DNA from: Candidatus Omnitrophota bacterium
GTDB lineage: Bacteria; Omnitrophota; Gorgyraeia; 2-01-FULL-45-10
Length of the DNA stretch: 64,000 nucleotides
Assembly: GCA_028699255.1 (NCBI GenBank)
Contig: JAQVUX010000004.1
Location: 24,668 to 88,667, forward strand
Reading direction: 5' to 3'
In this document: positions 1 through 64,000 of the stretch, one piece after another
Numbering within the stretch: position 1 is the stretch's first letter
Layout of the letters: each line of letters begins with the position of its first letter
The notes under the pieces: model-generated
Seen by the model: the letters and a program-made list of their open reading frames with translations, nothing else
Told to the model about the DNA's origin: nothing
Databases searched by the model: none
Position numbers and translations under genes: made by a program

Positions 1-1098
1 GAATTTGAAAAGATTTACAGGGCCGGTCATCCGGAAATGATAAAAGTAAAAGAAGAGATGTCCGATATACTTGATCGCATTGAGCGCGAGAAGAAGTCGG
101 TATATGACTACAACGATATAGAGGCATACTTGCGCCGCGGATCTCAGCATGAGCTATCCGGATTCAAGGCCAATAATATCAGCATTCAAGATGCGGCGGA
201 AAAACCGATTACACCGGTAAGGCCAAGGAAGATGCTGAATATAGTTATATCAATTATTATTGGTCTGTTCGGAGGAGTGGGATTAGCATTTTTTCTTGAA
301 TACCTGGATGATAATGCTAAGACTATCGACGATGTCGAGAAGGTGATGAAGTGGCCTTTTCTGGTAAACATACCGGATATTGGGATCGGCGGAGAATACC
401 CTAAGGATTTTGAAAAAGATCTTATGGTAAACTCAAAACCAAAAGATCCTATAGCGGAAATATACCGGTCTTTAAGGACTAAAATATTTTTTTCTTCGAC
501 GGAAGATCATCCACTGCGCAGTATGATGATAACCAGCCCAGGCCCGCAGGAGGGAAAGACGATTACACTATGCAATCTTGGCATTGCCATTTCTCAAAAC
601 AAAAAGAAGGTGCTTTTAGTTGACGCGGATATGCGTAAACCCCGTCTGCATAATGTTTTTAAAAAAGGAAACAATATTGGCCTTAGTAATTATTTATCAG
701 GACAATGCTCATTTGATGATGTTATACAGAAGACAGCCGTTGAGAATTTATATATGGTCAGCGGCGGTATAATCCCGCCCAATCCATCCGAACTGCTTAA
801 TAGTCACAAAGCAAAAGAATTTATCGCGAAAGCTAAAGAAAATTATGACATTGTTCTTTTGGATACTCCGCCGGTGGGCATAGTTACGGATGCTGTTATA
901 ATTTCAATGATTGTAGACGGTACGGTCATGGTTGTGCAGGGCGGAAGATCCTCCAAAAGATTTCTTGCGCATATATATGACCTTTTGATTGCCGCCAAGA
1001 CAAGAGTAGTGGGAACGGTTATTAACAGGGTCGCGGTAGCAGACGGGAATCCGTATTATTCTTATTATTATCAAGATGCTGTTGACAGGCAAAAATAA
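1..1098 (+). CDS. C-terminal part of a polysaccharide co-polymerase / BY-type tyrosine kinase (Wzc/EpsB-like). The 5' end lies upstream of the window.
   Basis: The frame is open from base 1. It has a TM helix (IVISIIIGLFGGVGLAFFL), a Walker A motif (TSPGPQEGKT), a Walker A'/DxD (LLVDADMRKP), a Walker B (IVLLDTPP) and a C-terminal tyrosine cluster (NPYYSYYYQD) typical of BY-kinases. Confidence 0.8.
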   Translation, partial: EFEKIYRAGHPEMIKVKEEMSDILDRIEREKKSVYDYNDIEAYLRRGSQHELSGFKANNISIQDAAEKPITPVRPRKMLNIVISIIIGLFGGVGLAFFLEYLDDNAKTIDDVEKVMKWPFLVNIPDIGIGGEYPKDFEKDLMVNSKPKDPIAEIYRSLRTKIFFSSTEDHPLRSMMITSPGPQEGKTITLCNLGIAISQNKKKVLLVDADMRKPRLHNVFKKGNNIGLSNYLSGQCSFDDVIQKTAVENLYMVSGGIIPPNPSELLNSHKAKEFIAKAKENYDIVLLDTPPVGIVTDAVIISMIVDGTVMVVQGGRSSKRFLAHIYDLLIAAKTRVVGTVINRVAVADGNPYYSYYYQDAVDRQK

Positions 1099-1179
1099 CA
1101 TACCCGCCGTAGTTTAATTTGATTTAACGCTTTCCATCGGGGAATTTTACCGGCAGTATAAAACAATAGGAGGAATGAA

Positions 1180-1359
1180 ATGGGGCTTTACAGCGAGAAG
1201 TGCGGTTTTGGAAAAAGGAAAAAGGGTGTAACACAGCAGAAGCTTATTAAAAGGAAGATGGTGCAGTTGATGGTTAAAAAGGCAAAAGCGGCCGGCAAGC
1301 CGGTTGACCGGCAGGCCATCAATAAAGAGGTATTTGACGCGGTTCGCAGGAAGAGATAA
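1180..1359 (+). CDS. Small lysine/arginine-rich hypothetical protein (59 aa). It is absent from the ORF track because it is under 60 aa.
   Basis: ATG at 1180 lies 7 nt after an AGGAGG RBS (1168-1173). It translates to MGLYSEKCGFGKRKKGVTQQKLIKRKMVQLMVKKAKAAGKPVDRQAINKEVFDAVRRKR and stops at 1357-1359. It overlaps the implausible minus-strand ORF 1147..1374. Confidence 0.35.
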   Translation: MGLYSEKCGFGKRKKGVTQQKLIKRKMVQLMVKKAKAAGKPVDRQAINKEVFDAVRRKR

Positions 1360-1388
1360 GAGCGAAAAGCTCACTATAAAGGAGTAAG

Positions 1389-1853
1389 ATGAAAAAGGTT
1401 TCGGATTTAGCTGAGCTCATGGTTCAGATACAACAACAGCTTGCATCATTAGAAAAGAAGATAGACATTGTAATAAACCGCCCCCAGGAGAGGCCTTTCG
1501 AGGGAAAGCGCAATTTTACTCCGCCGCAGAGATTCGATCCGGCTCAGCGCATCCTGCATAAAGCGGTCTGCGCGGATTGCAAGAAAGAGTGCGAAGTACC
1601 TTTCAGGCCCACCGGCGATCGTCCCGTATACTGCAAAGAATGTTTCTCAAAGCGCAAAGCGAGTGAGCCGTTCAAACAAGGCGGCGATCATAGGCACGCG
1701 GAACCGAGGCACGCAGATTCGAGACACACGGAATCAGGACGCGCGGAATCGAGACATTCGCCGAAAGCGCCTTATTACAAGCGTTACACCGGTGACCGTA
1801 AGGCCGGCACAGGCAAGAGGAAGTCTGCGGGTAAGCGTAAGAAGCGCGAGTAA
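1389..1853 (+). CDS. Hypothetical protein with an N-terminal coiled-coil, a CxxC...CxxC zinc ribbon and a basic C-terminal tail carrying in-frame pentapeptide repeats.
   Basis: RBS AAGGAG precedes the ATG. The zinc ribbon is CADCKKECEVPFRPTGDRPVYCKECF. It is followed by HAEPR-HADSR-HTESG-RAESR-HSPKA, encoded by 15-bp tandem repeats, and by a K/R-rich C-terminus. Confidence 0.6.
   Translation: MKKVSDLAELMVQIQQQLASLEKKIDIVINRPQERPFEGKRNFTPPQRFDPAQRILHKAVCADCKKECEVPFRPTGDRPVYCKECFSKRKASEPFKQGGDHRHAEPRHADSRHTESGRAESRHSPKAPYYKRYTGDRKAGTGKRKSAGKRKKRE
1695..1769 (+). repeat. Five tandem 15-bp repeats (consensus CACGCGGAATCGAGA), in frame inside the CDS 1389..1853.
   Basis: The units are cacgcggaaccgagg, cacgcagattcgaga, cacacggaatcagga, cgcgcggaatcgaga and cattcgccgaaagcg. 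They also generate the artefactual ORFs 1663..1863(+) and 1672..1890(-). Confidence 0.7.
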
Positions 1854-1884
1854 ATGGCGATAGCAGAAAAGGGGAGCTTCCGAC

Positions 1885-2595
1885 ATGCATAATTTTATCG
1901 GGGAATTTTTCGGTACGATGGTGCTGGTATTGCTCGGTAACGGCGTTGTCGCGAATGCGCTATTAAAAAAGAGTAAGGGTGAGAATAGCGGATGGATGGT
2001 GATAGCAAGCGGGTGGGGATTCGGTGTCGGCGTTGCGGTTTACATTGCCGGCTGGATCAGCGGCGCGCATCTTAATCCCGCTATTACACTCGGATTCTTT
2101 GTTATCGGCAAGATAGCTCCGAAAGAGATCCCTCATTATCTGGCCGGGCAGATACTCGGCGCTTTCATCGGAGCCGTTATCGTGTGGCTGGCATATCTTC
2201 CGCACTGGAAGGTTACAGAAGATTCCGACAAAAAACTTTCATGTTTCTGCACTATGCCGGCAATTCGTAACTACGGCGCGAACCTCTTATGTGAGATAAT
2301 CGGTACGGCGATGCTTCTGATGGGAGTGCTCGGAATATTCAATGTCCATAATTCCATTGGTAGCGGTATCGGACCCTATCTTGTAGGTATACTCGTTTTC
2401 AGTATAGGGCTTTCTCTCGGCGGGCCGACCGGCTACGCCATAAATCCGGCGCGGGATCTTATGCCGCGTATAGCGCATGCAGTTCTTCCTATCCCCGGCA
2501 AGCGCGACCCCGATTGGGCTTACGCGTGGGTACCTGTTGTCGGGCCGCTCATCGGCAGTATTATCGGCGCGGGGTTGTATCATATAATTTTTTAA
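1885..2595 (+). CDS. glpF: Aquaglyceroporin / glycerol uptake facilitator (MIP family)
   Basis: Two NPA motifs (SGAHLNPAITLG and YAINPARDL) and six predicted TM helices. The length is typical of GlpF/AqpZ. Confidence 0.85.
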   Translation: MHNFIGEFFGTMVLVLLGNGVVANALLKKSKGENSGWMVIASGWGFGVGVAVYIAGWISGAHLNPAITLGFFVIGKIAPKEIPHYLAGQILGAFIGAVIVWLAYLPHWKVTEDSDKKLSCFCTMPAIRNYGANLLCEIIGTAMLLMGVLGIFNVHNSIGSGIGPYLVGILVFSIGLSLGGPTGYAINPARDLMPRIAHAVLPIPGKRDPDWAYAWVPVVGPLIGSIIGAGLYHIIF

Positions 2596-2643
2596 GACAT
2601 CCCAAAGATTGACAGAAGAATACTTATAAGGTAATCTATACGT

Positions 2644-3618
2644 ATGTACGACGCATTTTTATACCACCCAGACAAAGGTATCAAGACCGGAGTTTCTACT
2701 CAGGAGATCGTCGATGCCCTTAAAGATGAGCGCTCGCTCATATGGCTCGATATGCTTGATATGGATGATTCCGACATCGATTTTCTCACGTCGGTATTTA
2801 ATCTGCATCCGCTTACCATAGAAGATTTTATAATGCCGAATGCCCGCCCCAAGATCGAAAAATTCAAAGACTATTTTTTCCTAATCATGTTCTCGCTGGA
2901 ATCGATAGGCGTGAACGGCGCGGAAAAAGTAAAGACCGCGGAACTGGATTGCTGTCTCGGGAAAAACTTCCTGATCACTTTCCATAATTGCCCTTTAAGC
3001 TCCGTAGAGGTTTGTAAAGAGAGGAGCAAAAAGGATTCGCCCATGATGATGCATGGGGCGGATATGTTACTTTATTCCATACTCGATTCATGCGTTGAGA
3101 GTTATTTTCCTATAATACAGAAGTTCGATAACTTCGTGGACGAGATGAGTGATGAATTATTTAAGGAGCCGAACCAGGAAACTTTAAGAAAGATATACCA
3201 TCTTAAAAACGAGATAATGTACTTACGGCGCACTATAGGCCCACAGGCCGATATTATATCGTCAGTCGCGCGAGGTGATTTCGAGCTCATATCCCCGGCG
3301 AATATTATCTATTTCAGGAATATATACGACAATCTTGTGAGGCTCAATGATATCATCGGTACTTCCCGCGACGTTATCACAGGCGCCATGGAAGCTTATA
3401 CATCGATCGTATCGAACCGCCTGAATGAAGTAATGAAGACTCTTACGATAATAGCCACTATAATGATGCCGCTCACTCTCGTAGCCAGTATTTACGGAAT
3501 GAATTTTAAACATATGCCGGAATTGAACAGCAAATTCGGATATCCGGCCGTGCTCGCCATAATGATAACCATAACTACCATGATGCTATTCTTTTTCAAG
3601 CGTAAGAAATGGATCTAA
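2644..3618 (+). CDS. corA: Magnesium/cobalt transporter CorA
   Basis: A C-terminal two-TM region carries the GMN signature (IYGMNFKHMPEL). The length and the acidic N-terminal domain are typical of CorA. Confidence 0.85.
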   Translation: MYDAFLYHPDKGIKTGVSTQEIVDALKDERSLIWLDMLDMDDSDIDFLTSVFNLHPLTIEDFIMPNARPKIEKFKDYFFLIMFSLESIGVNGAEKVKTAELDCCLGKNFLITFHNCPLSSVEVCKERSKKDSPMMMHGADMLLYSILDSCVESYFPIIQKFDNFVDEMSDELFKEPNQETLRKIYHLKNEIMYLRRTIGPQADIISSVARGDFELISPANIIYFRNIYDNLVRLNDIIGTSRDVITGAMEAYTSIVSNRLNEVMKTLTIIATIMMPLTLVASIYGMNFKHMPELNSKFGYPAVLAIMITITTMMLFFFKRKKWI

Positions 3619-3640
3619 TATCGGGGAAGGGTAGAGCGTA

Positions 3641-3994
3641 ATGTTATTATACATAACATTGGGGCTTATAGCCGGTACGCTTTCCGGGATGTTCGGGATA
3701 GGCGGCGGGACGATACTCATCCCCGGACTCATATTCTTAGCCGGTCTTTCACAGCATGAAGCGCAGGGCACGACGCTTGCGATCATGCTACTGCCGATAG
3801 GGCTTCTTGCCGTCATGCGATATTACCATAGCGGCCACGTCCGACTGAATATTGCCGCGTTTATCTGCCTGGGGTTTCTTGTGGGCGGGCTGATCGGCGC
3901 CAATGTAGCCGAATGCGTGCCCAATCTTATCCTGCGGAAAGCATTCGGGGTCTTCCTTATGATAGTTGCCACTTATACCATCTTCGCGAAATGA
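3641..3994 (+). CDS. TSUP (TauE/SafE, DUF81) family membrane protein, half-size (4 TM)
   Basis: GMFGIGGGTILIPGL motif. It is only 117 aa, whereas full-length TSUP proteins are about 250 aa. Confidence 0.6.
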   Translation: MLLYITLGLIAGTLSGMFGIGGGTILIPGLIFLAGLSQHEAQGTTLAIMLLPIGLLAVMRYYHSGHVRLNIAAFICLGFLVGGLIGANVAECVPNLILRKAFGVFLMIVATYTIFAK

Positions 3995-3998
3995 AATC

Positions 3999-4409
3999 AT
4001 GAGATTTGGAACCAGTAGAGAGAAAGAAGAGGCCCTGAAGGCCAGGATGTCAGCGCTCGGCGTAGCGGAATCCGACATCGATGAGAAGTTCATACTCGCC
4101 GGAAAGAAGGGCGGGCAAAAAGTAAACAAAACCTCCGCGTGCGTATATTTAAAATATATTCCGATGGGTATAGAGGTAAAATGCCAGGAGGAGCGCTCCC
4201 AGAGCCTGAACCGGTTTTTGGCCAGGAGGATACTACTGCGAAAGATCGAAGCGGTGATCTTAGGCAAAGAGGCCGCTGAGGAGAAAAGGATAGAGAAACT
4301 GCGTCGCCAGAAGCGGAAGCGCTCCCGCAGGGCGAAGGAGAAGATGCTGGAATTCAAGCGCATGCGTTCCGAGAAGAAGGACATGAGAAATACTAAAAAA
4401 TACACTTGA
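3999..4409 (+). CDS. arfB: ArfB/YaeJ-like peptidyl-tRNA hydrolase (class I release-factor domain, GGQ motif) with a lysine/arginine-rich C-terminal tail
   Basis: GGQKVNKTSACVYLKY aligns with the ArfB GGQHVNKTSTAIHLRF motif. VKCQEERSQSLNRFLARRILLRKIE aligns with the ArfB [26 protein letters not shown]. The basic tail is consistent with the ArfB mRNA-channel probe. The start is chosen at ATG 3999, just after the TSUP stop. Confidence 0.7.
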   Translation: MRFGTSREKEEALKARMSALGVAESDIDEKFILAGKKGGQKVNKTSACVYLKYIPMGIEVKCQEERSQSLNRFLARRILLRKIEAVILGKEAAEEKRIEKLRRQKRKRSRRAKEKMLEFKRMRSEKKDMRNTKKYT

Positions 4410-4448
4410 CGTGATAACGAATAAGCGATATAATTTTCCATATATGGT

Positions 4449-4462
4449 GTAAACGTTTACAT
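4449..4462. promoter_or_regulatory. Perfect palindrome TGTAAACGTTTACA, a LacI/GalR-type operator upstream of the LacI-family regulator gene
   Basis: It is a 14-bp perfect inverted repeat matching the GalR/CcpA-like half-site TGTAAACG, located 16 bp upstream of the start at 4478. Confidence 0.55.
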
Positions 4463-4477
4463 TTTGGAGCAAACAAG

Positions 4478-5497
4478 ATGAAGCGAAGCAAGCTCTACCA
4501 GATAGTGAAATCCACCGGATATTCTGTCGCTACGGTTTCCAGGGCGCTCAATGAAGAGACTGCGGGCGTTGTGAGGGAAGCTACCCGGAAAAAGATATAT
4601 ACCGCCGCCGAAAAAATCGATTATATACCCAACAGGATGGCGAAATCGCTCAGGCGCCAGCGGACGGATACCTTCGGATTTCTCATTAATTTTGAGACGG
4701 ACACGATCAGTGGTTACGTTCACGAGATACTGAACGGTGTGATCGATGGCTTAAAAGGAAGTTCTCTAGACCTTAAGATCGTTTCATCCGCCCGTCATCA
4801 TACGCTTCAGGGAATAATAAAGATACATGGCCTCGACGGGCTTATATTGCCGTACGGATACGGGCATGAATTCCCGGACTTGGCGCGGGAGAGTGAACAA
4901 TATAAGAATAAGGCCTGGCCCGTCGTGATGATAAATGACTACCATCGTAAATTTTACATGAGCCAGTTATATAGCGATAACTATTCGGCTTCGCGGCATC
5001 TGGCCGAATATCTTATCGATAAAGGATATAGGCGTTTTTTCTTTATAGGGTGTGGATCGGATTCTCCGGATTCGAGCGCCAGGAAGAAGGGTTTTTTAGA
5101 TGCCATGAAAGAGCGGAAGCTACGTTTCGACGTCGAGAACGATATCGCAAACGGTTATTTTACGGAGCAGGGCGGATATGAGGCGGCTAATCGATTTTTG
5201 AGCCGTAAATCGTTAAAACACAGTGTGATATTTTGCCTGAATGACAGCATGGCGCTCGGCGCGATAAGAGCGATCGGCCAGGCGGGATTTAAATGCCCGG
5301 ACGAGATCGCTGTAACCGGTTTCGACGGTATAGCGGCCGGCGAATTTTCGAATCCGCCGCTTACAACGGTAAAGCTGGATCTGCATGAAATGGGCAGGTC
5401 CGCGGTCATTATGCTTAAAGACATACTGGCCGGCAGGCAGAAGCGGTTTGTGAAGAAAAAATTTCCTTTTAAACTGATAGAGCGGCAGTCGGCATAA
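4478..5497 (+). CDS. LacI-family transcriptional regulator
   Basis: N-terminal HTH (YQIVKSTGYSVATVSRALN) followed by a periplasmic-binding-protein-like sugar-binding domain. Confidence 0.85.
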   Translation: MKRSKLYQIVKSTGYSVATVSRALNEETAGVVREATRKKIYTAAEKIDYIPNRMAKSLRRQRTDTFGFLINFETDTISGYVHEILNGVIDGLKGSSLDLKIVSSARHHTLQGIIKIHGLDGLILPYGYGHEFPDLARESEQYKNKAWPVVMINDYHRKFYMSQLYSDNYSASRHLAEYLIDKGYRRFFFIGCGSDSPDSSARKKGFLDAMKERKLRFDVENDIANGYFTEQGGYEAANRFLSRKSLKHSVIFCLNDSMALGAIRAIGQAGFKCPDEIAVTGFDGIAAGEFSNPPLTTVKLDLHEMGRSAVIMLKDILAGRQKRFVKKKFPFKLIERQSA

Positions 5498-5528
5498 CTA
5501 CGGCGCCGGTTTCTTTTTTACATATTTA

Positions 5529-5542
5529 TGTAAACGATTACA
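5529..5542. promoter_or_regulatory. Second LacI-type operator, TGTAAACGATTACA, in the promoter of the giant secreted protein gene
   Basis: It differs from the palindrome at 4449 by 1 nt and closely matches the E. coli gal operator core GTGTAAACGATTCCAC. Confidence 0.5.
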
Positions 5543-5571
5543 CAAATGCTTGGCATAAAATGGAGGTTGTC

Positions 5572-8500
5572 ATGAATAGCAGAATAGGGATTTTTAGAGT
5601 ATGGATTTTTGTATCGGCAGTATTTGCCGGAGCGTTATTCACCGCACCTGCCTATGCCGCCAACCAGGTGCCCGGGATTGTTGCGATAACTCCGTCGTCC
5701 GGCTCGTCGTCCGCCGGCACGGCCGTTACGTTCCAGGTGAAATGCTCCGACGGTAACGGCGCGCAGGACATACGGTATGTTTATTTTTTGGTGAATATGA
5801 ATATCGCATATCCAAAATGTCTTTACGCATACTATGACCGCGTTACCAATAAGTTGTATATGATGAATGACGCCGGTACCGCATGGGTGGGTGGTGAGTT
5901 TTCCGGCTCTTCAAGCGTGATAGAAAATTCGTATGCCCGGCTTAACTGCGCGAAGACGGTTTCACTATCCTCCGGAACGATACTCACCATGCAATGGAAT
6001 GTTACATTCAAAAACGCGTTTGCGGGCCTGCGGAACACATATCTTTACGCAAAGGATAAGCAGGGCGCTGCCTGCGCCTGGATCAGAGCGGGCGCGTGGA
6101 TAATAAAGCCTGAGGCCGGCGCTCCTTATGGCAGTATCGTTATTAACAATGGGAATATGTATTCCAAATCGGCGTCGGTTACTCTCCAGCTTTCGGCAAG
6201 CGATAATCCGGGGGGCTCCGGTCTTTACCAGATGAAGTTTTCCAATGATAATGTGAACTGGACCGCACCGGAACCATATGCTGTTAAAAAGGGCTGGGAT
6301 CTTTCTTCAGGCGACGGCGTCAAGAAGGTGTATGTAAAATTTTCGGATAAGGCGGGTAACTGGTCGGCCGCGCGCACCGCCAGCATAACTCTCGATACGG
6401 TTCCTCCTAAAATCGTGATAACAGACCCTAACGGCGGAGCGGTGGTCAGCGTGCCGGCGCTTACGGCAAGTTACACGTCTGACGGCGCCGCGAAAACCAA
6501 AAGTCTTAATCTATCCGAGGGTCTGAATACGGTAACAGTGTCCGATGCGGACCAGGCCGGAAACGTTGCTGTGGCCTCCGTGCAGGTGACCCTGGCTTTG
6601 ACGCCTCCGGTTGCCGCTTTTACCGCGACGCCCGTAAAGGGGGAGGCGCCGCTTACGGTACAGTTTACGGATAGCTCTACCGGCAGTGTTACGGGATGGT
6701 TGTGGAGCTTCGGCGACAGCGCGACAAGCACAGAGCAAAGCCCGGCGCATACGTATTTAAGTAAGTATTTATGGGAAACAGAATATACGGGCGATGACCT
6801 CCCGGATAATTCTTCTCCGGCATGGACGAGGTATTCTACCTCTAATCCGGCGATAGAGGAGATCTCGGAAGGCGCTCTGCATATTAAGTCCAATCTTTAT
6901 CCGGATGGAGATTATGTATCGTATCAGCGGCCTGCGTCATTCAAAGCATCCAGGGCATATATAGTTGAAGCCAGATTTAGGATGGGGCATGATGACGGTT
7001 TCGGACACGGGACTACATGCCTATCCGTAACGGATGATAAATACTCATGGCGTCTTGATTTTTCGGAATACGATATTGGCATAGAATATTGCATCGATCG
7101 CAAGGCAACTTACCGGATGGATACGGTATCGGACTACCATACATATCGCGTGTATGTGAATAACGGTATTGTAGAAGTATTTGTTGACGGTGTGAAGAGG
7201 ATGCGGGCGGACATGACCTATACGGAGAAAGATGGCCCTTATGTGCCATCGATAAGATTTGGACAATTGTGGGGACAAGTGCAGTCAAGCCTCCAGGATT
7301 ACAGGTCTAATCCACTCATACCGAATATAGAGACGTATTGGGATTATGTCAGGTGCCACAGTTTTCCAAGCTCGATGGGGTATGAAAGTTACTACAATGT
7401 ATCGCTGGCGGCGTCAGGGCCGGGAGGGGTGAATACAAAAACAGTTTCGAGTTGTGTAGATGTATTGCCGCCTTATCCGGAAATATTTACAACGGGCCTG
7501 CCGGATGGTGTGGTGCATGATGTTTATTCCGAAAATATCCATCAGAATTATGCCGTACAGCCATTTACATGGTCGATCGTGAGCGGTTCCCTGCCGCCCG
7601 GCCTATCTTTTACCAACGGTTATTCTCCGCTTATAGAGGGGCGGCCGACACAGGCGGGGACGTACGGTTTTACATTGGGCCTGACAGATTACAAGGGGCG
7701 CTCGACAACTAAATATATAGAAATGAAAGTCGAACCATACCCTCAATGGACGGACAGGGAGCTCTTGACTGAGACCATGACACATGCGGCTCAGTACTTC
7801 TACTACAAGGCGCTTTCAAACGGTTTTGTGCAGGATGTCAATTATTCCGGCTCCTGCTCGAGTGTCGCGGCTACAGGTTTCGGGCTTGCGGCAATGTGTA
7901 TCCTGGACGAGTTTGCCGGATGTCCCGATAATCCGTATTGCAATATCCCGGCCGCCAATATACGCGCCAGAGTGAATCAGATACTCGATAACTGTATAAC
8001 ATACCAGGGAATGCAGACGGAATCCGGGAACAGCTACGGGATTGGCGGGTTTCTTTACCATCTTATCAATGCGGATGGTACGCGCGTCAGTGGAGAAGTC
8101 TCGACGGTGGATATGGCGATATTTATGGCCGGTGCGGTTACCGCGGGTGAGTATTTCGGCGGAGAAATCAAAGAGAAGGTTGAAACGATATATAATAATC
8201 TCAACTGGCGGTTTTTTCTCCTGACGAATCTTAAACGGTTCTCTCACGGGTGGTCTCCCAATAGCGGCATTATCATATACAACTGGGACAGGCCGGGCGA
8301 TGAAGCGCTTTTAGTATCGATAATGGCGCTTGGTAAAGAGCCGGACGCGCTCGATTTCTTAGAGACGATGTATAGCTGGCCGCGCGTTGAGCGCGAATAT
8401 GCCGGATATAAGGTTTACAATTCTTATTTCGGATCGTTATTCACATATTATCTCGCTCATTGTTTTGTGGATTTTCAAAAACTCGGGGCTGATAATCCTT

Positions 8501-9054
8501 CGACTGCCGGTTTTAATAGCGTCCCCGCGATCGACTGGTGGCAGAACTCTGTGAATGCCGCTTACGCGGCCAGACAATTCTGCATCGATCAGTCGGTAAA
8601 ATATCCGAACTCTTACGGCGCGGACAGCTGGGGATTGACACCGTGCTATAACCCTAATAACTACGCGGACTATTTCGGTACGCTTGGCGCTTCGCCCTGC
8701 GAGGCGAATAGCGGTGTGCCGGATTCCAGAGGGGTTATCGCGCCTTGCGGGGCTATAAGCTGTCTGCCGTTCATGAGGAATGCTTCCGATGAAGAATCTT
8801 CAGACGAGAATAATAACCTCGCTTTGAGCGCGCTTAAAAATTATTTCAGGACGTATTATGCGAAAGGCATTTGGGGTGATTATGGCCCGACGGACTCGTT
8901 CGGCAATAACGGCGCTGTTTTGCAGAATTATGTGGGCATAAATGTCGGGCCGGAGGCGCTTATGATATCTAATTATACCTCCGGGCTTATATGGAATAAT
9001 TTCATGAAAAGCTCACGCATGACGGCGGCATTGAATAAAATATTCGCAAAGTAA
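5572..9054 (+). CDS. Very large secreted multidomain protein: signal peptide, Ig-like/PKD domain(s), a concanavalin-like lectin/jelly-roll domain, and a C-terminal putative (alpha/alpha)6 glycoside-hydrolase-like domain
   Basis: Signal peptide MNSRIGIFRVWIFVSAVFAGALFTAPAYA. The PKD-like segment is PLTVQFTDSSTGSVTGWLWSFGDSATSTEQSPAHTY. The C-terminal 500 aa are Trp/Tyr/Gly-rich and resemble glucoamylase/DUF3131-like folds, but this is tentative. GGAGG RBS at 5561. The context is LacI-regulated. Confidence 0.6.
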   Translation: MNSRIGIFRVWIFVSAVFAGALFTAPAYAANQVPGIVAITPSSGSSSAGTAVTFQVKCSDGNGAQDIRYVYFLVNMNIAYPKCLYAYYDRVTNKLYMMNDAGTAWVGGEFSGSSSVIENSYARLNCAKTVSLSSGTILTMQWNVTFKNAFAGLRNTYLYAKDKQGAACAWIRAGAWIIKPEAGAPYGSIVINNGNMYSKSASVTLQLSASDNPGGSGLYQMKFSNDNVNWTAPEPYAVKKGWDLSSGDGVKKVYVKFSDKAGNWSAARTASITLDTVPPKIVITDPNGGAVVSVPALTASYTSDGAAKTKSLNLSEGLNTVTVSDADQAGNVAVASVQVTLALTPPVAAFTATPVKGEAPLTVQFTDSSTGSVTGWLWSFGDSATSTEQSPAHTYLSKYLWETEYTGDDLPDNSSPAWTRYSTSNPAIEEISEGALHIKSNLYPDGDYVSYQRPASFKASRAYIVEARFRMGHDDGFGHGTTCLSVTDDKYSWRLDFSEYDIGIEYCIDRKATYRMDTVSDYHTYRVYVNNGIVEVFVDGVKRMRADMTYTEKDGPYVPSIRFGQLWGQVQSSLQDYRSNPLIPNIETYWDYVRCHSFPSSMGYESYYNVSLAASGPGGVNTKTVSSCVDVLPPYPEIFTTGLPDGVVHDVYSENIHQNYAVQPFTWSIVSGSLPPGLSFTNGYSPLIEGRPTQAGTYGFTLGLTDYKGRSTTKYIEMKVEPYPQWTDRELLTETMTHAAQYFYYKALSNGFVQDVNYSGSCSSVAATGFGLAAMCILDEFAGCPDNPYCNIPAANIRARVNQILDNCITYQGMQTESGNSYGIGGFLYHLINADGTRVSGEVSTVDMAIFMAGAVTAGEYFGGEIKEKVETIYNNLNWRFFLLTNLKRFSHGWSPNSGIIIYNWDRPGDEALLVSIMALGKEPDALDFLETMYSWPRVEREYAGYKVYNSYFGSLFTYYLAHCFVDFQKLGADNPSTAGFNSVPAIDWWQNSVNAAYAARQFCIDQSVKYPNSYGADSWGLTPCYNPNNYADYFGTLGASPCEANSGVPDSRGVIAPCGAISCLPFMRNASDEESSDENNNLALSALKNYFRTYYAKGIWGDYGPTDSFGNNGAVLQNYVGINVGPEALMISNYTSGLIWNNFMKSSRMTAALNKIFAK

Positions 9055-9101
9055 TAATTAGTCGGACGCGGCGGAGGCTTTTTATGATATAATTATATTC
9101 A

Positions 9102-9611
9102 ATGATCCGGAAAACGGTCGTTGTAAACGACAAGATGCAGAAAAATTACCGGTATGTCAGAATCTGCGCGCCGGGGAAGAGGTTCGATCCCGGGTTCAAG
9201 CCGGAACTGACGCCGAAACAGATGCTCGCCCTCGGAATATTCGGGGGGCGGTATATGACCGATTGCCGCAAAGAATTTCCCGCCGACTGGTTCAAAAACG
9301 CGAAGCTTTGTCCTGCTCGCCATAACCCGGAATTAAATTATTTCAAAATTAACGCAAGTAAACCGCTCTCATACTGGCGCGCGAAGGGCTGGATATATCC
9401 CGAAGACCCGCGCGGGTGGTTCCAGTGGTATTGCCGCTACTATATGGGCCGCCGCCTTGAGGAAGAAGACGCATTCCAGATAAAAAGATGGAAGGCAATG
9501 AAGCGCCATATCGCCCAGGTAGAGAAACATTGCCCGAAGGGCGAAAAACTGTGCAGGCCCAGGCAGAGACAGGCCGTCTTGCATTGGGCGTACGACAGTC
9601 GGAGGATATGA
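9102..9611 (+). CDS. Conserved hypothetical protein (169 aa, basic, Trp/Cys-rich). It may be a partner of the downstream DUF523 protein.
   Basis: Clean ORF translationally coupled to the next gene (stop and start 1 nt apart). No motif that I can name with confidence. Confidence 0.5.
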   Translation: MIRKTVVVNDKMQKNYRYVRICAPGKRFDPGFKPELTPKQMLALGIFGGRYMTDCRKEFPADWFKNAKLCPARHNPELNYFKINASKPLSYWRAKGWIYPEDPRGWFQWYCRYYMGRRLEEEDAFQIKRWKAMKRHIAQVEKHCPKGEKLCRPRQRQAVLHWAYDSRRI

Positions 9612-9612
9612 C

Positions 9613-10185
9613 ATGAGTAAAAAAGATAAGAGGGTCATACTCATAGCGCAGTGCTTAGTAAACCCGTATTGCAGAGTGCATATTTTAGGGCAGAACTTCG
9701 CGCTATCGAGGGAGCTTGTAGATTATCTTATGGAAAAGAAGGTTGGTGTTATACAATATCCGTGCCCGGAGACGACCGCTATGGGATTAAAACGCAATCC
9801 GCAGGGCAGGGAACAGTACGACAGTATATTTTTCAGGAACCATTGCAAAGAATTATTGGAAGTTCCGATGTTGATGGTGCGGGAATTTGTAAAGAACGGT
9901 TATCGTCTCGTGTGTTTTATCGGACTCGAGAATAGCCCGACCTGCGGGGTGCGCTGGGGAAAGCATAAAATTAACAAATACCAGACGGAGTCTCCCAATC
10001 CGGTGGACAATCCGGCGCCGGACGAGCCGGTTTTGAAAGGTATAATGGCGGAGATACTGGCTGAGGAGCTGGAAAAGAGCGGGATAAAAGTGCCGCTTCT
10101 TGAATTTCCATCGCAGTCGGAATTAGGTTCCGAAAAACGCAAAAAATTCTGGGAAGAACTTACAAAGACGATAGAGAAGGAGTAA
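9613..10185 (+). CDS. DUF523 family protein (TudS-like putative [4Fe-4S] thiouracil desulfidase family)
   Basis: The N-terminal RVILIAQCLVNPYCRVHILGQN matches the DUF523 signature ILVSACLLGxxCRYDG. Additional conserved Cys residues (YPCPE and NSPTCG). Confidence 0.55.
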   Translation: MSKKDKRVILIAQCLVNPYCRVHILGQNFALSRELVDYLMEKKVGVIQYPCPETTAMGLKRNPQGREQYDSIFFRNHCKELLEVPMLMVREFVKNGYRLVCFIGLENSPTCGVRWGKHKINKYQTESPNPVDNPAPDEPVLKGIMAEILAEELEKSGIKVPLLEFPSQSELGSEKRKKFWEELTKTIEKE

Positions 10186-10187
10186 AG

Positions 10188-10808
10188 ATGCCCGATTCCT
10201 GGATGTATTTGTCAAGAAACGACACCCTCCGATCTATAAAAGACAGGCGCAGTACAAGGATGTTCAGTAATGAGCCGGTCGACGACGATGATCTTCAGAC
10301 TATACTGCACGCGGCGAACCATGCCCCGTCCGCTCATAATCAGCAGTCGTGGAAATTTATCGTGCTTAAAGGCGGGAAGAAGAGCGGCCTCGTAGACCTC
10401 GTCGGAACTAAATCGGCCGAATTTACCAGGCCTTCCTCGGTATTATTGCGTATGGCCGCGCGTAGTATAGCTTCCGCGCCGCTGGTTATCGCCGTGGCGA
10501 ATACCGGGGAGCTGATAAAAAGAGGCGGCGAGTTATTTAAAATAGAGAGCGGATCCAGCAGGGATTTTTTCCGGATTATGGAAATACAGAGTTCAGCGGC
10601 CGCTGTAGAGAACCTGCTTGTCGCCGCTACATCTCTTGATCTTGCGGCGGTATGGCTGGGCGTGCTGGTTTTAATAAAGAATGATGTTTTGCGCTTTCTG
10701 GGCGAGCCGGAAGGCGAATTTATGGCTATAATACCCGTGGGGCATGCCATGAAACAGAACGTAGCCCCAAAGAAACGGCCCTTAGGAATGGTCGTAAAGC
10801 ACCTTTAA
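10188..10808 (+). CDS. Nitroreductase family protein
   Basis: RRSTRMF and HAPSAHNQQSWKFIVL motifs typical of NfsB/FMN nitroreductases. Confidence 0.75.
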   Translation: MPDSWMYLSRNDTLRSIKDRRSTRMFSNEPVDDDDLQTILHAANHAPSAHNQQSWKFIVLKGGKKSGLVDLVGTKSAEFTRPSSVLLRMAARSIASAPLVIAVANTGELIKRGGELFKIESGSSRDFFRIMEIQSSAAAVENLLVAATSLDLAAVWLGVLVLIKNDVLRFLGEPEGEFMAIIPVGHAMKQNVAPKKRPLGMVVKHL

Positions 10809-10812
10809 CTAT

Positions 10813-11625
10813 ATGCAAAATATCTGGAACGCGGAAAAAGAAAAGGGTTACAAACGGTGGTTTTCTCCGGAACCAAAGGCCGCGTTTTTGCTTGTCCATG
10901 GCCTGGGCGCGCACGCCGGCAGATGGGAAGCGCTTGCCGATTTTTTCCGGAAGCGCGGGATAGCCTCTTACGCTGTAGAGCTTAAAGATTTTGCTTCCGC
11001 CGGAACCGGCCAAAGCGACAGTTTCGGAAGTTATTACCGCAAGATAATGCGTCTTCGTGAAATTATCGCGAAAGAAAATCCATCAAAAAAAATATTCGCC
11101 ATCGGTGAAAGCATGGGAGCGTTACTTATCTTTACTTTGGCCGCCGCGCGGCCGGGGATATTCGACGGCCTTATATGCATCTCGCCGGCATTTGCCAACA
11201 GGTACAGGCCACGTTTTTTATGGGCTATAAAAATGTTCGGCACGCTATTCTATAATCCCGCGAAAAAGATGAAATTACCGTTCGATTCGTCCTGTTGCAC
11301 GCGTGATCCGCTTTATATAAAGAAACTGGAGAGCGATCCGCGCGAATATCGCGCGGCTTCGGCGAAAGTCATATTTGGGTTGGTGATGGCTCAGCTCCGT
11401 GCCCGGCTTGCGGCACGCAGGGTAAAGGCGCCTGTGCTGTTTTTGACGGCCGGGGAAGACAGGATAGTCGATCCGGCGCCGACGCGGGCGATATTCCGCT
11501 TGGTCGCGGCGCAGGACAAGAAGCTCGTGGATTTTCCGGAAATGTATCATTCATTATCGATAGATCTCGGGCGGGAAAAAGTTTTTGAGGAGATAGCGAA
11601 ATGGGCCGAGGAGAGGATAAAATGA
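10813..11625 (+). CDS. Alpha/beta hydrolase, lysophospholipase / monoacylglycerol lipase-like
   Basis: LLVHGLGAHAGRW (HG oxyanion motif), nucleophile elbow GESMGALL (GxSxG) and a C-terminal His. It overlaps the glpK start by 4 nt. Confidence 0.75.
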   Translation: MQNIWNAEKEKGYKRWFSPEPKAAFLLVHGLGAHAGRWEALADFFRKRGIASYAVELKDFASAGTGQSDSFGSYYRKIMRLREIIAKENPSKKIFAIGESMGALLIFTLAAARPGIFDGLICISPAFANRYRPRFLWAIKMFGTLFYNPAKKMKLPFDSSCCTRDPLYIKKLESDPREYRAASAKVIFGLVMAQLRARLAARRVKAPVLFLTAGEDRIVDPAPTRAIFRLVAAQDKKLVDFPEMYHSLSIDLGREKVFEEIAKWAEERIK

Positions 11626-13103
11626 AATATATTCTGGCGATCGATCAGGGTACGACGGGAAGCCGCGCCGTGGTTTATGACAGAATGGGCAGGAAGATCG
11701 CTTCCGCGTATCAGGAGTTTCCCCAGCATTTTCCCCGTCCGGGGTGGGTCGAGCACGACCCGCACGATCTGTGGAATAGCGTGAATGCGTCGATTCAGCG
11801 GGTCTTGCGCAAAGTTCCGCCCGGCGCGATAGATGCTATCGGCATTACAAACCAGCGCGAGACGACCGTCATGTGGGACGCCCGCACAGGCCGGCCGGTG
11901 CATAACGCGATAGTCTGGCAGTGCAGGAGGACCGCGTCCAGATGCGATGAGATGAACGCAAGGCGCGGCGAGAGCGCGTTTTTTAAATTGCGCACGGGGC
12001 TACCTGTAGACGCGTATTTTTCCGCGACGAAGATCGAGTGGATACTGAAGAACGTGCCGGGTGTCATGGCCAGGGCGCGGCGCGGTCAGATACTTTTTGG
12101 AACGCCGGATACCTGGATACTTTGGAAACTTACAGGCGGAAGAACCCACGCGACCGATTATACCAACGCCTCGCGGACGATGTGTTTTAATATAGCGAAG
12201 CGCGAATGGGATAAAGATATATTGAAAAGATTCGGCATTCCTTTTGAAATACTGCCCGAAGTAAAAAGATCGTCGGGTGTATTTGGCCACACAGTCGCGA
12301 CGCTCCGGCTCCCGGCGGGTATTCCTATATCCGGGGTAGCGGGCGACCAACAGGCCGCGTTATTCGGCCAGGCGTGTTTCGAGCCGGGTACAATAAAGAA
12401 TACGTATGGCACGGGATGTTTTGTTCTCATGAATACGGGCACTAAGCGGCCGGTCTCGAAGCACGGGCTTATAACCACGCTCGCTTGCGGCGCGCGCGGC
12501 GAACCGGTATATGCCCTGGAAGGCTCGGTATTCGTCGCCGGGGCGGCGATACAGTGGTTGCGCGATGGACTCAAACTCGTAAAGCACGCCGCGCAGTCAG
12601 AAGCGCTCGCCGCGTCTATCGCGGATAACGGCGGAGTTTATTTCGTGCCGGCGCTCGTGGGGTTGGGCGCGCCGTACTGGGACCAGGACGCGCGGGGTGC
12701 GATATACGGCATTACGAGGGGGACGCACGCTTCCCATATAGTACGCGCGGCGCTCGAGGCGATGTGTTATCAGACAAAAGACGTCATCGACGCGATGCGT
12801 AAAGACTCGCGTCTTTCGATAAAGAGTTTAAAGGTCGACGGCGGCGCTTCCGCGAATAATTTTTTGTGCGGTTTTCAGGCGGGCGTACTCGGCATAAATG
12901 TGATAAGGCCCAAGATTGTGGAGACGACCTCGCTCGGCGCGGCATATCTGGCGGGGCTTGCGACCGGCTACTGGAAAGATACGCAACAGATAAAAAAGTG
13001 CTGGGAGGTCGACCGGGTATTCCGGCCGGAGATGCCGCATAGAGAATCAGCCGCTTTATATGCCGGTTGGCGCCGGGCGATCGCGAGGACGGTGACTAAA
13101 TGA
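11622..13103 (+). CDS. glpK: Glycerol kinase
   Basis: The N-terminus MKYILAIDQGTTGSRAVVYD is the canonical FGGY kinase start. Full-length conservation across about 495 aa. Confidence 0.92.
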   Translation: MKYILAIDQGTTGSRAVVYDRMGRKIASAYQEFPQHFPRPGWVEHDPHDLWNSVNASIQRVLRKVPPGAIDAIGITNQRETTVMWDARTGRPVHNAIVWQCRRTASRCDEMNARRGESAFFKLRTGLPVDAYFSATKIEWILKNVPGVMARARRGQILFGTPDTWILWKLTGGRTHATDYTNASRTMCFNIAKREWDKDILKRFGIPFEILPEVKRSSGVFGHTVATLRLPAGIPISGVAGDQQAALFGQACFEPGTIKNTYGTGCFVLMNTGTKRPVSKHGLITTLACGARGEPVYALEGSVFVAGAAIQWLRDGLKLVKHAAQSEALAASIADNGGVYFVPALVGLGAPYWDQDARGAIYGITRGTHASHIVRAALEAMCYQTKDVIDAMRKDSRLSIKSLKVDGGASANNFLCGFQAGVLGINVIRPKIVETTSLGAAYLAGLATGYWKDTQQIKKCWEVDRVFRPEMPHRESAALYAGWRRAIARTVTK

Positions 13104-14545
13104 ATAACTATGACGTCATAATAATAGGCGGTGGCGTTGCGGGTACGGCGATAGCGCGCGAACTTTCGCGGTATCGCCTGAAGGTTAGCTTACTGGAAAA
13201 AGAGGTAGAGCTTGCCTTCGGTGTTTCCAAATCGAATAGCGGCATAATCCATCCCGGCACACAGCATAAGCCGGGTTCGCTTAAAGGACGGCTTTGCGTC
13301 GAGGGTAACGCGCTCACTAAACGGCTTGCCAAAGAGCTTTCGGTGGATTTTAAAGAAGTGGGGGAGCTCATCGTCGCTTTCAACGAAGAAGAACGCCTGC
13401 GGCTTCTGCAATTGAAGAAAGATGGCGACGAGCTCGGCGTGCCGCGCCTTACGATGGTCGATAGGGAATGGCTAAGAGCCAACGAGCCTAATCTATCTGA
13501 AAATGTCGTAGCCGCGCTTTACGCGCCGACGGCAGGGATCATAAGTCCATATCGCTGGGTTTACGATTTCGCAGAGAATGCCGCCGCGAACGGCGTTGAG
13601 ATACGCACCAGCGCGAAAGTCGAAAATATCCGTCAGGTAAATCCTGGATTCGAGATAGACACAACAAAAGGAATATTCAAAGGCCGGTATGTGGTTAATA
13701 CTGCGGGACTCTATGCCGATAGCATATCTGCGATGGTCGGAGTGAGCGATTTTAAAATACAACCGCGTAAAGGCGAGGAGTTTCTTCTCGATAAGAAGCG
13801 GGAAAACATAACCAAACATCTTCTTTTCCCGCTACCGTCGAAGATATCCAAAGGCATATTGGTTACAAGGACTTCCGACGGCAATCCGATGATAGGCCCG
13901 ACGTCTGAAGATGTCGGTGACAAAGAGGATCTGGCGACGACCGAAGCGGGGCTTAGTAAAGTCCTCGAAGGCGCCAGGAAGATGGTTCCTTCTATAAACC
14001 CAAACGATATTATCGCGTATTTCGCGGGTTTAAGGCCTGTCGCCGGGGAAGATTTTATAATAAGGCATGAGGGTAGCGCGCCGGGATTTATCAATGTCGC
14101 CGGAATACAGTCGCCCGGGCTTACCGCCGCGCCGGCCATAGCGCTTATGGTCGCGGGCCTTCTTAAGAGTAACGGCCTTAAAATGAGGAGAAAATTTTTC
14201 TTCCGCGCTCATCGCAGGGAAGAGGCGCATCTTTTCGCCGTTGGGTTGGATAAGGCGAAAAGTCTTATAGAAAAAGACCCGTCGTACGGCGATGTCGTTT
14301 GCAGATGCGAGACGGTATCGGCGAAAGAAGTGCGCGAGGCTATTGCGCGCGGAGCCGTAACGATGGACGGGATAAAATTCAGGACGCGCGCGCAGGCCGG
14401 GCGCTGTCACGGCAGTTTCTGTACGCCGCGACTTATGAAGATACTGGCGGAAGAGACGGGAAAGCCGCTTACGGGAGTTACGAAACGCGGTGAGGGGTCG
14501 GAATTGGTCAAGGAGCAAAGGGGTGAGGAAAAGACCGATGGTTAA
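13100..14545 (+). CDS. glpA: FAD-dependent glycerol-3-phosphate dehydrogenase/oxidase (anaerobic GlpA-like) with a C-terminal BFD-like [2Fe-2S] domain
   Basis: Dinucleotide-binding motif VIIIGGGVAGTAIARELS. The C-terminal segment CRCETVSAKEV...AGRCHGSFC is BFD-like. ATGA overlap with glpK. Confidence 0.8.
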   Translation: MNNYDVIIIGGGVAGTAIARELSRYRLKVSLLEKEVELAFGVSKSNSGIIHPGTQHKPGSLKGRLCVEGNALTKRLAKELSVDFKEVGELIVAFNEEERLRLLQLKKDGDELGVPRLTMVDREWLRANEPNLSENVVAALYAPTAGIISPYRWVYDFAENAAANGVEIRTSAKVENIRQVNPGFEIDTTKGIFKGRYVVNTAGLYADSISAMVGVSDFKIQPRKGEEFLLDKKRENITKHLLFPLPSKISKGILVTRTSDGNPMIGPTSEDVGDKEDLATTEAGLSKVLEGARKMVPSINPNDIIAYFAGLRPVAGEDFIIRHEGSAPGFINVAGIQSPGLTAAPAIALMVAGLLKSNGLKMRRKFFFRAHRREEAHLFAVGLDKAKSLIEKDPSYGDVVCRCETVSAKEVREAIARGAVTMDGIKFRTRAQAGRCHGSFCTPRLMKILAEETGKPLTGVTKRGEGSELVKEQRGEEKTDG

Positions 14546-15482
14546 AAGAGATATTGTGGTTATAGGCGGAGGCCCGGCTGGTATGGCGGCCGCGGCGGCG
14601 GCTTACGCGGCCGGGATAAAGGATATTCTTCTCATAGAGCGCGACCAGTATCTGGGCGGGCTTCTCAACCAATGCGTCCATACGGGATTCGGGATAGGTT
14701 ATTTTAAACAATTACTTACGGGCCCGGAATACGCCGACAGATTTATAAAGAAGATAAACGCGATATCGGACATAGAGGTAAGCCTGCGATCGTTCGTCGT
14801 GCGCCTGGCGCCCGATAAGACGGTTACATATCTTGTGCCGGGTAAACTTTGCGAAGTACAGCCGCGCGCGCTTATAATGGCGACCGGTTGCCGCGAGAGG
14901 ACACGCGAGATGATACACATCCCCGGCACGAGGCCTGCGGGCGTATTTTCCGCCGGGCTCGCCCAGCGGCTTATAAATATCGAGGGGTTGTTGCCGGGCA
15001 GGGAAGTGGTGATAATCGGTTCCGGTGACATAGGGCTTATCATGGCGCGGCGTTTTACGTTCGGCGGCGCGAAGGTCAAAGCGATAGTCGAGATACAGCC
15101 GAAGACCAGGGGGCTGGCGCGCAACGTCGTCCAGTGCGTTGATGATTTCGATATACCGGTATATTTTAATCACAAAGTCAGGAAGATCCGCGGCCAGGAA
15201 AGGGTTGAAGGTGTCGATATCGTTCGCATCGATGAGAATATGAATGAAATAGCCGGCACGGAGCTTAAAATAGACTGTGATACCGTGCTCGTATCGGTCG
15301 GGCTTATTCCGGAGAACGAACTTATCGAGATGGCGGGTTTTACCATCGATGAGGAGAAGAACCCGGGAGTATTCGTCTGCGGAAACGCGCGCAAAGTTTA
15401 TGACTATGTCGACTCTGTAACCGCCGATAGCGAGCTTGCCGGTAAGCGCGCCGCGGAGTTTATAATAAGAGGTAGCCGATGA
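14538..15482 (+). CDS. NAD(P)/FAD-dependent oxidoreductase (pyridine nucleotide-disulfide oxidoreductase family), second subunit of the clostridial/Thermotoga-type G3P dehydrogenase complex
   Basis: VVIGGGPAGMAAA and VVIIGSGDIGL Rossmann motifs. The start is chosen at ATG 14538, overlapping the glpA-like stop (ATGGTTAA). Confidence 0.75.
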   Translation: MVKRDIVVIGGGPAGMAAAAAAYAAGIKDILLIERDQYLGGLLNQCVHTGFGIGYFKQLLTGPEYADRFIKKINAISDIEVSLRSFVVRLAPDKTVTYLVPGKLCEVQPRALIMATGCRERTREMIHIPGTRPAGVFSAGLAQRLINIEGLLPGREVVIIGSGDIGLIMARRFTFGGAKVKAIVEIQPKTRGLARNVVQCVDDFDIPVYFNHKVRKIRGQERVEGVDIVRIDENMNEIAGTELKIDCDTVLVSVGLIPENELIEMAGFTIDEEKNPGVFVCGNARKVYDYVDSVTADSELAGKRAAEFIIRGSR

Positions 15483-15874
15483 CGACGAAAAAGTTCACCT
15501 GTATAGAATGCCCGAGGGGCTGTACGCTTTCGGTGGATATTGAAAACTGCAAGGCCGTAAAAGTTACAGGCAACGGTTGTCCTAAGGGGGTCGCGTATGC
15601 CCTGACCGAAGTGGAAGCCCCGGTAAGGATATTGACCGCCACCGTTATTGCCGATGGCCTTGCGTTGAAGCTGGTTCCCGTGCGGACGGACAAACCCATT
15701 CCAAAGACGGATCTTTTTAAGGCGATGGAGGAGATAAGGAAGATACGGATACTTCGGCCGGTGAAATGCGGCGATGTGATAGAGGAAAATTTCCTCGGGT
15801 TGGGCGTGAAGCTGATAGCCACCAGAGAGGCAACCGAGGATAGAATAACCGCGCATAGAATAACCGCGTATTGA
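15479..15874 (+). CDS. DUF1667 domain protein (small Cys-rich subunit commonly encoded after glpA-like oxidoreductase pairs)
   Basis: CIECPRGCTLSVD...GNGCPKG motifs. Its last 12 codons (EDRITAHRITAY) are encoded by the tandem repeat array that starts at 15843. Confidence 0.7.
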   Translation: MTTKKFTCIECPRGCTLSVDIENCKAVKVTGNGCPKGVAYALTEVEAPVRILTATVIADGLALKLVPVRTDKPIPKTDLFKAMEEIRKIRILRPVKCGDVIEENFLGLGVKLIATREATEDRITAHRITAY

Positions 15875-16083
15875 GAATAACCGCGTATAGAATAACCGCG
15901 TAGGTTATTCTGTGGTAAGCCGGTAGTAAACCTACGCGGTTAACAGGTTGAGAATAACCGTGCGTAGAATAACCGCGTATAGAATAACCGCGTAGGTTAT
16001 TCTGTGGTAAACCGGTAGCAAACCTACGCGGTTAACAGGTTGATATTCTGTGGTAAGCCGGTAGCAAACCTACGCGGTTAGCA
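15843..16083. repeat. Intergenic repeat array of 2.5 copies of an approximately 110-bp unit. Each unit has 2-3 tandem 15-mers (AGAATAACCGCGTAT) followed by a strong hairpin with a 15-bp perfect stem (TAACCGCGTAGGTTA / TAACCTACGCGGTTA).
   Basis: Left arms at 15893-15907 and 15985-15999. Right arms at 15929-15942, 16021-16034 and 16067-16080. Loops are about 21 nt. There are no regularly spaced unique spacers, so it is not CRISPR. A related solo copy lies at 59519-59572. Confidence 0.85.
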
Positions 16084-16100
16084 TGTGAGGAGAAGATAGA

Positions 16101-17231
16101 GTGGAAGCATTAAACGCGATATGGACTTTTCCGGCGATAATACTTGCCGCTATGCTTATAGCCTGGTCGGCGGAATGCGGCCAATTCTTCATCTCGCAGG
16201 GGCTTGCCCTCGCGGTGCTCGCGTGGGTGCAGACACTTCCCGAGTTTGCGGTCGAAGCGGTTATCGCTTTTAGCGCCGCGAAGGATTCGGCAAAATTACA
16301 TCTCATCACGGCCAACTTCACCGGTTCTTTGAGGTTATTCGTGGGTCTCGGCTGGCCGATGGTCTATTTCGTCTCGATGTTCTTCGGTAAAATAAAGGGA
16401 CGTGACAGATATTCCTGGTCCATAAAATTACATGATGAACATGCCGTCGCCATATTGGCGCTTCTTCCGGCGCTTATCTATTTTATGGTGATATATTTCA
16501 AAGGGACGCTAAATGTTTTTGACGGCGTCATTCTTGGAGCGATCTACTTCGCGTACCTGTACGCTCTGTCAAAATTTCCCGCCCGCGACAAGGAGGGTGT
16601 GAATGATCTCGGTCGCGTTCCGAAATATGTCATGAAGTTAAAATATCCCGCCGATATCATATGGATTATAGGTTTATTTTTAGCCGGCGCGGTGATCATA
16701 TTTTTCTCGGCGCACCCTTTTCTTAATTCGATGCTTGCCATAGCCGTATCTATGGGTATATCTCAATTCGTTTTTGTCCAGTGGGTGTCGCCGTTTTTAA
16801 GCGAATTTCCGGAGAAACTCTCTGCGTTTTACTGGGCGCGAAAGGTCACGAAGGCTCCGATGGCGCTGGTCAATTTTGTGTCCTCCTCTATAAACCAGTG
16901 GACGATACTTGTGGCGATGATACCGTTTATTTATTCGTTCGGCCTCGGTCATTTCGCGCCGGTCGTATTCGACGGCCACCAGAAGGCCGAAATACTATTG
17001 ACGATAGTCCAGTCCTACCTGGGGTTTTTATTCCTGGCGAGCATGGACTTCGGCTTCTTCGAAGCGGCGGCGCTTTTTATCCTATGGCTTACCCAGTTCA
17101 TCTTTCCAGACATCCGCCGCGAAATAACGTGGGTTTACGGCGCATGGGCGATCATCGAGACATTCCGTCTCGTGAAGAATTTCGATAAACGTAATGCTTT
17201 CCATGTACTGTTTAAGAGGGCATCTAAATGA
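16101..17231 (+). CDS. Polytopic membrane protein, tentatively sodium/calcium exchanger (CaCA)-like
   Basis: GTG start with a GAGGAG RBS (16087-16092). About 10 TM helices. Two alpha-repeat-like segments (QTLPEFAVEAV and LSEFPEKLSAF) resemble the CaCA GTSLPEL motifs. The family assignment is weak. Confidence 0.45.
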   Translation: MEALNAIWTFPAIILAAMLIAWSAECGQFFISQGLALAVLAWVQTLPEFAVEAVIAFSAAKDSAKLHLITANFTGSLRLFVGLGWPMVYFVSMFFGKIKGRDRYSWSIKLHDEHAVAILALLPALIYFMVIYFKGTLNVFDGVILGAIYFAYLYALSKFPARDKEGVNDLGRVPKYVMKLKYPADIIWIIGLFLAGAVIIFFSAHPFLNSMLAIAVSMGISQFVFVQWVSPFLSEFPEKLSAFYWARKVTKAPMALVNFVSSSINQWTILVAMIPFIYSFGLGHFAPVVFDGHQKAEILLTIVQSYLGFLFLASMDFGFFEAAALFILWLTQFIFPDIRREITWVYGAWAIIETFRLVKNFDKRNAFHVLFKRASK

Positions 17232-17938
17232 CGAAAGAGAAGATACTCATAATCGAAGATGAAAAAGATATTATCAGGATGCTCGAATATAACCTTAAGA
17301 AGGAAGGGTATGATACGGCTTCCACGCGTAACGGCCAAGACGCAGTTGATGCGGCCAGCAAAGAGCGCCCCGATCTAATACTTCTCGACCTGATGCTGCC
17401 AGGTATGAATGGCTTCGAAGTGTGCAAGGCATTAAAAGATAAAGACTCGCGCCAGACGATTTCAATCCCGATAATTATGCTTACCGCTAAGTCTCAGGAG
17501 TCCGATAAGATCGTAGGATTGGAACTTGGGGCGGATGATTACGTGACTAAGCCGTTTAGCCCGAAGGAACTCATCGCCCGGATAAGAGCGGTGTTGCGGC
17601 GAGCTAAAGAAAAAGGCCGGCCCCTGGAGGTGTTGAAGGCGGGGGATCTCGTTATCGATTTTTTAAAGATAACGGTAATGGTAAAAAATAAACCGGTAAT
17701 GCTTACCGCGAAAGAGTTCGAGCTTTTAAAGACGCTGGTAAAGGCCAACGGCAGGATGTTGTCGCGCGACTACCTGCTTAATACGATATGGGGACTCGAC
17801 CAGTCGCTCGAGATACAGACGCGCACAGTCGACGTGCACATAAGAACTTTGCGTAAAAAACTGAAGAGCGCCTCTAAATATATCGTAACGGTTAAAAACT
17901 ACGGATACAGGTTCGAAGACGAGAATGAAGATTACTAG
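17228..17938 (+). CDS. OmpR/PhoB-family response regulator (PhoB-like by context)
   Basis: Receiver domain (ILIIEDE, DLILLDLMLPGMNG, K in MLTAKS) plus a winged-helix domain (RTVDVHIRTLRKKL). It lies adjacent to a PhoR-like kinase and the pst operon. Confidence 0.85.
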   Translation: MTKEKILIIEDEKDIIRMLEYNLKKEGYDTASTRNGQDAVDAASKERPDLILLDLMLPGMNGFEVCKALKDKDSRQTISIPIIMLTAKSQESDKIVGLELGADDYVTKPFSPKELIARIRAVLRRAKEKGRPLEVLKAGDLVIDFLKITVMVKNKPVMLTAKEFELLKTLVKANGRMLSRDYLLNTIWGLDQSLEIQTRTVDVHIRTLRKKLKSASKYIVTVKNYGYRFEDENEDY

Positions 17939-19718
17939 TTTCGGCTCAAAACTTATATTATCCTACCTGCTGGTTATCCTGATACCTTTTACGCTTATAG
18001 CTTTTTTTCTCGACAAAAAGCTCGAAAAAAACTCCCTGCATAATATTCAATCGTCTCTTATTACAAGGGCCCGTCTTATCGAGGATCGCCTGTTTTCCGA
18101 CAAGCTTGCCGGGGAAGATACGGCTTATCTGGAAAGTGTCGTTAAAAAATTGAGCCTGATGGCGGAATGCCGGATTACCGTTATTTCTGTCAGCGGTAAA
18201 GTTCTCGCTGATTCCGAAAAACCGCTGGAAGATATTGCGCGTATGGAAAATCATAGCGACAGGCCGGAGGTAAAGACGGCCCTTGCCGGCCGCGTCGGAG
18301 TGGATATCCGCTATTCGCCTACGCTAAAAATAGATATGCTCTACGCCGCGCTTCCTTTACAGAATAAGAACGTAATCGCGGGGGCTCTGCGGCTCGCGCT
18401 TCCGCTTACGAGTGTCCAGAACACCCTTTTTGTCATTAGAAAAATCGTATTTCTTGGATTATTTTTCGCCGTTATTTTTGCTTTTATACTTGGGTCTGTC
18501 CTGGCGCTTAAGACGGTCGGGCCTATAAATAAAATGATCCAGGTATCGCGCAGGTTTTCGGAAGGGGATTTCAGCCGCAGGATATTTCATGGTTCCAGGG
18601 ACGAGATAGGCGAGTTGGCGTCTACACTGAACCACATGGCGCAGGATATTGAAAATAAGGTAAAAGAGATCGAATCCCAAAATCAAAAACTCGCGGCAAT
18701 TTTTAACAGTATGGTAGAAGGTATTATGGTGATAGACGGCCTTGCCCGCATAGTCTCAATCAATCCGGCCGCCGAGCGGATATTCGCCGTATCAGGTTCT
18801 GCGGTAAAGGGCCGGCTTTTTCTCGAGGCGATCCGCAATAATGACTTATTCGGGATAATCGATATTACGCTGAGAAGCGGAGAATCGTCGCGCGCCGAAA
18901 TAACGCTTTTATATCCGGTGAAGCGTATATTTGAAATAAATGCCGCACCCATATTCGATGTTCCTGTTTCGTCCGGGGGTAATGCTGATATCGTTGTCGG
19001 ATGCCTGGCGGTAATACATGATATAACGGAGATAAGGCGGCTCGAGACGATGCGTCGCGATTTCGTGGCGAACGTTTCACATGAATTGAAGACGCCGCTT
19101 ACCTCTATAAAGGGTTTTGTGGAGACGCTCCTGGAAGGCGCCCTGGATGACAAGGAAAACGGCCGGAATTTTCTGAAAATAGTCCAGGAACATACTGAAA
19201 GGCTGGATTCGCTGGTGAGTGATTTGCTTGTTTTGTCCAGTCTTGAATCGAAAGAAACGCCGCTTAATAAGGAGAATGTCGATCTAAGGCAGCAATCGGA
19301 CAAGGTCATCCTCGGCTTCTCGTCACAACTGAAGGATAAAAATATAAAAGTAGAAAATAATATTCGGCCGGGCCTTGTAGTTAATGTCGATAAAAAGAAG
19401 ATCGAGCAGGTGTTTACCAATCTTATTGATAACGCCATAAAATTTAATAAGGGCAACGGCTTTATTAAAATCTACAATAATGATATGTCCGGTTTTACGA
19501 AGATAACGGTTGAAGATTCCGGCCTTGGGATTCCCGAAAAAGATATTTCACGCATATTCGAACGATTTTACCGTGTGGACAAGGCGCGCTCCCGCGAATT
19601 GGGCGGCACCGGCCTGGGCCTTTCGATAGTCAAACACATAATAGAGTTGCACGACGGTACCGTCGGTGTAGAGAGCGCGGAAGGCGTTGGATCGAAATTC
19701 TGGTTCACGATGCCGTAA
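17925..19718 (+). CDS. Sensor histidine kinase (PhoR-like: 2 TM, HAMP, PAS, HisKA, HATPase_c)
   Basis: H-box VSHELKTPLTSI, N-box FTNLIDNAIKF, G-boxes DSGLGIP and GGTGLGLSIV. It overlaps the response-regulator gene by 14 nt. Confidence 0.85.
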   Translation: MKITSFGSKLILSYLLVILIPFTLIAFFLDKKLEKNSLHNIQSSLITRARLIEDRLFSDKLAGEDTAYLESVVKKLSLMAECRITVISVSGKVLADSEKPLEDIARMENHSDRPEVKTALAGRVGVDIRYSPTLKIDMLYAALPLQNKNVIAGALRLALPLTSVQNTLFVIRKIVFLGLFFAVIFAFILGSVLALKTVGPINKMIQVSRRFSEGDFSRRIFHGSRDEIGELASTLNHMAQDIENKVKEIESQNQKLAAIFNSMVEGIMVIDGLARIVSINPAAERIFAVSGSAVKGRLFLEAIRNNDLFGIIDITLRSGESSRAEITLLYPVKRIFEINAAPIFDVPVSSGGNADIVVGCLAVIHDITEIRRLETMRRDFVANVSHELKTPLTSIKGFVETLLEGALDDKENGRNFLKIVQEHTERLDSLVSDLLVLSSLESKETPLNKENVDLRQQSDKVILGFSSQLKDKNIKVENNIRPGLVVNVDKKKIEQVFTNLIDNAIKFNKGNGFIKIYNNDMSGFTKITVEDSGLGIPEKDISRIFERFYRVDKARSRELGGTGLGLSIVKHIIELHDGTVGVESAEGVGSKFWFTMP

Positions 19719-19906
19719 AAGGCGGCGAAGAGCTCTTAAAAATGCGGCCTGTTACACAACAATAAATTTTAACCCTGCCAGTAATTTTTAAAACCCTGTA
19801 AAAACTTTACATGTATTTTACTTCCCCTTGAAGCGGATTTAATATCCATATTCTATACTCCTGTTAGAAAACAAACGGCCCCCACATATACGGAAGGAGG
19901 TGAAGT

Positions 19907-20098
19907 ATGTTCGGTGACGAACTGATAATAGGGAGCGTTAGGGCTCAGGTGGAACATCTTAAACAGATCCTCGCGCAGATAGAAGATGATCAGCGGTGGA
20001 AAGAGCATAGTGTCTATTATGCTAAGGAGATGTATGATGTCGAGAAGAACTTGAGGAAAATACGAAAATTCGATTTTGAGCCCATAAATAAAAGATAA
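19907..20098 (+). CDS. Small hypothetical protein (63 aa) upstream of the porin-pst cluster
   Basis: Strong RBS GGAAGGAGG 6 nt upstream. No recognisable domain. Confidence 0.4.
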   Translation: MFGDELIIGSVRAQVEHLKQILAQIEDDQRWKEHSVYYAKEMYDVEKNLRKIRKFDFEPINKR

Positions 20099-20145
20099 AA
20101 TGTTGGATTGAAAAAAGAAAAAAACACAAACGGGAGAGTGATAAA

Positions 20146-21534
20146 ATGAAGAAGCTACTGCTCGTATTATGTCTGGTGGCTTTATTTGCGTCGGCTCACG
20201 GCAGGCAGGCGCAGGCAAGTGAAGTGGATGTGTTGGTGCAAAAGTTAGTGGAAAAGAGTGTCCTGTCGCCTGCCGAGGCGCAGATCATTATGGATGAGAC
20301 GAAACTGCAGGTGTCGAAAGACTTGGCGCAGGCGAAGTCGCTTTCTGTGCCGGACTGGACCCAGCGGGTAAAGTGGGGCGGTGACGTCAGGTTCAGGACT
20401 CAAGGGGACTGGGGGAAGCCTACCACATCCGACAGCGCTTCTACTATAAAGCACCAGCGTATTAGAGAAAGAGTTCGAGGCAGATTCTACATGGAAGGGA
20501 AGATAAACGATTTTATGTACGGCGGAGTAAGGTTTGCCGGAGGGGCTACGAGCGCCAGATCGACGAACGATACCCTTGACGATTATTTTGCGAAAGACTA
20601 TGCGATGTTCGATCAATACTACATCAGGGTGGATGCTCCGAGCGAAATGATCAGGGATTACGGCCAATATTTCAGCGATGCCAGGCTCTGGCTGGGCAGG
20701 TTTACTAATCCTTACGAATCCTCCGAACTTGTATGGGACACGGACATAAATCTGAATGGTATCGCATTTCAGTATGTGTCGCCCGATCTGAAAATCGGCA
20801 CTCTACCGGATGTTAATATTTTTTCCAACCTTGGTTTTCACTGGCTGAACGAGAGCGCTAACATAAGCGCCGATCCTCTGCTTTTCGGCGGCCAGGCAGG
20901 TATAAAGACCGCGCGATTCGGCCCGCTTGATACGATAATGCAGATCGCGACCAGCATGTGGGATTTTACGCACCTGAAGGGCAAAAATCCTACCGGATCG
21001 TCTGGGACGAACTCGCGTTGGTGGAACGGCGCCGGCGGGGATAATACGGCCGGGACGTATAGATACGACTACTACCTCCTCGATCTTTTACTAAGCGTGG
21101 ATAACGAAAAGATATTCGATATCCCACTGCCCAATGGATTGTATACAGATTTTGTCCACAACATGGGTTGCTCTGAACAGAACAACGGATTCCTGCTCGG
21201 ATGCTATATAGGTAAGAAGAAGTTGAAGGCTCAGGGGGATTGGAAAGTCAGGACGGAGTGGCGCTATATAGAGCGCGATGCAGTCGCGGACTTCACACCG
21301 GATTCGGACTTCTACGGATTCGGAACCTATACCGCATCCTCGACCAGCGCGAATACCAATGGTGTGCCTGCCGAAGGCGGCACGAACGGTAAAGGTATTA
21401 ATATAGCGTTTGAATATCAACTGCTTAAAAACACAGGCCTTAACATAGAGTATTACTGGATGGAACCAATTAAATCCTGGGGTAAATTAGATCCATGGAA
21501 TGAAGTTCAGTTTGATATTGTCACCAAATTCTAA
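20146..21534 (+). CDS. Outer-membrane beta-barrel porin. It is probably phosphate-selective (OprO/OprP-like), judged by its position immediately upstream of pstS.
   Basis: Signal peptide MKKLLLVLCLVALFASAHG. Alternating amphipathic composition. C-terminal aromatic residue (VTKF). The phosphate specificity is inferred from context only. Confidence 0.6.
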   Translation: MKKLLLVLCLVALFASAHGRQAQASEVDVLVQKLVEKSVLSPAEAQIIMDETKLQVSKDLAQAKSLSVPDWTQRVKWGGDVRFRTQGDWGKPTTSDSASTIKHQRIRERVRGRFYMEGKINDFMYGGVRFAGGATSARSTNDTLDDYFAKDYAMFDQYYIRVDAPSEMIRDYGQYFSDARLWLGRFTNPYESSELVWDTDINLNGIAFQYVSPDLKIGTLPDVNIFSNLGFHWLNESANISADPLLFGGQAGIKTARFGPLDTIMQIATSMWDFTHLKGKNPTGSSGTNSRWWNGAGGDNTAGTYRYDYYLLDLLLSVDNEKIFDIPLPNGLYTDFVHNMGCSEQNNGFLLGCYIGKKKLKAQGDWKVRTEWRYIERDAVADFTPDSDFYGFGTYTASSTSANTNGVPAEGGTNGKGINIAFEYQLLKNTGLNIEYYWMEPIKSWGKLDPWNEVQFDIVTKF

Positions 21535-21578
21535 CATCGCAAGTTTACGAATAATTCATAAAAAAAGAAGGGGGTAAC

Positions 21579-22523
21579 ATGAATAGATTTCTAACGGTGT
21601 TTCTAATAATTTCGCTCGGGCTCTTCAGCCATAGCTTCTGTTTTGGGGGTGAGAATATGGTGCAGGTCAAAGGATCCGACACTCTTATTAATGTGGTGCA
21701 GAAGCTGGCCGAGTTGTACATGGAGAAAGCTCCCGGCATAAGTATCGCGGTTACGGGTGGTGGATCCGGAACCGGCATAGCGGCCCTTATAAACAAAAAC
21801 TGCGCGATAGCAAATTCGTCCCGCCAGATAAAGTCCAGTGAAGTCGAGCAGGCGGTCAAGAAAGGGGTTGACGCGAAAAGAATGGTTGTGGCTATAGATG
21901 CTCTCAGTATTATAGTGAACGCCCAAAATCCGGTCGATGCTCTTACGGTAGAGCAGATCGGAAAAATATATAAAGGCGAAATAAAAAACTGGAGTGAGGT
22001 TGGAGGCAATAACCTTGCCATTACTCTCTACGGAAGGCAATCTAATTCCGGAACTTATGATTTTATGAAGGAAAACGTTATGTTCGGAGAATATTCTCCG
22101 AACCTTAAGAGCATGAACGGCAACGCCCAGATATCCGAGGCTCTAAAGCAGGATGCTTCGGGCATAGGTTATGTAGGCGTAGGTTACGCGAAAGAAGCTG
22201 TTGGAGTGAAGGCGCTTAAAGTCGCGGTTAAGAGCGGCGGCGCATATTATGATCCTTTCAATATAATGGATGTCAAAAGCGGGAGATATCCGATAACCAG
22301 GCCTCTGAATCAGTATATTAACGGCATGCCTAAAGGATTGGTAAAAGATTTCCTCGAGTTCGAATTAAGCTCCGAAGGCCAGGCGATAGTCGAGACGGAA
22401 GGTTTCTTCGCCATACCGGAAGAATACCAAACGTATAATGATCAGGTTCTGGGCCGATCCGGTAAGATAAGGGAAAGTCCTATGCGGCCCGAAGACCTGG
22501 AAGCAAATCTTGGCGCCGGATGA
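21579..22523 (+). CDS. pstS: Phosphate ABC transporter substrate-binding protein PstS
   Basis: Signal peptide, then GSDTL...GGGSGTG, characteristic of PstS/PBP. It is followed by pstCAB. Confidence 0.85.
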   Translation: MNRFLTVFLIISLGLFSHSFCFGGENMVQVKGSDTLINVVQKLAELYMEKAPGISIAVTGGGSGTGIAALINKNCAIANSSRQIKSSEVEQAVKKGVDAKRMVVAIDALSIIVNAQNPVDALTVEQIGKIYKGEIKNWSEVGGNNLAITLYGRQSNSGTYDFMKENVMFGEYSPNLKSMNGNAQISEALKQDASGIGYVGVGYAKEAVGVKALKVAVKSGGAYYDPFNIMDVKSGRYPITRPLNQYINGMPKGLVKDFLEFELSSEGQAIVETEGFFAIPEEYQTYNDQVLGRSGKIRESPMRPEDLEANLGAG

Positions 22524-22544
22524 AATACACAAAGAGGATGGGTT

Positions 22545-23435
22545 ATGTCCAGACATAATAATTTTAAAGAGAAGCTTATCCATGGCCTGTTCTTTTTTAA
22601 CGGGCTGTTGGTAATATTGGTGTTGGCGGGCATATTTGCGCTCTTGGTTGCAAACGCTCTCCCGGCTTTTAAAGAAATACGCGTAGGGCAATTCCTGTTC
22701 AGCGCGGCATGGAACCCGACGGCAACTTTTACGGCGCCCTCCTATGGGATACTATCCATGCTTGTCAGTACACTTATGGTATCCGCCGGGGCGCTTATTA
22801 TTGCGGTGCCGCTGGGTATAGCGGCGGCGGCTTATCTCTCCGATGTAGCAAGTAAGCGCGTCAGAGAGATCGCGAAGCCCATAGTGGAGATATTGGCGGG
22901 TGTACCTTCTGTAATTATCGGTTTTCTGGGAATAGTATTGGTAGGGCCGATCATTGCCAGGATATTTCATCTTTCGAACGGCCTGAATGCCCTTAACGGA
23001 TCAATATTGCTCGCGATCATGGCTTTACCGACCATCATAAGCTTATCGGAAGACGCGCTTAACGGTGTTCCCAAGTCATTCCAGGAGGCGTCGCTGGCAC
23101 TGGGAGCCACGCATTGGCAAACTCTCGTGAGGGTAAAGATACCGGCGGCGTTGTCCGGCATAATCGCGGCGAGCATGCTGGGAATGGGCAGGGCCATAGG
23201 CGAGACGATGACTGTTTTGATGGCGACTGGATGCGCCATCGCCATGCCGAAAAGTTTTTTGCAGTCGGTGCAGACGATGACCGCGACTATAGCCATCGAG
23301 CTGGGCGAGGTACCATATAACACCACTCACTATTATGCCCTTTTCGGCATAGGCCTAGTATTATTTATAATCACTTTCATCGTTAATATGATATCGGATA
23401 TCGTACTGCACAGGTACCAGAGGGTTTATAAATGA
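22545..23435 (+). CDS. pstC: Phosphate ABC transporter permease PstC
   Basis: Six TM helices and the EAA-like loop EASLALGATHWQT. It lies directly after pstS. Confidence 0.85.
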   Translation: MSRHNNFKEKLIHGLFFFNGLLVILVLAGIFALLVANALPAFKEIRVGQFLFSAAWNPTATFTAPSYGILSMLVSTLMVSAGALIIAVPLGIAAAAYLSDVASKRVREIAKPIVEILAGVPSVIIGFLGIVLVGPIIARIFHLSNGLNALNGSILLAIMALPTIISLSEDALNGVPKSFQEASLALGATHWQTLVRVKIPAALSGIIAASMLGMGRAIGETMTVLMATGCAIAMPKSFLQSVQTMTATIAIELGEVPYNTTHYYALFGIGLVLFIITFIVNMISDIVLHRYQRVYK

Positions 23436-24286
23436 AGGCAAAACAGATTCAGGAAAATTTGGGTTTTAATTTTCTCAGGTTGTCCATATGCGTCGTCATA
23501 TGCGCGTTGATAATCATCCTGTACGATATCGTAAGCAAAGGGATTGGCGTAATAAACTGGAAGTTTCTGACTTCCATGCCGAAGAACGGTATGACCGAAG
23601 GAGGCATACTTCCTGCCATAGTCGGCACTATTTTGGTTACGCTCATTACGGCGTTACTGGCAATTCCTTTAGGGATGGGGTGCGCAGTTTATTTGAATGA
23701 GTATGCCGCCGACAGCAAACTTACGCGGCTGATCCGTATGGCTATCCGTAATTTATCCGGCGTGCCGTCGATAGTGTACGGATTATTCGGCGTAATTTTA
23801 TTCGTCCAGATGATGAGGCTGGGTACATGTGTCTTATCCTCCGGGCTAACCCTCGGGCTCATGACTTTGCCATGGACCATTACTGCGAGCGAAGAGGCGC
23901 TGAAGAATGTGCCGAATTCGTACAGGCAGGGGGCTTTAGCGCTGGGCGCAACCAAGTGGCAGTCGATAAAAACGAATGTATTGCCGTACGCAGTCCCCGG
24001 TATGCTTACAGGCACGATACTCGGCCTCTCCCGCGCCGCCGGGGAGACGGCGCCGATCCTTTTCACGGGCGCCGCGTTCTTTTTACCGCGCCTTCCGGGA
24101 TCGCTTTTTGACCAATTTATGGCCCTGCCATATCATCTATATGTCATGTCCACACAACACCATGCCATATCAAAGGTAAGGCCCATCGCGTATGGGACGG
24201 CGCTGGTATTGATCGCGCTCGTATTTGCCATGAACCTGTGTGCTGTGATCATAAGATATCGTTTAAGAAAAGCCAGGACGGAGTGA
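23432..24286 (+). CDS. pstA: Phosphate ABC transporter permease PstA
   Basis: EAA loop [23 protein letters not shown]. It overlaps the pstC stop. Confidence 0.85.
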
Positions 24287-24290
24287 TGCT

Positions 24291-25049
24291 ATGGAAAATG
24301 TAAAAATAAGAGTCGGGCAGTTCAATTTTTATTACGGCCAGGCGCGTGTATTGAAAAACGTGTCGATGGATATCGCCGCGAATAAAGTGACGGGGATTAT
24401 CGGCCCGTCCGGTTGCGGCAAGTCGACGTTTTTGCGAAGCATAAACCGTATGAATGAAACTATACTCGGAACAAGGGCGGAAGGCCTGATAGCTCTTGAC
24501 GGCAAGAGCATTTATGATGAAGATGTCGATGTCGTGGATATAAGACGAAGGGTGGGGATGGTGTTTCAAAAATCCAACCCATTCCCTAAAACTATTTTTG
24601 ATAATGTTGCGTACGGGCTTAAGATAAACGGCATAAAGGACAAATATTTTATACAGGATAGGGTGGAGAGAAGCTTAAAAGATGCGGCGATATGGAGTGA
24701 GGTCAAAGATAGGTTGAATAGGAACGCGTTTGAATTGTCCGGCGGCCAACAGCAGAGGCTTTGCATTGCCAGGGCTTTGGCGGTCGAGCCGGAGGTTATC
24801 CTTATGGACGAGCCGGCATCGGCGCTGGATCCTACGGCGACATTAAAGATAGAAGAGCTCATCCAGGAGTTGAAGAAGAAATATACGATAGTCATAGTTA
24901 CGCACAACATGCAACAGGCCGCCAGGATATCCGATTTTACCGCTTTCTTTATGCTGGGCGAGCTCGTAGAATATAATCTGACCAGCATAATGTTTACCAA
25001 GCCGTCTAAAAAAATAACCGAGGATTATATAACGGGGAGATTCGGGTGA
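24291..25049 (+). CDS. pstB: Phosphate ABC transporter ATP-binding protein PstB
   Basis: Walker [10 protein letters not shown], signature LSGGQQQRL, Walker B ILMDEP. PstB-typical N-terminus. Confidence 0.9.
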
Positions 25050-25447
25050 AATATAAAAAGATAATTTTATACGGTGTCTTATGTTTTTTATTGTCATCCT
25101 GTGAAACAATAAAAGAGATAAGGCAAAGTGATGTGTTTAATAAAGCGGGACAATTTCGTCTAAACCCCGTCCATCCCAACACCTACTGGTTTAATGGTAA
25201 GACGTATGAGTATAACGATTACAAGATCGAGATCGTCTCCTGGCCCTGCAAAGTTCATGTAAAATGGGATGGTAAATATATAGGCGATACGCCGATGATA
25301 TATAGCTTTACCGGAACGCTGGATAAAGACGATGTCGTGAGGATGGTGGTTATACCTTTTGATGAAAGTTTTGGGCCGCAGGAAGCGGTTTTGAGGATAA
25401 GGGATGAACTTCCGAGAAAGATGGATTTTAAGCTCAACAAGAAATAG
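25046..25447 (+). CDS. Small lipoprotein of unknown function inserted between pstB and phoU
   Basis: Lipobox LLSSC after a hydrophobic signal peptide. No known domain. It overlaps the pstB stop (GTGA). Confidence 0.6.
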
Positions 25448-25461
25448 GAGGTACGGATAAT

Positions 25462-26130
25462 ATGGAACGACATTTTGACCAGGAGTTGAAAGAGCTTAAC
25501 AAAGATATTCTGAGAATGGGTTGTTATGCGGAAGAGGCGATATTCAAATCGATAGAGTCTCTCAAAAACCGCGACGCTTCGCTCGCCAAAAATGTGATCA
25601 AAGGCGATGCCGACGTTGATAAGCTGGAATTGGATATAGATGAGAAATGCATAGACCTGATCGCCCGTTATCAGCCGATGGCCAAGGACCTGCGTTTTAT
25701 CACGACAGGCATGAAGCTGAATACAGAGCTGGAGCGGATAGCCGATATAGCCGTCGATATCGCTCAGCGTTCGCTGGAACTCTCGAACAAGCCGCTTTTA
25801 AAGCCGCTTGTGGATATACCAAGGTTGACGGCTGTCGCGCAGGGTATGGTGAAGCTTTCAGTCGATTCATTCGTAAAACAGGACGTGGGATTAGCCAGAA
25901 AGGTAATACTATCCGACAGCGAAGCTGACCTTTTAAGAGATACTATCTCGAAAGAGCTCGTGGACGACTACATGATGAAAGACCCGTCTTCCGCCCCGAG
26001 AGCCGTTCAACTTCTCCTGATAACGCGCTTTCTGGAACGTATTTGCGACCACACCACCAATATAGCCGAAGACGTCATATATATGGTCCAGGCCGAAGTC
26101 GTAAAACATCATCCGGAAAAATTGGGATGA
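25462..26130 (+). CDS. phoU: Phosphate signalling complex protein PhoU
   Basis: Two PhoU repeats (the E...D...R..ERI.D motif occurs twice). The N-terminus MERHFDQELKELNKDILRMG is typical of PhoU. Confidence 0.85.
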   Translation: MERHFDQELKELNKDILRMGCYAEEAIFKSIESLKNRDASLAKNVIKGDADVDKLELDIDEKCIDLIARYQPMAKDLRFITTGMKLNTELERIADIAVDIAQRSLELSNKPLLKPLVDIPRLTAVAQGMVKLSVDSFVKQDVGLARKVILSDSEADLLRDTISKELVDDYMMKDPSSAPRAVQLLLITRFLERICDHTTNIAEDVIYMVQAEVVKHHPEKLG

Positions 26131-26146
26131 AGTTTTTAGGAATGCC

Positions 26147-26190
26147 TTGTCAAAAAATAATTGACAAACATAATCATGAATGGTATATAT
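26147..26190 (+). promoter_or_regulatory. Strong sigma70-type promoter(s) with an embedded inverted repeat TTGTCAAaaaaataaTTGACAA. It drives the riboswitch-thyX-nrdDG transcript.
   Basis: TTGTCA(26147-26152)-N17-ATAATC(26170-26175), and overlapping it TTGACA(26161-26166)-N17-TATATA(26184-26189). It is preceded by the conserved motif GAAGTTTTTAGGAATGCCTTG, shared with the promoter at 47078. Confidence 0.55.
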
Positions 26191-26199
26191 AACACATAA

Positions 26200-26335
26200 C
26201 TTTGGCAGGGAATTCGGCGAGAATCCGAAACTGTACCCGCAACTGTATACAGGCATATAATGTGACCTGTGAGTCAGAACGCGAAGTCCTCCGGGGATAG
26301 AGGTGCTAAAATAGTCTTAACAAGGAAGATTATTT
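26200..26335 (+). ncRNA. Leader element resembling the 5' half of a cobalamin riboswitch (GGGAA...CCCGCAACTGTA) but lacking a clear GCCACTG/B12 box. It ends in an intrinsic terminator.
   Basis: GGGAAttcGGcGaGAATCCgaaaCTGtaCCCGCAACTGTA at 26208-26247 matches the conserved J3/4-P4 region of RF00174. The 3' half does not match. Confidence 0.3.
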
Positions 26336-26373
26336 GACCCAACCTCTATGAAAAAGGTTGGGTTTTTTGTTTT
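26336..26373 (+). terminator. Rho-independent terminator (CCCAACC-loop-GGTTGGG + TTTTTTGTTTT)
   Basis: Stem 26338-26344 / 26356-26362, followed by a T-run 26363-26373. Confidence 0.7.
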
Positions 26374-26394
26374 ACAATACAAATATATACAGGT

Positions 26395-26631
26395 CCTGCT
26401 TAAAGCAGGATAAAAGGGAAGCTTGTAAAGTCAAGCGCGGTCCCGCCGCTGTAACCGGGGACGAAAGTCACAACTAGCCACTGTCTAGTATTCATTAGGC
26501 GGGAAGGCGTGATGAGTAGACTGATCCGGCAGCCAGAAGACCTGCCTGTATGTGTAGCCTCGCGGAAGGATTAAGTAAGCAGGGTGCAATCCTTAAGCTT
26601 TTTATAATTAGCTTAAGGATTTTTTTATTTT
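26395..26631 (+). ncRNA. Cobalamin (AdoCbl) riboswitch with a transcriptional expression platform, upstream of thyX-nrdD-nrdG
   Basis: In order: GGGAA (26416-26420), CCCGCCGCTGTAA (26442-26454), GCCACTG (26477-26483), GGGAAGGC (26501-26508) and the B12 box AGCCAGAAGACCTGCC (26531-26546). Then an antiterminator hairpin AAGGATT...AATCCTT (26566-26594) that is mutually exclusive with a terminator CCTTAAGC...GCTTAAGG + T-run (26591-26631). Confidence 0.75.
26591..26631 (+). terminator. Riboswitch-controlled intrinsic terminator
   Basis: CCTTAAGC (26591-26598), loop tttttataatta, GCTTAAGG (26611-26618), followed by ATTTTTTTATTTT. Confidence 0.65.
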
Positions 26632-26877
26632 ATGCGAATCAACGTATTAACCGATAAACCTACAGATAGTATTTTGAAAAGTTTATTTCAAGAGGATTTT
26701 TCGCTTGTCAGGGAGCAAATACTGGAAGCACTTACTTGCGAACCGGACAAAAATAAACTCTTTGGAGTTATTCTATGTGAGCATTTTAAGAAAGTCAAAG
26801 AATGTGAGAATCTTAGTCTAAAAATAATCGCATTAAAAAACGTATTAATGGCGTTGGATTATCTGGGAGAGCAGTGA
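26632..26877 (+). CDS. Hypothetical small protein (81 aa) in the AT-rich leader between the riboswitch and thyX. It may be non-coding.
   Basis: The ORF starts immediately after the terminator T-run with no RBS. AT-rich. No known motif. Confidence 0.25.
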   Translation: MRINVLTDKPTDSILKSLFQEDFSLVREQILEALTCEPDKNKLFGVILCEHFKKVKECENLSLKIIALKNVLMALDYLGEQ

Positions 26878-26880
26878 TAT

Positions 26881-27036
26881 ATGCCTAATAGAACAATTTT
26901 GTTAGATGAAAAAGAATTAATTGAGCTTCAGAGGATTTTGCTGGATAAAGACGAAAAGGGCGCATTAGAGTTTTTAAGAAAAATCGAAGAGAGATCAAAG
27001 CCATCAAAGAGCGTATGCAGGCCTTGGGGCAAATAA
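26881..27036 (+). CDS. Hypothetical small protein (51 aa)
   Basis: Weak GGAGAG RBS. Translates to MPNRTILLDEKELIELQRILLDKDEKGALEFLRKIEERSKPSKSVCRPWGK. Not in the ORF track because it is under 60 aa. Confidence 0.2.
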   Translation: MPNRTILLDEKELIELQRILLDKDEKGALEFLRKIEERSKPSKSVCRPWGK

Positions 27037-27051
27037 AAAGGAGGCGGGTAA

Positions 27052-27804
27052 ATGACACAGGTGAAATTACATGTAGAATTATTGGATTTTTCACAGAATG
27101 CCTTGTCTATAATCTATGCGTCATGTCGGCAGTGTTATTCGGCGGATTTTGCCGGGAAGATATTTGCCGATGGCCTTAAGGACGCATCGAAACAGGAAGA
27201 ATTTGTACGGCAGGTCGTCTCTTCGGGGCATGAGAGCCCCCTTGAGCATGTGAAGTTTACCTTTGCCATTGAAGGCGTATCAAGGGCGTTAACTCATCAG
27301 CTTGTAAGGCACAGGATAGCTTCATATTCCCAGCAGAGCCAAAGATATGTAAAAGAAACCTCTTTTGACTACATTATCCCGCCTTCAATAGAATCCGATG
27401 AAGAGATGAAGAGGGAATACATCGGCGTTATGCATAAGATCCAGGATAGTTATAACAATCTGTTAAAGCTGTTTGAGAAAAAAGGCAAGAAGGGCGAAGC
27501 GGCAAATCAGGATACGCGTTTTGTACTACCTCAAGCGGCAGAGACAAAGATAGTCGTGACTATGAATTGCAGGGAACTGAAACATTTCTTCGAAGAGCGG
27601 TGCTGCACCCGGGCGCAGTGGGAAGTTAGGAAACTGGCTGAAGAAATGCTAAAGATATGCAAACAGGAGTTGCCCGCTGTTTTTAATAATTCTGGGGCAA
27701 AATGTATAAAACTTGGATATTGTCCGGAAGGCACGAAATTTACATGTAAGAAGTACCCGTTAAAAGAAGAAGCCCTTGGAGGTAAGTATGCCGATGCTCG
27801 TTGA
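27052..27804 (+). CDS. thyX: Flavin-dependent thymidylate synthase ThyX
   Basis: ThyX signature RHRIASYSQQSQRY (RHRx7-8S). RBS AAAGGAGG upstream. Confidence 0.9.
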   Translation: MTQVKLHVELLDFSQNALSIIYASCRQCYSADFAGKIFADGLKDASKQEEFVRQVVSSGHESPLEHVKFTFAIEGVSRALTHQLVRHRIASYSQQSQRYVKETSFDYIIPPSIESDEEMKREYIGVMHKIQDSYNNLLKLFEKKGKKGEAANQDTRFVLPQAAETKIVVTMNCRELKHFFEERCCTRAQWEVRKLAEEMLKICKQELPAVFNNSGAKCIKLGYCPEGTKFTCKKYPLKEEALGGKYADAR

Positions 27805-29896
27805 AAATATGTTTAAAAAAATAGTAAAAAGGGATGGCTCCGAAGAAGAGTTTGATTCCAGGAAGATTGTAAATGCTATAAATAAAGCAGGAGTTGCGGC
27901 GGGGGAGTTCGGTATTGATGCTGCCGAAAAGTTGGCTGACAAGGTTTTGAATACAGCCTTTCAGTTTACCGTTAACGACAATCCGTCAGTCGAAATGATG
28001 CAGGATATCGTGGAAGAGGTGCTTATAGCCTCTCCCTATAAAAAAGCCGCCAAGGCGTTCATTTTATATAGAGATGAACATGCCAGGATACGGGAAATTA
28101 CATCGAAGTTTAACGTTAATCTTGTGGATCAATACATCAATAACATGGATTGGCAGGTAAAAGAGAACAGTAATATGGGTTTTTCTTTGCAGGGGCTTAA
28201 TAATTATCTTTCTTCGGAAGTGAGCAAGATATACTGGCTCAATAAAATTTACACCAATAATATTAAGGAAGCTCATTTGGGCGGAGATTTTCATATCCAC
28301 GACCTTGGCATTTTAAGCGCATATTGCGTCGGATGGGATCTTCAGGATCTGCTTCTCACGGGATTTAAAGGTGTCAGAGGCAAGGCGGAGGCGAAGCCGG
28401 CAAAACATCTTCGAACAGCATTAGGACAGATAGTGAATTTCTTTTATACGCTTCAAGGGGAGGCGGCAGGCGCTCAGGCCTTTTCGAATTTCGATACATT
28501 ATTGGCCCCGTTCATACATTACGATAATTTAGATTATAAGGCCGTAAAACAGGCGCTGCAGGAGTTCCTCTTTAACGTGAATGTTCCCACGCGCGTAGGT
28601 TTTCAAACGCCTTTTACTAATATAACGCTCGACTTGACGATTCCGTCGTATTTTAAGGATCAGCCGGTAATAATAGGAGGTGAGCAGCAGTCAAAAACGT
28701 ATAAGGAATTTACAAAAGAAATGGATATGTTCAACAGGGCGTTCCTGGAAGTGATGTTGGAAGGTGACGCCAAGGGTAGGGTATTTACTTTTCCGATCCC
28801 GACCTATAACATATCGAAAGATTTTGATTGGGATAATTCAAACTTGTCTTTATTGTGGGAGGTAACCGCCAAATATGGGATACCTTATTTCGCGAACTTC
28901 GTTAACTCCGATATGAATCCGGAAGATGCCCGTAGCATGTGCTGCCGTCTGCGTATCGATAATCGCGAGCTTCGCAAGCGTGGGGGAGGGCTGTTCGGCT
29001 CGTCACCGCTAACCGGCTCCATAGGTGTGGTGACCATAAATATGCCGCGGCTTGGGTACTTGTCCAAAAGCGAAGATGAGTTTTTTGCCAGGCTGGATAA
29101 ACTCATGCGCATGGCAAAAGCAAGCCTCAGGATTAAGAGAAAAATGCTGGAGCAATTAACCGCAAATGATCTTTATCCTTATGTTAAGTTTTATCTTAGG
29201 AATGTTCATCAGCGTTTTGGGGAATATTGGAAGAATCATTTTTCTACGATAGGACTTACAGGCATGAACGAGGCCTGTCTTAATTTTTTGGGGGAAGATA
29301 TCGGCTCAAAACGTGGAAGGGAATTTGCTTTGAAAGTTATGGATTTTATGAGGGATAAGCTCCTGGAGTTTCAAAAAGAAACAGGTGATAACTACAATCT
29401 TGAGGCTACCCCCGCCGAAGGGACGTCTTACAGGCTTGCTAAACTTGATAAAGAAAAATATCCGGGGATCATAGATGCTAATAATATTAAAACGGATGGC
29501 AAAAAACCGTCATTCTACACGAACTCAACCCAGCTTCCAGTAAACTATACCGACGATCTTTTTAAATTGCTGGATCTTCAGGATGCGCTTCAGGCAAAAT
29601 ACACAGGTGGAACGGTCCAGCATCTTTTTATCGGTGAAAGGATAAGCAATACGGACGCGCTTAAAAGCCTGATTAAAAAAATATGTACAAGATTTCACCT
29701 GCCGTATTTTTCGATTACGCCGACCTTCAGCGTTTGCCCATCGTGTGGTTACATGGCCGGTGAAGTACAAGTATGTCCTACCTGTAAAAGTGTGTGTGAA
29801 GTGTATTCGAGGATCGTGGGATATTTACGTCCGGTAGTCCAATGGAACGACGGCAAGCAGGCCGAATTTAGCATGAGGAAGACATTAAAAATATGA
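27788..29896 (+). CDS. nrdD: Anaerobic ribonucleoside-triphosphate reductase (class III RNR) NrdD
   Basis: N-terminal ATP-cone. C-terminal zinc ribbon CPSCGY...CPTCKS. Glycyl-radical motif RIVGYLRPV. The start is taken at ATG 27788 (RBS GGAGG 27778-27782), overlapping the thyX end. Confidence 0.9.
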   Translation: MPMLVENMFKKIVKRDGSEEEFDSRKIVNAINKAGVAAGEFGIDAAEKLADKVLNTAFQFTVNDNPSVEMMQDIVEEVLIASPYKKAAKAFILYRDEHARIREITSKFNVNLVDQYINNMDWQVKENSNMGFSLQGLNNYLSSEVSKIYWLNKIYTNNIKEAHLGGDFHIHDLGILSAYCVGWDLQDLLLTGFKGVRGKAEAKPAKHLRTALGQIVNFFYTLQGEAAGAQAFSNFDTLLAPFIHYDNLDYKAVKQALQEFLFNVNVPTRVGFQTPFTNITLDLTIPSYFKDQPVIIGGEQQSKTYKEFTKEMDMFNRAFLEVMLEGDAKGRVFTFPIPTYNISKDFDWDNSNLSLLWEVTAKYGIPYFANFVNSDMNPEDARSMCCRLRIDNRELRKRGGGLFGSSPLTGSIGVVTINMPRLGYLSKSEDEFFARLDKLMRMAKASLRIKRKMLEQLTANDLYPYVKFYLRNVHQRFGEYWKNHFSTIGLTGMNEACLNFLGEDIGSKRGREFALKVMDFMRDKLLEFQKETGDNYNLEATPAEGTSYRLAKLDKEKYPGIIDANNIKTDGKKPSFYTNSTQLPVNYTDDLFKLLDLQDALQAKYTGGTVQHLFIGERISNTDALKSLIKKICTRFHLPYFSITPTFSVCPSCGYMAGEVQVCPTCKSVCEVYSRIVGYLRPVVQWNDGKQAEFSMRKTLKI

Positions 29897-30483
29897 AAGT
29901 AGGGGGCTTGCAGAAACTTTCGCTTATAGACTATCCTGGAAAGACGTGCGCGGTAATATTCACACAAGGATGTAATTTCCGATGTGGCTATTGTCATAAT
30001 TTGGAGCTTGTCTATACGGAGTTTTTTACCGAGCCGATTCCTTTCGAACGTGTACATGAATTTCTTAAAGAGAAGGCGGGGTTATTAGACGGTGTGGTTT
30101 TTTCCGGAGGAGAGCCGACTCTGCAGGAAGATCTTATTGACAGGATCCAAGATGTTCGTTCTTTAGGATATGCCGTAAAACTTGATACGAACGGAAGCAA
30201 CCCCTATATTTTATCGGAGATTTTGCCATATCTTGATTATGTTGCCATGGACATCAAGGCTCCTATCGGGGATAAATATGCGCGTGTATGCGGCACGCCG
30301 GTTGATGATTACAATATACGCGTGAGTATATTTTTAATAAAGGCATCGGGAATTCGGCATGAGTTCAGAACGACGTTTGATAAAAAATTGCTGATAAATC
30401 CAGATATCATAAAGATTAAGAATTTAATTGGTAAATCAAGGTTTAATCTGCAGGAATGCGCGGATAGAAAAACTTCCTTATAA
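29893..30483 (+). CDS. nrdG: Anaerobic RNR-activating radical SAM protein NrdG
   Basis: CNFRCGYCHN (CxxxCxxC) radical-SAM motif. ATGA overlap with nrdD. Confidence 0.88.
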   Translation: MKVGGLQKLSLIDYPGKTCAVIFTQGCNFRCGYCHNLELVYTEFFTEPIPFERVHEFLKEKAGLLDGVVFSGGEPTLQEDLIDRIQDVRSLGYAVKLDTNGSNPYILSEILPYLDYVAMDIKAPIGDKYARVCGTPVDDYNIRVSIFLIKASGIRHEFRTTFDKKLLINPDIIKIKNLIGKSRFNLQECADRKTSL

Positions 30484-30557
30484 AAACATCTTGACAAGAA
30501 TAGATGAATAGTGTATTCTTGATATTGAAAACCATTATCATTAAGGAGTGTATTGAT

Positions 30558-31031
30558 ATGCCAAGAGGAAACGGACAAGGCCCAGCATGGTGGCACGGAA
30601 GGTTTAAAGGTTGCGGTTACAGGATAACTGTCGGTCGTGAAGCTATTCTGGATGTGCTTACCAAAGCCGATAGGCATTTAAGCGCCGAAGATATATATAT
30701 GAAGGTGCATGCGGCGTATCCAGCGATAGGGCTTACCACTATATATAGGACGCTTGAGATCCTTGTTAATATGGGACTAGTATTCAAGTTCGACTTTGGT
30801 GATGGCAGGGCACGGTATGAACTGGCCGAAGGATCGAATAGAAGCACTCACCACCATCACTTGATATGCACTAATTGTAAAAGAGTGGTCGATTATACCG
30901 ACTTCATAGATGATGAGATAGAGTTGCTCCATAAGACGGAAAAAGGACTTTCCGAAAAGTACGATTTCGCAATTACAAACCATTTAATCCAATTTTATGG
31001 CTTATGTGATAAATGCAAGAAAAAGAAGTAG
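30558..31031 (+). CDS. fur: Fur-family transcriptional regulator (ferric uptake regulator-like)
   Basis: HHHHLICTNCKRV...CDKC metal-binding motifs. Winged-helix N-terminus. The start is taken at ATG 30558 after the RBS TTAAGGAG. The ORF track gives an earlier start at 30504. Confidence 0.8.
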   Translation: MPRGNGQGPAWWHGRFKGCGYRITVGREAILDVLTKADRHLSAEDIYMKVHAAYPAIGLTTIYRTLEILVNMGLVFKFDFGDGRARYELAEGSNRSTHHHHLICTNCKRVVDYTDFIDDEIELLHKTEKGLSEKYDFAITNHLIQFYGLCDKCKKKK

Positions 31032-31055
31032 GGGGAGATATATTTTTTTCGATAT

Positions 31056-31078
31056 AAATGGAAATGATTTTCATTAAC
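31056..31078. promoter_or_regulatory. Candidate Fur box (AAATGGAAATGATTTTCATTAAC) upstream of the DUF5320/NifX-like Fe-S gene cluster
   Basis: It contains the inverted repeat AATGAtttTCATT, resembling the Fur-box core AATGATAATCATT. A second Fur-box-like CCATTATCATTAA lies at 30536-30548, overlapping the fur RBS. Confidence 0.3.
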
Positions 31079-31106
31079 AGAAACTTAAGAAAAGGAGGTG
31101 ATTAAG

Positions 31107-31391
31107 ATGCCAGGAGGAGATGGAACAGGTCCAATGGGTATGGGCCCGATGACCGGTGGCGGGAGAGGGTTTTGCGTTGCTCCTGTATCCAGCATAAGGC
31201 CGAGATCGTTTGGAAGAGGCTACGGCAGGGGTTGGGGAAACCAGCTCTATGCCACAGGTCTTCCTCGTTGGGCAAGAGGTGCCAACGAAGCTGAAGTGTT
31301 GAAGGAAGAGGCTGGTTTTCTCAAAGAAGAGCTCAAGGCGGTCGAAGATCGTATTGAGACGCTGGAGAAGGCCCAAACATCCGCAGGATAA
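31107..31391 (+). CDS. DUF5320-family protein (Gly/Pro/Met-rich N-terminus, coiled-coil C-terminus)
   Basis: MPGGDGTGPMGMGPMTGGGRGFC is typical of DUF5320. RBS AAGGAGG at 31092-31098. Confidence 0.6.
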   Translation: MPGGDGTGPMGMGPMTGGGRGFCVAPVSSIRPRSFGRGYGRGWGNQLYATGLPRWARGANEAEVLKEEAGFLKEELKAVEDRIETLEKAQTSAG

Positions 31392-31481
31392 ATGGCGGAT
31401 AGGAGTGGAGCGCCAAGCGCGCAGTGCTCCATTCCTTGGGCATTGTGTTTATCGACATCAATATAACAAAAGAGGTGTGCT

Positions 31482-31844
31482 ATGAGATTAGGTATAACGC
31501 TTGAAGACCAGAGCGGTCTTCAGGGTAATGTTGCCGAGCATTTTGGGCAGTGTAAATATTTTTTTCTGCTGGACATTGAGAATAATAAAGTGAAGAGCAG
31601 TAGAATAGTTGAGAATACGGCAGTGCATGGCGGCGGAGGATGTATAGCCGTAGATGAATTGCTGAAATACAACGTTACCCATGTTATTGCAGGCGGGATG
31701 GGTGGCGGCGCTCAACAAAAATTCGCTCAAGCAGGCGTGAAAGTTTTCGGTTATTCAGGTAAAACAAAAGATGCGATAGATGATTTTTTGACAAATAAGA
31801 TTGGCGGGTTGGGCGCGTGTAAGGAACATGGCACATGCCACTAA
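31482..31844 (+). CDS. NifX/NifB-like dinitrogenase FeMo-cofactor-binding domain protein (COG1433 family)
   Basis: HFGQCKYFFLLDIEN...GGGG...VIAGGMGGGAQQKFAQAGVKV is the PF02579 pattern. Confidence 0.75.
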   Translation: MRLGITLEDQSGLQGNVAEHFGQCKYFFLLDIENNKVKSSRIVENTAVHGGGGCIAVDELLKYNVTHVIAGGMGGGAQQKFAQAGVKVFGYSGKTKDAIDDFLTNKIGGLGACKEHGTCH

Positions 31845-31857
31845 AGGAGAGTCGATT

Positions 31858-32235
31858 ATGAAGATCTGCGTGACATCGGAAGGTAAAACGCTCGATTCTA
31901 AAATAGATCCCCGTTTTGGAAGGTGCCAATATTTCGTATTTGTTGACACGGATACTTTAGATTTAGAAGCGGTTGAAAACCCGAATATGCAATTTCAGGG
32001 CGGCGCCGGAATTCAATCAGGGCAACTTATGATATCCAGGGGCGTAAAAGCCGTTCTGACCGGGAATGTCGGCCCTAACGCTTTTCAGACGCTGCAGGCA
32101 GGCGGTATAAAGATATATACCGGCCTTTCGGGGAAGGTCCGGAATGCTGTCGAAAATTATAAGAGCGGGGAATTAAAAACTACGGAAAACCCGAGCGTAG
32201 GGTCTAAATTCGGGATGCCGGGTAAAAATAAATAA
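31858..32235 (+). CDS. Second NifX/NifB-like domain protein
   Basis: RFGRCQYFVFVDTD...GGAG...AVLTGNVGPNAFQTLQAGGIKIY. RBS AAGGAGAG upstream. Confidence 0.75.
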   Translation: MKICVTSEGKTLDSKIDPRFGRCQYFVFVDTDTLDLEAVENPNMQFQGGAGIQSGQLMISRGVKAVLTGNVGPNAFQTLQAGGIKIYTGLSGKVRNAVENYKSGELKTTENPSVGSKFGMPGKNK

Positions 32236-32252
32236 AACCAGGGAGGTTAAAT

Positions 32253-32504
32253 ATGCCGTTTTTTGAGCCGTTAGAAAAGATGGATCCTAAACATGTTGAC
32301 TTGGAACGCGATAGGAAATCGTTAAGGGAAGAACTCGAAGCTATCGATTTCTATCAGGAGAGGATAGACGCCACAAGTGATGATTCCTTAAAGAAACTTC
32401 TCGCGCATAATATGAATGAGGAAAAAGAACACGCGGCCATGATTATAGAGTGGCTAAGGAAGAATGACGCGACACAAAACAAGATGTTTGATGAGCATGA
32501 TTAA
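32253..32504 (+). CDS. Small ferritin-like di-iron protein (encapsulated-ferritin EncFtn-like / rubrerythrin-like four-helix motif)
   Basis: EELEAIDFYQERIDAT...HNMNEEKEHAAMIIEWL shows the ExxH / E..AI..Y pattern of EncFtn-type ferritin-like proteins. RBS GGGAGG upstream. Confidence 0.5.
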   Translation: MPFFEPLEKMDPKHVDLERDRKSLREELEAIDFYQERIDATSDDSLKKLLAHNMNEEKEHAAMIIEWLRKNDATQNKMFDEHD

Positions 32505-33117
32505 TAAAGTTTCAATAGATAAAGAAGTCCGTGAGAATCATAAAGCATATCTTGAAAGAAAGAAGTTATATAAAAGTTTCGGCTACGATGTAGATAAAGA
32601 AAGGGATTTTATCTTAAGAGAGGCGATGCCACTTTCAGGTAAGATTCTTGAGGCCGGAACAGGCAAGGGCCATTTTGCGCTTGCGCTCGCGAAACGGGGG
32701 TATTCATTTGTAACCTTTGATATCTCAGAGGAAGAGCAGCGTTTTGCAAGGCTTAATATAGCGTATAACGGGCTTGAAAAACAGGTCGATTTCAGGATCG
32801 AAGACGGTGAACGCACAAGTTTTGCTGATGCAAGTTTCGATGTGGTTTTCTCTGTCAACGTCCTTCATCACCTCGCCAATCCATATCGAGTGATAAACGA
32901 CTTGATTCGAGTCCTTGCTCCGCACGGAAAATTAATCATCAGCGATTTCTCAAAGAAGGGTTTTGATGTTATGAATAAAATCCATGCGCTTGAAGGCAAA
33001 ACGCATGAATCAGGCAAGGTGAGCCTATCAGACGCCGAAAAGTATCTGTCAAATAAAGGTTTTTCGATCAAGAAAGCAAAGAGCATATACCAACATATTG
33101 TTGTGGCTACAAGGTAA
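32491..33117 (+). CDS. Class I SAM-dependent methyltransferase
   Basis: Motif I ILEAGTGKGHFALALA, motif II FDVVFS. Confidence 0.75.
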   Translation: MSMINKVSIDKEVRENHKAYLERKKLYKSFGYDVDKERDFILREAMPLSGKILEAGTGKGHFALALAKRGYSFVTFDISEEEQRFARLNIAYNGLEKQVDFRIEDGERTSFADASFDVVFSVNVLHHLANPYRVINDLIRVLAPHGKLIISDFSKKGFDVMNKIHALEGKTHESGKVSLSDAEKYLSNKGFSIKKAKSIYQHIVVATR

Positions 33118-33126
33118 ACAAGAATT

Positions 33127-33978
33127 ATGATTATTTCAGTCGCGAGTGGTAAGGGCGGAACAGGTAAGACTACAATTGCCGTTAATATGGCTTTGTCTTT
33201 AAGCAATGTGCAATTTCTTGATTGCGATGTCGAAGAGCCCAATGCCCATATTTTTCTAAAACCGGAAATAGAAGGAAGATCTTCGGCTTTTATTCCTATC
33301 CCGGAAGTAGATGAGGCAAGATGTAACGCGTGCGGCAAGTGCCGCGAAGTATGCGCTTATCATGCGATAGCCGTTATTCCTCCGAGCAATGATGCAAAGG
33401 GAAGCGTTCTCGTTTTTCCGCACTTATGTCATGGGTGCGGCGCCTGCAGTTTGCTTTGTCCTCAAAAAGCCATTAGAGAAGTAAATAAAGAGATAGGCGT
33501 TGTCGAAATAGGAATGTCGCAGGATATACAATTTGTTCATGGAAGACTCAATGTCGGTGAAATAATGTCTCCGCCTTTGATTAGGCAGGTCGAAGATTAT
33601 ATTAATCCCGCCAAAACCGTTATTATCGACGCGCCGCCCGGAACGTCCTGCCCTGTTATAGCCGCGGTTAAAAAAAGCGATTACTGCATACTTGTAACCG
33701 AGCCGACGCCATTCGGGCTTAATGACTTAGTGTTAGCAGTCGAGGTCTTAAGGAAGCTTGAGATTCGTTTCGGAGTCGTCATTAACCGCTCTGATATAGG
33801 CGATGATAAAGTTGACAAATATTGTCAGGATAACAATATATCAGTGCTTCTACGGATACCGTTCGATAGAGAGATAGCTCTTCTTTATTCACGCGGTATT
33901 TCGTTAGTTCAGGAGAAGCCGGAATATAAAGAAAAATTCCAGAAGATGTTTGCAATCATAACAAAAGAGATGCCATGA
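33127..33978 (+). CDS. MinD/ParA-superfamily P-loop ATPase with an inserted 2x[4Fe-4S] ferredoxin domain (COG1149 family)
   Basis: Deviant Walker A SGKGGTGKTT. Ferredoxin cysteine clusters CNACGKCREVC and CHGCGACSLLC. Confidence 0.8.
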   Translation: MIISVASGKGGTGKTTIAVNMALSLSNVQFLDCDVEEPNAHIFLKPEIEGRSSAFIPIPEVDEARCNACGKCREVCAYHAIAVIPPSNDAKGSVLVFPHLCHGCGACSLLCPQKAIREVNKEIGVVEIGMSQDIQFVHGRLNVGEIMSPPLIRQVEDYINPAKTVIIDAPPGTSCPVIAAVKKSDYCILVTEPTPFGLNDLVLAVEVLRKLEIRFGVVINRSDIGDDKVDKYCQDNNISVLLRIPFDREIALLYSRGISLVQEKPEYKEKFQKMFAIITKEMP

Positions 33979-34856
33979 GGCAGATAGTAGTTATAAGCGG
34001 TAAAGGCGGAACGGGTAAGACGATTCTTACAGCGTCATTTGCCGCCTTAGCTAAGAATAAGATAATGGTAGACTGCGATGTGGACGCTGCGGATCTGCAT
34101 CTTTTATTACATCCGAACGTAAAAGAACGTCAGGAATTCAAAAGCGGTAGGACCGCGAAGCTTGATAAGAAGATATGTAATAAATGCGGAAAGTGTATCA
34201 CTCTATGCAGATTCGGCGCAATTAGCGATGATCTGACTATAGATTCAGTGTCTTGTGAAGGTTGCGGGTTATGCAGCCTTATATGCCCTGCCGGTGCAAT
34301 AACTATGGAGGAGAACATAGCCGGTGAGTGGTTTATATCGGATACAAAATATGGTCCTTTTGTCCATGCCAAATTAGGTATTGCGGAAGAAAACTCTGGG
34401 AAACTTGTCGCGAAAATACGACAAGTAGCCAAGGAAATCGCTGAAAAAGACCGGCTCGACTATATTATCGTTGACGGGCCTCCGGGGATAGGATGCCCCG
34501 TTATTGCCTCACTTTCAGGCGTAGATTGCGCTATAGTAGTTACCGAGCCGACTCTTTCGGGGCTTCATGATGTGAAAAGAGTTATTGAAGTATGCGCTCA
34601 TTTTAAGGTGCCGGTTAAGATGGTTATCAATAAATATGATCTTAACATTGACATGACCGAGGAGATAGAAACATATTGTCGATCCGGGGATATTGAGGTT
34701 GTAGGTAAAATATTATTTGATAGCTCTATCCCCAAGACATTAGTAAGGGGTATAACGGCGATCGAAGGTGCTAGTGAAGAAGTAATAGAAGAGATAAAAG
34801 ATATATGGAGAAAAGTTATAAGCCATGATAATAACGAAGCAGAAACCGCTGGATGA
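33975..34856 (+). CDS. Second MinD-type ATPase with a ferredoxin insert (paralogue of the previous gene)
   Basis: SGKGGTGKT, CNKCGKCITLC and CEGCGLCSLIC. ATGA overlap with the upstream gene. Confidence 0.8.
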   Translation: MRQIVVISGKGGTGKTILTASFAALAKNKIMVDCDVDAADLHLLLHPNVKERQEFKSGRTAKLDKKICNKCGKCITLCRFGAISDDLTIDSVSCEGCGLCSLICPAGAITMEENIAGEWFISDTKYGPFVHAKLGIAEENSGKLVAKIRQVAKEIAEKDRLDYIIVDGPPGIGCPVIASLSGVDCAIVVTEPTLSGLHDVKRVIEVCAHFKVPVKMVINKYDLNIDMTEEIETYCRSGDIEVVGKILFDSSIPKTLVRGITAIEGASEEVIEEIKDIWRKVISHDNNEAETAG

Positions 34857-35481
34857 AATACTAAAATATATTAAGAATGATACAACCGTTTTCCTGATCG
34901 GATGCGCTGTCTGCGCGACTACCTGTAAGACCGGCGGCGAAAATGAGATAAAAAGTTTGTCAGAAGCACTTGAAAGGAAAGGTAAGACCGTAGCCGGGTG
35001 GGATATTCTTAATCCGGCTTGTTATGTTTTCGAGTCAAAGAAGCTTCTTAGGCGCAAAGAAAAAGAGCTTGCCGCTTCTCAATCGATTATAAGTCTTGCC
35101 TGTGGCGGTGGAACACAAGCCATAGCGGAAGTCGTGCAGAAACCGGTTTATCCGGCCAATGACACGTTATTTCAAGGGGAAATTGTCAGGCTTTCACCAA
35201 AAGAGGATCGTTTTGAGAAGAAGTGTCTGATGTGCGGGAAATGTATAGTGGGCATGACCGGTGGCATCTGCCCAATTACCAGATGTCCTAAAGGCCTGCG
35301 AAACGGCCCTTGCGGCGGGCAGAATAAAGGGAAGTGCGAAATCGATCCTGACCGTGATTGCGCGTGGATACTCATCTACAAAAGACTTAAAGAGTTGGGT
35401 CAGCTTGAAAATATGCGGTTAATGAACGGCGTAAGAGATCATAGAAAAGCAATTGATTGGTTGCTGGTTAATAAACATTAA
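34825..35481 (+). CDS. Cys-rich MTHFR_C-like domain protein (methylenetetrahydrofolate reductase C-terminal-like zinc/Fe-S module)
   Basis: CAVCATTC and CLMCGKC, followed by CPITRCPKGLRNGPCGG. The conserved NGPCGG motif is the hallmark of the MTHFR_C domain. Confidence 0.55.
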   Translation: MIITKQKPLDEILKYIKNDTTVFLIGCAVCATTCKTGGENEIKSLSEALERKGKTVAGWDILNPACYVFESKKLLRRKEKELAASQSIISLACGGGTQAIAEVVQKPVYPANDTLFQGEIVRLSPKEDRFEKKCLMCGKCIVGMTGGICPITRCPKGLRNGPCGGQNKGKCEIDPDRDCAWILIYKRLKELGQLENMRLMNGVRDHRKAIDWLLVNKH

Positions 35482-35484
35482 AAT

Positions 35485-36330
35485 ATGGCTGATAGAAAAA
35501 AAGATATTCATATTGTCAGATATTTTTCGTCATTGATTACGATATCAAATGGTAAAGTAATCAAAGTAACTAAGCCGACCATCTCGCATTGTCCGCTTGC
35601 CGGTTTTTTTTACAAAGGGCTCAAAAGATCCGGCGATTTGCCGCTTCCGCGGCTAAAGGACGAAATTAAAAAAGTCATTGAAGTCAAAATAGAACAGTTT
35701 GGTTTTTGCTCGAAAAAGCGTATCCTTTGGGATGACGATGAATCCGTGCCTTACGGCGCTTCGGAGATGATAACCCACGGTTTAAAGAATAAGATTATCG
35801 ATAGTTCCGTCATAGTCTGTGACGGCGCGGGTACGGTGGTAGTGTCAATTCCCCAGGTTGTGCAGGGTATAGGCGCCAGGATGCATAGCGTCCTTCGCAC
35901 ATCTGCAATTCCTGAGGTCATTGACAGGCTGCATCAATATGGCTGTCACACGATAAATAACGGTGGGATAATTGATCAAAAAAGAGGCGTTATTGAGGCC
36001 GCGAAAGAAGGTTATAAAAATATAGCCGTTACAGTCAGTGCCTATCAAGGAGAGGATTTAAAGAGTATCCGGGCATTGGAAAAGCAATACGGCATATCGC
36101 TGATCATTCTGGCGATATGCGCGACAGGCATCAACAAAGAGCGAATAACTGAAATAGAGAAATATGCAGATTTAGTCTGGGCATGCCGTTCTAGAGAAGT
36201 AAGGAATGTCCTGTGCATAAAAGCAGTTGAAATATTGTCAAATGCCTCGCCTGTATATATCCTTACACAGAAAGGGAAGATGTTTGTCTCCGGTTATTCG
36301 CCCAACATATTCAAAATGCGGAAGAAATGA
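35485..36330 (+). CDS. Conserved hypothetical protein, possibly DUF2099-like. I cannot verify this.
   Basis: 281-aa soluble protein with no motif I can name confidently. It is tightly coupled to its neighbours (4-nt overlap with the next gene). Confidence 0.5.
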   Translation: MADRKKDIHIVRYFSSLITISNGKVIKVTKPTISHCPLAGFFYKGLKRSGDLPLPRLKDEIKKVIEVKIEQFGFCSKKRILWDDDESVPYGASEMITHGLKNKIIDSSVIVCDGAGTVVVSIPQVVQGIGARMHSVLRTSAIPEVIDRLHQYGCHTINNGGIIDQKRGVIEAAKEGYKNIAVTVSAYQGEDLKSIRALEKQYGISLIILAICATGINKERITEIEKYADLVWACRSREVRNVLCIKAVEILSNASPVYILTQKGKMFVSGYSPNIFKMRKK

Positions 36331-36662
36331 AAGATAATAAATATTTCGGCCAGATGAATGACCCGAGCGGCTCAGCCTATATTAAAGGTATATGCGGTGA
36401 CCAGATGGAATTTTATATAGTAGTGGAGAATAACAAAATAATCGATGTTAAGTTTCATACTGACGGGTGTGTTTATACATTGGCCTGCGGAGCTATGGCG
36501 TGTAAGCTTGCGGTAGGAAAAACTATTCAGGATGCATTGGGTGTATCAGCAGGACAGATAATTACAGAATTGAAGGTTTTACCCAAAAGCCATGTTCATT
36601 GCGCGATACTTGCAGTGAGTACGTTATATAAAGCTATAGCTGATTATTTACTTAAACCATGA
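36327..36662 (+). CDS. IscU/NifU-N-like Fe-S cluster scaffold-domain protein
   Basis: ICGDQMEF, GC...LACGA and HCAILA correspond to the three conserved Cys plus His of the IscU/SufU fold. Confidence 0.6.
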   Translation: MKDNKYFGQMNDPSGSAYIKGICGDQMEFYIVVENNKIIDVKFHTDGCVYTLACGAMACKLAVGKTIQDALGVSAGQIITELKVLPKSHVHCAILAVSTLYKAIADYLLKP

Positions 36663-36669
36663 GGGGAAC

Positions 36670-37380
36670 GTGAAACTAAAGATTCTTGCTGAGGGTTCGA
36701 CAAAGTGGCGGCGTTTTATAAAACATTGGGGGTTGTCTATCCTGATAGACGACGATATTCTTTTTGATACATTCGGCAAACCGGATTATGTCCTAAGACA
36801 GTTGAAAAGATTTAAAATAGACATTAATAAAATAAAACATATTGTCATTTCTCACGATGACTGGGATCACGTTACCGGTTTGGATAAAATATTGGAGCGC
36901 AACAAGAATGTCACTGTCTATATATGCCCGCATTTTAAACCGGATATTAAAGCCAAAATACGACATTGTGGAGCGCGAATTGTAGAGGTAGATGGAGTGA
37001 CAAATATACGTGATAATATTTATTTAAGCGGTGAACTCACAGGAAAACGTCGCGATTCCAATATACCGGAACAATATTTGGCGGTAAAGACAGCTAAAGG
37101 GATTATTGTCCTTACAGGATGCGCCCATCCAGGCATAATAGAAATTGTGCAGCATGCCAAAGCTGCTTTTAATATGAATGCGTATCTTATTATGGGTGGT
37201 TTTCACCTTAAAGATCATACGGTCGAAGAAATCCATAAGATTGTATTAAAATTAAAAGAACTTGGAGTTTGTCAGGTAATTCCTTTTCATTGCACAGGCC
37301 GGAACGCGCAACAGATATGTTTCAAAGAATACAGTGCAAATTGTTTTGCGGTAAACGAGGGACAATCAATAGAAGTATAA
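36670..37380 (+). CDS. Metallo-beta-lactamase-fold hydrolase
   Basis: SHDDWDHVTG (HxHxDH variant) plus downstream His/Asp ligands (GCAHPG, GGFH). Confidence 0.7.
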   Translation: MKLKILAEGSTKWRRFIKHWGLSILIDDDILFDTFGKPDYVLRQLKRFKIDINKIKHIVISHDDWDHVTGLDKILERNKNVTVYICPHFKPDIKAKIRHCGARIVEVDGVTNIRDNIYLSGELTGKRRDSNIPEQYLAVKTAKGIIVLTGCAHPGIIEIVQHAKAAFNMNAYLIMGGFHLKDHTVEEIHKIVLKLKELGVCQVIPFHCTGRNAQQICFKEYSANCFAVNEGQSIEV

Positions 37381-37411
37381 AATAAATATTTTTATGATAG
37401 AATGACAAACT

Positions 37412-37645
37412 ATGAAGAAAATATCTTTAGTGCATCTTAAACCTGACCAAAATGTTAAGGTTTCAGAAATTTTAGGAGGCGGCGGTTTACAGCATAGATT
37501 GACTAGTATGGGTCTGCATATAGGTATGAAAATCACCAAGCTTAGCCATATTGGATTAAGAGGGCCTGTAGTGATAAAGGTAGGCAGAAGTGTTCTTGCT
37601 CTGGGGCATGGTATGGCGGCAAAAGTTATCGTAGAGACGGAATGA
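37412..37645 (+). CDS. feoA: Ferrous iron transport protein FeoA
   Basis: 77-aa SH3-like protein. It lies directly upstream of feoB and overlaps it by 4 nt. Confidence 0.8.
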   Translation: MKKISLVHLKPDQNVKVSEILGGGGLQHRLTSMGLHIGMKITKLSHIGLRGPVVIKVGRSVLALGHGMAAKVIVETE

Positions 37646-39372
37646 TAAAGAAGATATATTTAATAGGCAATCCTAATGTCGGCAAAAGTGTGGTATTCTC
37701 CCGCCTTACAGATGTCCACGTAATCTCATCTAACTATCCCGGCACAACCGTAGAGTTTATTAAGGGCTATTTGAGCTTGGGAAATGAGAAGATCGAGGTT
37801 GTAGATTTACCCGGCACATATTCGCTGGAGCCGTCTTCAAGCGCCGAAGAAGTAGCTGTTTCCTTATTGAGAGAATGCTCTAAGAACGAAATCGCGGTGG
37901 TCAATATACTTGACTCGACCAATTTAGAGAGAAATTTGCTTTTAACCCTGCAGCTCATCGAAGAAGGATTTCCGACAATCGCATGCCTAAACATGTGCGA
38001 TGATGCTTTTCATAGGGGAGTTCATATTGATATTAAGAAACTGGAAGAAATAATACATATTCCGGTGATATCGACCTGTGCCGTAATCGGTGTAGGTATA
38101 AAATTATTGATCGACAGGATAAAAGAAGCGGCACCCGTCGTGAAAGATAAGGTTTCGCATGAAGAGCGTTGGAAAGAAATAGGACGTATTATCGAGCAGG
38201 TGCAGCGTCTTGAGCATCGTCATCATTACTTAAGAGAGATGCTGGAGGACGCGTCCGTGCGGCCAGTTTCAGGACTGATAATGGCGGCAGGGGTCATATA
38301 TGTATCGTTCAAGATAGTCCGGTTCATAGGCGAATTCATAATCGGTAGAATAACCGACCCTTTCTTTTACGGGACGATCCAGCCTTTGTTGGAAAAACTG
38401 GCCGCTCATTGGCAGGAAAAGAGTTTTATATTCCACTTACTTATAGGCGATCTAATCAATGGAAAGATCGATTTTAAGCAATCACTTGGTGTATTGACCA
38501 CAGCCCCTTACATTGAATTCGGTATGGTATTGCCGTATGTCATATCATTCTATCTTGTCCTAAGTCTTTTAGAAGATATAGGGTACTTGCCCCGTTTGGC
38601 GATATTACTGGATAATCTATTGCACCGTCTTGGCCTGCACGGCTACGCCATCATACCGGTGCTTTTAGGATTCGGTTGTAACGTTCCCGGTATATTGTCA
38701 ACGCGCGTTTTGGAGTCAAAACGCGAGAGATTTATCGCGTCGACTATTATTTCCATAGGTGTGCCATGTGTTCCACTGCAAGCAATGATTGTCGGGCTGT
38801 TGGGTGTATTTGGCGGTTTTTATGTGGGCGGGGTATATCTGGTGTTATTCATTATAATTTTGATATTAGGGATTATTTTAAACCGGGTATTGCCCGGATA
38901 CAGTCCCGAGTTTTTAATAGAAATCCCACCTTACAGATTTCCACCTTTAACAATGCTGGCAAGAAAATTATACTTTCGCGTTAAAGGATTTTTGTTCGAG
39001 GCGGTACCGATCGTTTTGATAGGCGTACTGGCTATTAATATCCTGCTGTATTTTAGGTTATTCGATATTATCACGGGAATATTCGCGCCGATTATCCATG
39101 GCTTATTCGGCTTGCCCAAAGAAGCGATAGTCGCCCTGATTATAGGTTTTTTAAGAAAAGATGTCGCAGTAGGGATGCTCGCGCCACTCGCGCTTTCAGC
39201 CAAGCAGTTATTCATAGCGGCAACATTGCTAGCGATATCATTCCCATGTATCGCTACGTTCATAGTTTTATGGAAAGAGTTGGGTGTGAAAGATCTGATT
39301 AAATCAACTGTCATTATGATAACGATTAGTATTATTGTGGGTACAGCGCTTAATTTTGTAGTATTGCGTTGA
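37642..39372 (+). CDS. feoB: Ferrous iron transporter FeoB (short form)
   Basis: N-terminal G-domain: G1 GNPNVGKS, G3 DLPG, G4 NMCD. A polytopic membrane domain follows. Confidence 0.88.
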   Translation: MIKKIYLIGNPNVGKSVVFSRLTDVHVISSNYPGTTVEFIKGYLSLGNEKIEVVDLPGTYSLEPSSSAEEVAVSLLRECSKNEIAVVNILDSTNLERNLLLTLQLIEEGFPTIACLNMCDDAFHRGVHIDIKKLEEIIHIPVISTCAVIGVGIKLLIDRIKEAAPVVKDKVSHEERWKEIGRIIEQVQRLEHRHHYLREMLEDASVRPVSGLIMAAGVIYVSFKIVRFIGEFIIGRITDPFFYGTIQPLLEKLAAHWQEKSFIFHLLIGDLINGKIDFKQSLGVLTTAPYIEFGMVLPYVISFYLVLSLLEDIGYLPRLAILLDNLLHRLGLHGYAIIPVLLGFGCNVPGILSTRVLESKRERFIASTIISIGVPCVPLQAMIVGLLGVFGGFYVGGVYLVLFIIILILGIILNRVLPGYSPEFLIEIPPYRFPPLTMLARKLYFRVKGFLFEAVPIVLIGVLAINILLYFRLFDIITGIFAPIIHGLFGLPKEAIVALIIGFLRKDVAVGMLAPLALSAKQLFIAATLLAISFPCIATFIVLWKELGVKDLIKSTVIMITISIIVGTALNFVVLR

Positions 39373-39395
39373 ACTATCTAATAGGAAGGTAATAT

Positions 39396-40391
39396 ATGAA
39401 GTTAAAGAAAATTTTAGCCATTCTCATAATAATCGTTTTGGTATATTCATTCCTGCCGCTTATCTCGTTTCAGTTCACCCGGTTAGCAGAAAAATCATCC
39501 AATAATCAGGCAACTGTCGAGCAGCTTAAGGAAAACAAGGGTGGCTACTTTTCCTTTATCGCCTTCGGCGATAGCCACAACGGATTATTTACTAATGACG
39601 CGTCCACTCTAAAATTAATTTGGCATATGAATAGGGAAGATAGATTCAGGAAAGTGCCGATAGATTTTGTGCTACATACTGGGGATGTCAGCCTAAACGG
39701 TTCCGAACACGATTTCAAAGCATGGAAGAAAATGCAAGCCCTTATTAAATACCCCATTATCGCGGCTATAGGAAACCATGACGATAGGAAACTTTTTGAA
39801 GAATATTGCGGCGATAAGCAGTTTGCCTTTGTGAACAGAAACTCTTATTTTATCGTTGTTGATAATGCCGATGGTGAGCCCGATCTTATGTGGCTTGAAG
39901 AAAGGCTAAAAGAAGGGAAAAAATACGAACATACCTTCGTTATAATGCACAAGCCACCATGCGACCCATACCAGCAAGAATGGTACAATATCGATAACGC
40001 GCCGTGGGCATACAGCTTAAGGAAACTTTTGGCTAAATATCATGTAGATATGGTATTCGCCGGACACAAACATATGTTTAAACACCAACGGTTCGATAAT
40101 ATCGATTATATCACTACCGGCGGAGGTGGGATGCTTATGGAGATCCCGGAATCTGAAGGAGGTTATTTACATTACATCCGGGTAATGGTCAATCATGACT
40201 ATGTGACTTATGAGGTAAGGAAGATATCACCGCCTCTATGGTTACACATAACATACTACCTTGGTAAGGAAGCGTTATATTGGGCGCGTAACTGGTATGG
40301 GTCGGGATATATTTTTGGCAGGAATGCGAAGATAATAGAACCCAAAGTCGAGAGTCTTAATGACCGTGAATATTGGTTCGGGGGAAAATAA
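39396..40391 (+). CDS. Calcineurin-like metallophosphoesterase with an N-terminal signal/anchor
   Basis: GDSHNG, GDVSLNG, GNHD and GHKH motifs. Confidence 0.75.
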   Translation: MKLKKILAILIIIVLVYSFLPLISFQFTRLAEKSSNNQATVEQLKENKGGYFSFIAFGDSHNGLFTNDASTLKLIWHMNREDRFRKVPIDFVLHTGDVSLNGSEHDFKAWKKMQALIKYPIIAAIGNHDDRKLFEEYCGDKQFAFVNRNSYFIVVDNADGEPDLMWLEERLKEGKKYEHTFVIMHKPPCDPYQQEWYNIDNAPWAYSLRKLLAKYHVDMVFAGHKHMFKHQRFDNIDYITTGGGGMLMEIPESEGGYLHYIRVMVNHDYVTYEVRKISPPLWLHITYYLGKEALYWARNWYGSGYIFGRNAKIIEPKVESLNDREYWFGGK

Positions 40392-40404
40392 TAAAAAATA
40401 GTCG

Positions 40405-40878
40405 ATGGTTGATAGTAATCGGTTTTTGTTTTATAATAAAAAGAAACAATTTCTATCTATAGGTGTTCCCTTGGAAATATTACTAACAAGATTAAAATCG
40501 AATAAACTGAAGCAAACCCCAAAAAGAAAAGCTATTCTAAAACTGTTTTTAGATAAAAAACGCTTTTTAAGTCCCGAAAAAATTTTCGCCGTTATAAAAA
40601 AAGAATTTAAAAGGGCAAGCTTTCCATCGATCTATCGGAATTTGGATGAGCTATACAGGATAGGCATTCTTATCAAAGTACAAAAACCTGATAGAAGATT
40701 ATATTATGCTCTGTGCATGGCGAAGAACGATACTCATCATCACCACATAATCTGCGTAAAGTGCGGCAAGATAGGCGAATTTAAAGGATGCGATATAATA
40801 AATAAAAAGAAGATAGGCGGATTTAAGATTTTAGACCATTCACTGCAATTAGAAGGCCTTTGCAGTAAATGTTCATAG
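40405..40878 (+). CDS. Fur-family metalloregulator. By context it is probably Zur (zinc uptake regulator).
   Basis: HHHHIICVKCGKIGEF...CSKCS. It lies adjacent to DUF3299-znuACB. The exact start is uncertain because the N-terminus is AT-rich and has no RBS. Confidence 0.7.
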   Translation: MVDSNRFLFYNKKKQFLSIGVPLEILLTRLKSNKLKQTPKRKAILKLFLDKKRFLSPEKIFAVIKKEFKRASFPSIYRNLDELYRIGILIKVQKPDRRLYYALCMAKNDTHHHHIICVKCGKIGEFKGCDIINKKKIGGFKILDHSLQLEGLCSKCS

Positions 40879-40885
40879 GGGTAAC

Positions 40886-41581
40886 ATGCTTTCATTTGTC
40901 GAAAAAGCGTTAACAAATACACCGATTTTGGCCATATTTATAGTATTCTGGGCCGGCGCTATCGCGTCTATGAGTTCCTGCACTCTTGTGCGGATTCCGG
41001 TTGTTTCCGGATATATCGCGGGCGCTGCAGGCTCTAAGAAGAAAGCCATCCTCCTTGCCCTGTCTTTTACGATGGGACTTATTATAAGCTACACGATATT
41101 AGGAATCCTACTAGGAATAGTCACTAACTTCTCCGGGACGCTCATAAAGTTCAGTAAGATCATTTACTGGTTCCTTGGAACACTGTTAGTGTTTAGCGGA
41201 TTGTTTTTGTCCGGCCTTATTAAATGGAAAGGCATGGAACATAGGCATGCCATTCAGGATAAATTCAAAAACGCCGGTTATTTGGGAGGATTTATTTTTG
41301 GGATGATATTTGCCTTTCTTGAAATGCCGGCCTGCCCATGTTGCAGTTCTGTTTTGATAATAATAGCGAGTATAGTAATGCTTAAGGGGTCATTTCTTTA
41401 TTCATTGATTATATTTATAAGTTTTGCGGTTGGCCAGAGCTTTCCAATACTGCTTATAGGAACCTCAACAGGACTGATTAAATATTTACTGCCCAAGATG
41501 GAACGTTCGGAAGAATGGATAAAGCTTGTGGCCGGGAATGTGCTGATAGTTCTGGGCATATGTTTTATTATTATTGCATAG
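40886..41581 (+). CDS. Membrane protein, tentatively DsbD_2/CcdA-like (cytochrome c biogenesis-type thiol-disulfide transporter) or a metal-handling permease
   Basis: Six TM helices. SSCTLVRIPVV resembles the CcdA SPCVLPLLP motif. A second Cys cluster is MPACPCCSSV. Confidence 0.4.
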   Translation: MLSFVEKALTNTPILAIFIVFWAGAIASMSSCTLVRIPVVSGYIAGAAGSKKKAILLALSFTMGLIISYTILGILLGIVTNFSGTLIKFSKIIYWFLGTLLVFSGLFLSGLIKWKGMEHRHAIQDKFKNAGYLGGFIFGMIFAFLEMPACPCCSSVLIIIASIVMLKGSFLYSLIIFISFAVGQSFPILLIGTSTGLIKYLLPKMERSEEWIKLVAGNVLIVLGICFIIIA

Positions 41582-41594
41582 GGGATTTTTTATT

Positions 41595-42206
41595 ATGGAA
41601 ACACAGGAGCCGAAATGTAGTTGCTGTCATGATCACGAATATAGGGTTTTAATCAATCCTGTAAAAAGACGCCTGTTCAGTATAATTTTTATTTTACTGG
41701 CATTAACTGCTTTGAAACCATTTTTATTTAGTCAGATATTTAAACGAGGCTGTGCTTATGTTGCCTATCCTTTATACGATGATGCTATAAGGCAATATAA
41801 AAAGTGCGTATTCTTAAACAAAAAGAGCGACGACGCCTGGGATTGGCTTGGTTATGCATATAAAGGTAAGGGGGATATCCAAAAGGCGATCGAGATTTAT
41901 GAATACGCAATCAAAATAAACCCCGATAATAAAAAAGCCCGTTTCAACTTAGGCATGATTTACGCTGTGAAAAAAAACTTTAATGAAGCGGCGGGACATT
42001 TTAAATACATTGCGGCTATGGGTAAAGAAAATGAGGTAACGCTCGACCTTATCTCATGTCATCGATCTTCCTGCGAAATGCTCATTACGTGTTTTGAAAG
42101 GATGGGAGATGTTATCGAATTGAAGCGCGCAATTGATATGACATTGAGATTTTATCCAGATAACAAGAAGGCAAAGGATAGGCTTTCGAAAATTGAAAGT
42201 ATCTAA
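41595..42206 (+). CDS. TPR-repeat protein with an N-terminal Cys/His cluster (CSCCHDHE) and a TM anchor
   Basis: TPR motifs (WDWLGYAYKGKGDIQKAIEIYEYAIKINPDNKKARFNLGMIY). The N-terminus is METQEPKCSCCHDHEY followed by a hydrophobic helix. The ORF track gives an alternative start at 41574. Confidence 0.6.
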   Translation: METQEPKCSCCHDHEYRVLINPVKRRLFSIIFILLALTALKPFLFSQIFKRGCAYVAYPLYDDAIRQYKKCVFLNKKSDDAWDWLGYAYKGKGDIQKAIEIYEYAIKINPDNKKARFNLGMIYAVKKNFNEAAGHFKYIAAMGKENEVTLDLISCHRSSCEMLITCFERMGDVIELKRAIDMTLRFYPDNKKAKDRLSKIESI

Positions 42207-42786
42207 AATGAAAAACACAATAAAGATTTGTTTTTTGTTGTTTATCGTAGTCATTGCCGTAAGTGCAGGCGTAGTCCCAAAGTCGCGCCATATTGATTTT
42301 GTGAGCATGCCGAATACCGCCGAAGCGAGCATAGAAAAAACAGGTGAGATTTACACCGTAACCTTTGAGCAGTTGGAACAAGCAAGAAAATATATCGACA
42401 AGGCAAGGAAAGGGGAAGATATAACGGATTTCCCGGAAGACTTATTGAAACTTAGCGGCAAAATGGTGAAAGTCACTGGAAATCTTCTTATCCCGAGAGA
42501 ACAATATTATATGAACGAACCGTTAAAGAATTTCGCGGTATCCAAGAACGCTTTCGGTTGCCCATGCTGCACATGGGGACCTCCGCCTACTGTATTTGAC
42601 AGCATCTTCGTGACTTTAAAAGAAGGAATTCGCGTAGACCCGCCTTATTCTCAATATGTCACCGTAACAGGTATCTTTAAGGCAGAGAAGCGCTCCTGCG
42701 AAGACGGAAGGCTTGCCGGTTTATTCTATATAACTAACGCTACGGCCGAAAAAGTGAAAAAATCATTTTTGAGCAGTATCTTTTAA
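42193..42786 (+). CDS. DUF3299-family lipoprotein/periplasmic protein (commonly Zur-regulated, zinc-acquisition associated)
   Basis: Signal/anchor sequence, then the CPCCTWGPPP motif characteristic of DUF3299. It lies directly upstream of znuA. Confidence 0.55.
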   Translation: MKVSKMKNTIKICFLLFIVVIAVSAGVVPKSRHIDFVSMPNTAEASIEKTGEIYTVTFEQLEQARKYIDKARKGEDITDFPEDLLKLSGKMVKVTGNLLIPREQYYMNEPLKNFAVSKNAFGCPCCTWGPPPTVFDSIFVTLKEGIRVDPPYSQYVTVTGIFKAEKRSCEDGRLAGLFYITNATAEKVKKSFLSSIF

Positions 42787-42798
42787 TTACCAAAAGCC

Positions 42799-42848
42799 CT
42801 TGACAATCCATCTTTGCGTGTTACTATAAATAGAAATGATTTCTATTT
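42799..42848 (+). promoter_or_regulatory. znuA promoter (TTGACA-N16-TACTAT) overlapped by a perfect 11-1-11 palindrome TAAATAGAAATgATTTCTATTTA (candidate Zur operator)
   Basis: The -35 is at 42799-42804. The palindrome is at 42826-42848. Its architecture is like the B. subtilis Zur box TAAATCGTAATnATTACGATTTA. Confidence 0.55.
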
Positions 42849-42860
42849 ATAAAAAGGAGG

Positions 42861-43853
42861 ATGAAAATGTTTAGAATAATTAAAGTCGTAGCTACTGTGC
42901 TTTTTGTCTGTGCATCATGTGCTTTTGCGCAGGAGGGCAAGGGAAAGATCGAGGTAATTACGACTCTATTCCCGACATATGATTTTGCTAAAGAAGTTGG
43001 TAAGGATAAAGTGAGCGTTTCGCTTTTACTGCCACCTGGAGTTGAGTCACATACATTTGAGCCAAAGCCGCAGGATGTTGTCAGGATCAACAAAGCCGAT
43101 ATATTTATATATACCGGTAAATATATGGAGCCGTGGGCAGAGAATATTCTCAAGGGTATTTCCAATAAAAATCTTTTAGTTGTTGACGCGAGCAAAGGTA
43201 TCGAGCTTATGGTTGAAGATGACCATGATGAAGAGGGTGAACACCATGAAGGAGAGGCTGAGCATAATGAAGAAGATCATCATGATGGTGAACATGGTCA
43301 CCATCATCACGGAGGGAAAGATCCTCATATCTGGTTAGATTTAGCCAATGATCAGATTATGGTTGATACGATTGCGCGGGCGCTATCGGAGAAAGATCCG
43401 GCTAACGGGAGTTTTTATTTAAAGAACGCGGAAGAGTATAAAACAAAGCTGGCTGATCTCGACAGGCGTTTTAAAGAAACGCTTTCCACGGCCAAATATA
43501 AGACGATCATCTACGGCGGGCATTTTGCATTTGGTTATTTCGTGAAGCGCTATAGGCTGGAGCATGATTCGCCGTATGACGGTTTTTCACCGAATGCCGA
43601 ACCAAGTCCCAAAGCCATAGCGGAGCTTGTCAATAAACTTAAAGCATCCGGCAGTAAATATATTTATTATGAAGAGTTGCTTGATCCAAAAGTCGCACGA
43701 GTGATCGCGCAGGAATCCGGAGCTAAGTTGGAATTACTTCACGGGGCGCATAATGTCAGCAAAGACGAATTGAATAAAGGCGTTACATTTATAGATATAA
43801 TGGAAGAGAACCTGAAAAAGCTGAAAGTCGGCCTTGAATGCAGTCAAAAATAA
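42861..43853 (+). CDS. znuA: Zinc ABC transporter substrate-binding protein ZnuA with a His/Asp/Glu-rich loop
   Basis: Signal peptide. Cluster-9 SBP fold. Loop DDHDEEGEHHEGEAEHNEEDHHDGEHGHHHHGG. Confidence 0.85.
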   Translation: MKMFRIIKVVATVLFVCASCAFAQEGKGKIEVITTLFPTYDFAKEVGKDKVSVSLLLPPGVESHTFEPKPQDVVRINKADIFIYTGKYMEPWAENILKGISNKNLLVVDASKGIELMVEDDHDEEGEHHEGEAEHNEEDHHDGEHGHHHHGGKDPHIWLDLANDQIMVDTIARALSEKDPANGSFYLKNAEEYKTKLADLDRRFKETLSTAKYKTIIYGGHFAFGYFVKRYRLEHDSPYDGFSPNAEPSPKAIAELVNKLKASGSKYIYYEELLDPKVARVIAQESGAKLELLHGAHNVSKDELNKGVTFIDIMEENLKKLKVGLECSQK

Positions 43854-44584
43854 TCGAAGTAAAAAATCTACGGGTTAAGTATCAGAACGTAGAAGCGCTC
43901 AGCGGAGTAAGCTTTGACCTGGATGCCGGTGACTATGTCGGCATTGTAGGTCCTAACGGTTCCGGGAAGACGACGTTAGTAAAAGCTCTTCTGGGGCTAT
44001 TACCTTTTGAGGGCAAAGTCAGCTTCCAGGGTAAGAGTTTTTCAGAATTCACCGCGCGTAAGCATGTAGGGTACCTTCCTCAAAAGATGTCGTTTCTCGA
44101 CCAGCGCTTTCCGGCGACAGCCAAAGAGATCGTTGTTTCCGGCGTGTATTGCTGCAAAAGATTTCCGATAACGCTAAATAATGAGGACTACATAGCGGCG
44201 GAACAATCGATGAAAATACTCGGGATCACGAATCTCAAAAATCGCCCTATTGGCAGATTATCAGGCGGCCAGCAACAGAGGGTGCTATTGGCTCGGGCGC
44301 TTGTTCATTCTCCGGAGGTCTTGATCCTTGATGAACCTACCGTGGCCTTGGATCCTCAATCCCGCGAAGCTTTCTATTCTACGGTGCAGAAACTGAATAA
44401 GGAAAAGAAGGTAACGGTAATTTTGATATCACACGATGCCGCTTCTGTCGGAAAATACGCATCGAAATTACTTTATATAGATAGAAAAGTAATATTCTAT
44501 GGGACATTCGAGGAATTCTGTAAATCTGCTCAAATGTCCGATTATTTCGGGCCGGGCCAACACATCATCTGTCACAGGCACTAG
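43838..44584 (+). CDS. znuC: Zinc ABC transporter ATP-binding protein ZnuC
   Basis: Walker A GPNGSGKTT, signature LSGGQQQRV, Walker B ILDEPT. Confidence 0.85.
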   Translation: MQSKIIEVKNLRVKYQNVEALSGVSFDLDAGDYVGIVGPNGSGKTTLVKALLGLLPFEGKVSFQGKSFSEFTARKHVGYLPQKMSFLDQRFPATAKEIVVSGVYCCKRFPITLNNEDYIAAEQSMKILGITNLKNRPIGRLSGGQQQRVLLARALVHSPEVLILDEPTVALDPQSREAFYSTVQKLNKEKKVTVILISHDAASVGKYASKLLYIDRKVIFYGTFEEFCKSAQMSDYFGPGQHIICHRH

Positions 44585-44587
44585 ACT

Positions 44588-45412
44588 ATGGATATATTAG
44601 GACAAATACACGAAGCTCTTCAATATGCTTTTATTCAGCGCGCGATTATTGCCGGTTGTTTTATGGCGCTTGGCTGTTCGTTTCTCGGGGTATTTCTTGT
44701 ACTACGCCGTTTTTCTCTGATAGGTGATGGCCTCGCTCATGTAAGTTTTGCTACTGTTGCCCTTGCTCTTCTTTTGCAGGCCCAACCAATGATAGTTTCG
44801 ATACCTCTGGTGGGTCTTGCCTCACTCCTTATCCTTAAGCTTAACGAAAAAGCTCATGTTTACGGTGACGCGGCGATAGGGCTCGTCTCGTCTTTTGGTA
44901 TTGCCATAGGAGTTATTATCGCCAGTACGGCAGGCGGATTTAATGTAGATCTATTCAGTTATCTTTTTGGAAATATACTATCGGTGAGTGGTCTTGAAGT
45001 TTGGATAACGATAATAATATCTTCTTTGGTGGCGTTCGTCACAGGCCTGTTTTACCATGACCTTTTTGCCATAACATTCGATGAAGAATATGCGCAGGTT
45101 TCCGGAATAAAAGTGCGCTTGGTAAACAGGATTCTAATATTACTTACCTCATTTATAGTGGTATTGGGCATAAAGATTGTGGGCACAATGCTTGTATCGA
45201 GCCTCATAATATTGCCGGCAATATCAGCGTTACAGATAACAAAGAGCTTTCGTGCCACCATTGCGCTTGCCGGAGTATTCGCGATTATCTCGGTAATAAT
45301 AGGTGTCTTTGCTTCTTATGTAATGAATTTACCTTCGGGGGCTACTATCGTTATGGTCAATTTTGTATTTTTCATAGGTGCATTTTTATTTCATAAGATG
45401 CAGAGACGATAA
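44588..45412 (+). CDS. znuB: Zinc ABC transporter permease ZnuB
   Basis: ABC-3 family 8-TM permease, directly after znuC. Confidence 0.85.
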   Translation: MDILGQIHEALQYAFIQRAIIAGCFMALGCSFLGVFLVLRRFSLIGDGLAHVSFATVALALLLQAQPMIVSIPLVGLASLLILKLNEKAHVYGDAAIGLVSSFGIAIGVIIASTAGGFNVDLFSYLFGNILSVSGLEVWITIIISSLVAFVTGLFYHDLFAITFDEEYAQVSGIKVRLVNRILILLTSFIVVLGIKIVGTMLVSSLIILPAISALQITKSFRATIALAGVFAIISVIIGVFASYVMNLPSGATIVMVNFVFFIGAFLFHKMQRR

Positions 45413-45525
45413 ATGACAAATAACGTACTTCATGCCTAAAAAGTTCATATTTAAAATACTTTAAAAAATGGATTATGTAGAATATAATCGTTAAATATGA
45501 TTAATACTAAATCCATTCATAAATA

Positions 45526-46947
45526 ATGAGCCCCATTTTAAAGTTAAAACAGCATCTGAGAGAAGCAGGGATGGCTGAAATCGTTGCCATCTCCATGCCT
45601 ATGATCGCATCCTACGCCTGCGATACGATAATGGTGTTTACCGACAGGCTGTTCCTATCGCGACTTGATCCCGAGCTGATGAACGCCTCTCTCGGCGGTG
45701 GTGTAAGCGCCATGGCCTTTACTTCGTTTTTCGTCGGCTTGGTCGGATTCACAACAGCGCTCGTTGCCCAGCACCTCGGTGCCAGGCGGAAAAAAGACTG
45801 CAGCGTTGTGGTAACGCAAGCCTTGCTTTTTTCCTGCCTTGCTTATCCGCTTATATTACTGATGCAGCCTCTCGCTCATAGGCTATTCGTATTTGCGGGA
45901 GTGGATGCGCGGCAGCTGGAACCTCAGGAACTTTACCTCAAGATATTATTATACGGCTCCATTATAAGCTTAGCGCGCATATCTTTGAGCGGTTTCTTTT
46001 CCGGAATTGCCCGAACCCGGATTGTTATGTTCGCCTCGTTTGCGGCCATGATTACCAATGTAGTCATGGATTATGTTTTGATATTTGGTAAATGCGGTTT
46101 CCCGCCGCTCGGGATACGGGGTGCGGCATACGCTACTATCCTTGGAGGCGTTGTCGGTTTATCGATCCTCGCGGCGGACTATTTCAGCGAGCGCAATCGT
46201 AGGGAATACGGTATAGGCGCTTCATTTCATTTTGACCGGGCGCTGGCCGGGAAATTATTAAAGTTCGGGACACCTACTGGGCTCGAGATGTGCCTCAATA
46301 TATTTGCGTTCAACGCCATCATAATGTTATTCCATTCTCTTGGGCCGGTGACGGCAACGGCCGCTACGGTTGTATTTAATTGGGATCTGGTATCGTTCGT
46401 GCCGCTTATAGGTATAGAGATAGGCGTGACGAGCCTTGTGGGAAAATATATGGGCGCGGGTGACCCCGGCAAGGCACACCACTCGGTGATGTCCGGACTG
46501 AAATTGGGCATGCTCTATTCCGCGGTAATACTGGTATTTTTCATCCTTTATCCCGGCATGCTTGTAGACACCTTCCGTCCAACTGCCGCCAGTGAGGTAT
46601 TTGCCAGTGCCGTGCCGCTTGCGGTATTTATGGTGCGCCTGGCTGCCGTATATGTGATGGTCGAAGCGATGCTATGCGTCTTTATTGGAGCCCTGCGCGG
46701 GGCAGGGGACACGTTTTGGGCGATGCGTACATCGGTAATTATACACTGGTTAATGGTTGCAGTTTTGGCGCTTGTGTTGCGTGTATTCGGCCTATCACCA
46801 TGGATAGGCTGGACTGTAGTGGTATTTTTTTTCCTAATATTTTCAATGGTAGTCTTTGTCAGGTACAAAAAAGGCGGCTGGAAGAAACTACGCATGGTGG
46901 AGCAGGCCGCTCCCCCAGAGCTGATCCCGGAGATCGGAGAAGTTTAG
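45526..46947 (+). CDS. MATE-family multidrug/sodium efflux transporter
   Basis: 12 TM helices. N-terminus typical of NorM/MATE (AISMPMIASYACDTIMVFTDRLFLSRL). Confidence 0.8.
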   Translation: MSPILKLKQHLREAGMAEIVAISMPMIASYACDTIMVFTDRLFLSRLDPELMNASLGGGVSAMAFTSFFVGLVGFTTALVAQHLGARRKKDCSVVVTQALLFSCLAYPLILLMQPLAHRLFVFAGVDARQLEPQELYLKILLYGSIISLARISLSGFFSGIARTRIVMFASFAAMITNVVMDYVLIFGKCGFPPLGIRGAAYATILGGVVGLSILAADYFSERNRREYGIGASFHFDRALAGKLLKFGTPTGLEMCLNIFAFNAIIMLFHSLGPVTATAATVVFNWDLVSFVPLIGIEIGVTSLVGKYMGAGDPGKAHHSVMSGLKLGMLYSAVILVFFILYPGMLVDTFRPTAASEVFASAVPLAVFMVRLAAVYVMVEAMLCVFIGALRGAGDTFWAMRTSVIIHWLMVAVLALVLRVFGLSPWIGWTVVVFFFLIFSMVVFVRYKKGGWKKLRMVEQAAPPELIPEIGEV

Positions 46948-47095
46948 CTACCGCGAATTTAGGCTTGCCCTCGTTGAATTTGACTGCCCGTCCTGAGGGG
47001 ATTGGAAAAGTTTCTCAAATTTTCTTCGAACTGAATAGGAATATCATATTTACAGAGTATTGATTTTTAAAAGAAAAGAAGTTTTTAGGAATGCC

Positions 47096-47125
47096 TTGAC
47101 ACCTTAAAGCCTCTCCGTTTATAAT
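47096..47125 (+). promoter_or_regulatory. Sigma70-type promoter TTGACA-N18-TATAAT for the DUF47-pit operon, preceded by the shared motif GAAGTTTTTAGGAATGCCTTG
   Basis: -35 at 47096-47101, -10 at 47120-47125. The upstream 21 nt are identical to 26128-26148. Confidence 0.5.
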
Positions 47126-47163
47126 AAACGTGTAATTATACTTATTTAACCGGAGGGGTTTCT

Positions 47164-47790
47164 ATGTTGCGCCGTTTTCTTCCTAAAGAGTTCAATTTCT
47201 TCGATCTGTTCGAGAAACAGGCCCGCTACGCGGCTGACGCGGCGGAGTGTTTTAAAGAGCTTGTGGCTAAGAGCGTTATCGACGACGCCGCGATCGACAG
47301 GATGCATGAAATCGAGCACCAGGGCGACGATGTCGCGCACACCATACTTGATAATCTTAACAAAACTTTCATAACGCCTTTTGACAGGGAGGATATCCAC
47401 TCCTTAGCCAAGGAGATCGACGACATAACCGATATGCTATACGCTATAGTAAACCGGATGAAAGTTTATAAGGTTGCCGGAGCGAATAAAAACCTGATAG
47501 AATTTGCTTCAGTGATAAGCGACTCGGTCAATGCCGTAACCCGCGCTGTCCGCGGGCTTCGCGATATGAACAGGGCCAAAGAGGTTTCCGAGGTCTGTGT
47601 CGAGATAAATCGCCTGGAAAATCTGGGCGATGCCATGAGGGATTCGGTGCTTGCCGAACTATTCGATACGGAAAAAGACCCGATCACTATTATGAAGTTG
47701 AAAGAGATATATCAGGATGCCGAGACCGTACTCGATATCTGCGAAGACGTAGCTCACGTGGTTCAGTCTATCCTCGTAAAGCAGGCTTAA
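47164..47790 (+). CDS. DUF47 (PhoU-like, TIGR00153) Pit accessory protein
   Basis: N-terminus MLRRFLPKEFNFFDLFEKQA typical of the family. It is paired with the downstream PiT transporter. Confidence 0.8.
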   Translation: MLRRFLPKEFNFFDLFEKQARYAADAAECFKELVAKSVIDDAAIDRMHEIEHQGDDVAHTILDNLNKTFITPFDREDIHSLAKEIDDITDMLYAIVNRMKVYKVAGANKNLIEFASVISDSVNAVTRAVRGLRDMNRAKEVSEVCVEINRLENLGDAMRDSVLAELFDTEKDPITIMKLKEIYQDAETVLDICEDVAHVVQSILVKQA

Positions 47791-47793
47791 CAG

Positions 47794-48789
47794 ATGACGT
47801 TAGCCATACTGCTTCTTATAATACTCGCGTTGGCGTTTGATTTTCTAAACGGGTTCCATGATTCCGCTAATTCTATCGCGACGATAGTTTCCACTCGCGT
47901 ATTATCTCCCAGGATTGCGATAATATGGGCGGCATTCTTTAATTTTGTCGCCTTCCTATTTTTCGGGCTTCATGTTGCCACCACCATAGGTAAAGGGATC
48001 GTGGATATAACCACGATCGACCAGATGACGATATTTGGCGCTCTTACCGGTGCGTGCGGCTGGAATCTGATCACATGGTATCTGGGTCTTCCGACCAGTT
48101 CATCTCATGCGCTCATCGGAGGGATGATAGGCGCCGCTCTCATGAAAGCAGGTGTGCAGTCATTGTTGTGGAAGGGCATACTAATGACTGTAGCGTTTAT
48201 TTTTATATCTCCGGTGCTGGGGCTTATCCTTGGTTTGGGCCTGGGAATAGGCGTGTACTGGTTATTCAGGAAGAGCGCTCCCTCGCAGGTTGATCACATT
48301 TTTCGTAAGGGGCAATTAGTGTCGGCGGCTTTTTACAGCATAGGCCACGGCGGGAATGATGCGCAGAAGACGATGGGTATCATTGCGAGCTTGCTCTTCA
48401 GCGCGGGACTGCTCGGCAATAAGTTTTACATTCCGTGGTGGGTGATCCTGTCGTGTTATACGGCGATAGCGCTCGGTACGATGTTCGGAGGCTGGCGCAT
48501 AGTCAAGACGATGGGTCAGAAGGTCGCGAAACTTAAGCCCGTTGACGGTTTCTGCGCGGAATTCGGCGCCGCTATAACGCTATTCATTTCGTCGGGTTTC
48601 GGTATACCGGTAAGTACGACACACACTATTACCGGCGGCATAATGGGAGTGGGGTCTTTGCGCGGATTGAGCGCGGTGAAGTGGGGGGTTGCGGGCAGGA
48701 TCGTGTGGGCATGGGTTTTAACCATACCGTGTTCGGCTATTATATCGGCGCTGGCTTATTCGCTGGCTCGTTCAGTATTTCACAAATAA
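47794..48789 (+). CDS. pit: Inorganic phosphate transporter, PiT family
   Basis: N-terminal PHO4 signature FDFLNGFHDSANSIAT. About 10 TM helices. Confidence 0.85.
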   Translation: MTLAILLLIILALAFDFLNGFHDSANSIATIVSTRVLSPRIAIIWAAFFNFVAFLFFGLHVATTIGKGIVDITTIDQMTIFGALTGACGWNLITWYLGLPTSSSHALIGGMIGAALMKAGVQSLLWKGILMTVAFIFISPVLGLILGLGLGIGVYWLFRKSAPSQVDHIFRKGQLVSAAFYSIGHGGNDAQKTMGIIASLLFSAGLLGNKFYIPWWVILSCYTAIALGTMFGGWRIVKTMGQKVAKLKPVDGFCAEFGAAITLFISSGFGIPVSTTHTITGGIMGVGSLRGLSAVKWGVAGRIVWAWVLTIPCSAIISALAYSLARSVFHK

Positions 48790-48802
48790 CAGGGGGTTTT
48801 GT

Positions 48803-50122
48803 ATGACAAATCAGACCGGCAGTTCTTTTTACGGAATGGGCATAGCGCCCAAAGTGCTCGACATACTCGAGCGTATGCGCTTTACGGTTCCTACGCCTAT
48901 TCAACATAAAGCGATACCCATTGCTATCGAAGGCAAAGACATAGTAGGCGTGGCCCAGACGGGAACGGGCAAGACGCTTGCCTTTGCTATTCCTCTCGTC
49001 CAGCGTCTCTCCCAGATGAAGGGACGTTGCCTTATCCTTGTGCCGACAAGAGAGCTCGCGCTCCAGGTCGATGAGACGCTCCAAAAGATAGCTCCGTCAT
49101 TCGGATTAAAGACGATTGTTTTAATAGGCGGCGCTTCGATGTCGATGCAGTTACAGGGCTTAAGACGAAATCCGCGTATCCTTATCGCTACACCCGGGCG
49201 GCTTGTCGATCACATGACTCAGCGCACCGTTATGCTGGCCGATGTAAATATACTGGTTCTGGATGAGGCCGACCGCATGCTTGATATGGGTTTCCTGCCC
49301 CAGATAGAACGCATCCTGCGGTTTATACCCAAAGACAGGCAGACGATGCTATTCTCTGCGACGATACCTCAAGATATCATGAAGATAGCCGCTTCGTATA
49401 TGAAGCTTCCGGTCAGCGTCGAGGTAGCGCCATCCGGTACAACCGCCGAAGGCATAGCTCAGGAGCTTTTTATCGTAAAAAGAGATTACAAGAAACAACT
49501 CCTCGAGAAGATATTGAAACAATATCAGGGATCGGTACTCCTGTTCTCCAGGACGAAGATAGGCGCATCGAAAATTACCCGGATGATAAGGCACATCGGC
49601 CAGACCGTTGCTGAGATACATTCGGACCGTTCGTTGAACCAGAGAAGAGAGGCGCTCGAAGGCTTTAAGGTAGGCAAGTACAGGATACTCGTAGCAACCG
49701 ATATAGCGGCGCGGGGTATAGATGTTACAGGCATAGAGCTTGTTATAAATTACGATCTACCCGAAGATGCCGAGAACTACGTCCATCGTATCGGACGGAC
49801 GGCCCGTGCCGGAAGAGAGGGGAGAGCAATCTCTTTCGCGACACCCGAGCAGGGCGACGAAGTTCGCAATATCGAAAAACTTATAAAGAGTCCTCTGCCG
49901 ATATCCGAGCATCCCGAATTCCCAAAAGAAAAATTTGTTCCCGCTTCGAGTCAGGGTGGGTCCCGTGGCGCTCACAGGGGTTACCGCGGTTCTCGACAGG
50001 GCGGCGGTCACAGCGGAGGCTATGGCGGCAGTCACGGAAGTAGTTATGGCGGCGGCGCCCGGCGGAGCAGTGGGAGCAATTCGTCCTGGAAATCTTCATC
50101 CGGCAGTAAGAAGTACAGATAA
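48803..50122 (+). CDS. DEAD-box ATP-dependent RNA helicase with a Gly/Ser/Arg-rich C-terminal tail
   Basis: Q-motif. Walker A AQTGTGKT. DEAD box (VLDEADRMLDMGF). SAT motif. HRIGRTARAG. Confidence 0.88.
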   Translation: MTNQTGSSFYGMGIAPKVLDILERMRFTVPTPIQHKAIPIAIEGKDIVGVAQTGTGKTLAFAIPLVQRLSQMKGRCLILVPTRELALQVDETLQKIAPSFGLKTIVLIGGASMSMQLQGLRRNPRILIATPGRLVDHMTQRTVMLADVNILVLDEADRMLDMGFLPQIERILRFIPKDRQTMLFSATIPQDIMKIAASYMKLPVSVEVAPSGTTAEGIAQELFIVKRDYKKQLLEKILKQYQGSVLLFSRTKIGASKITRMIRHIGQTVAEIHSDRSLNQRREALEGFKVGKYRILVATDIAARGIDVTGIELVINYDLPEDAENYVHRIGRTARAGREGRAISFATPEQGDEVRNIEKLIKSPLPISEHPEFPKEKFVPASSQGGSRGAHRGYRGSRQGGGHSGGYGGSHGSSYGGGARRSSGSNSSWKSSSGSKKYR

Positions 50123-50136
50123 ATACAGGAGGATTT

Positions 50137-50433
50137 ATGAAAAGAATAGCAACTGTTTTTATCGCTATAGCGCTCCTGGCCGGCTTGGCGCCGGCATTTG
50201 CGGCGGTTGTTAAAAAAGCGGCGGCTACGGCCGTCAAGCCGGCGGCGACTGCTAAAGTAGAGAACCCGGTCGTTGTTGTTCCTGTCGAGAAGAGTATAGG
50301 GCCGGCGAAGACACCTTTTAACATGGTCGCGTCATACCTTTCCGGATTCGACAGGGCATATGCCCGGCGCGGCAATAAGCAGAGCTATTGCAATGCCGCC
50401 GCGGATTGGCTAAAGAATATAAATAAGCAGTAG
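50137..50433 (+). CDS. Small secreted Ala/Lys/Val-rich hypothetical protein
   Basis: Signal peptide MKRIATVFIAIALLAGLAPAFA. RBS AGGAGG upstream. Confidence 0.5.
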   Translation: MKRIATVFIAIALLAGLAPAFAAVVKKAAATAVKPAATAKVENPVVVVPVEKSIGPAKTPFNMVASYLSGFDRAYARRGNKQSYCNAAADWLKNINKQ

Positions 50434-50450
50434 CCGCGAAATACAAAAAT

Positions 50451-51116
50451 ATGGGTCAGATACGGATATTGTCGGATAGTGTCGAATTATTCCGCGACCG
50501 TAAAGAGGCGGGGCGGATCCTGGCCGGGGCTCTGGAGGATTTTAAAGGCCAGGGTACGGTTATTCTCGGTATACCACGCGGCGGAGTAGTGGTAGCGGAA
50601 GAGGCCTCGGAACTTTTAAATACAGAGTTTGATATAATATTTTCGCGTAAGATAAGCGCTCCGGATAATCCAGAACTGGCCATTGGCGCGATAAACGAAG
50701 GCGGAAAGGTTTTTCTCGACGCGTATTTTGTTTCGCGTATTGCCGTGAGTGAAGATTATATCAAGGCGGAGGTAAAGCGCCAGGCTGAAGAGATCGCGCG
50801 CCGATCCATTTTATTCCGCAGGATAATCCCAAAGGTGTCGCTCGAAGCGAAGACGGTAATAATAGTCGATGACGGTTTGGCGACCGGCTCGACGATGCAG
50901 GCATCACTTTATGCCGTGCGGCAGGAAAAGCCGGCAAGGCTTATCGCCGCCTGTCCGGTAGCGTCAAGCGATGCAGTTGAGAAGGTAAGGAATTATTGCG
51001 ACGAAGTTATATGTTTAAAGGTTCCCGAATTTTTCAGCGCGGTAGGCCAATTCTACAAAAATTTCAATCAGACGACGGATGAAGATGTCGTCGCCATATT
51101 AAAAGGACGCAGGTGA
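50451..51116 (+). CDS. Type I phosphoribosyltransferase-domain protein
   Basis: PRPP-binding motif VIIVDDGLATGSTM. Confidence 0.7.
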   Translation: MGQIRILSDSVELFRDRKEAGRILAGALEDFKGQGTVILGIPRGGVVVAEEASELLNTEFDIIFSRKISAPDNPELAIGAINEGGKVFLDAYFVSRIAVSEDYIKAEVKRQAEEIARRSILFRRIIPKVSLEAKTVIIVDDGLATGSTMQASLYAVRQEKPARLIAACPVASSDAVEKVRNYCDEVICLKVPEFFSAVGQFYKNFNQTTDEDVVAILKGRR

Positions 51117-51523
51117 AGCAAAATCATCTTACGCTTAAGGTTTTTGCTCTTCTGGTAGTGAATGATGTTTTAGACAGCGTAGCCCAGCTATGCATGAAGA
51201 AGGGCCTGGCGCAAACCGGGATAAGTTCCGTAGGTCTGAATAACATCTTTCAATTCGGATTCCTAAGCCTGTCGTCATGGCTCATCTGGGCGGGCATCCT
51301 CGTATATATAATAAGTTTTGTGCTGTGGCTCGTGATACTTTACAGGATAGATATCAGTATCGCCATGCCTGTCGGTTCCACCGCCTATGTATTCATACCT
51401 CTCCTGGCAATATTTTTCCTGCATGAACAGGTCAGCCCATTAAGATGGCTCGGTATAGTCCTTGTGGTACTCGGCATACATTTTACGGCACAAAGCTCCA
51501 GCGCTAAGAAAGGCGCGGTGTAA
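51113..51523 (+). CDS. Small 4-TM DMT/EamA-like membrane protein (first of a pair, ArnE/ArnF-like arrangement)
   Basis: 136 aa with four hydrophobic helices. ATGA overlap with the upstream gene. Confidence 0.55.
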   Translation: MKQNHLTLKVFALLVVNDVLDSVAQLCMKKGLAQTGISSVGLNNIFQFGFLSLSSWLIWAGILVYIISFVLWLVILYRIDISIAMPVGSTAYVFIPLLAIFFLHEQVSPLRWLGIVLVVLGIHFTAQSSSAKKGAV

Positions 51524-51524
51524 T

Positions 51525-51905
51525 ATGCCGACAGCGCTTAAGGTCATCCTGCTTATATTGTTATCGGAGATATGGAACACCGCCGGCCAGATACTCTTCA
51601 AAAAGAGCACCAATTCCGTAGATGTCGGTAAGATCCACGGCTTATCGGGGCACGTCAGTTATATCAAAGGACTGCTTACCAAGAAAGCGATATGGGTCGG
51701 ATTTTTCTTCCAGATCCTGTGTGTAGCTACATGGATCGTGGCGCTGGCCCAGGCGGATTTGAGTTTCGTATTCCCGATCGGCAGTATCCAATATATATTT
51801 ATATTATTCGGCGCGCATTATTTTCTGGGTGAGAAGATCGACAAGATGAAATTTATCGGGACGCTTCTCGTAGTCGCGGGGATAGTTCTAATCGCAGTGA
51901 GTTAA
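51525..51905 (+). CDS. Small 4-TM DMT/EamA-like membrane protein (second of the pair)
   Basis: Start taken at ATG 51525 (MPTALKVILLILLSEIWNTAGQILFKKS). Four helices. Paralogous to the previous gene. Confidence 0.55.
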   Translation: MPTALKVILLILLSEIWNTAGQILFKKSTNSVDVGKIHGLSGHVSYIKGLLTKKAIWVGFFFQILCVATWIVALAQADLSFVFPIGSIQYIFILFGAHYFLGEKIDKMKFIGTLLVVAGIVLIAVS

Positions 51906-51926
51906 TTTGCAGTCAAGGGAGAAAAG

Positions 51927-53372
51927 ATGTTCTTCAAATCCATAAGATTCAAAATATTACTATGGTATATGCTATTATTGACGGTAACTCTCCTCCTGTT
52001 CTCCGTCGCGCTTTATGGCGCTTTTAATAAAATACTCATAGGGCACCTCGAAGATCTTTTGAGTTCCAGGGTAGAGGGCGTATCGTCCGCTTTGCATACT
52101 TATATGCATACCAGAGAACCCGGCTCCAACATTCCGTCTTTAACTGATATAGGCCGTGACTGGGTGGAAGAGAAACGCAAAGACCCTGAGCTCATGAAGG
52201 TGTATGTGCAGATAATGGACGCGGATGGCGAAAGGATTGTTGCCGCTAAGGCGATGCCGTTCATTGCTCCGCTCGACAAGGAGTGCATTAATGATATCCG
52301 CGCCGGCGAAGACAGTTTTGACAAGCTGAGCGGTGTCGTTGCCAACGGACGGAAGGCAAGGTTCCTGGCTTACACGCGGCCGGTTATCGAAGACGGTAAG
52401 GTTATATACATGGTGCAGGCGGCGGCTCCGGTAGACCTTGTATCACTGGCGATGAACAACCTGATACTTACACTTTTACTTCTTTTGCCGCTCACGGTAT
52501 TTTTGGCCGGCATCCCGGGGGTTCTCCTCGCGGGGTTGACGCTTCGCCCTGTCAATAAGATGATAGATACGCTGAGACAGATAACCGCGGAAAATCTCAA
52601 ACTCAAGATACATATCCCTGATACCAAAGATGAAGTTAAAAGGCTCGCCGATACATTTAATGACATGATAGAGCGCCTCGACAGGTCTTTCTCGTCCCAG
52701 CAGAGTTTTATTCAGGATATATCCTATGAACTTAAAGAACCTTTGAAATCCATGAAGGAAGAGTTTGAGGGGGCTTTAAACAGCGCGCATTCAAAAGAGG
52801 CCCAGGAGGCCGTAATGCGTAAATCTCTCGCGGAGCTTGGTAAATTTTCCATGATAATCGATGATTTGCTCGCCCTGGCGAAATTCGACAACAGCAGGAT
52901 GCCTCTCGAAATAAAGAAGATAAATCTGACGAGGCTTCTCGAAGAGGTTACGCGAGGCATGAAACCGCTTGCCGAAGGTAAAGACATCGCGTTGTCGTCA
53001 TTCCTGAATGAGCAAATAGCGATCGATGGTGATGAGTTTCAGCTTAAAAGATTATTCGACAATATTATCGATAATGCCGTGAAATATACTTTGCGAAAAG
53101 GCAGTATAACCGTGTCGGCGCACAGGGACGGGAAGTTCGCCAGAGTCGTCGTGAGCGATACCGGCATAGGTATGCCGGACGACGAGTTAGGATATATATT
53201 TGACAGATTCTACCAGATAAACAAGTCGCGTAGCGGCAAGAACGGTTTCGGCCTGGGCTTGAGCATAGCTAAATCGATCATAGAGTCGCATAAAGGGAGG
53301 ATATCGGCGGAGAGCCAAATTGGCAAAGGATCCATCCTTACCGTATGGCTACCCATATCTTATCCCGGATAA
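51927..53372 (+). CDS. Orphan sensor histidine kinase (2 TM, HAMP, HisKA, HATPase_c)
   Basis: H-box ISYELKEPLKSM, N-box FDNIIDNAVKY, G-boxes DTGIGMP and GFGLGLSIA. There is no adjacent response regulator. Confidence 0.8.
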   Translation: MFFKSIRFKILLWYMLLLTVTLLLFSVALYGAFNKILIGHLEDLLSSRVEGVSSALHTYMHTREPGSNIPSLTDIGRDWVEEKRKDPELMKVYVQIMDADGERIVAAKAMPFIAPLDKECINDIRAGEDSFDKLSGVVANGRKARFLAYTRPVIEDGKVIYMVQAAAPVDLVSLAMNNLILTLLLLLPLTVFLAGIPGVLLAGLTLRPVNKMIDTLRQITAENLKLKIHIPDTKDEVKRLADTFNDMIERLDRSFSSQQSFIQDISYELKEPLKSMKEEFEGALNSAHSKEAQEAVMRKSLAELGKFSMIIDDLLALAKFDNSRMPLEIKKINLTRLLEEVTRGMKPLAEGKDIALSSFLNEQIAIDGDEFQLKRLFDNIIDNAVKYTLRKGSITVSAHRDGKFARVVVSDTGIGMPDDELGYIFDRFYQINKSRSGKNGFGLGLSIAKSIIESHKGRISAESQIGKGSILTVWLPISYPG

Positions 53373-53384
53373 GAACGTAAAAAT

Positions 53385-54278
53385 ATGTCAGTACTTTTTT
53401 CCCTCGATCCAAGGAATTTTAAAAAGCATAAGCCTGTCGGCGCTTTATCTAAAGACAAAGGTTTATATTTCCCCGGCGACAATGGTAGTGCCGTTATCCT
53501 GATACACGGCCTTACAGGCACACCAAACGAAATGAAGTATCTCGCCACCTACCTGAATAAACGCGGCTATACCGTCATATGCCCGAAGCTCGCCAATCAT
53601 GGTGAGTCGATGTGGGTACTCAAGAATACGAGCTGGCAGGATATTTACGAATCTTTGCGTGAGGTGCTCACGACCGGTGAGGCCGCAAGGTTCAACGGGC
53701 CGATATTTACATCCGGTCTTTCGATGGGCGCTCTGTATGCGCTTTTACTCGCGGATGAGTTTAAAGACAGGGTGCGTGGCGCGAGCTGTCTGGCGCCCAC
53801 GCTTTTTTATGATGGATGGAATACGCCGCTATCCAATCTGTTTTTTCCGCTTGCGTACACTCCGGTACGCTATATCGCGTATTTCAAAGAATCGCCGCCA
53901 TACGGCATAAAGAACGAAATAATACAACAGCGCATACATAAATACTATGCCACGGCGCGGCTTGACGACCTGGAGGGCGCCGAACAGTACGGCTATCCGT
54001 TTTTCCCGGTAACGCTACTTCATCAGCTACAGCTTATGGTTCGGCACGTCAAAAAGAGGTTACCTGAAATGGAGTTTCCCGTACAGTTAATACAGGCCAA
54101 AGATGACGATGTGGCGAGTGTCAAGAATTCAAAGTTTATTTACGACCGGGTGCGCTCGGAAATGAAAGAGATGATTCTTCTTTATAATTCCTACCACGTT
54201 ATCACCGCCGACCAGGAGAGGGAGACGGTTGCCGAGAAAGTGGCCGAATTTTTCTACCGCGTCAGGATGTCCGCTTAA
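53385..54278 (+). CDS. Alpha/beta hydrolase (esterase/lipase family)
   Basis: HGLTGTPNEM and nucleophile elbow GLSMGALYAL. Confidence 0.7.
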   Translation: MSVLFSLDPRNFKKHKPVGALSKDKGLYFPGDNGSAVILIHGLTGTPNEMKYLATYLNKRGYTVICPKLANHGESMWVLKNTSWQDIYESLREVLTTGEAARFNGPIFTSGLSMGALYALLLADEFKDRVRGASCLAPTLFYDGWNTPLSNLFFPLAYTPVRYIAYFKESPPYGIKNEIIQQRIHKYYATARLDDLEGAEQYGYPFFPVTLLHQLQLMVRHVKKRLPEMEFPVQLIQAKDDDVASVKNSKFIYDRVRSEMKEMILLYNSYHVITADQERETVAEKVAEFFYRVRMSA

Positions 54279-54279
54279 A

Positions 54280-55581
54280 ATGTTCAAAGAGATATTTCAC
54301 ACTATGCGTTACAGGAACTTCCGGCTGTTTTTTATCGGCCAGGGCATATCGCTCGTCGGTACATGGATGGAGGCGATCGCGATGAGCTGGCTCGTCTACA
54401 GGCTGACGAACTCGCCGTTCCTCCTCGGCGTGGTCGGATTCTCGAGTCAGATACCGACATTTGTATTAACCCCGTTCGCGGGGTTCATTGCCGACAGGGT
54501 CGATAAACACAAGATACTTATCGTGACTCAAGCTTTATCCATGATACAGGCTTTCGTCCTGGCGTTGCTTACGCTGACCGGCACGATAGCCATATGGCAC
54601 ATAATAGCGCTCGGCGTATGCTTAGGACTGATAAACTCGTTCGACATCCCTACGCGGCAGGCATTCTTGGTGGAGATGGTCGAGAAGAAAGAGAATCTGG
54701 CCAACGCGATAGCTCTCAACTCGCTCATGTTCAACGCGGCGCGTCTTATCGGCCCGGTGGTGGCGGGCGTCCTTATCGCGGCCGCCGGCGAAGGTACATG
54801 CTTTCTCCTGAACGCCGTCAGCTTTATAGCGGTTCTCGCGTCTCTATTAGCGATGAGGCTGAAAAAGCGGACGCATGAACACGAAAAGAAAGATCTCTTC
54901 AAGGGTATTAAAGAAGGTTTTATGTATACATTTGGTTTTCCGCCGATCAGATTTATTATATTGCTTCTCGGCGTAATAAGCATGATGGGCACATCCTATG
55001 TCGTATTGATGCCCGTATTCGCGAAAGATATTTTAAAAGGCGGGCCGGGAACCTTCGGCATGCTCATGGCGGCCGTGGGTGTCGGCGCGCTTTTCGCGAC
55101 GGCTTATCTCGCGTCGCGTAAAAGCATCGTAGGATTGGGAAAACTGATACCGATAGCCGCATCCATCTTTGCCGTCAGTCTTATAGCGTTGTCGTTCTCG
55201 CGGACGTTGTGGCTTTCATGTATCTTTATGGCCATATCGGGTTTCGGATTTATGACCCACATGGCCGCGAGCAACACCATATTGCAGACGGTGTCAGACG
55301 ACGATAAACGCGGCCGCGTGATGAGTTTCTACGCTATGGCGTTCATGGGCATGACGCCGATAGGCAGTCTTTTGTCCGGGGCGCTTGCGAATAAGATAGG
55401 TGTTGGCGCCACACTCATTATAGGCGGCACCTGCTGTATCATCGCCTCCGGCGTATTCGCGTCGAAACTGCCGATTATAAGGAAGATGATACATCCTATA
55501 TACAGGAAGATAGGCATAATCCCCGAGGTCGCCTCCGGCATGGGCGCCGCAACCCGCCTGACCGTCCCGCCGGAAGATTAG
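54280..55581 (+). CDS. MFS transporter
   Basis: 12 TM helices. The start is taken at ATG 54280, right after the upstream stop (MFKEIFHTMRYRNFRLFFIGQGISLVGTWM). Confidence 0.75.
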   Translation: MFKEIFHTMRYRNFRLFFIGQGISLVGTWMEAIAMSWLVYRLTNSPFLLGVVGFSSQIPTFVLTPFAGFIADRVDKHKILIVTQALSMIQAFVLALLTLTGTIAIWHIIALGVCLGLINSFDIPTRQAFLVEMVEKKENLANAIALNSLMFNAARLIGPVVAGVLIAAAGEGTCFLLNAVSFIAVLASLLAMRLKKRTHEHEKKDLFKGIKEGFMYTFGFPPIRFIILLLGVISMMGTSYVVLMPVFAKDILKGGPGTFGMLMAAVGVGALFATAYLASRKSIVGLGKLIPIAASIFAVSLIALSFSRTLWLSCIFMAISGFGFMTHMAASNTILQTVSDDDKRGRVMSFYAMAFMGMTPIGSLLSGALANKIGVGATLIIGGTCCIIASGVFASKLPIIRKMIHPIYRKIGIIPEVASGMGAATRLTVPPED

Positions 55582-55636
55582 TTTGAAAAATTCGCGCTTG
55601 AAATGGCCGTGGGAGTATGCTATTTTATAAAGTGTT

Positions 55637-57409
55637 ATGACTTACATCGCATTCGCAAGGAAATACCGACCGCAGGTCTTCGACGATATAATCGGACAAT
55701 CGCACGTAACGACCACACTTAAGAACGCCATATCCCAGGATAGAGTCGCGCACGCGTACCTTTTCGCGGGCCCGCGCGGCGTCGGCAAAACTACCGCGGC
55801 GAGGATACTCGCCAAGGCCTTAAACTGCGAGAAGGGGCCTTCGCCTAAGCCGTGCAACGCCTGCTCCTCCTGTAAAGACATTACCCAGGGTTCATCGCTC
55901 GATATACTCGAGATCGACGGCGCTTCCAACAGAGGCATCGACGAGATACGGAACCTGCGCGACAACGTTAAATTCGCGCCTACTCGCGGAAGATTTAAGG
56001 TCTATATAATAGATGAAGTCCACATGCTCACGCCCGAAGCGTTCAACGCTTTATTGAAGACGCTCGAAGAGCCGCCGAAGCACGTAAAGTTCATATTTGC
56101 CACCACCCAGGCGCACAAAGTCCCGGCCACGATACTCTCCAGATGTCAGAGGTTCGATTTCCGCCGTCTTGCCGCGAAGGACATAGCGGAGAGTTTAAAA
56201 GCTATAGTCAAAGAGGAAGGTGTGCGCATCGACGACGAAGCTTTGGCTCTGATAGCCAAATATTCCGACGGCGGGATGAGGGATGCCCAGGTAATGCTCG
56301 ACCAGATGTCTTCGTTTACAAAAGGAAAAGTCGGCATAAAAGACGTAACGAAAATACTGGGCGTGGTAGAGGACGAGGCTCTTTTTTCTCTCTCGGAGGC
56401 TTTGAAGGATAAAGATGCGGCCAAGGCACTGGGAATACTCGACACCCTGGTCAATGAAGGTAAAGATGTCATACAAGTTTCGCTCGGGCTCATCGAGCAC
56501 TTCCGTAATATGGCGATAACCAGGATAGCGCCGCAGGCGGATAATCTCATAGAAGCCGGCCCGGATAAGATAGAGCGTTACCGCGCCGCCGCCCAAGCTT
56601 TTACAATCGAAGACATCCTTTATATTGTGTATACTTTATCCAATGCCATAGATCTTATAAAAAAATCGACACTCGCCAGGGCGCCGCTCGAAGCGGCGCT
56701 CATAAAGCTTACGTTAAATCATTCCATGGTACCGATCAGCGATATAATAAAGAGGGTGGAGGATTTGGAAAAAAACACCCCTCCGGCGCTTAAGACTCCG
56801 TCGCAAACTTCAGCTACGGTAGAAAATAGCGGCGGCGCGCCCCTAAAGATGCGCTCAGATGCGGCCAAGACAGGTGTGAATAATCCATCGGATAAGCCGT
56901 CGGCTAAGTTATCGGATAAATCAATAAATAAGTCACCGGTTGCTACGTTGCAAGCGGATGAGCCGGACAATCTGCCGCGCTCTCCCGGGCTTGAGGAAGT
57001 TCTCTCTTCCTGGGCGGCGATCATTAATTACATCACCCCAAAAAAGATATCGGTCGCGTCGTATCTGCAGGAAGGTTCTCCATCCGCTATAGAAGGCAAA
57101 AAGCTTTCGATAGAGTTTCCTAAAGAACTGCAATTCCACAAAGAGATGCTTGAAACTCAGGAGAACAAGGCGATTATTGAAGCCGCGATAAAGTCGGTTC
57201 TCGGCAAAGAGCTAAGCGTCGTGTTAGCGCTCTCGGAGGCGGCAAAGCCGCCGCGGCGCCGGTCGGCGCCATCGGGGATGGGCGGGGAAGACGGGTTCGA
57301 TGACAGTGGTGCGGCGGAGAAGGAAGTCGACCCGATATTCAAGACGGCGATGGAGATATTCGGCGGCGACGTATCCGGTGAATCTTCGGACGGGAAAAAG
57401 GTAAAATGA
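55637..57409 (+). CDS. dnaX: DNA polymerase III subunits gamma/tau
   Basis: AAA+ clamp-loader motifs GPRGVGKTT and DEVHML. Zinc module CNACSSCKDI. SRC motif (SRCQRF). Confidence 0.9.
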   Translation: MTYIAFARKYRPQVFDDIIGQSHVTTTLKNAISQDRVAHAYLFAGPRGVGKTTAARILAKALNCEKGPSPKPCNACSSCKDITQGSSLDILEIDGASNRGIDEIRNLRDNVKFAPTRGRFKVYIIDEVHMLTPEAFNALLKTLEEPPKHVKFIFATTQAHKVPATILSRCQRFDFRRLAAKDIAESLKAIVKEEGVRIDDEALALIAKYSDGGMRDAQVMLDQMSSFTKGKVGIKDVTKILGVVEDEALFSLSEALKDKDAAKALGILDTLVNEGKDVIQVSLGLIEHFRNMAITRIAPQADNLIEAGPDKIERYRAAAQAFTIEDILYIVYTLSNAIDLIKKSTLARAPLEAALIKLTLNHSMVPISDIIKRVEDLEKNTPPALKTPSQTSATVENSGGAPLKMRSDAAKTGVNNPSDKPSAKLSDKSINKSPVATLQADEPDNLPRSPGLEEVLSSWAAIINYITPKKISVASYLQEGSPSAIEGKKLSIEFPKELQFHKEMLETQENKAIIEAAIKSVLGKELSVVLALSEAAKPPRRRSAPSGMGGEDGFDDSGAAEKEVDPIFKTAMEIFGGDVSGESSDGKKVK

Positions 57410-58005
57410 CAGATTTCCCCGCGTCGATGAAGTTTCTGATCGAAGAGTTCGCGAAGATGCCGGGCATAGGGTCGAAGACCGCGCAAAGACTCGCTTTTTA
57501 CATCCTCAGATGCACAAAAGACGAAGCCGAATCACTCTCGGGCGCAATCCGCAAGGTTAAAGAATCGATCCGCTTCTGCAGGATCTGTAATAACTTAAGC
57601 GATGAAGATACCTGTGAAATATGCAAAAGCCCTTCCAGAAACAAGACGCTCTTATGCGTAGTGGAAGAGCCAAAAGATATAATGACGATCGAGAAGGCCG
57701 GGAATTTTAACGGGCTCTATCATGTGCTCTTAGGATCATTGTCACCTTTAGACGGGATAGGCCCGGCCGAACTTAAGATAAAAGAATTGACGGACAGGGT
57801 AAGGAAAGAGAAGCTTAAAGAGATAATAATAGCTACCGATTTTAACACCGAGGGCGAGGCGACAGCGTTATACCTTTTGCGTGTGCTTAAAGGCTCCGGG
57901 GTAAAACTCACGAGAGTAGCTTACGGCATACCTGTGGGCGGCGGGCTCGAGTACGCGGACCAGGCGACGATAGCGAAGGCGTTCGAGGGCCGGCGGGAAC
58001 TTTGA
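57406..58005 (+). CDS. recR: Recombination protein RecR
   Basis: HhH N-terminus. C4 zinc finger CRICNNLSDEDTCEIC. Toprim domain. ATGA overlap with dnaX. Confidence 0.9.
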   Translation: MTDFPASMKFLIEEFAKMPGIGSKTAQRLAFYILRCTKDEAESLSGAIRKVKESIRFCRICNNLSDEDTCEICKSPSRNKTLLCVVEEPKDIMTIEKAGNFNGLYHVLLGSLSPLDGIGPAELKIKELTDRVRKEKLKEIIIATDFNTEGEATALYLLRVLKGSGVKLTRVAYGIPVGGGLEYADQATIAKAFEGRREL

Positions 58006-58020
58006 GTTTTTTTCGATATG

Positions 58021-58055
58021 CTTGACAACTTTTCGTTTATCTGATATATTCATAT
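58021..58055 (+). promoter_or_regulatory. Putative promoter TTGACA-N17-TATATT for the membrane protein gene at 58105
   Basis: cTTGACAacttttcgtttatctgaTATATTcat. Confidence 0.4.
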
Positions 58056-58104
58056 GCGCTTATTCTTATGTTTAGTGAAGGAACAATAAATCGGAGGATA
58101 TCAT

Positions 58105-58902
58105 ATGGCAGGAGTATTTGAGGCGATTAAGAAAGGTTTTGGTATTGCCACAAAAGGCCTCGGCCTTGTATCGATTCTGATAGTGTTCAATATTATAGGA
58201 AACTTGTTAAGCATACCATTCGCGATAGACCCGGCTCAGACGCCTACTGCCGAGCAGACGACGGCGGCTATAATATTCGCGGTGATATTCATATTAATAA
58301 GCATATTTGTACAGGGTGGAGCGTTAGCCCTTGTCAGGGATTATATAAAGGAAGGCAAGATGAAACTTGCCTCTTTTGCTTCTTATGGAGCGAAGTATTA
58401 TCTGAAGCTTCTGGGGTTGGGCGTATTGATAGTGCTGATAATCGCTGTAGTCGCGATCATCGCGGCGCTTTTAATAGCGGTAACGGCTCCTCTTAATAAT
58501 ATTATTATCTCTTCCATAGCTATAGCGATTGCCATAGCTATAGGCGTAGTCGCGGCCCTGCTTTATTTTATACCTTTGGCCTTATCGCCTTACGCACTTA
58601 TGTGTGAAGATTTAGGAATAATAGCCTCGATGAAGAGGGGCCTGGCGGTGGCCAGGAAACCATTCGTCAGAGTATTCATGCTGGTAATTCTATTCTTAGC
58701 GATGTTTCTCATATCTCTGGGCATAGGATTGGTGTTTGGTTTTATTGTAGGCATGATCAGCGCTCTGATACCGGCGATGGCCGCGAAGATATTGATGGCC
58801 GTTGTTACGAGCATCATCAACGGTTACTTAGGCGTTGTAATGATGGGCGGTTTTATGGTGTACTATCTCGGTTTAGTAGCTAAGACGGAAAAAACTATTT
58901 AA
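58105..58902 (+). CDS. Hypothetical polytopic membrane protein (Ala/Ile-rich)
   Basis: Six to seven hydrophobic helices. RBS GGAGGA upstream. No assignable family. Confidence 0.55.
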   Translation: MAGVFEAIKKGFGIATKGLGLVSILIVFNIIGNLLSIPFAIDPAQTPTAEQTTAAIIFAVIFILISIFVQGGALALVRDYIKEGKMKLASFASYGAKYYLKLLGLGVLIVLIIAVVAIIAALLIAVTAPLNNIIISSIAIAIAIAIGVVAALLYFIPLALSPYALMCEDLGIIASMKRGLAVARKPFVRVFMLVILFLAMFLISLGIGLVFGFIVGMISALIPAMAAKILMAVVTSIINGYLGVVMMGGFMVYYLGLVAKTEKTI

Positions 58903-58930
58903 CAAGCAACATTAGGTATCGACGGAAAAA

Positions 58931-59509
58931 ATGAAAGATCTTACAGAAATTCGCTGGCATGGAAGGGGCGGCCAGGGGGCAAAGACGGCCGCTCTTTTAT
59001 TTGCGGACGCCGCTCTCGCGCAAGGGATGTACATACAGGCATTTCCGGAGTATGGCCCGGAACGCATGGGTGCCCCGGTTACCGCTTTTAACCGCCTTTC
59101 ATCCAAGCCTATACTACTTCATTCCGGTGTTACTGAACCTGCAATAGTTATCGTGCTCGATCCCACTCTTATAGAAACGGTCGATGTAGCCGAAGGCATC
59201 CCCGAAAACGGCGTACTTCTTATAAATACCGAAAAAGCGCCATCAGATATCAGGAAACTCTTTAAAATGCCGGCATCCATAAAGGTGTTTACGGTCGATG
59301 CGTCGACGATATCAAAAGAGACGATAGGCAGGGAGATACCGAATACTCCGATGTTGGGCGCTCTTATAAAGGCGACCGGGATACTCGATTTCAAAGAGAT
59401 GTTCGAAGATACGAAGAAAAAACTCGAGAAGAAGTTTAAATCGAAGCCGGAGGTTATCGAAGGTAATCTTAAGGCGATCGAGCGTGCATACAACGAAGTA
59501 AAAAGTTAA
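58931..59509 (+). CDS. porG: Pyruvate:ferredoxin oxidoreductase gamma subunit
   Basis: IRWHGRGGQGAKTAALLFADAAL is typical of PorG/VorG. Confidence 0.85.
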   Translation: MKDLTEIRWHGRGGQGAKTAALLFADAALAQGMYIQAFPEYGPERMGAPVTAFNRLSSKPILLHSGVTEPAIVIVLDPTLIETVDVAEGIPENGVLLINTEKAPSDIRKLFKMPASIKVFTVDASTISKETIGREIPNTPMLGALIKATGILDFKEMFEDTKKKLEKKFKSKPEVIEGNLKAIERAYNEVKS

Positions 59510-59518
59510 TTGGAGCGG

Positions 59519-59572
59519 AGATAACCGCGTAGGTTATCTCCGAGACAACACATGCTAACCTACGCGGTTAGT
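59519..59572. repeat. Solo copy of the palindromic element (ATAACCGCGTAGGTTAT...TAACCTACGCGGTTA) between porG and porD
   Basis: The stem arms are identical to those of the array at 15843-16083. The loop differs. The 3' flank CGCGGTTAG(T/C)CATG is also shared with 16073-16086. Confidence 0.8.
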
Positions 59573-59594
59573 CATGATACGGGGTAGGATTCAA

Positions 59595-59906
59595 ATGAAA
59601 GAGAAAGAGACAAAACCGGGTTGGAAAGAGTTGCCGGCAGGTGGCCTTATAATAGGCGGTGGCACCGCGCGAGATTTCAAGACGGGTGACTGGCGTTCGA
59701 ATCGCCCGGTACTTATACCTGAAAAATGCATCAGCTGTCTTACCTGCTGGATGTATTGTCCGGATTCCGCCGTTATAGTTAAAGACGGCAAGGTGGTCGG
59801 GTTCGATTATGACCATTGCAAGGGGTGCGGCATATGCGAACATGAGTGTCCGGTAAAAGGTAAGGCGATAAAGATGATTTCCGAAAAAGAAGCGAAGAAT
59901 AAATAA
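59595..59906 (+). CDS. porD: Pyruvate:ferredoxin oxidoreductase delta subunit (2x[4Fe-4S] ferredoxin)
   Basis: CISCLTCWMYCP and CKGCGICEHECP. The start is taken at ATG 59595. The ORF-track start at 59574 lies inside the repeat element. Confidence 0.8.
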   Translation: MKEKETKPGWKELPAGGLIIGGGTARDFKTGDWRSNRPVLIPEKCISCLTCWMYCPDSAVIVKDGKVVGFDYDHCKGCGICEHECPVKGKAIKMISEKEAKNK

Positions 59907-59907
59907 T

Positions 59908-61086
59908 ATGGCAAAGACAAATATAGTTGCAAAAACCGGAAATGAGGCGATGGCGGATGCTATGCGCCAGATAAACCCCGACGTAGTCGCGGCTTACCCG
60001 ATAACCCCGGCCACCGAAATAGTCCAGATATTCTCCGGATACGTCGCGGACGGTTTGGTGAAGACTGAGTTTGTGCCGGTCGAGAGCGAACACTCGGCGA
60101 TGTCGGCCTGCATAGGCGCCAGCGCCGCAGGCGGCAGGGCAATGACGGGTACTTCGAGCCAGGGACTCGCTCTCATGGCCGAGATGTTGTACGTAGCCTC
60201 GGGCTTAAGGCTTCCTATAGTGCTGGCGGACGTCAACCGAGCGCTTTCGAGCCCGATAAATATACACTGCGATCATTCCGACACCATGATGCTCAAAGAG
60301 TCCGGCTGGATACAGATATTTTCAGAGAATGCCCAGGAAGGTTATGACAACATGATCCAGGCTGTCAGGATAGCCGAAAAGGCGCGCCTGCCGGTGATAG
60401 TTACGACCGACGGGTTTATCATAAGCCACGGCATGGAGCGCATCGAAATACTTTCCGACGAGGATGTGAAGAATTTCGTAGGCGAATACAAACCGGAACA
60501 ATACCTTCTGAATAGCGCCGCCCCGATTACTATCGGCGCGCTGGATCTGCCGGATTATTATTTTGAACACAGGCGGCAGGCGGCTGAGGCGATGAAGGAA
60601 GCGAAATCTATAATACTGGATATAAGCAAAGAGTACGGCCAGAAGTTCGGCCGTTCCTACGGTTTATTCGAAGAATATAAGCTTAGCGACGCGGAGCTCG
60701 TCATCGTAGCTATGGGCTCGACTGCGGGTACGACGAAAGTTGTCGTCGATGAGTTGAGGGCGTCCGGTGTGAAGGCCGGGCTTCTGAAGCCGCGGGTATT
60801 CAGGCCGTTCCCCAAAGATGAGATAGCCTCTGCTTTAAAAGGCGCTAAAGCGATAGCCGTGCTGGACAGGTCGGATTCGATGAATGGCAACGAAGGCCCG
60901 GTCTGCCTTGAAGTGAAAGCGGCTTTATATGACAAAGGGCTTGCTAAGCCGGTTGTGGATTACATCTTTGGCCTCGGCGGCAGGGAAATCAGGCTTCAGG
61001 ACGTAGAGATGGTATATAATGATCTTGCCTCGATGTTAAAAGGTAAAACGTTCGATAAAGTTAACTATATGGGTGTCAGAGAATAA
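59908..61086 (+). CDS. porA: Pyruvate:ferredoxin oxidoreductase alpha subunit
   Basis: The N-terminus MAKTNIVAKTGNEAMADAMRQINPDVVAAYPITPATEIVQ is canonical PorA. Confidence 0.88.
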   Translation: MAKTNIVAKTGNEAMADAMRQINPDVVAAYPITPATEIVQIFSGYVADGLVKTEFVPVESEHSAMSACIGASAAGGRAMTGTSSQGLALMAEMLYVASGLRLPIVLADVNRALSSPINIHCDHSDTMMLKESGWIQIFSENAQEGYDNMIQAVRIAEKARLPVIVTTDGFIISHGMERIEILSDEDVKNFVGEYKPEQYLLNSAAPITIGALDLPDYYFEHRRQAAEAMKEAKSIILDISKEYGQKFGRSYGLFEEYKLSDAELVIVAMGSTAGTTKVVVDELRASGVKAGLLKPRVFRPFPKDEIASALKGAKAIAVLDRSDSMNGNEGPVCLEVKAALYDKGLAKPVVDYIFGLGGREIRLQDVEMVYNDLASMLKGKTFDKVNYMGVRE

Positions 61087-62009
61087 TGGCTAATTTAAAA
61101 GAACTCGCGAAGCAGAAAGAATTATTTACAGGCGGCCACCGCGCATGCGCGGGTTGCGGCACCGTTATGATAGCAAGACAGGTACTGATGGCGTCGGGCC
61201 CCGACACCGTAGTTGTAAGCGCGACCGGCTGTCTGGAAGTAGTATCGACGATATTTCCTTTTACGGCGTGGAACGTTCCATTTCTTCACAGCGCTTTTGA
61301 AAACTCCGGCGCTACGGTAAGCGGCGTTGAGGCGTTGTATAAATCATGGGTACGGCAGGGCAAAATAAATAAGAAGATTAATTTCATAGCGTTTGGCGGC
61401 GACGGCGGCACATACGACATAGGATTGCAATCATTATCCGGAGCCATGGAACGCGGGCACAACATCCTTTATGTTTGCTACAATAACGAAGCCTACATGA
61501 ATACCGGTGTTCAGCGTTCAGGCGCGACTCCGAAAGGGGCCGATACGTCTACGGCGCCGGTAGGTAAAGTGAAGAAGGGGAAGGAACAATACAGAAAAGA
61601 TCTCACGGCGATAATGGTCGCCCACGGTATTCCGTACGCCGCCCAGTCAATAGCGGGTAACTGGCGCGATCTTACCTCAAAGGTGGAGAAAGCTCTCGCG
61701 ATCGAAGGGCCAAAGTTTATCAATGTCTTCCAGCCGTGCAGGCTTGGATGGGCGTATCCTCCGGAGCTTACATGCGAAATGGGCCGTCTTGCCGCGGATA
61801 CATGCACATGGCCTTTATACGAAGTTGTAAATGGCCAGTACAAGATTACATACAAACCCAAAGAGAAGAAACCTATTGCAGAGTGGATGAAGTTACAGGG
61901 ACGTTTCAGACATCTTTTGAAGCCGGAGAATAAAGCTTTACTCGACGAATTGCAGAATAAGACCGACAAGAACTGGGAAGCGCTTCTTAAAAAAGAAGCC
62001 GCAATTTAG
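61086..62009 (+). CDS. porB: Pyruvate:ferredoxin oxidoreductase beta subunit (TPP-binding)
   Basis: GHRACAGCG cysteine motif and the TPP-binding GDGG motif. Confidence 0.88.
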   Translation: MANLKELAKQKELFTGGHRACAGCGTVMIARQVLMASGPDTVVVSATGCLEVVSTIFPFTAWNVPFLHSAFENSGATVSGVEALYKSWVRQGKINKKINFIAFGGDGGTYDIGLQSLSGAMERGHNILYVCYNNEAYMNTGVQRSGATPKGADTSTAPVGKVKKGKEQYRKDLTAIMVAHGIPYAAQSIAGNWRDLTSKVEKALAIEGPKFINVFQPCRLGWAYPPELTCEMGRLAADTCTWPLYEVVNGQYKITYKPKEKKPIAEWMKLQGRFRHLLKPENKALLDELQNKTDKNWEALLKKEAAI

Positions 62010-62719
62010 CTCTTCCTGCGGTAATCGCAAGTCCTCATACTACACACCTCACACGGTGATTTTACCTTCGAGAATAATTCCTTCGGGCCCGCGCCGACTA
62101 CCGCGGATATCGATTTCTTCGGGGTCATCATACAACTTTCGGTGAGCGTAATGCCTATTGCGGAGAAATCTATAATTTTAGAGAGTTTAAACTGTTCCTC
62201 GATCGGCCAGTCGCAATAGCCTGGGCTGAATCGCATAGAAACGCTTAAGCCCTCAGAGGCCAGCTTATTTCTTAGGTTATCTTCCATGTTTTTTGCCATC
62301 GATTCGACCGCGAAAGATCCTATCCTGTCCAAAAAATACCCCAGCAGATGATCATCCTTAGTCATGTATCGGCTGGCGGTGTCTTCGACGCTTTTTCCGA
62401 TAGTTACCGCGAACGCATATATGCAGGAAGACCCCTTTAGATGGGCGGAGAGCTCTTTGCTCGATAGCATTATGCCGCCATCTATGGTGAGTGAGGAAGC
62501 GCAGGATGTTAAAATCGGTTTTTTTATAAAAGTTACCGCAGGCACAGCCTTTAACCTGGCTATCGCGAGCGCTTCTTTCAGGTGTTTCAATACCGATTCG
62601 CGCGTATCGCCCGCGTTAATTTTTCCGAGGCGCTCTCGCTCCGATACGTGTTTTTCGACCCACTCCCAGTCGATGGTTATATTTTCAGCCTTAATTTTCA
62701 TGCCTGCATTATACCACAA
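62006..62719 (-). CDS. Standalone vitamin-B12-dependent methionine synthase activation (AdoMet-binding reactivation) domain protein
   Basis: RFSPGYCDWPIEEQ...GITLTESCMMTPKKSISAVVG aligns with the MetH RPAPGYPACPEHTEK...GMKLTESFAMWPGASVSG. It is the only clear minus-strand gene and is convergent with porB. Confidence 0.6.
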   Translation of the reverse strand: MWYNAGMKIKAENITIDWEWVEKHVSERERLGKINAGDTRESVLKHLKEALAIARLKAVPAVTFIKKPILTSCASSLTIDGGIMLSSKELSAHLKGSSCIYAFAVTIGKSVEDTASRYMTKDDHLLGYFLDRIGSFAVESMAKNMEDNLRNKLASEGLSVSMRFSPGYCDWPIEEQFKLSKIIDFSAIGITLTESCMMTPKKSISAVVGAGPKELFSKVKSPCEVCSMRTCDYRRKS

Positions 62720-62756
62720 ACTTGTAAAAGAGTTCCTTTATGATATACTTGTAAAT

Positions 62757-64000
62757 ATGTTTACCGCAAAATACAACTACAGTATTAGATGGGTGATGGC
62801 GCTTGCCGTTTCTGCGACGGTAATTCTTCTTTATCAGTTCGATATTTTCGAGCGCCTGGAACTTCTTACTCTGGATTATCGTTTCAAACTTAAAGCTCCG
62901 TCGGCACAAGCTTCCGACATAGTATTTATCGACATGGCCGAGGATAGCATCCATTCGATAGGCAGGTGGCCGTGGCCCAGGAGCTGGCACGCCACGCTTA
63001 TAACAGCGCTCAGTGAATATAAGCCCAGGGCCATAGTCTTTGACGTGCTTTTTTCCGAGCCGCAGGATGCTTTGGACGATTCCGCTATGGCAGAAGCGAT
63101 GCGGCAGGCGCAGTGCGTTTATCTACCCGTACTTTTCGACTTTAATATAAAAAACGCGCCGCATTTTTACGATGACGGTGGCGTAGGCGCGTCCTCGGCC
63201 ATCGAACCGATTCCGCAGTTGAAAAAATACGCTAAAGGCGAAGGGCACATAAATGCCATGCCGGACATAGACGGTGTTTTAAGAAGAGTGCCGCCGGTTA
63301 TAATGTCCGACGGGAAACCGGTATATCAGCTGGGGCTTAAGGCCGGGCTCGACCTTCTGGGCGTGAACGAACGCGGCGGCGTATCGTTCGATCCCGTACG
63401 GCACAAGATGTCGGTGTGGCTGGCGGATAACACTTCGATGAAGATACCGCTCGACGACAAAAATCAGTTTATTATAAACTGGAAGGCGAAATGGGGCAGA
63501 GAGTTTAAGCATTTTTCATATATAGATGTCATAAAGGCGTATGCTATCGTGAAAAAAGGCGGAACAAAGCCTGCAATCGATCTTAATGAGTTTAGAGGGA
63601 AGATATGCGTAATAGGATTGACGGCCGCCGGCCTTACCGATATAAAACCTGTGCCGATGGAGAACGCGTATCCTGCCGTAGGCGTGAACGCGACCATGAT
63701 AAGTAATGTGTTGAATAAAAACTTTATTCACGGCCTCCCTAAGCCTTACAACATGCTCATTATACTGCTCGTATCCGTGCTCGTAACGATGTATCTTTTC
63801 AGCCTCCGTCTTATGGGAGGCATAGCCCTGGCGGCCCTGGGCATTGTCTGCTATATGGCGCTTTCGGTACTGCTATTTAATTTTTTCAATATCCTGATAA
63901 CGGTATTTTATCCTGTTCTGGCCATAGCGTTATCTTATGCCGTCATATCGCTGTATGCCCAGATCGTTCAGGCCGCGGAGCGCGCGAATCTGTTCCGGCA
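62757..64000 (+). CDS. CHASE2-domain sensor protein, 5' part. It runs off the window end. It is not in the ORF track because no stop lies within the window.
   Basis: ATG at 62757. The frame is open to base 64000. N-terminal TM helix. CHASE2 hallmark IGRWPWPRSWHATLI. Three C-terminal TM helices, as in CHASE2-cyclase/kinase sensors. Confidence 0.7.
   Translation, partial: MFTAKYNYSIRWVMALAVSATVILLYQFDIFERLELLTLDYRFKLKAPSAQASDIVFIDMAEDSIHSIGRWPWPRSWHATLITALSEYKPRAIVFDVLFSEPQDALDDSAMAEAMRQAQCVYLPVLFDFNIKNAPHFYDDGGVGASSAIEPIPQLKKYAKGEGHINAMPDIDGVLRRVPPVIMSDGKPVYQLGLKAGLDLLGVNERGGVSFDPVRHKMSVWLADNTSMKIPLDDKNQFIINWKAKWGREFKHFSYIDVIKAYAIVKKGGTKPAIDLNEFRGKICVIGLTAAGLTDIKPVPMENAYPAVGVNATMISNVLNKNFIHGLPKPYNMLIILLVSVLVTMYLFSLRLMGGIALAALGIVCYMALSVLLFNFFNILITVFYPVLAIALSYAVISLYAQIVQAAERANLFR

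Follow-up and report, generated by a model that had tools for sequence, protein, structure and literature searches.

Palindromic repeats at gene junctions in Omnitrophota as probable REP/REPIN-type elements linked to RAYT-type transposases

Two gene junctions within a 64-kb stretch of Omnitrophota DNA, referred to here as the window, carry palindromic repeats that are probably REP/REPIN-type elements, composed of an inverted pair of a 13-nucleotide core around a spacer and linked to RAYT transposases (probability about 0.8). They belong to a large family that is dispersed at intercistronic junctions of Omnitrophota as well as of certain other lineages without cultivated members. At the DUF1667 junction, local tandem duplication of 15- and 92-nucleotide units has expanded the copy. 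REP/REPIN hairpin elements are thought to be spread by a dedicated single-copy transposase. The first-pass annotation had proposed REP/BIME-like mobile palindromes, a proposal that is supported because the core flanks RAYT genes (nine loci), orthologous sites vary and include empty ones, and dozens of further copies occur at other junctions.

Structure of the repeats in the window

Each element consists of the 13-mer AACCGCGTAGGTT and its inverted counterpart AACCTACGCGGTT on either side of a spacer, which is 21 to 22 nucleotides long in the window copies. The core can be written as AACC-GCGTA-GGTT and its complement. Seven cores are present in the window, at two gene junctions. The 12-mer ACCGCGTAGGTT has seven exact occurrences in the window; allowing up to two mismatches yields 12 matches against 4.1 expected, a number reached by 0 of 100 shuffles. 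The features are listed below.

15842-16086: tandem array, with the DUF1667 gene upstream and the Na/Ca-exchanger gene downstream
15842..15888, plus strand: three tandem 15-mers AGAATAACCGCG(C/T)AT, each a partial copy of the REP hairpin's left half
15889..15951, plus strand: array unit 1, composed of a small REP hairpin, core, spacer, inverted core and tail
15951..16043, plus strand: array unit 2, a 92-bp repeat of unit 1 with 97% identity
16043..16092, plus strand: partial unit 3, composed of spacer, inverted core (16067-16079) and the family tail AGCATGT
59510..59594, plus strand: 85-nucleotide segment present in the window and missing from the empty porG|porD site of relatives (alignment A2)
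59517..59541, plus strand: solo REP hairpin GGAGATAACC-GCGTA-GGTTATCTCC
59522-59536/59556-59570: 15-bp perfect stem of the solo copy, in the porG-porD gap
59551..59576, plus strand: solo inverted REP hairpin CATGCTAACC-TACGC-GGTTAG(T)CATG, which includes the upstream ATG of porD (59574)

The array, which had been noticed earlier between the DUF1667 gene and the next gene, has a period of 92 bp (not 110 bp, as first described) and contains 1.8 full copies and one partial unit. The 15-mers AGAATAACCGYGYRT begin at positions 15842, 15857, 15874, 15951, and 15966. Unit 1 begins with a small REP hairpin, AGAATAACC-GCGTA-GGTTATTCT (15889-15911), and contains the core AACCGCGTAGGTT (15894-15906), a 22-nucleotide spacer, the inverted core AACCTACGCGGTT (15929-15941), and the tail AACAGGTTGA. 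Unit 2 contains two of the 15-mers, a REP hairpin at 15981-16003, cores at 15986-15998 and 16021-16033, and the same tail. The inverted arms TAACCGCGTAGGTT/AACCTACGCGGTTA form a perfect 14-bp stem in both units (15893-15906/15929-15942 and 15985-15998/16021-16034). Partial unit 3 (16043-16079) retains the second arm only, and its tail is followed by GAGGAG (16087-16092), 8 nucleotides upstream of the GTG start of the Na/Ca-exchanger gene (16101). The cores thus follow the order + - + - - with a 92-nucleotide period, the regularly spaced alternating arrangement of a BIME. The GC content of the region is 0.44 to 0.49, compared to approximately 0.5 in its surroundings; contrary to what had been suggested, the elements are therefore not GC-biased.

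The tandem 15-mers encode the final 10 codons of the DUF1667 ORF (RITAHRITAY), with the stop codon TGA at 15872-15874. The first-pass annotation held that the array had overwritten the last 12 codons of this protein. The repeats do supply the last 10 codons and the stop, but the DUF1667 Pfam domain is intact at residues 35-116 and the orthologues stop 2 to 9 residues past ATRE, so the tail was replaced or extended without the loss of 12 functional codons.

The array copy number of 2.5 is that of the window assembly and is provisional. In the Logan assembly of run SRR22315503, which encodes an identical DUF1667 protein, the contig breaks within the array, 29 nucleotides past the gene end. This break, the single unit found in the closest relative (L192), and the 97% identity of the units over 92 bp would all fit a short-read assembly artefact in which the true locus has one unit. 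Such an artefact is quite unlikely, as particular positions distinguish the two full units from each other and the third unit, only partial, is distinct from them and has a tail of its own, which is unlike a simple collapse or expansion error. Tandem arrays with an 84-nucleotide period also occur in contigs L135 and L178. An artefact would affect the copy number only and not the nature of the element.

The solo copy lies between porG and porD, where a related hairpin had been noted, and the 15-bp perfect stem was located there. Its lower stem differs from that of the array copies on both sides (AGAAT/ATTCT to GGAGAT/ATCTCC). The array has CGCGGTTAGCATG and the solo copy has CGCGGTTAGTCATG as the 3' flank that the two were said to share; the flank is common to both, but the difference is a 1-nucleotide indel and not a Y. 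The upstream ATG of porD sits in the tail of the solo element, as had been pointed out. The likelier start is nevertheless ATG 59595, judging from sequence, because the Shine-Dalgarno-like GGGGTAGGA (59581-59589), brought in by the 85-nucleotide segment, lies 5 nucleotides upstream, and because this ATG lines up with the N-termini of PorD orthologues. The PorG of the window is MDD3905772.1, on a 168-kb contig; exact look-ups of this PorG and of P0121 gave no entry.

The small hairpins at 15889-15911, 59517-59541, and 59551-59576 are 23 to 26 nucleotides long and have the size and fold of a REP. Each inverted pair with its short spacer can form one hairpin, as in a REPIN, with a perfect stem of 14 to 15 bp in the window. 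GTAG is invariant within the core (GCGTAGGTT); it spans the pentaloop and the first pair of the small-hairpin stem and is fully paired in the long hairpin. The canonical REP feature of an unpaired GT[AG]G directly 5' of the hairpin foot is absent.

Extra flanking pairs, four or more, were found at 16 of 173 cores, compared to 4.1 expected. The idea that every core is a small hairpin with a variable compensating lower stem was rejected, since it holds for a minority class that includes the window copies. A GGTT is seen 5 to 6 nucleotides beyond the hairpin foot, and a GGT is found 4 to 6 nucleotides outside the doublets. The GGT cannot simply be the ribosome-binding site of the downstream gene, since an ORF start follows only 18 of 46 such flanks, and it is thus partly element tail. 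CRISPR was rejected on the absence of regular unique spacers, and integron attC sites because the core sites do not match RYYYAAC/GTTRRRY. DNA uptake sequences, a dif site, and intrinsic terminators were each rejected on sequence as well.

Unit 1 folds into a hairpin with a 14-bp stem, with a free energy of -15.9 kcal/mol (z -4.9) as ssDNA and -25.8 kcal/mol as RNA. Across the elements, ssDNA fold z-scores range from -4.1 to -6.0. The RNA folds of the elements have energies of -25.8 and -32.4 kcal/mol, with z-scores of -5.2 for the whole array, -3.9 for unit 1, and -4.6 for the solo element, while the RNA fold of the partial third unit alone is indistinguishable from shuffles (z -0.2). No terminator-type T tract is present on the sense strand at either element, and neither qualifies as an intrinsic terminator. 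A search of the whole window against Rfam at the gathering threshold gave no match at either element, and permissive searches of both elements gave chance-level matches only (for example a snoRNA, a miRNA, and trpB), far below gathering. The one gathering-threshold match in the window was a cobalamin riboswitch away from the elements.

Dispersal of the family and variation at orthologous sites

The exact inverted pair was found in 70 metagenome contigs, with 85 doublets altogether and zero doublets in phage contigs. Spacers range from 0 to 29 nucleotides, are very varied and mostly self-complementary, and usually lengthen the stem (GCCnnnGGC and ACCACAGTTGTGTGCAACTGTGGT are examples). Cores can be locally dense, with up to 14 of them within 12.9 kb in L135. 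Metagenome Ga0265296 holds 12 contigs with doublets, mostly of the window-type subfamily, and the tail ARCAYGG followed by purines is common to at least 10 copies in other contigs. A 14-mer scan of genome contigs gave at least 120 loci, mostly chance matches. For the copy count that had been proposed as a check, dozens of copies were found at other gene junctions in related metagenomic contigs, all from other genomes.

The classifiable doublets lie mostly outside genes, 44 of 48 being outside ORFs of at least 90 aa and four inside ORFs. As had been noticed for the window, the elements sit at gene boundaries inside operons, with 37 of 48 classifiable copies (77%) between co-directional genes. 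They stand with great regularity immediately ahead of ribosome-binding sites. On visual inspection, at least 10 of 12 window-type loci share one orientation towards the following gene, and their tail is succeeded by a ribosome-binding site and a start codon; the picture is unclear for L122 and L147. In at least three separate lineages, elements of this kind occupy junctions within the por operon, and the relatives at 89% identity have a different palindrome at porD|porA.

Two close relatives are represented by the Logan assemblies SRR8925730 and SRR22315503. Occupied and empty versions of the same site can be compared at porG|porD. The site is occupied in a 99% relative, with two point changes, and empty in four assemblies with 89% PorG identity (L196-L199), where the junction is TAA-AG-ATG with a 2-nucleotide spacer. 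Contig L192, which is 96.5% identical, has one unit where the window has 2.5 and two of the 15-mers where the window has three tandem copies; its DUF1667 stop is a TAG inside the core. In L165, a window-type copy occupies a junction at which the genes of the window overlap. An ancestral structure specific to the locus, named in the first-pass annotation as the refuting case, does not fit these data, as copies exist in other genomes and the loci of relatives differ in sequence.

The first-pass annotation named mRNA stabiliser, attenuator, and recombination hot spot as candidate roles. The placement of the copies, within a few nucleotides of the preceding stop and the following start, could also reflect a host function. 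The hairpins would then be regulatory RNA structures that set how stable the mRNAs of neighbouring cistrons are relative to one another, or how these are processed or translated; a shared protein or RNase recruited by them would account for their repetition, and the link to a transposase would be secondary. The shared orientation of the window-type loci, the palindromes at por junctions, and the stable RNA folds are all consistent with this. It is nonetheless unlikely. Close relatives keep the operon intact with an empty site, so the hairpin is dispensable, and there is free variation in spacers, tails, and unit number. The elements match no known RNA family, and the sole recurrent neighbouring gene family is the core-bracketed RAYT. 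The tolerated insertion positions in compact operons alone would yield the same placement.

Perfectly conserved, palindromic half-sites upstream of many genes might instead be operators of a dimeric DNA-binding regulator, with the downstream genes forming its regulon. The distance between the half-sites, 0 to 29 nucleotides, and the usually self-complementary spacer fit a folded strand and not a dimer of fixed geometry on duplex DNA. Such sites also lie within operons rather than at promoters, and the downstream genes are functionally unrelated. Operators are therefore very unlikely.

A MITE-like origin, also raised in the first-pass annotation, is not supported. MITEs that descend from a DDE-type insertion sequence and depend on it for movement would likewise be small, non-coding, palindromic, and polymorphic for presence or absence. 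The comparison of occupied and empty porG|porD sites, however, shows no clean direct repeat that could be a target-site duplication. There are no terminal inverted repeats apart from the hairpin, and the conserved part is the hairpin core and not a pair of ends around a variable interior. No DDE transposase lies beside any examined copy, the only recurrent neighbour being a Y1 transposase gene. This origin is extremely improbable.

RAYT-type transposase genes flanked by the core

Nine Y1/HUH transposase genes are flanked by the core or a close variant (L063, L080, L137, L150, L170, L200, L202, L205, and L207). Five ORFs in repeat-bearing loci exceed the gathering score of Pfam Y1_Tnp (PF01797). 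Their best NCBIfam match is NF047646, 'REP-associated tyrosine transposase', with 59 to 77 bits, which is 3 to 21 bits under the equivalog cut-off of 80 bits. The L080 ORF scores 77 bits against the RAYT model and 20 bits against the IS200 model, and no IS200 match was listed for the others. The one ORF searched against PDB (L170) has TnpA-REP (4ER8) as its best match, with E = 1e-5, ahead of ISDra2 TnpA. The HUH, WQ, RYIHxNP, and MPxHxHL motifs are invariant.

The core is present on both sides of the transposase gene in L137, L150, L063, and L080, while L170 has a doublet recorded on one side only. L063 contains a second, partial transposase copy. Four homologues (L200, L202, L205, and L207) were picked without reference to the repeat, and in all four the core or a variant stands on each side of the gene. 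The cores are exact in L202 (two per side) and in L205 (inverted orientation), carry one mismatch in L207, and take the variant form CACC-TCGTA-GGTG, again in inverted orientation, in L200. The gene context nadC-RAYT-uvrB recurs in L202-L204 and murB-RAYT-ddl in L200/L201. No tnpB is adjacent to the RAYT-type genes in the examined loci.

RAYT-type proteins from different phyla are approximately 43% identical, and the 13-nucleotide core is identical. More than 5,400 sequence clusters make up the transposase family, and among the matches listed those with a name carry no label beyond 'transposase' or 'putative transposase'. The 64-kb window contains no RAYT gene, and the accession prefixes of the RAYT matches differ from that of the window's assembly. 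REPs typically have more than 100 dispersed copies per genome. Four RAYT loci of 14 to 21 kb show no copies beyond those bracketing the gene, so some genomes may hold very few.

Proposed mechanism and relation to known systems

A mechanism can be outlined for REP/REPIN-type elements of this kind from related systems (PMC2817692, PMC3116915, PMC3479197, PMC6006769). The element, as ssDNA or RNA, can fold as one long hairpin or as two small pentaloop hairpins. A RAYT encoded elsewhere in the genome may bind the folded core on ssDNA via the internal GTAG, by analogy with E. coli TnpA-REP and IS200/IS605, and by the same analogy would cleave and rejoin strands, mobilising non-autonomous doublets in trans. 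Insertions would presumably persist only where they fall into the gap of a few nucleotides that separates a stop codon from the following ribosome-binding site, and an inserted element would be co-transcribed with the operon. As probable side effects, the upstream gene would gain a new C-terminal tail and stop codon, the downstream gene would be parted from its former ribosome-binding site, and a stable hairpin would be placed in the mRNA.

The regular position before ribosome-binding sites and the repeated occupation of por junctions in separate lineages hint that, besides selfish spread, selection or target choice shapes the distribution. It is doubtful, though, that the REPIN family has become a portable intercistronic module beyond selfish DNA. 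The core offers an in-frame TAG, and the lineage-specific tails carry a Shine-Dalgarno-like run (GGGGTGGTT, GAATAGGTT, ARCAYGGGAGG), so insertion would break the coupling of genes that overlap and give the downstream one a ribosome-binding site again. If such a module exists, the repeated por occupation and core retention would reflect host-level selection or a target preference for ribosome-binding sites.

To our knowledge, REP/REPIN-RAYT systems have been studied almost only in Proteobacteria. The same architecture is now seen in Omnitrophota, Elusimicrobia, and a CPR lineage (Roizmanbacteria), that is, a known kind of element in little-studied hosts. Transposase genes of this family can be given a name, and the hairpins explain contig breaks, spurious upstream starts (porD), and odd C-terminal tails (DUF1667) in such MAGs. 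The 13-nucleotide core, identical across phyla with an internal GTAG and free spacers, is a compact substrate for studying how a RAYT reads its hairpin. The pairs of occupied and empty sites are natural experiments on intercistronic insertion and operon expression.

The closest counterpart among solved structures is TnpA-REP (YafM; PDB 4ER8) of the E. coli REP/BIME system. That system shares short extragenic hairpin repeats with GTAG, clusters in alternating orientation inside or ending operons, and a Y1/HUH gene bracketed by repeats (the REPtron arrangement). The WQ pair of the proteins described here aligns with 'iwq' of TnpA-REP, whose W94/Q95 are linked to GTAG recognition (PMC6006769, PMC3479197). 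The identity is low, however, and the proteins are longer, at approximately 210 to 220 aa. GTAG is unpaired 5' of the foot in E. coli REPs, whereas here the small hairpin contains it, in the loop and the 3' stem. TnpA-REP also needs a stem bulge, whereas the stems here are perfect, and the E. coli REP hosts are Proteobacteria.

The REPINs of Pseudomonas fluorescens SBW25 (Bertels and Rainey 2011, PMC3116915) are also inverted REP doublets with a short spacer that fold as one long hairpin, are non-autonomous and tied to a RAYT (there a single-copy gene), and show presence or absence and local duplication. In the family described here, by contrast, the spacer varies greatly between lineages while the 13-nucleotide arm is identical across phyla, and the majority of copies sit between co-directional genes with a ribosome-binding site directly after them. 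The GTAG-tagged REP superfamily (Di Nocera et al. 2013, PMC3733652) consists of GTAG palindromes mostly between unidirectional genes and often in head-to-head dimers, but the tag is not at an unpaired end in the elements described here.

IS200/IS605 elements (IS608, ISDra2) share the HUH/Y1 domain (PF01797) and recognition of a subterminal ssDNA hairpin, and no target-site duplication is expected of them. The genes described here differ in having no tnpB partner beside them in the examined loci, in their conserved housekeeping contexts (murB-ddl and nadC-uvrB) at the same place in several assemblies, and in a far better score against the RAYT model than against the IS200 model, as in L080. Term searches of PMC6006769 gave neither Omnitrophica nor candidate phyla. 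In the Roizmanbacteria proteins the HUH motif takes the form HYH, which is described there for TnpAY1 subclass 2.8 (Quentin et al. 2018).

Structure and folding of the array and the solo element

The repeat element (doublet) is composed of an inverted pair of a 13-mer core around a spacer. The window contains an array of these elements and one solo copy.

15479-15874, DUF1667 gene
15842-16092, array interval, between the DUF1667 gene and an Na/Ca-exchanger-family gene
15842, 15857, and 15874 (starts), three 15-mers, AGAATAACCGCG(C/T)AT
15889-15911, small hairpin, AGAATAACC-GCGTA-GGTTATTCT, separated from the inverted core by a 22-nt spacer
15929-15941, inverted core AACCTACGCGGTT, followed by the unit tail AACAGGTTGA
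16043-16079, third unit, partial, with spacer and inverted core only
16101, GTG start of the Na/Ca-exchanger-family gene
59517-59576, solo element at the porG|porD junction

The second array unit is a full repeat of the first, with 97% identity and a period of 92 nt rather than the 110 bp given in the first-pass annotation. The elements had also been described as GC-rich, which is incorrect (0.44-0.49 GC in the array region and approximately 0.5 in its surroundings). The third unit closes with AGCATGT-GAGGAG, 8 nt upstream of the Na/Ca-exchanger GTG. The 12-mer from that annotation has seven exact occurrences in the window and 12 when up to two mismatches are allowed, the latter count being reached by none of 100 shuffles of the window.

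The array was previously thought to have overwritten the last 12 codons of DUF1667. The final ten codons and the stop do consist of repeat sequence, but the Pfam domain extends only to residue 116 of 131 and orthologues terminate 2-9 residues past ATRE. The C-terminus is a tail that was replaced or extended, with no functional segment lost. A short-read contig encoding an identical DUF1667 protein (Logan SRR22315503_205850) ends 29 nt past the gene, within the array, which indicates that such repeats fragment Omnitrophota assemblies.

The solo element contains both array 13-mers around another spacer of 21 nt and has a perfect 15-bp stem. It was proposed to supply the apparent upstream start of porD. 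ATG 59574 does fall within its conserved tail, but ATG 59595 is preceded by a ribosome-binding site and agrees with orthologue N-termini. The porD start called in a relative with 99% PorG identity is the equivalent of ATG 59595.

Each 13-mer is nearly palindromic, with AACC and GGTT flanking GCGTA. The element therefore has two possible folds, one long hairpin in which the 13-mers pair or two small pentaloop hairpins. The minimum-energy form of the array unit is the long hairpin (ssDNA −15.9 kcal/mol, z −4.9), while the two-hairpin form is favored for the solo element (ssDNA −19.3 kcal/mol, z −6.0; RNA −32.4 kcal/mol). Array and solo copies differ on both sides of the small hairpin's lower stem, which is AGAAT/ATTCT in the array and GGAGAT/ATCTCC in the solo element. 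No T tract follows either element on the sense strand, and the elements match no Rfam family.

Copies outside the window and at orthologous sites

Metagenome contigs were scanned for the exact inverted pair with arms 0-30 nt apart, the arms being fixed by the search. The pair is present in 70 contigs, and 85 doublets were identified in all when genome matches and the window are included. Zero doublets were found in the phage contigs scanned. The spacers are very diverse and mostly self-complementary (for example, GCCnnnGGC, GGGATAAATCCC, and ACCACAGTTGTGTGCAACTGTGGT), which places the constraint on the folded strand and not on a set separation of two protein-binding half-sites. The window-type subfamily has the spacer …TGTGGTAAGC…GGT and the tail ARCAYGG followed by purines, and comes chiefly from metagenome Ga0265296, in which doublets are present on 12 contigs. 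In another subfamily, with variant cores such as AACCGCGTCGGTT, the copies are arrayed in tandem at an 84-nt period. A GTDB genome scan with one 14-mer gave mostly chance matches among those listed; the hairpin-type copies among them are in Omnitrophota, an ‘Elusimicrobia’ MAG, a ‘Planctomycetia’ MAG, and two Roizmanbacteria genomes.

The neighbors of 48 doublets could be classified: 37 doublets have co-directional genes on either side, 5 have convergent and 2 have divergent genes, and the other 4 are located within ORFs. The distance to the upstream stop is typically about ten nt, and that to the next start is somewhat longer. GGT(T) is strongly enriched at a distance of 4-6 nt beyond the hairpin foot. 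It is present in 46 of 130 flanks (doublets in contigs L121-L190), compared with roughly 6 expected by chance on our estimate, and an ORF start follows in only 18 of the 46. Doublet tails are lineage-specific (GGGGTGGTT, GAATAGGTT, AAAAAGGTA) and frequently provide the downstream gene's ribosome-binding site. A stop/ribosome-binding-site segment may have been duplicated, and have diverged, on both sides of some insertions (Omnitrophota locus L127).

The window derives from an Omnitrophota MAG with PorG MDD3905772.1, in agreement with the homologue names. At porG|porD, the element is also present, apart from two point changes, in the relative with 99% PorG identity. In four assemblies whose PorG is 89% identical, the junction consists only of the stop codon, two nt, and the porD start, with the ribosome-binding site within the end of porG. 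The 85 nt exclusive to the window lineage include a new Shine-Dalgarno-like GGGGTAGGA as well as the doublet. No clean target-site duplication was seen between occupied and empty porG|porD sites, and the suggestion of a MITE fails. The DUF1667 junction of L192, a contig with 96.5% identity to the window over 10 kb, has one unit and two 15-mers versus 2.5 units and more 15-mers in the window, and the DUF1667 stop codon of this contig is the TAG within the core. The junction of a 74% orthologue has no element. In contig L165, by contrast, a window-type doublet separates the glpA-like and Pyr_redox_2 genes, which overlap in the window. This comparison of orthologous loci, proposed in the first-pass annotation, finds copies present or absent and unit number variable between relatives, which is evidence for gain of the window's copies and for continuing change in them.

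In relatives, a second small palindrome, CGACCTCGGAGGTCG, is located at L192:10439-10466, and a similar CCTCGGTCGGAGACCTCGG is present in contigs L147 and L156, in each case beside window-type doublets. This palindrome type is absent from the window.

Association with REP-associated tyrosine transposases

The elements fit the REP/BIME/REPIN class with its associated RAYT (REP-associated tyrosine transposase), in line with the earlier description of REP/BIME-like mobile palindromes. This kind of system is already well known. Canonical REPs have GTAG as an unpaired 5’ tag, whereas here GTAG is inside the hairpin, which among the features tested is the one departure. A literature search for REP or RAYT with Omnitrophota found no paper making the link, and a term search of the 2018 Y1 superfamily survey (PMC6006769) gave no mention of these phyla.

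An E. coli RAYT sequence, used only as a probe, matched six ORFs among the repeat-bearing loci. Five pass the Pfam Y1_Tnp gathering score, and the top NCBIfam match for all is NF047646, ‘REP-associated tyrosine transposase’, with scores of 59-77 bits, below the cut-off of 80. The L170 ORF, the only one searched against solved structures, is nearest to E. coli TnpA-REP (4ER8, E = 1e-5), followed by ISDra2 TnpA. The transposases share invariant HUH (MPxHxHL), WQ, and tyrosine (RYIHxNP) motifs. The WQ pair aligns with ‘iwq’ of 4ER8; W94/Q95 have been named in connection with GTAG recognition (PMC6006769, PMC3479197).

The transposase genes of L137, L150, L063, and L080 have the repeat on both sides, and that of L170 has a doublet recorded on one side only. 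Since these five loci had been picked for carrying the repeat, an independent test was run on homologues chosen without a view of their DNA. A profile search gave 5,421 clusters of the family at E <= 1e-20; the named matches listed are called only ‘transposase’ or ‘putative transposase’ and are from Omnitrophota, Roizmanbacteria, Elusimicrobia, and Endomicrobia. All four homologues tested have the core or a variant of it on both flanks.

L202 (Omnitrophica), two exact cores upstream of the gene and another two at its 3’ end; RAYT-like gene at 10001-10687, order valS-nadC-RAYT-uvrB in three assemblies
L205 (Elusimicrobia), exact cores forming hairpins in inverted orientation, 44 nt before and 8 nt after the gene
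L207 (Roizmanbacteria), one-mismatch cores on each side
L200 (complete 1.55-Mb Omnitrophota genome), variant core CTTACACC-TCGTA-GGTGTAAG flanking the gene in inverted orientation; RAYT-like gene at 10001-10660, order murB-RAYT-ddl-ftsQ-ftsA, with murB-RAYT-ddl in two assemblies

A RAYT-like gene bracketed by repeats is the REPtron arrangement reported for RAYTs (PMC2817692, PMC6006769). No tnpB is next to these genes. The housekeeping clusters, conserved across independent assemblies, fit a domesticated gene that is kept vertically. No RAYT gene was found in the 64-kb window; by analogy, we infer that the window’s own genome would contain one. The mode of action would likewise follow that of E. 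coli TnpA-REP and IS608 (PMC3479197).

A 113-aa ORF beside a window-like doublet (L179:613-954, minus strand) aligns with the RAYT model over the C-terminal half alone (39 bits) and has no HUH motif. It probably represents either a decayed gene or another Y1 family.

The por operon and other palindromes

Five of the 70 metagenome loci fall in the 3.5-kb por operon, and at least two additional lineages have doublets at por-operon junctions. Short-spacer doublets (GCCnnnGGC) are present at porG|porD and porD|porA in other Omnitrophota lineages.

L127:5772-5806 and approximately 6100-6135
L141:3475-3509 and 3805-3839
L149:1298-1332

Their loop triplet varies with the sample (CAC, ATA, GTA), while the stems are identical. 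The GGT enrichment, the lineage-specific tails used as ribosome-binding sites, and the repeated occupation of por junctions still allow for a role of target preference or of host selection, which we consider improbable.

A different long palindrome is located at porD|porA in L196:2405-2485 and in L197-L199, the relatives with 89% PorG identity, which are empty at porG|porD. One arm is built of TAGGTT hexamers and the other of CTAGAACC, and the palindrome stops immediately upstream of the porA start codon. It looks like another REP-like family with a common TAGGTT motif.

The window also contains a cobalamin riboswitch at 26374-26563 (plus strand; 118.5 bits, full model length). A perfect 13-bp palindrome, TATAAATAGAAAT-G-ATTTCTATTTATA, is located at 42825-42851, and a related sequence with 81% identity lies 11.8 kb away at 31053-31083. 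Both look like operator sites.

Follow-up and report, generated by a model that had tools for sequence, protein, structure and literature searches.

The leader of the thyX-nrdD-nrdG operon in the window, i.e., the whole stretch of 64,000 nt that was analysed, holds a full cobalamin aptamer and, directly upstream of it, a shorter cobalamin-like element that is followed by its own intrinsic terminator. This raises the question of what the short element is and, if it is a switch, in which direction it regulates. The first-pass annotation had matched it to the 5' half of a cobalamin aptamer only and had named a degenerate tandem riboswitch, a variant class, a decoy small RNA and a duplicated remnant as explanations. 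Our analysis suggests that positions 26197-26373 probably form a complete miniature class-II-type corrinoid riboswitch with its own terminator, which would act as an OFF switch in series with the class-I switch at 26374-26626 in the thyX-nrdD-nrdG leader. Ligand binding, ligand identity and regulatory direction are what we infer from the sequence. Table 1 lists the features of the locus.

Table 1. Features of the tandem leader and of the operon it precedes (window positions; RNA structures are predictions).
Feature	Position	Strand	Basis and remarks
-35 box TTGACA	26161-66	+	sequence; part of promoter 26161..26189
Spacer of 17 nt, then TGg-TATATA	26181-89	+	sequence
P1, 5' strand UUGGCA	26202..26207	+	RNAalifold; pairs with 26304-26309
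J3/4-type junction GGGAA (conserved cobalamin core motif)	26208..26212	+	model positions 47-50; GAGAA in L001
P4 UUCGG:CCGAA with L4 CGAGAAU	26213-17:26225-29	+	Rfam alignment; 96% of cells pair
P5 UG:CA with L5 UACCCG	26232-33:26240-41	+	Rfam alignment; invariant in five lineages
P6, outer pairs CUG:CAG	26243-45:26275-77	+	Rfam alignment; P6 spans 26243..26277
P6, internal loop UAU/UGAGU, inner stem and short variable hairpin cap	26249-53:26266-70 (inner stem)	+	without P7-P11
Junction AACGCGAAGU from P6 to P13, 10 nt	26278..26287	+	exceeds canonical 4-nt J6/3
P13 CCUC:GAGG with loop L13 CGGGGAUA	26288-91:26300-03 (26288..26303)	+	found independently by RNAalifold; -4.0 kcal/mol
Antiterminator, 5' strand AUAGAGGU	26297..26304	+	overlaps 3' side of P13 and first P1 pair
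P1, 3' strand UGCUAA	26304..26309	+	directly 3' of P13
Middle hairpin AAUAGUCUU:AAGAUUAUU	26309..26335	+	RNAalifold; invariant stem, variable loop; -6.7 kcal/mol
Terminator 1, stem CCCAACCU:AGGUUGGG, then UUUUUUGUUUU	26338-45:26355-62 (26336..26373)	+	-12.1 kcal/mol
Antiterminator, 3' strand ACCUCUAU	26342..26349	+	last 4 nt of terminator 5' arm and first 4 nt of its loop
Full-length class-I type cobalamin aptamer	26374..26563	+	RF00174, 118.5 bits, E = 4.3e-29
Small hairpin CCU-CGCGGA-AGG	26558-69	+	sequence, folding; platform 26558..26626
Antiterminator 2 AAGGAUU:AAUCCUU	26566-72:26588-94	+	sequence, folding
Terminator 2, then U7	26588-99:26610-21	+	sequence, folding
Regulated operon (81-aa ORF, 51-aa ORF, thyX, nrdD, nrdG)	26632..30483	+	ORF list and Pfam
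thyX	27052-27804	+	Pfam Thy1
nrdD	27776-29896	+	Pfam NRDD and ATP-cone
nrdG	29893-30483	+	Pfam Radical_SAM

Family match and distribution of the short element

The default Rfam scan of the window at the gathering threshold (31.5 bits for RF00174, clan CL00101) gives one match only, namely the full aptamer at 26374-26563, in agreement with the real aptamer that had been placed downstream of the short element before. A permissive scan of 26100-26700 (601 nt) adds a second RF00174 match at 26209-26282 with 29.9 bits (E = 8.7e-06; about 1e-3 at the scale of the whole window). That is, the short element is absent from the default scan because its score is just under 31.5 bits. Its orthologues score 35.3 (L001), 34.9 (L002), 35.3 (L212) and 31.3 bits (L203), such that 3/5 versions (L001, L002, L212) exceed the gathering score and the other two, the window copy and L203, are just below it. 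Within the stretches searched, the E-values (window included) are between 1e-5 and 2e-4. The match of the short element to the RF00174 family is beyond chance. A covariance scan with RF00174 had been proposed earlier as a check on the element; for the window copy it thus gives a non-chance match at a score below the gathering threshold. Further weak Rfam matches (MCS4, PyrR, GadY, L10 leader, others) have E-values from 0.24 to 8.8, are far below their thresholds and mostly cover the terminator hairpin only.

The RF00174 alignment of the short element spans model positions 47 (GGAA) to 167, with 56 positions in the middle left out. These are the P7-P11 extension of P6 with GCCACUG and GGGAAGG, by which class I is recognized. 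The alignment covers GGGAA and P4, i.e., the J3/4-P4 core that the first-pass annotation had pointed out within 26208-26247, where the sequence reads exactly as quoted. The 3' side of P6 and the first B12-box half GAGUCAG (26271-26277) are aligned as well, which contradicts a match to the 5' half of an aptamer only. The reported lack of GCCACTG is borne out, since the motif falls within the deleted positions. Class-II cobalamin riboswitches are defined by absent GCCACUG (PMC7367189); its absence is therefore a class-II hallmark and no sign of decay. The B12 box (AGYCMG-gAgaCCkGCc), for which no convincing match had been found before, is present with its first half (AGUCAG at 26272-77). Its second half (GGAGACCUGCC) is only approximated, either by GAAGUCCUCC (26283-26292) or by AAGUCCUCC (26284-92), after an insertion of 5-6 nt and overlapping the P13 stem. 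Neither the 3' half of the box nor the canonical P3 (aGG:CCu) is found at its usual place in the short element.

Loci were collected via NrdD and ThyX homology, and a covariance model (R1) was built from the first three copies of the short element. With R1, we obtained five distinct versions, i.e., the window copy and those of four other Omnitrophota MAG lineages. In two lineages the element stands alone: L203/L204 carry it ~120 nt upstream of thyX-nrdD-nrdG (ThyX 88% identical to that of the window; no full aptamer according to Rfam), and in L001 it is followed by a small ORF, thyX and nrdD. The remaining two have it in tandem with a full aptamer, namely L002 and L212, the latter ahead of an operon with TonB-dependent receptor, exbB, exbD, tonB and thyX. 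The L212 leader holds a third cobalamin-type unit after the full aptamer, which is of class-II type and translational. BLAST similarity between window and L001 is confined to 26201-26372. Conservation in five lineages together with its use as a lone leader suggests that the element is a self-contained unit able to act alone.

ThyX look-ups contributed only two new versions (L203/L204 and L212). For R1, nothing beyond a weak match to the L210 element was found in L201-202, L205, L206, L208-211 and L213-222. A metagenome search with the pattern CCCGCNNCTGTN{12,42}AGNCAGN{3,9}GRAGNCC gave no short-element homologue among the 120 matches listed; these are nearly all chance hits in GC-rich coding DNA with a few ordinary cobalamin riboswitches, i.e., the pattern is too degenerate. 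A scan of viral contigs with CCTCCGGGRATAGAGGTGC found nothing.

The genes upstream of the leader are pst genes and phoU, with their end at 26130. The promoter given in Table 1 would place the transcription start at about 26196-26199, i.e., ~5 nt upstream of the closing helix. In each of the five lineages with the short element, GCAGNGAA is preceded by a TTGACA box at a distance of 36-39 nt. With its -10 hexamer ending in A, the promoter at 26161-26189 escapes the simple promoter scan, which lists another pair (26147/26174) and gives no promoter-like site in the interval from terminator 1 to the full aptamer. A protein from a Candidatus Omnitrophica MAG is identical to the ThyX of the window. 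The 81-aa ORF has two homologues only, and at least one of their contigs begins within upstream B12-uptake genes.

Aptamer anatomy and closing helix

Within the aptamer, P4 shows no informative variation across the five lineages. The invariant L5 can be compared with the family consensus UCCCG (PMC10653944). P6 has 5-7 bp and is capped by a short hairpin; two pairs of its inner stem are changed on both sides, namely A-U to G-C in L001 and A-U to C-G in L212. In the junction that follows, 26279-81 and 26287 vary among the lineages and CGAAG is invariant.

The 4-bp hairpin at 26288-26303 is invariant in the five lineages save for one loop position (G/A). Its loop bases CGGG (26292-95) complement CCCG of L5 (26236-39) by four contiguous Watson-Crick pairs, which are invariant in 5/5 versions and show no covariation. 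In the Priestia megaterium metE riboswitch, the L13 motif CGGGA pairs with L5, which has been validated (PMC10653944), and a similar hairpin with loop CGGGAAU is found 3' of the full aptamer in L003. Given the complementarity to L5, the P. megaterium motif and the L003 hairpin, we named the hairpin P13/L13, which is what it looks like. A pairing of L5 with GGUGC (26302-06) was considered as well and discarded, since GGUGC is better explained as part of P13 and P1.

Three helices were compared as closure of the aptamer. P1 (26202-07:26304-09) is proposed by RNAalifold without further input, pairs in 96.7% of cells and shows one double change (G-U to C-G in L001) and one U-U break (L212). Among the three models, its energy is the lowest for each of the sequences. 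The class-II-type element in L210 has a homologous closing helix (GGCA:UGCC), and the pairing in P1 explains the invariance of GGUGC. Helix B (26201-06:26281-86) pairs in 80% of cells, has no compensatory change and a higher energy; we rejected it. Helix A joins GG-C-AGG (26204-09) with CCUCC (26288-92). As ligand-bound fold it was rejected as well: it pairs in 88% of cells, breaks without compensation, has the worst energy and excludes P13. We rather consider it the likely alternative fold of the unliganded RNA. A canonical P3 (aGG:CCu) requires a fold without P13; such a fold is compatible with the antiterminator.

For the whole model with P1, 98.7% of cells pair and 4 pairs are changed on both sides. 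In a shuffle control, only 6/500 reach either value (98.7% pairing or 4 double changes), and sliding the partners by 1-3 columns reduces pairing to at most 52%. RNAalifold alone finds P4, P6, P13, P1, the middle hairpin and the terminator. These values describe five sequences that are ~88% identical, and the support for P1 is one double change. P4, P5, P13, the kissing pairs and the antiterminator fit the model without being proven by covariation. From these comparisons we reason, and propose, that P13 is nested inside P1, which would be unusual.

These data also bear on the idea of a decayed or duplicated aptamer that has lost binding and is left as a relic or as a constitutive partial terminator (attenuator). 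One could expect this from scores below the gathering threshold in the window and L203 and from the missing P6 extension and canonical 3' half of the B12 box. However, the element is ~88% conserved in five lineages though their ThyX proteins are just 76-88% identical, compensatory changes preserve P6 and the terminator, L5, L13 and both antiterminator strands are conserved, and two lineages use the element as sole leader. We therefore give the decay scenario very little credence. A comparison with the downstream aptamer, likewise proposed earlier, yields ~50% identity over the common core only, at positions conserved throughout the family; hence, the short element is no recent copy of its neighbour, and a recent duplication was dismissed. 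The terms half-aptamer, degenerate and remnant used in the first-pass annotation do not fit, because the core helices P4, P5 and P6 are present apart from the class-I P6 extension and the element is kept in five lineages with compensatory changes, in two of them as the only leader. Its tandem and variant-class options do fit the evidence.

Expression platform and regulatory direction

The terminator that had been described at 26336-26373 (hairpin plus U-tract) is present with the stem energy given in Table 1; the simple scan misses it because its loop has 9 nt. Across the lineages, both partners differ in one of its stem pairs and a single partner in three. Upstream, AUAGAGGU and ACCUCUAU form a perfect 8-bp complement, for which 100% of cells pair in the five lineages; two one-sided changes (C/U and A/G) keep the pairing. 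The terminator loop bases CUAU are invariant in 5/5 versions, which the terminator alone would not demand. The middle hairpin lies between the two strands; in the P. megaterium riboswitch, a structured region at the equivalent position is required for full function (PMC10653944).

Next, we compared the folding energies of the competing structures. P13 (-4.0 kcal/mol) is far weaker than the antiterminator (about -11.5 kcal/mol) and the terminator (-12.1 kcal/mol). For the transcript up to 26350, the read-through fold has -33.2 kcal/mol compared to -23.3 kcal/mol for the fold with P1 and P13. This read-through fold combines helix A with the antiterminator and is identical to the unconstrained MFE structure. 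After transcription of the terminator, there is little difference between the two folds (-35.4 vs. -33.2 kcal/mol). P1 and P13 are complete at 26309, i.e., 33 nt ahead of the competing strand. Such an energy profile suggests a kinetically controlled OFF switch.

Accordingly worded as a proposal, the mechanism would be as follows. The aptamer would consist of P4, P5/L5 and the short P6, closed by P1. On corrinoid binding, CCCG of L5 would kiss CGGG of L13 and hold P13 and P1 together, such that AUAGAGGU is not free. With AUAGAGGU sequestered, the terminator (26338-62 and U-tract) would form and an RNA of ~170 nt would be released. Without ligand, the weak P13 and P1 would yield and AUAGAGGU would pair with ACCUCUAU (26342-49); the freed GG-C-AGG and CCUCC strands could then pair with each other. 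RNA polymerase would continue into the second riboswitch, which would decide separately. The operon would be expressed only if both switches are unoccupied, i.e., the leader would be a two-step OFF device for B12-independent enzymes.

The genes downstream are in line with this direction. nrdDG, metE and TonB-dependent receptors are gene classes repressed by B12 riboswitches. The short element precedes thyX-nrdDG in the window, L001, L002 and L203 and a TonB-receptor operon in L212, and the loci of relatives also carry metE, thyX and TonB receptors. Thus, nrdDG in the window and metE, thyX and TonB receptors in the relatives favour repression. Among the ten large window ORFs scanned, no B12-dependent isozyme (NrdJ, MetH) was found, so that the rationale for repression stays tentative for this genome.

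The opposite direction follows if helix A is taken as the ligand-binding fold, since the element would then be an activating (ON) corrinoid riboswitch. Here, helix A and a pseudoknot of L5 with GGGG (26293-96) would leave AUAGAGGU free for the antiterminator when ligand is bound, resulting in read-through; without ligand, CCUC:GAGG would pair and the terminator would form. Such a switch could build on the resemblance of GAAGUCCUCC to the second B12-box half (GGAGACCUGCC), on AGG:CCU as canonical P3 and on the unconstrained MFE structure at 26350, which joins helix A with the antiterminator; activating corrinoid riboswitches have a precedent upstream of A. halodurans cobT (PMC10653944). We nevertheless deem the ON reading distinctly unlikely. 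Helix A has the weakest comparative support of the candidates (88% of cells, uncompensated breaks in L001 and L212) and the worst energy, and the class-II-type element of L210 likewise has no aGG:CCu pairs and closes with GGCA:UGCC. Furthermore, a hairpin of -4.0 kcal/mol cannot block an antiterminator of -11.5 kcal/mol, and read-through would thus be expected without ligand, too. Induction of the B12-independent nrdDG by B12 makes no physiological sense, is least plausible in L001 and L203, which have no other leader element, and would defeat itself next to an OFF switch that responds to the same ligand.

The full aptamer begins (26374) at the base right after the end of terminator 1 (26373); that is, two aptamers, each with its terminator, lie in one 5' UTR with neither promoter nor ORF between them. 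The same layout is found in L002 and L212, where the expression platform of the full aptamer is conserved as well.

Finally, the ~170-nt terminated RNA could itself be the product, i.e., a trans-acting or decoy sRNA that reports B12 status. Riboswitch-controlled sRNAs occur in Listeria and Enterococcus. A strong terminator directly 3' of a structured RNA would suit an sRNA, as would the invariant stem of the middle hairpin (26309-35), which cis regulation explains only partly. Still, we consider this the least probable reading, given that neither target complementarity nor a protein-binding motif was identified, that the element is always found in the leader of a B12-related operon, in the orientation of that operon and without a gap to the next element or gene, and that cis regulation accounts for all conserved segments save parts of the 26278-87 junction. 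An sRNA role in addition to cis regulation would be conceivable but is unsupported.

Comparison with known cobalamin riboswitches

With class II (Cbl-IIa/IIb; env8 HyCbl structure 4FRN; PMC7367189), the short element shares GGGAA, P4/L4, P5/L5 and the P6 internal loop. As in class II, there is no P2 loop-stem-loop (~5 nt separate the predicted start from the closing helix), a short and simple P6 hairpin stands in for P7-P11, and L5 complements the loop of a downstream hairpin. The differences concern the 3' part. In the best-supported model (five sequences, one compensatory change), P13 apparently lies inside the closing helix, whereas class-II P13 is located 3' of P1. Moreover, the junction from P6 to P13 has 10 nt, a canonical aGG:CCu P3 is not evident, and the element uses an intrinsic terminator, in contrast to the best-studied class-II examples, which control translation. 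The L210 element (1079-1202; RF00174, 31.8 bits) agrees in its GGCA:UGCC/U closing helix followed by (A/G)GGAA and in its short P6 hairpin. It differs in that its P13 is 3' of the closing helix with a loop that holds the ribosome-binding site, i.e., L210 would be under translational control and the window element under control of termination.

The expression platform corresponds to that of the repressing Priestia megaterium metE riboswitch (Procknow et al. 2023, PMC10653944) with its kissing loop, P13 and antiterminator. In both, L5 (UCCCG-type) and L13 (CGGGA-type) kiss, for the window element by prediction, which lends stability to a weak P13. In addition, the P13 3' side can pair with the terminator 5' side, the antiterminator is stabler than P13 and a structured spacer precedes the terminator. 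The P. megaterium riboswitch differs by a full-size aptamer and a P13 outside P1; the predicted window aptamer comprises ~100-105 nt including P13.

Tandem AdoCbl riboswitches with separate expression platforms were reportedly described by Sudarsan and colleagues in 2006. A more recent survey counted 26 tandem AdoCbl doublets and listed the AqCbl (class-II) family among those never in tandem (Sherlock et al. 2022, PMC9481103). The leader studied here resembles such doublets in having two cobalamin-family aptamers, each with a terminator, from which a sharper or more complete OFF state is expected. Its two units differ in class, i.e., a short class-II-like element is followed by a class-I element, and L212 has three units in a row. 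A tandem of class-II-like and class-I elements is at least uncommon. In the literature examined, we found no description of the nested-P13 architecture or of mixed-class tandem and triple arrangements.

On this basis, it is conceivable, though rather unlikely, that the short element is an undescribed subclass, i.e., a ~105-nt sensor with the L13 hairpin inside the closing helix and with P3 and the 3' half of the B12 box replaced, whose pairing with a class-I switch integrates corrinoid forms. Class IIa binds HyCbl/MeCbl and class IIb AdoCbl, the two being told apart by J1/3 (PMC7367189). If true, MeCbl/HyCbl and AdoCbl, for example, would be the separate inputs of a two-input NOR gate, or of a three-input one given the third, translational unit in L212, in place of a mere sharpening of the response to one ligand. 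If, more generally, the short element works as the proposed OFF switch, it would be among the smallest self-contained transcriptional B12 sensors (~105 nt including the regulatory hairpin) and a compact candidate for study and engineering. In that case, operons of the uncultured phylum Omnitrophota for B12-independent enzymes and for B12 uptake would carry stacks of two or three structurally distinct B12 switches. The loci offer natural tests of whether mixed-class tandems sense different corrinoids and whether a kissing-loop hairpin can work from inside an aptamer. For annotation, short cobalamin elements that score just under the Rfam threshold can be real, and an annotated 'single' riboswitch may in such cases be only half of the regulatory device. 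Most likely, however, the short element leaves existing knowledge standing: it would be a structural variant of the cobalamin-family riboswitch and the first of two OFF switches in series.

thyX operons and the triple leader

Genes for metE, nrdDG, DUF4430 proteins and TonB-dependent receptors, which together with thyX form a typical B12-regulon gene set, were repeatedly found around thyX in Omnitrophota MAGs (loci L201, L210, L212, L213, L220, L222). Since the composition of these operons is typical of B12 regulons, it suggests that thyX expression is linked to B12 status in these MAGs.

Upstream of the TonB-receptor/exbBD/tonB/thyX operon of L212, a single leader carries three cobalamin-type elements. 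Its third element is a homologue of the one in L210 and has a P6 insert of about 110 nt; it was not detected in the Rfam search of L212. Respective positions are collected in the table.

Positions of leader, ORF and neighbouring features (window or locus coordinates)
Feature	Locus	Position	Detail
Leader with three elements	L212	669-1440	
First unit	L212		short element (predicted compact class-II-type) and its terminator
Second unit	L212		full RF00174 aptamer and its terminator
Third unit	L212		class-II-type, translational
Homologue of third unit	L210	1079-1202	
Sequence 3' of only terminator	L203	4650-4668	TTTTTTTATTTTATGCGG
Tail of second terminator	window	26620-26637	
81-aa ORF	window	26632-26877	
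51-aa ORF	window	26881-27036	
Full-aptamer platform	window	26558-26626	
Full-aptamer platform	L002	~690-790	
Full-aptamer platform	L212	~1020-1095	
Candidate L13 no. 1			CGCGGA, loop of small hairpin directly after P1 of full aptamer
Candidate L13 no. 2	window	26582-84	GGG, in loop of antiterminator hairpin AAGGAUU:AAUCCUU
Group I intron match	L001	56-246	RF00028, 55.2 bits
tRNA gene	L001	1266-1338	
Split nrdD	L217	1268-3375	ORFs of 358 and 347 aa

A module possibly gained or lost, and its ORFs

In the related locus L203, the sequence following the only terminator does not match the tail of the window's first terminator but that of its second. Judged from this match, the segment made up of the full aptamer with its terminator and both small ORFs looks like a module acquired or lost between two U-tracts.

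Pfam gave no match for either of these ORFs. The 51-aa ORF recurs immediately 5' of thyX in L201, L210, L211, L217 and L222. A search among 5.8 billion proteins yielded only two homologues of the 81-aa ORF, both in operons containing TonB receptors, metE and thyX.

Two further observations concern relatives' contigs. The MAG contig with the short element of L001 also holds a group I intron match above the gathering score (50), with a tRNA gene about 1 kb past it. In L217, nrdD is called as two ORFs, i.e., either a frameshift or pseudogene, or else an assembly error.

Platform of the full aptamer

The full-aptamer platform offers two candidate L13 loops, of which the GGG is conserved in L002 and L212 as well as in the window. 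If this GGG were L13, the platform design would be like that of the published activating corrinoid riboswitch (PMC10653944).

What the first reader, a model, noticed from the sequence alone, without database searches (positions are those of the whole stretch)
26395..26631. Cobalamin riboswitch with an antiterminator/terminator switch controlling a thyX-nrdD-nrdG operon
All conserved AdoCbl-riboswitch blocks are present in canonical order:
- GGGAA at 26416
- CCCGCCGCTGTAA at 26442
- GCCACTG at 26477
- GGGAAGGC at 26501
- the B12 box AGCCAGAAGACCTGCC at 26531

They are followed by two mutually exclusive hairpins: AAGGATT..AATCCTT at 26566-26594, versus CCTTAAGC..GCTTAAGG plus a T-run at 26591-26631. 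B12 riboswitches upstream of nrdDG or nrdAB are known from comparative genomics in organisms that also carry the B12-dependent class II RNR. Here the regulated operon additionally begins with thyX. That would place de novo dTMP synthesis and anaerobic dNTP synthesis under a single coenzyme-B12 signal, which is an unusual regulatory logic.
Basis: partly seen in the sequence, partly recalled or inferred. Interest (0 to 1): 0.75.

Follow-up and report, generated by a model that had tools for sequence, protein, structure and literature searches.

The report
Tandem B12 riboswitches controlling thyX-nrdDG
The reported vitamin-B12 riboswitch is real, but it is the second of two different B12 riboswitches in one mRNA leader, which together probably shut off a thymidylate synthase (thyX) and anaerobic ribonucleotide reductase (nrdDG) operon when B12 is available; relatives of this uncultured bacterium also keep thyX under B12 control, which is the unusual part.

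Summary
Confirmed. Window 26374-26563 (+) is a full-length class-I cobalamin riboswitch (RF00174, 118.5 bits, E 4e-29). All five sequence blocks sit at the stated coordinates. The terminator (26588-26621 plus U-run) and the competing hairpin (26566-26594) are real.

Three things were missed:
- A second, short class-II-like cobalamin riboswitch lies upstream (aptamer about 26199-26287). It has its own P13/kissing loop, antiterminator and terminator (26336-26373) and follows a conserved promoter (26161-26189). The leader is therefore a tandem of two complete OFF switches.
- Two conserved small ORFs (81 and 51 aa) precede thyX.
- The link from aptamer 2 to its platform is a mini P13 hairpin (26558-26569). 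Its loop CG(C)GGA pairs with L5 UCCCG.

About 30 related expression platforms support P13 to antiterminator to terminator logic. All of them sit upstream of B12 synthesis or uptake genes.

The tandem recurs in a relative (L092). Riboswitch 1 alone drives thyX-nrdDG in another (L127). In 9 of 14 sampled contexts of Omnitrophota-like ThyX orthologues, thyX lies in a B12 operon (btuB-exbBD-tonB, metE, nrdDG).

The riboswitch is a known kind. The mixed-architecture tandem and the thyX membership are the new parts. Ligand specificity and the presence of nrdJ or thyA are untested.

The parts
26161..26189 (+). Sigma-70-type promoter of the leader: -35 TTGACA (26161-26166), 17-nt spacer, -10 TATATA (26184-26189) preceded by TGg. 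The inferred transcription start is about 26196.
   Evidence: Read from the sequence. The same TTGACA-N17-TATAT(A/G) sits at the same distance from aptamer 1 in L127, and TTGACA in L092. The consensus scan missed it because its rule requires T at -10 position 6.
26199..26287 (+). Riboswitch 1 aptamer: a short, class-II-like cobalamin aptamer.
- P4 26213-26217 / 26225-26229.
- L5 UACCCG 26234-26239.
- P6 CUG/CAG 26243-26245 / 26275-26277.
- Short hairpin in place of the P7-P11 extension, 26249-26253 / 26266-26270.
- B12-box-like GAGUCAGAAC.
- Candidate closing stem ACUUUG/CGAAGU 26199-26204 / 26282-26287.
   Evidence: RF00174 at 26209-26282 scores 29.9 bits (cut-off 31.5), E 1e-5, with model positions 47-167 and the 56-nt extension replaced by 8 nt. 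The orthologue in L092/L129 scores 35.3 bits, above the cut-off, and the one in L127 scores 31.3 bits. A three-way alignment is 90% identical, and in L092 the short hairpin stem is swapped from ACAGG/CCUGU to GCCGGC/GCCGGC.
26288..26303 (+). Riboswitch 1 P13/L13: CCUC [CGGGGAUA] GAGG. CGGG (26292-26295) is complementary to L5 CCCG (26236-26239).
   Evidence: The full-length fold forms this hairpin (fourth sequence). The L5 and L13 complement is kept in L092 and L127, where L13 is CGGGAAUA. It has the same form as P13/L13 of riboswitches that repress in reporters.
26297..26349 (+). Riboswitch 1 antiterminator: AUAGAGGU (26297-26304) pairs with ACCUCUAU (26342-26349). It shares GAGG with P13 and ACCU with the terminator.
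   Evidence: It forms when the terminator 3' arm is withheld: -20.6 kcal/mol, z -3.08 (fifth sequence). The pairing is kept with wobbles in L092 (GUCUCUAU) and L127 (AUCUCUAU).
26336..26373 (+). Riboswitch 1 intrinsic terminator: GACCCAACCU / AGGUUGGGUU (26336-26345 / 26355-26364), then UUUUUGUUUU.
   Evidence: -14.5 kcal/mol, z -3.49. The stem is kept with changed pairs in L092 (ACCCAGUCUC/GAGGUUGGGU) and L127.
26374..26563 (+).
- P1 26387-26394 / 26544-26551.
- P2 arm 26395-26410.
- L5 UCCCG 26441-26445.
- Long P6 extension.
- B12 box 26531-26546.
   Evidence: RF00174 at 118.5 bits, E 4.3e-29, full model. Orthologues: L005 at 72 bits although truncated and L092 at 105.8 bits.
26558..26569 (+). 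Riboswitch 2 P13/L13: CCU [CGCGGA] AGG. The loop pairs with L5 as U41-A66, C42-G65, C43-G64, C63 bulged, C44-G62, G45-C61. The 3' arm AGG (26567-26569) is part of the antiterminator's 5' arm.
   Evidence: - It fits the CCUx-CG(N)Gxx-xAGG form of P13/L13 in reporter-validated repressing riboswitches.
- In 18 related platforms the stem flanking CG(N)GG(A/C) is at least 5 bp in 67%, against 6.6% in flank-shuffled controls.
- L5 variants with GCCCG carry CGUGGC, a change on both sides (L024, L069).
26566..26594 (+). Riboswitch 2 antiterminator hairpin: AAGGAUU / AAUCCUU with a 15-nt loop that contains the conserved CAGGGUGCA (26580-26588).
   Evidence: It forms when the terminator 3' arm is withheld. 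The helix covaries across relatives: GGAUU/AAUCC, GGGUU/AACCC, GGGC/GCCC, GAGGAU/AUCCUC, GGGAA/UUCCC. On the alignment 83% of cells are paired against 34-62% when the partners are slid, and 2 pairs change on both sides.
26588..26631 (+). Riboswitch 2 intrinsic terminator: AAUCCUUAAGCU / AGCUUAAGGAUU (26588-26599 / 26610-26621) plus a U-run. Its 3' arm holds the only Shine-Dalgarno-like AAGGA (26615-26619), 12 nt before the ATG at 26632.
   Evidence: -15.0 kcal/mol, z -4.97. It is nearly identical in L005 and structurally kept with changed pairs in L092, L097, L074 and others.
26632..26877 (+). Small ORF of 81 aa, the first gene of the operon, function unknown.
   Evidence: ORF list. It is called as a gene on the source contig L004. 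There are two homologue clusters at 90% and 79% identity, both in B12-type operons upstream of thyX or metE-thyX. No Pfam match even at E<=1.
26881..27036 (+). Small ORF of 51 aa, function unknown, always immediately upstream of thyX.
   Evidence: It is 84% and 80% identical in L005 and L128. Its 3' end survives as a remnant in L127. No Pfam match.
27052..27804 (+). thyX, flavin-dependent thymidylate synthase.
   Evidence: Pfam Thy1 at 232 bits. ThyX motif RHRIASYSQQSQR. The identical protein is named FAD-dependent thymidylate synthase in an NCBI Candidatus Omnitrophica MAG.
27776..29896 (+). nrdD, class III (anaerobic) ribonucleoside-triphosphate reductase with an N-terminal ATP-cone. The likely start is 27788, as called on L004.
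   Evidence: Pfam NRDD at 674 bits and ATP-cone at 78 bits. C-terminal CxxC...CxxC and RIVGY. Gene call on L004.
29893..30483 (+). nrdG, the radical-SAM activase of NrdD.
   Evidence: Pfam Radical_SAM and Fer4_12. CNFRCGYC motif.

Best explanation
One promoter (26161-26189) drives a leader of about 435 nt that carries two complete cobalamin riboswitches in series. Behind them lies the operon sORF81-sORF51-thyX-nrdD-nrdG.

**The two switches**
- Riboswitch 1 has a short, class-II-type aptamer.
- Riboswitch 2 has a long, class-I-type aptamer.
- Each has its own P13 hairpin, antiterminator and intrinsic terminator.

**Mechanism of each switch (inferred)**
- With corrinoid bound, the aptamer's L5 loop kisses the L13 loop and locks the small P13 hairpin.
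- P13 shares its 3' arm with the 5' arm of the antiterminator. The antiterminator therefore cannot form, the terminator does, and transcription stops at about 26365-26373 or about 26622-26631.
- Without ligand, the 3-4 bp P13 melts, the antiterminator takes the terminator's 5' arm, and polymerase reads through.
- In riboswitch 2 the terminator's 3' arm also holds the only SD-like sequence for the first ORF. Translation may therefore be gated as well.

**Combined logic**
The switches act independently. The operon is made only if neither has captured ligand: a steeper and tighter OFF response if both sense the same corrinoid, a NOR gate if they prefer different forms.

**Physiological reading (inferred)**
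When B12 is scarce, the cell makes B12-independent DNA-precursor enzymes, namely class III RNR and ThyX.

**Shown versus inferred**
- Shown: sequence and structure membership, alternative pairings, conservation and covariation, gene content.
- Inferred: ligand binding, direction of regulation, co-transcription.
For: **The elements**
- Aptamer 2: RF00174 at 118.5 bits.
- Aptamer 1: 29.9 bits here with E 1e-5. The orthologue scores 35.3 bits, above the cut-off, in L092/L129.
- In L127, riboswitch 1 is the sole riboswitch directly upstream of thyX-nrdDG, with the same promoter.
- Both terminators fold far better than shuffles, and both antiterminators form when the 3' arm is withheld.
- The promoter scan finds no + strand site between the leader promoter region and the thyX start codon, where the only other hit lies (27052-27079), and only ORFs under 40 aa lie in the leader.

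**The tandem and its coupling element**
- The tandem is conserved in L092 with compensatory changes in P6/P7, the terminator and the antiterminator.
- P13/L13 of riboswitch 2 matches the pattern in reporter-validated repressing riboswitches (Kennedy 2022, Data Set S1).
- P13 stems are enriched over shuffled controls, 67% against 6.6% at 5 bp or more.
- L5 U to G goes with L13 A to C.
- The antiterminator helix covaries.

**Direction of regulation**
- The first genes after about 20 platforms of this family are CobU, BtuF-like, BtuC-like, CbiM, ThiC-family, CobC-like and TonB-dependent receptors. These are all classes known to be repressed by B12 riboswitches.
- nrdDG under a cobalamin riboswitch alongside nrdJ is documented in P. 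acnes (PMC3848588).
- Tandem AdoCbl riboswitches with separate expression platforms are a known architecture (PMC9481103).
Against: - No experiment: ligand binding, termination and co-transcription are all inferred.
- Aptamer 1 is just under the Rfam cut-off in this window, and its closing stem needs a one-nucleotide register shift between WIN/L127 and L092.
- P13 of riboswitch 2 is only 3 bp here.
- Its antiterminator (-9 kcal/mol) is weaker than the terminator (-15 kcal/mol). Read-through without ligand therefore needs kinetic control or extra stabilisation.
- In L092 the L13 of riboswitch 2 is CGAAAGA, a poor match to L5.
- In a sister sub-family, P13 and the antiterminator are adjacent but do not overlap. 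The coupling is therefore not fully explained by secondary structure.
- The antiterminator loop is itself conserved and complementary to L5, and this is unexplained.
- The L5/L13 double change probably reflects a single evolutionary event.
- Presence of nrdJ, or of a second thymidylate synthase, is unknown.
Confidence: 0.75

Rival explanations
1. Only riboswitch 2 is functional. The upstream element is a decaying relic or a chance resemblance that merely adds a leaky terminator.
For: Aptamer 1 scores 29.9 bits, below the 31.5 cut-off. It lacks an unambiguous P1/P3. The whole-window gathering scan reports only one riboswitch.
Against: - The same element scores above the cut-off in L092/L129.
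- It is 90% conserved across three genomes, with a fully swapped hairpin stem in L092.
- It keeps L5/L13 complementarity, the antiterminator and the terminator in all three genomes.
- In L127 it is the only riboswitch in front of thyX-nrdDG.
Confidence: 0.1
2. Riboswitch 2 is an ON switch. The AAGGAUU/AAUCCUU hairpin is the real P13, and its loop CAGGG kisses L5. Ligand then locks this hairpin, which blocks the terminator and gives read-through with B12.
For: - The hairpin's loop motif C(N)GGGUG(C/A)A is conserved in about 30 platforms. It is complementary to L5 CCCG and resembles the S. thermophilum L13 CGGGUGAA.
- Its 3' arm is always the start of the terminator's 5' arm.
- The terminator is thermodynamically dominant.
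Against: - Every sampled member of this platform family precedes B12 synthesis or uptake genes, never a B12-dependent enzyme. ON logic makes no physiological sense there, or for nrdDG.
- A separate upstream hairpin has the canonical P13/L13 form, a covarying stem and an L5-matched double change.
- In the window's sub-family that hairpin overlaps the antiterminator's 5' arm, which is classic OFF wiring.
Confidence: 0.05
3. B12 control of thyX is a by-product. thyX simply travels with nrdDG, or sits at the tail of B12 operons, without selection for B12-responsive dTMP synthesis. It is mainly expressed from other promoters or by leaky read-through.
For: - The thyX-nrdD adjacency exists without any riboswitch or B12 genes in L001, where znuABC lies upstream. 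L003 also has nrdD-nrdG-thyX with no riboswitch, although a periplasmic-binding-protein gene lies downstream of thyX.
- 4 of 14 sampled ThyX contexts show no B12 link (L001, L131, L132, L134) and one is ambiguous (L003).
- thyX is essential if it is the only thymidylate synthase, so tight repression would be harmful.
Against: - thyX stays inside B12 operons even where nrdDG is absent: btuB-exbBD-tonB-thyX-cobC-like in L129, a near-identical layout in L133, metE-thyX in L130, and split-metH-like-thyX-btuR in L089.
- Start and stop codons abut tonB in L129.
- No promoter-like site was found between the leader and thyX in the window.
Confidence: 0.35

Closest known systems
Class-I (AdoCbl) cobalamin riboswitch, Rfam RF00174, e.g. 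T. tengcongensis 4GMA, S. thermophilum cblT, transcriptional Bacillus-type switches
   Same: Riboswitch 2 has every model element: P1, the P2 arm, the P3-P6 junction, the long P6 extension and the B12 box. It also has an L5-complementary L13 in a small P13 hairpin, followed by an intrinsic terminator.
   Different: Between P13 and the terminator, the platform carries a conserved antiterminator hairpin. The loop of that hairpin is itself L13-like, a motif absent from the 38 validated riboswitches of Kennedy 2022. P13 is only 3 bp, and the kissing loop has one bulged base.
Class-II cobalamin riboswitches (Cbl-IIa env8 HyCbl/MeCbl type; Cbl-IIb AdoCbl type), as defined in PMC7367189
   Same: Riboswitch 1 lacks the P2 loop-stem-loop. 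It has only a short hairpin in place of the P7-P11 extension, while keeping the P4/L4, P5/L5, P6 and B12-box core and an L5-L13 kissing loop.
   Different: Its best Rfam match is a gapped RF00174 alignment, not the variant families. The IIa/IIb subclass, and therefore the ligand preference, cannot be read from the sequence. P1/J1/3 is poorly defined.
Tandem riboswitches with separate expression platforms (TPP-TPP, AdoCbl-AdoCbl, SAM-I/AdoCbl NOR gate on metE; Sudarsan 2006, Sherlock 2022 PMC9481103)
   Same: Two complete OFF switches sit in one 5' UTR, each with its own terminator. The predicted behaviour is independent action that gives a sharper response or a NOR gate.
   Different: The two units here are different architectural classes of the same ligand family. 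Sherlock 2022 lists AdoCbl-AdoCbl tandems but places the AqCbl class among those with no tandem arrangement. Like-with-like long tandems do occur in my metagenome sample: L019, L034, L037, L038 and L082.
B12 riboswitch control of B12-independent isozymes (metE; nrdAB; nrdDG, e.g. P. acnes, PMC3848588)
   Same: nrdDG lies behind a cobalamin riboswitch. In relatives, metE lies in the same operons.
   Different: thyX is included, and it has no known B12-dependent counterpart. Full-text searches for thyX together with riboswitch and cobalamin found no report of such control. Whether nrdJ exists in this genome is unknown.

Membership tests
Cobalamin riboswitch, class I (RF00174) - riboswitch 2 | Covariance-model score at or above the curated gathering score, over the full model | tested here: met
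   118.5 bits against 31.5, model positions 1-189, E 4.3e-29.
Cobalamin riboswitch, class I (RF00174) - riboswitch 2 | P2 loop-stem-loop module and large P6 (P7-P11) extension around the P3-P6 four-way junction with the B12 box (definition in PMC7367189) | tested here: met
   The alignment to the model shows P2 at 26395-26410, the extension at 26455-26530, and the B12 box AGCCAGAAGACCUGCC.
Cobalamin riboswitch, class I (RF00174) - riboswitch 2 | L5-L13 kissing loop to a P13 hairpin in the expression platform | tested here: met
   - UCCCG (26441-26445) pairs with CG(C)GGA (26561-26566) in 5 bp with one bulge.
- This is the same form as in validated riboswitches.
- P13 stems are enriched over controls.
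- GCCCG goes with CGUGGC in L024 and L069.
- This is complementarity and covariation only, not a structure.
Cobalamin riboswitch, class I (RF00174) - riboswitch 2 | Binds adenosylcobalamin and represses the downstream genes | not testable with these tools
   It needs binding and transcription assays. OFF direction is inferred from the gene content of the platform family.
Cobalamin riboswitch, class II architecture - riboswitch 1 | Recognisable cobalamin core (P4/L4, P5/L5, P6, B12 box) by covariance model | tested here: inconclusive
   - 29.9 bits against a 31.5 cut-off in the window, with E 1e-5 in a 701-nt search.
- Orthologues score 35.3 bits in L092/L129, which passes, and 31.3 bits in L127.
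Cobalamin riboswitch, class II architecture - riboswitch 1 | No P2 loop-stem-loop; only a loop or short hairpin extending P6 (PMC7367189) | tested here: met
   Only about 10 nt lie between the inferred start and the core. The 56-nt extension of the model is replaced by 8 nt inside a 5-bp hairpin.
Cobalamin riboswitch, class II architecture - riboswitch 1 | Subclass and ligand: IIa binds HyCbl/MeCbl, IIb binds AdoCbl | not testable with these tools
   The sequence does not settle J1/3 or the adenosyl pocket. Binding assays are needed.
Tandem riboswitches with separate expression platforms | Two aptamers in one 5' UTR with no promoter or real ORF between them, each followed by its own intrinsic terminator | tested here: met
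   The two terminators fold at -14.5 and -15.0 kcal/mol, each with a U-run. The promoter scan finds no + strand site between 26175 and 27051, and only ORFs of 39 aa or fewer lie there. The same layout occurs in L092.
Tandem riboswitches with separate expression platforms | Both units lie on one transcript and each terminates in response to ligand | not testable with these tools
   It needs transcript mapping and in vitro termination assays.
B12-regulated 'B12-independent isozyme' regulon | The regulated gene has a B12-dependent counterpart (nrdJ for nrdDG) encoded in the same genome | not testable with these tools
   Only 64 kb of the genome is available, and none of the roughly 45 largest ORFs is nrdJ. 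The source MAG contig (168 kb) could not be fetched.

The most novel reading that the evidence does not exclude
Two linked novelties are not excluded by the evidence.

1. The two units are not redundant. The short class-II-type aptamer and the long class-I aptamer may prefer different corrinoid forms, for example aquo/methyl against adenosyl, or base-on against base-off. The leader would then be a natural two-input NOR gate on the chemical state of B12. That would be the first mixed-class cobalamin tandem.

2. This Omnitrophota-like lineage has wired thymidylate synthase ThyX into the B12 regulon, together with B12 uptake, MetE and NrdDG. This would be a riboswitch-level counter-measure to the methylfolate trap: with low B12, folate is trapped as methyl-THF, dTMP synthesis is threatened, and ThyX is raised.

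A further open item is that the conserved, L5-complementary loop of the antiterminator may be a second, competing kissing partner that holds the ON state.
Probability: 0.3. Interest if true: 0.65.

Novelty: new variant of a known kind. Interest (0 to 1): 0.45.

Why it matters
Three things go beyond that.

- **A mixed-architecture tandem.** A systematic survey of tandem riboswitches did not list this arrangement. It offers a compact natural system to ask whether cells distinguish forms of B12.

- **ThyX sits repeatedly inside B12-controlled operons.** ThyX has no B12-dependent counterpart, yet in an uncultured phylum its gene lies next to B12 uptake genes, metE and nrdDG. This points to a physiological coupling between B12 supply and dTMP synthesis in bacteria. 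The methylfolate trap is known to cause thymineless death (PMC5070874). The coupling could be tested directly with reporters.

- **Two conserved, unannotated small proteins accompany thyX.** In addition, a widespread expression-platform family has an unexplained second L13-like loop.

Tried and rejected
1. **AAGGAUU/AAUCCUU as P13.** I first read this hairpin as P13, because its loop has GGG opposite L5 CCC. That reading makes riboswitch 2 an ON switch. I rejected it for three reasons:
   - comparison with validated P13/L13 sequences;
   - a covarying upstream mini-hairpin with an L5-matched change;
   - the gene content of the platform family.

2. **GCCU/GGGU helix.** The minimum-free-energy fold suggested it (26557-26560 with 26582-26585). 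It is not kept in L005, L097 or L110, so I dropped it.

3. **Small repeats in the leader.** Complementarity of the P4 strand AAGCUU to the terminator, and the repeat AAGCAGG in P2 and the platform, are at chance level for 6-7-mers in a 250-nt leader and are not conserved.

4. **Genome scan with ThyX**. It gave only 3 MAG loci, with no Rfam hit at E<=0.01. By eye, L002 nevertheless has a short cobalamin aptamer with a large insertion, so that negative was partly a sensitivity failure.

5. **Exact-match metagenome pattern**. These were useful for the platform family but gave only one further tandem (L092).

6. **Simple terminator scan**. It missed both terminators because their loops are 9-10 nt, so I used folding instead.

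7. **Antiterminator-loop motif in the validated set.** It is absent from Kennedy 2022.

8. **Small ORFs.** Pfam finds nothing for the two small ORFs at E<=1.

9. **nrdJ, btu or cob genes in the window.** None is among the roughly 45 largest ORFs.

10. **Rfam variant families for aptamer 1.** The tool keeps only the best clan member, so their scores could not be seen.
Full report
**1. The observation**

The region was read directly.

A gathering-threshold Rfam scan of the whole 64-kb window returns exactly one hit:
- RF00174 (Cobalamin) at 26374-26563 on the + strand;
- 118.5 bits against a cut-off of 31.5, E 4.3e-29;
- the full model (positions 1-189), untruncated.

Folding confirms the strong hairpin AAUCCUUAAGCU/AGCUUAAGGAUU (26588-26599 / 26610-26621). 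It folds at -15.0 kcal/mol, z -4.97, and is followed by seven U. When that 3' arm is withheld, AAGGAUU/AAUCCUU (26566-26572 / 26588-26594) forms instead.

**2. What lies downstream**

- thyX at 27052-27804: Pfam Thy1, 232 bits, ThyX motif RHRIASYSQQSQR.
- nrdD at 27776/27788-29896: ATP-cone plus NRDD, 674 bits, C-terminal zinc ribbon and RIVGY.
- nrdG at 29893-30483: radical SAM, CNFRCGYC.
- A fur-family gene follows after 20 nt.

- Both are called as genes on the public contig that carries the identical ThyX (L004).
- The 81-aa protein has two homologue clusters at 90% and 79% identity.
- The 51-aa protein is 80-84% identical in two other genomes and always lies immediately upstream of thyX.
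- Neither matches any Pfam family, even at E<=1.

The identical ThyX is named in NCBI as coming from a Candidatus Omnitrophica MAG. The closest genome hits are Omnitrophota MAGs.

**3. A second riboswitch upstream**

A permissive Rfam search of 26050-26750 finds a second RF00174 match at 26209-26282.
- It scores 29.9 bits, just under the cut-off, with E 1e-5.
- It covers model positions 47-167, and the 56-nt peripheral extension is replaced by 8 nt.
- It is a short aptamer with no P2 arm and only a small hairpin on P6. That is the class-II architecture as defined in PMC7367189.

A full expression platform follows it:
- a hairpin CCUC[CGGGGAUA]GAGG (26288-26303), whose loop CGGG is complementary to L5 CCCG (26236-26239);
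- an antiterminator AUAGAGGU/ACCUCUAU (26297-26304 / 26342-26349), which forms when the terminator's 3' arm is withheld (-20.6 kcal/mol, z -3.08);
- a terminator GACCCAACCU/AGGUUGGGUU plus a U-run (26336-26373; -14.5 kcal/mol, z -3.49).

A near-consensus promoter, TTGACA-N17-TATATA (26161-26189), precedes it. Apart from the leader promoter region, the scan's only + strand promoter-like hit lies at the thyX start codon (27052-27079), so nothing serves the operon between the two aptamers or before thyX.

**4. Is riboswitch 1 real?**

Three lines of evidence say yes.
- In L092/L129, a 646-kb metagenome contig, the same element scores 35.3 bits, above the cut-off. It lies in the same tandem, in front of a class-I aptamer of 105.8 bits.
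- In L127 (ThyX 88% identical) the same promoter, aptamer, P13, antiterminator and terminator are the only riboswitch, and they sit directly in front of thyX-nrdD-nrdG.
- The three copies are 90% identical. In L092 the small hairpin stem is completely exchanged (ACAGG/CCUGU to GCCGGC/GCCGGC), while the L5/L13 complement, antiterminator and terminator are kept with wobble or compensating changes.

L127 still carries the last codons of the 51-aa ORF and the thyX ribosome-binding site. The tail after its terminator (UUUUUUUAUUUUAUGCG) is the tail of the window's second terminator. L127 therefore looks like a deletion derivative of a window-like arrangement.

**5. How riboswitch 2 is coupled to its platform**

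*First reading, rejected.* I first took AAGGAUU/AAUCCUU for P13, because its loop contains GGG opposite L5 CCC. That would make the switch an ON switch, which is at odds with the genes controlled.

*Comparative data.* The metagenome scan yielded about 30 distinct platforms of the same family. They share this order of elements:
1. A small hairpin whose loop is CG(N)GG(A/C).
2. A second hairpin with a conserved loop ending in C(N)GGGUG(C/A)A.
3. A terminator whose 5' arm always begins with the 3' arm of the second hairpin.

*The first hairpin is P13.*
- It has the form of P13/L13 in riboswitches that repress in a B. subtilis reporter, for example GCCUU-CGAGGAA-AAGG and ACCUA-CGGGAGA-UAGG (Kennedy 2022, Data Set S1).
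- Its loop pairs with L5 UCCCG in five base pairs with one bulged, variable base.
- Where L5 is GCCCG, the loop is CGUGGC (L024, L069).
- Its stem changes freely while staying paired: CCUUCA/UGAAGG, ACUCCA/UGGGGU, CCUUUCC/GGAAAGG, GUUUCC/GGAAAU and others.
- Stems of 5 bp or more occur in 67% of platforms, against 6.6% of flank-shuffled controls.

*The second hairpin is the antiterminator.*
- It covaries as well: GGAUU/AAUCC, GGGUU/AACCC, GGGC/GCCC, GAGGAU/AUCCUC.
- On the alignment, 83% of cells are paired against 34-62% when the partners are slid, and two pairs change on both sides.

*The wiring in the window.* In the window and its sub-family (L005, L074, L027, L097, L110, L041, L022), the 3' arm of P13 overlaps the 5' arm of the second hairpin. 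In the window P13 is CCU[CGCGGA]AGG at 26558-26569. The wiring is therefore P13 (anti-antiterminator), then antiterminator, then terminator. This is the same as in riboswitch 1 and in validated OFF switches.

*Direction of regulation.* The first genes behind about 20 family members are CobU, BtuF-like, BtuC-like, CbiM, ThiC-family, CobC-like phosphatase, TonB-dependent receptors and similar. All are B12 synthesis or uptake genes, which B12 riboswitches are known to repress. None is a B12-dependent enzyme. This settles the direction as OFF, by inference.

**6. What remains unexplained in the platform**

- The antiterminator in the window is weaker than the terminator (-9 against -15 kcal/mol).
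- In a sister sub-family, P13 and the antiterminator are adjacent but do not overlap.
- The antiterminator's loop is conserved, is itself complementary to L5 CCCG, and resembles the L13 of S. thermophilum.
- That loop motif is absent from the validated set.
- One possibility is a second kissing contact that holds the ON state until ligand locks L13. This is speculation.
- In L092 the L13 of riboswitch 2 is CGAAAGA, a poor partner for L5. That copy may be weakened.

**7. Most likely mechanism**

One transcript starts near 26196 and meets two independent OFF switches.
- Corrinoid bound to aptamer 1 terminates transcription at about 26365-26373.
- Corrinoid bound to aptamer 2 terminates it at about 26622-26631.
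- Full-length mRNA for sORF81-sORF51-thyX-nrdD-nrdG is made only if both read through.
- The second terminator's 3' arm also contains the only SD-like AAGGA, 12 nt before the first start codon. Translation may therefore be gated too.

Tandem AdoCbl riboswitches with separate platforms are a known architecture that sharpens the response (PMC9481103). In my sample, like-with-like long tandems occur in L019, L034, L037, L038 and L082. What differs here is that the two units belong to different architectural classes. The same review lists the AqCbl class among those never seen in tandem. Whether aptamer 1 prefers another corrinoid form cannot be told from sequence.

**8. The gene set: thyX and B12**

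nrdDG behind a cobalamin riboswitch is documented, for example in P. acnes, which also has nrdJ (PMC3848588). thyX is not documented in this role. Full-text searches for thyX together with riboswitch and cobalamin found nothing relevant.

In relatives, thyX is repeatedly found inside B12 operons of different layout:

| Locus | Layout |
|---|---|
| L005 | class-I riboswitch with the same platform, DUF4430, short cobalamin aptamer, TonB-dependent receptor, TonB-like, sORF82, sORF51, thyX |
| L128 | btuF-btuC-btuD-btuR, DUF4430, short aptamer, receptor, exbB-exbD-tonB, sORF51, thyX, 360-aa protein, nrdD-nrdG |
| L129 = L092 | tandem, receptor, exbBD-tonB, thyX, CobC-like phosphatase |
| L130 | btuR-btuFCD, DUF4430, receptor, metE, thyX |
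| P0002 contig | receptor ... sORF, metE, thyX |
| L089 | riboswitch, Hcy-methyltransferase plus pterin-binding proteins, thyX, btuR, riboswitch, cobQ |
| L002 / L133 | (btuFCD-btuR) DUF4430, short aptamer, receptor, exbBD-tonB, thyX |
| L127 | riboswitch 1, thyX-nrdDG |

Contexts with no B12 link are L001 (znuABC-thyX-nrdD), L131 (glycine-cleavage genes-thyX), L132 and L134. L003 is ambiguous.

The tally is 9 of 14 sampled contexts, concentrated among the closest orthologues. The link persists where nrdDG is absent, so it is not only hitch-hiking with nrdDG.

A plausible rationale is the methylfolate trap. Without B12-dependent methionine synthase, folate accumulates as methyl-THF and dTMP synthesis suffers, and in bacteria this promotes thymineless death (PMC5070874). 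Raising ThyX when B12 is scarce would counter this. This is inference. The alternative, a second thymidylate synthase used when B12 is plentiful, could not be checked.

**9. What could not be tested**

- Ligand binding.
- Termination.
- Co-transcription.
- Presence of nrdJ, metH or thyA in the genome.

Within the window, none of the roughly 45 largest ORFs is nrdJ or a btu/cob gene. Compared with its relatives, the window's operon appears to have lost the uptake genes that lie between the riboswitch and the small ORFs in L005. The alignment is identical up to UUUUAUUUUAUG and then diverges.

**10. Verdict**

- The element itself is an ordinary member of a very well known family.
- The additions are a mixed-architecture tandem, the P13/kissing-loop wiring, two conserved small ORFs, and a lineage-wide placement of thyX in the B12 regulon. 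These make it a variant worth a modest follow-up.

Noticed in passing
window 26881-27036 (+); L005 3692-3847; L128 7830-7985: A 51-aa ORF (MPNRTILLDEKELIELQRILLDKDEKGALEFLRKIEERSKPSKSVCRPWGK) is 80-84% identical in three genomes. It always lies directly upstream of thyX and has no Pfam match at E<=1. A remnant of its 3' end survives in L127.
   Followed up: partly
window 26632-26877 (+): An 81-aa ORF starts at the ATG that directly follows the second terminator's U-run. Its only two homologue clusters (90% and 79% identity) also sit in B12-type operons, upstream of sORF51-thyX or metE-thyX. No known domain.
   Followed up: partly
window 26573-26588 (loop of the antiterminator); same position in about 30 loci (e.g. 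L016, L036, L074, L090, L097): The antiterminator hairpin loop carries a conserved motif, ..AAGUAAA-C(N)GGGUG(C/A)A. It is complementary to L5 CCCG and resembles a canonical L13. It is absent from the 38 reporter-validated riboswitches of Kennedy 2022. It may be a second, competing kissing loop.
   Followed up: partly
L127 4451-4720: L127 has only riboswitch 1 in front of thyX-nrdDG. The tail after its terminator (TTTTTTTATTTTATGCG) equals the tail of the window's second terminator, and a remnant of sORF51 precedes thyX. It looks like a deletion of riboswitch 2 and both small ORFs by recombination between the two terminator tails.
   Followed up: partly
L005 762-885; L128 4079-4202; L002 ~195-385; L092 ~5930-5750 (minus strand): A third, different short cobalamin-like aptamer (23.9-31.8 bits) sits between DUF4430 and the TonB-dependent receptor gene, with the ribosome-binding site right after it. 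In L002 and L092 its P6 hairpin carries an insertion of about 100 nt, and Rfam misses it at E<=0.01.
   Followed up: partly
L089 7473-11451 (minus strand): The order is: a cobalamin riboswitch (125 bits), separate Hcy S-methyltransferase and pterin-binding proteins (MetH-like modules with no B12-binding domain seen), thyX, btuR, a second riboswitch (88 bits), then cobQ. This is another unexpected thyX neighbourhood.
   Followed up: no
L128 8740-9822: A 360-aa protein with no significant Pfam match (weak URO-D, E 0.21) is inserted between thyX and nrdD in a B12 uptake operon.
   Followed up: no
L131 1032-7717: In a 78%-identical orthologue, thyX follows the glycine-cleavage genes gcvT-gcvH-gcvP1-gcvP2, lplA and a radical-SAM gene. 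This is a folate (methylene-THF-producing) neighbourhood rather than a B12 one.
   Followed up: no
window 30504-39372 and 40405-45412: Downstream of nrdG lies a metal and Fe-S cluster region:
- fur (30504-31031);
- two Nitro_FeMo-Co-domain genes (31482-32235);
- a SAM methyltransferase (32464-33117);
- two MinD/ParA-like 4Fe-4S NTPases (33127-34856);
- a MetF-C-terminal-like DUF5981 protein plus DUF2099 (34825-36330);
- feoB (37642-39372);
- a second fur (40405-40878);
- znuA and an ABC-3 permease (42861-45412).
   Followed up: no
window 17925-26130: Immediately upstream of the leader is a phosphate-regulon block on the same strand. It includes a PhoR/PnpS-type histidine kinase (17925-19718), a run of + strand ORFs at 21579-25447 that I did not annotate, and phoU (25462-26130). 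The leader promoter starts only 30 nt after the phoU stop codon.
   Followed up: no
L019, L034, L037, L038, L082: Like-with-like tandems of two long class-I cobalamin aptamers, 310-420 nt apart on the same strand, occur in several unrelated metagenome contigs.
   Followed up: no
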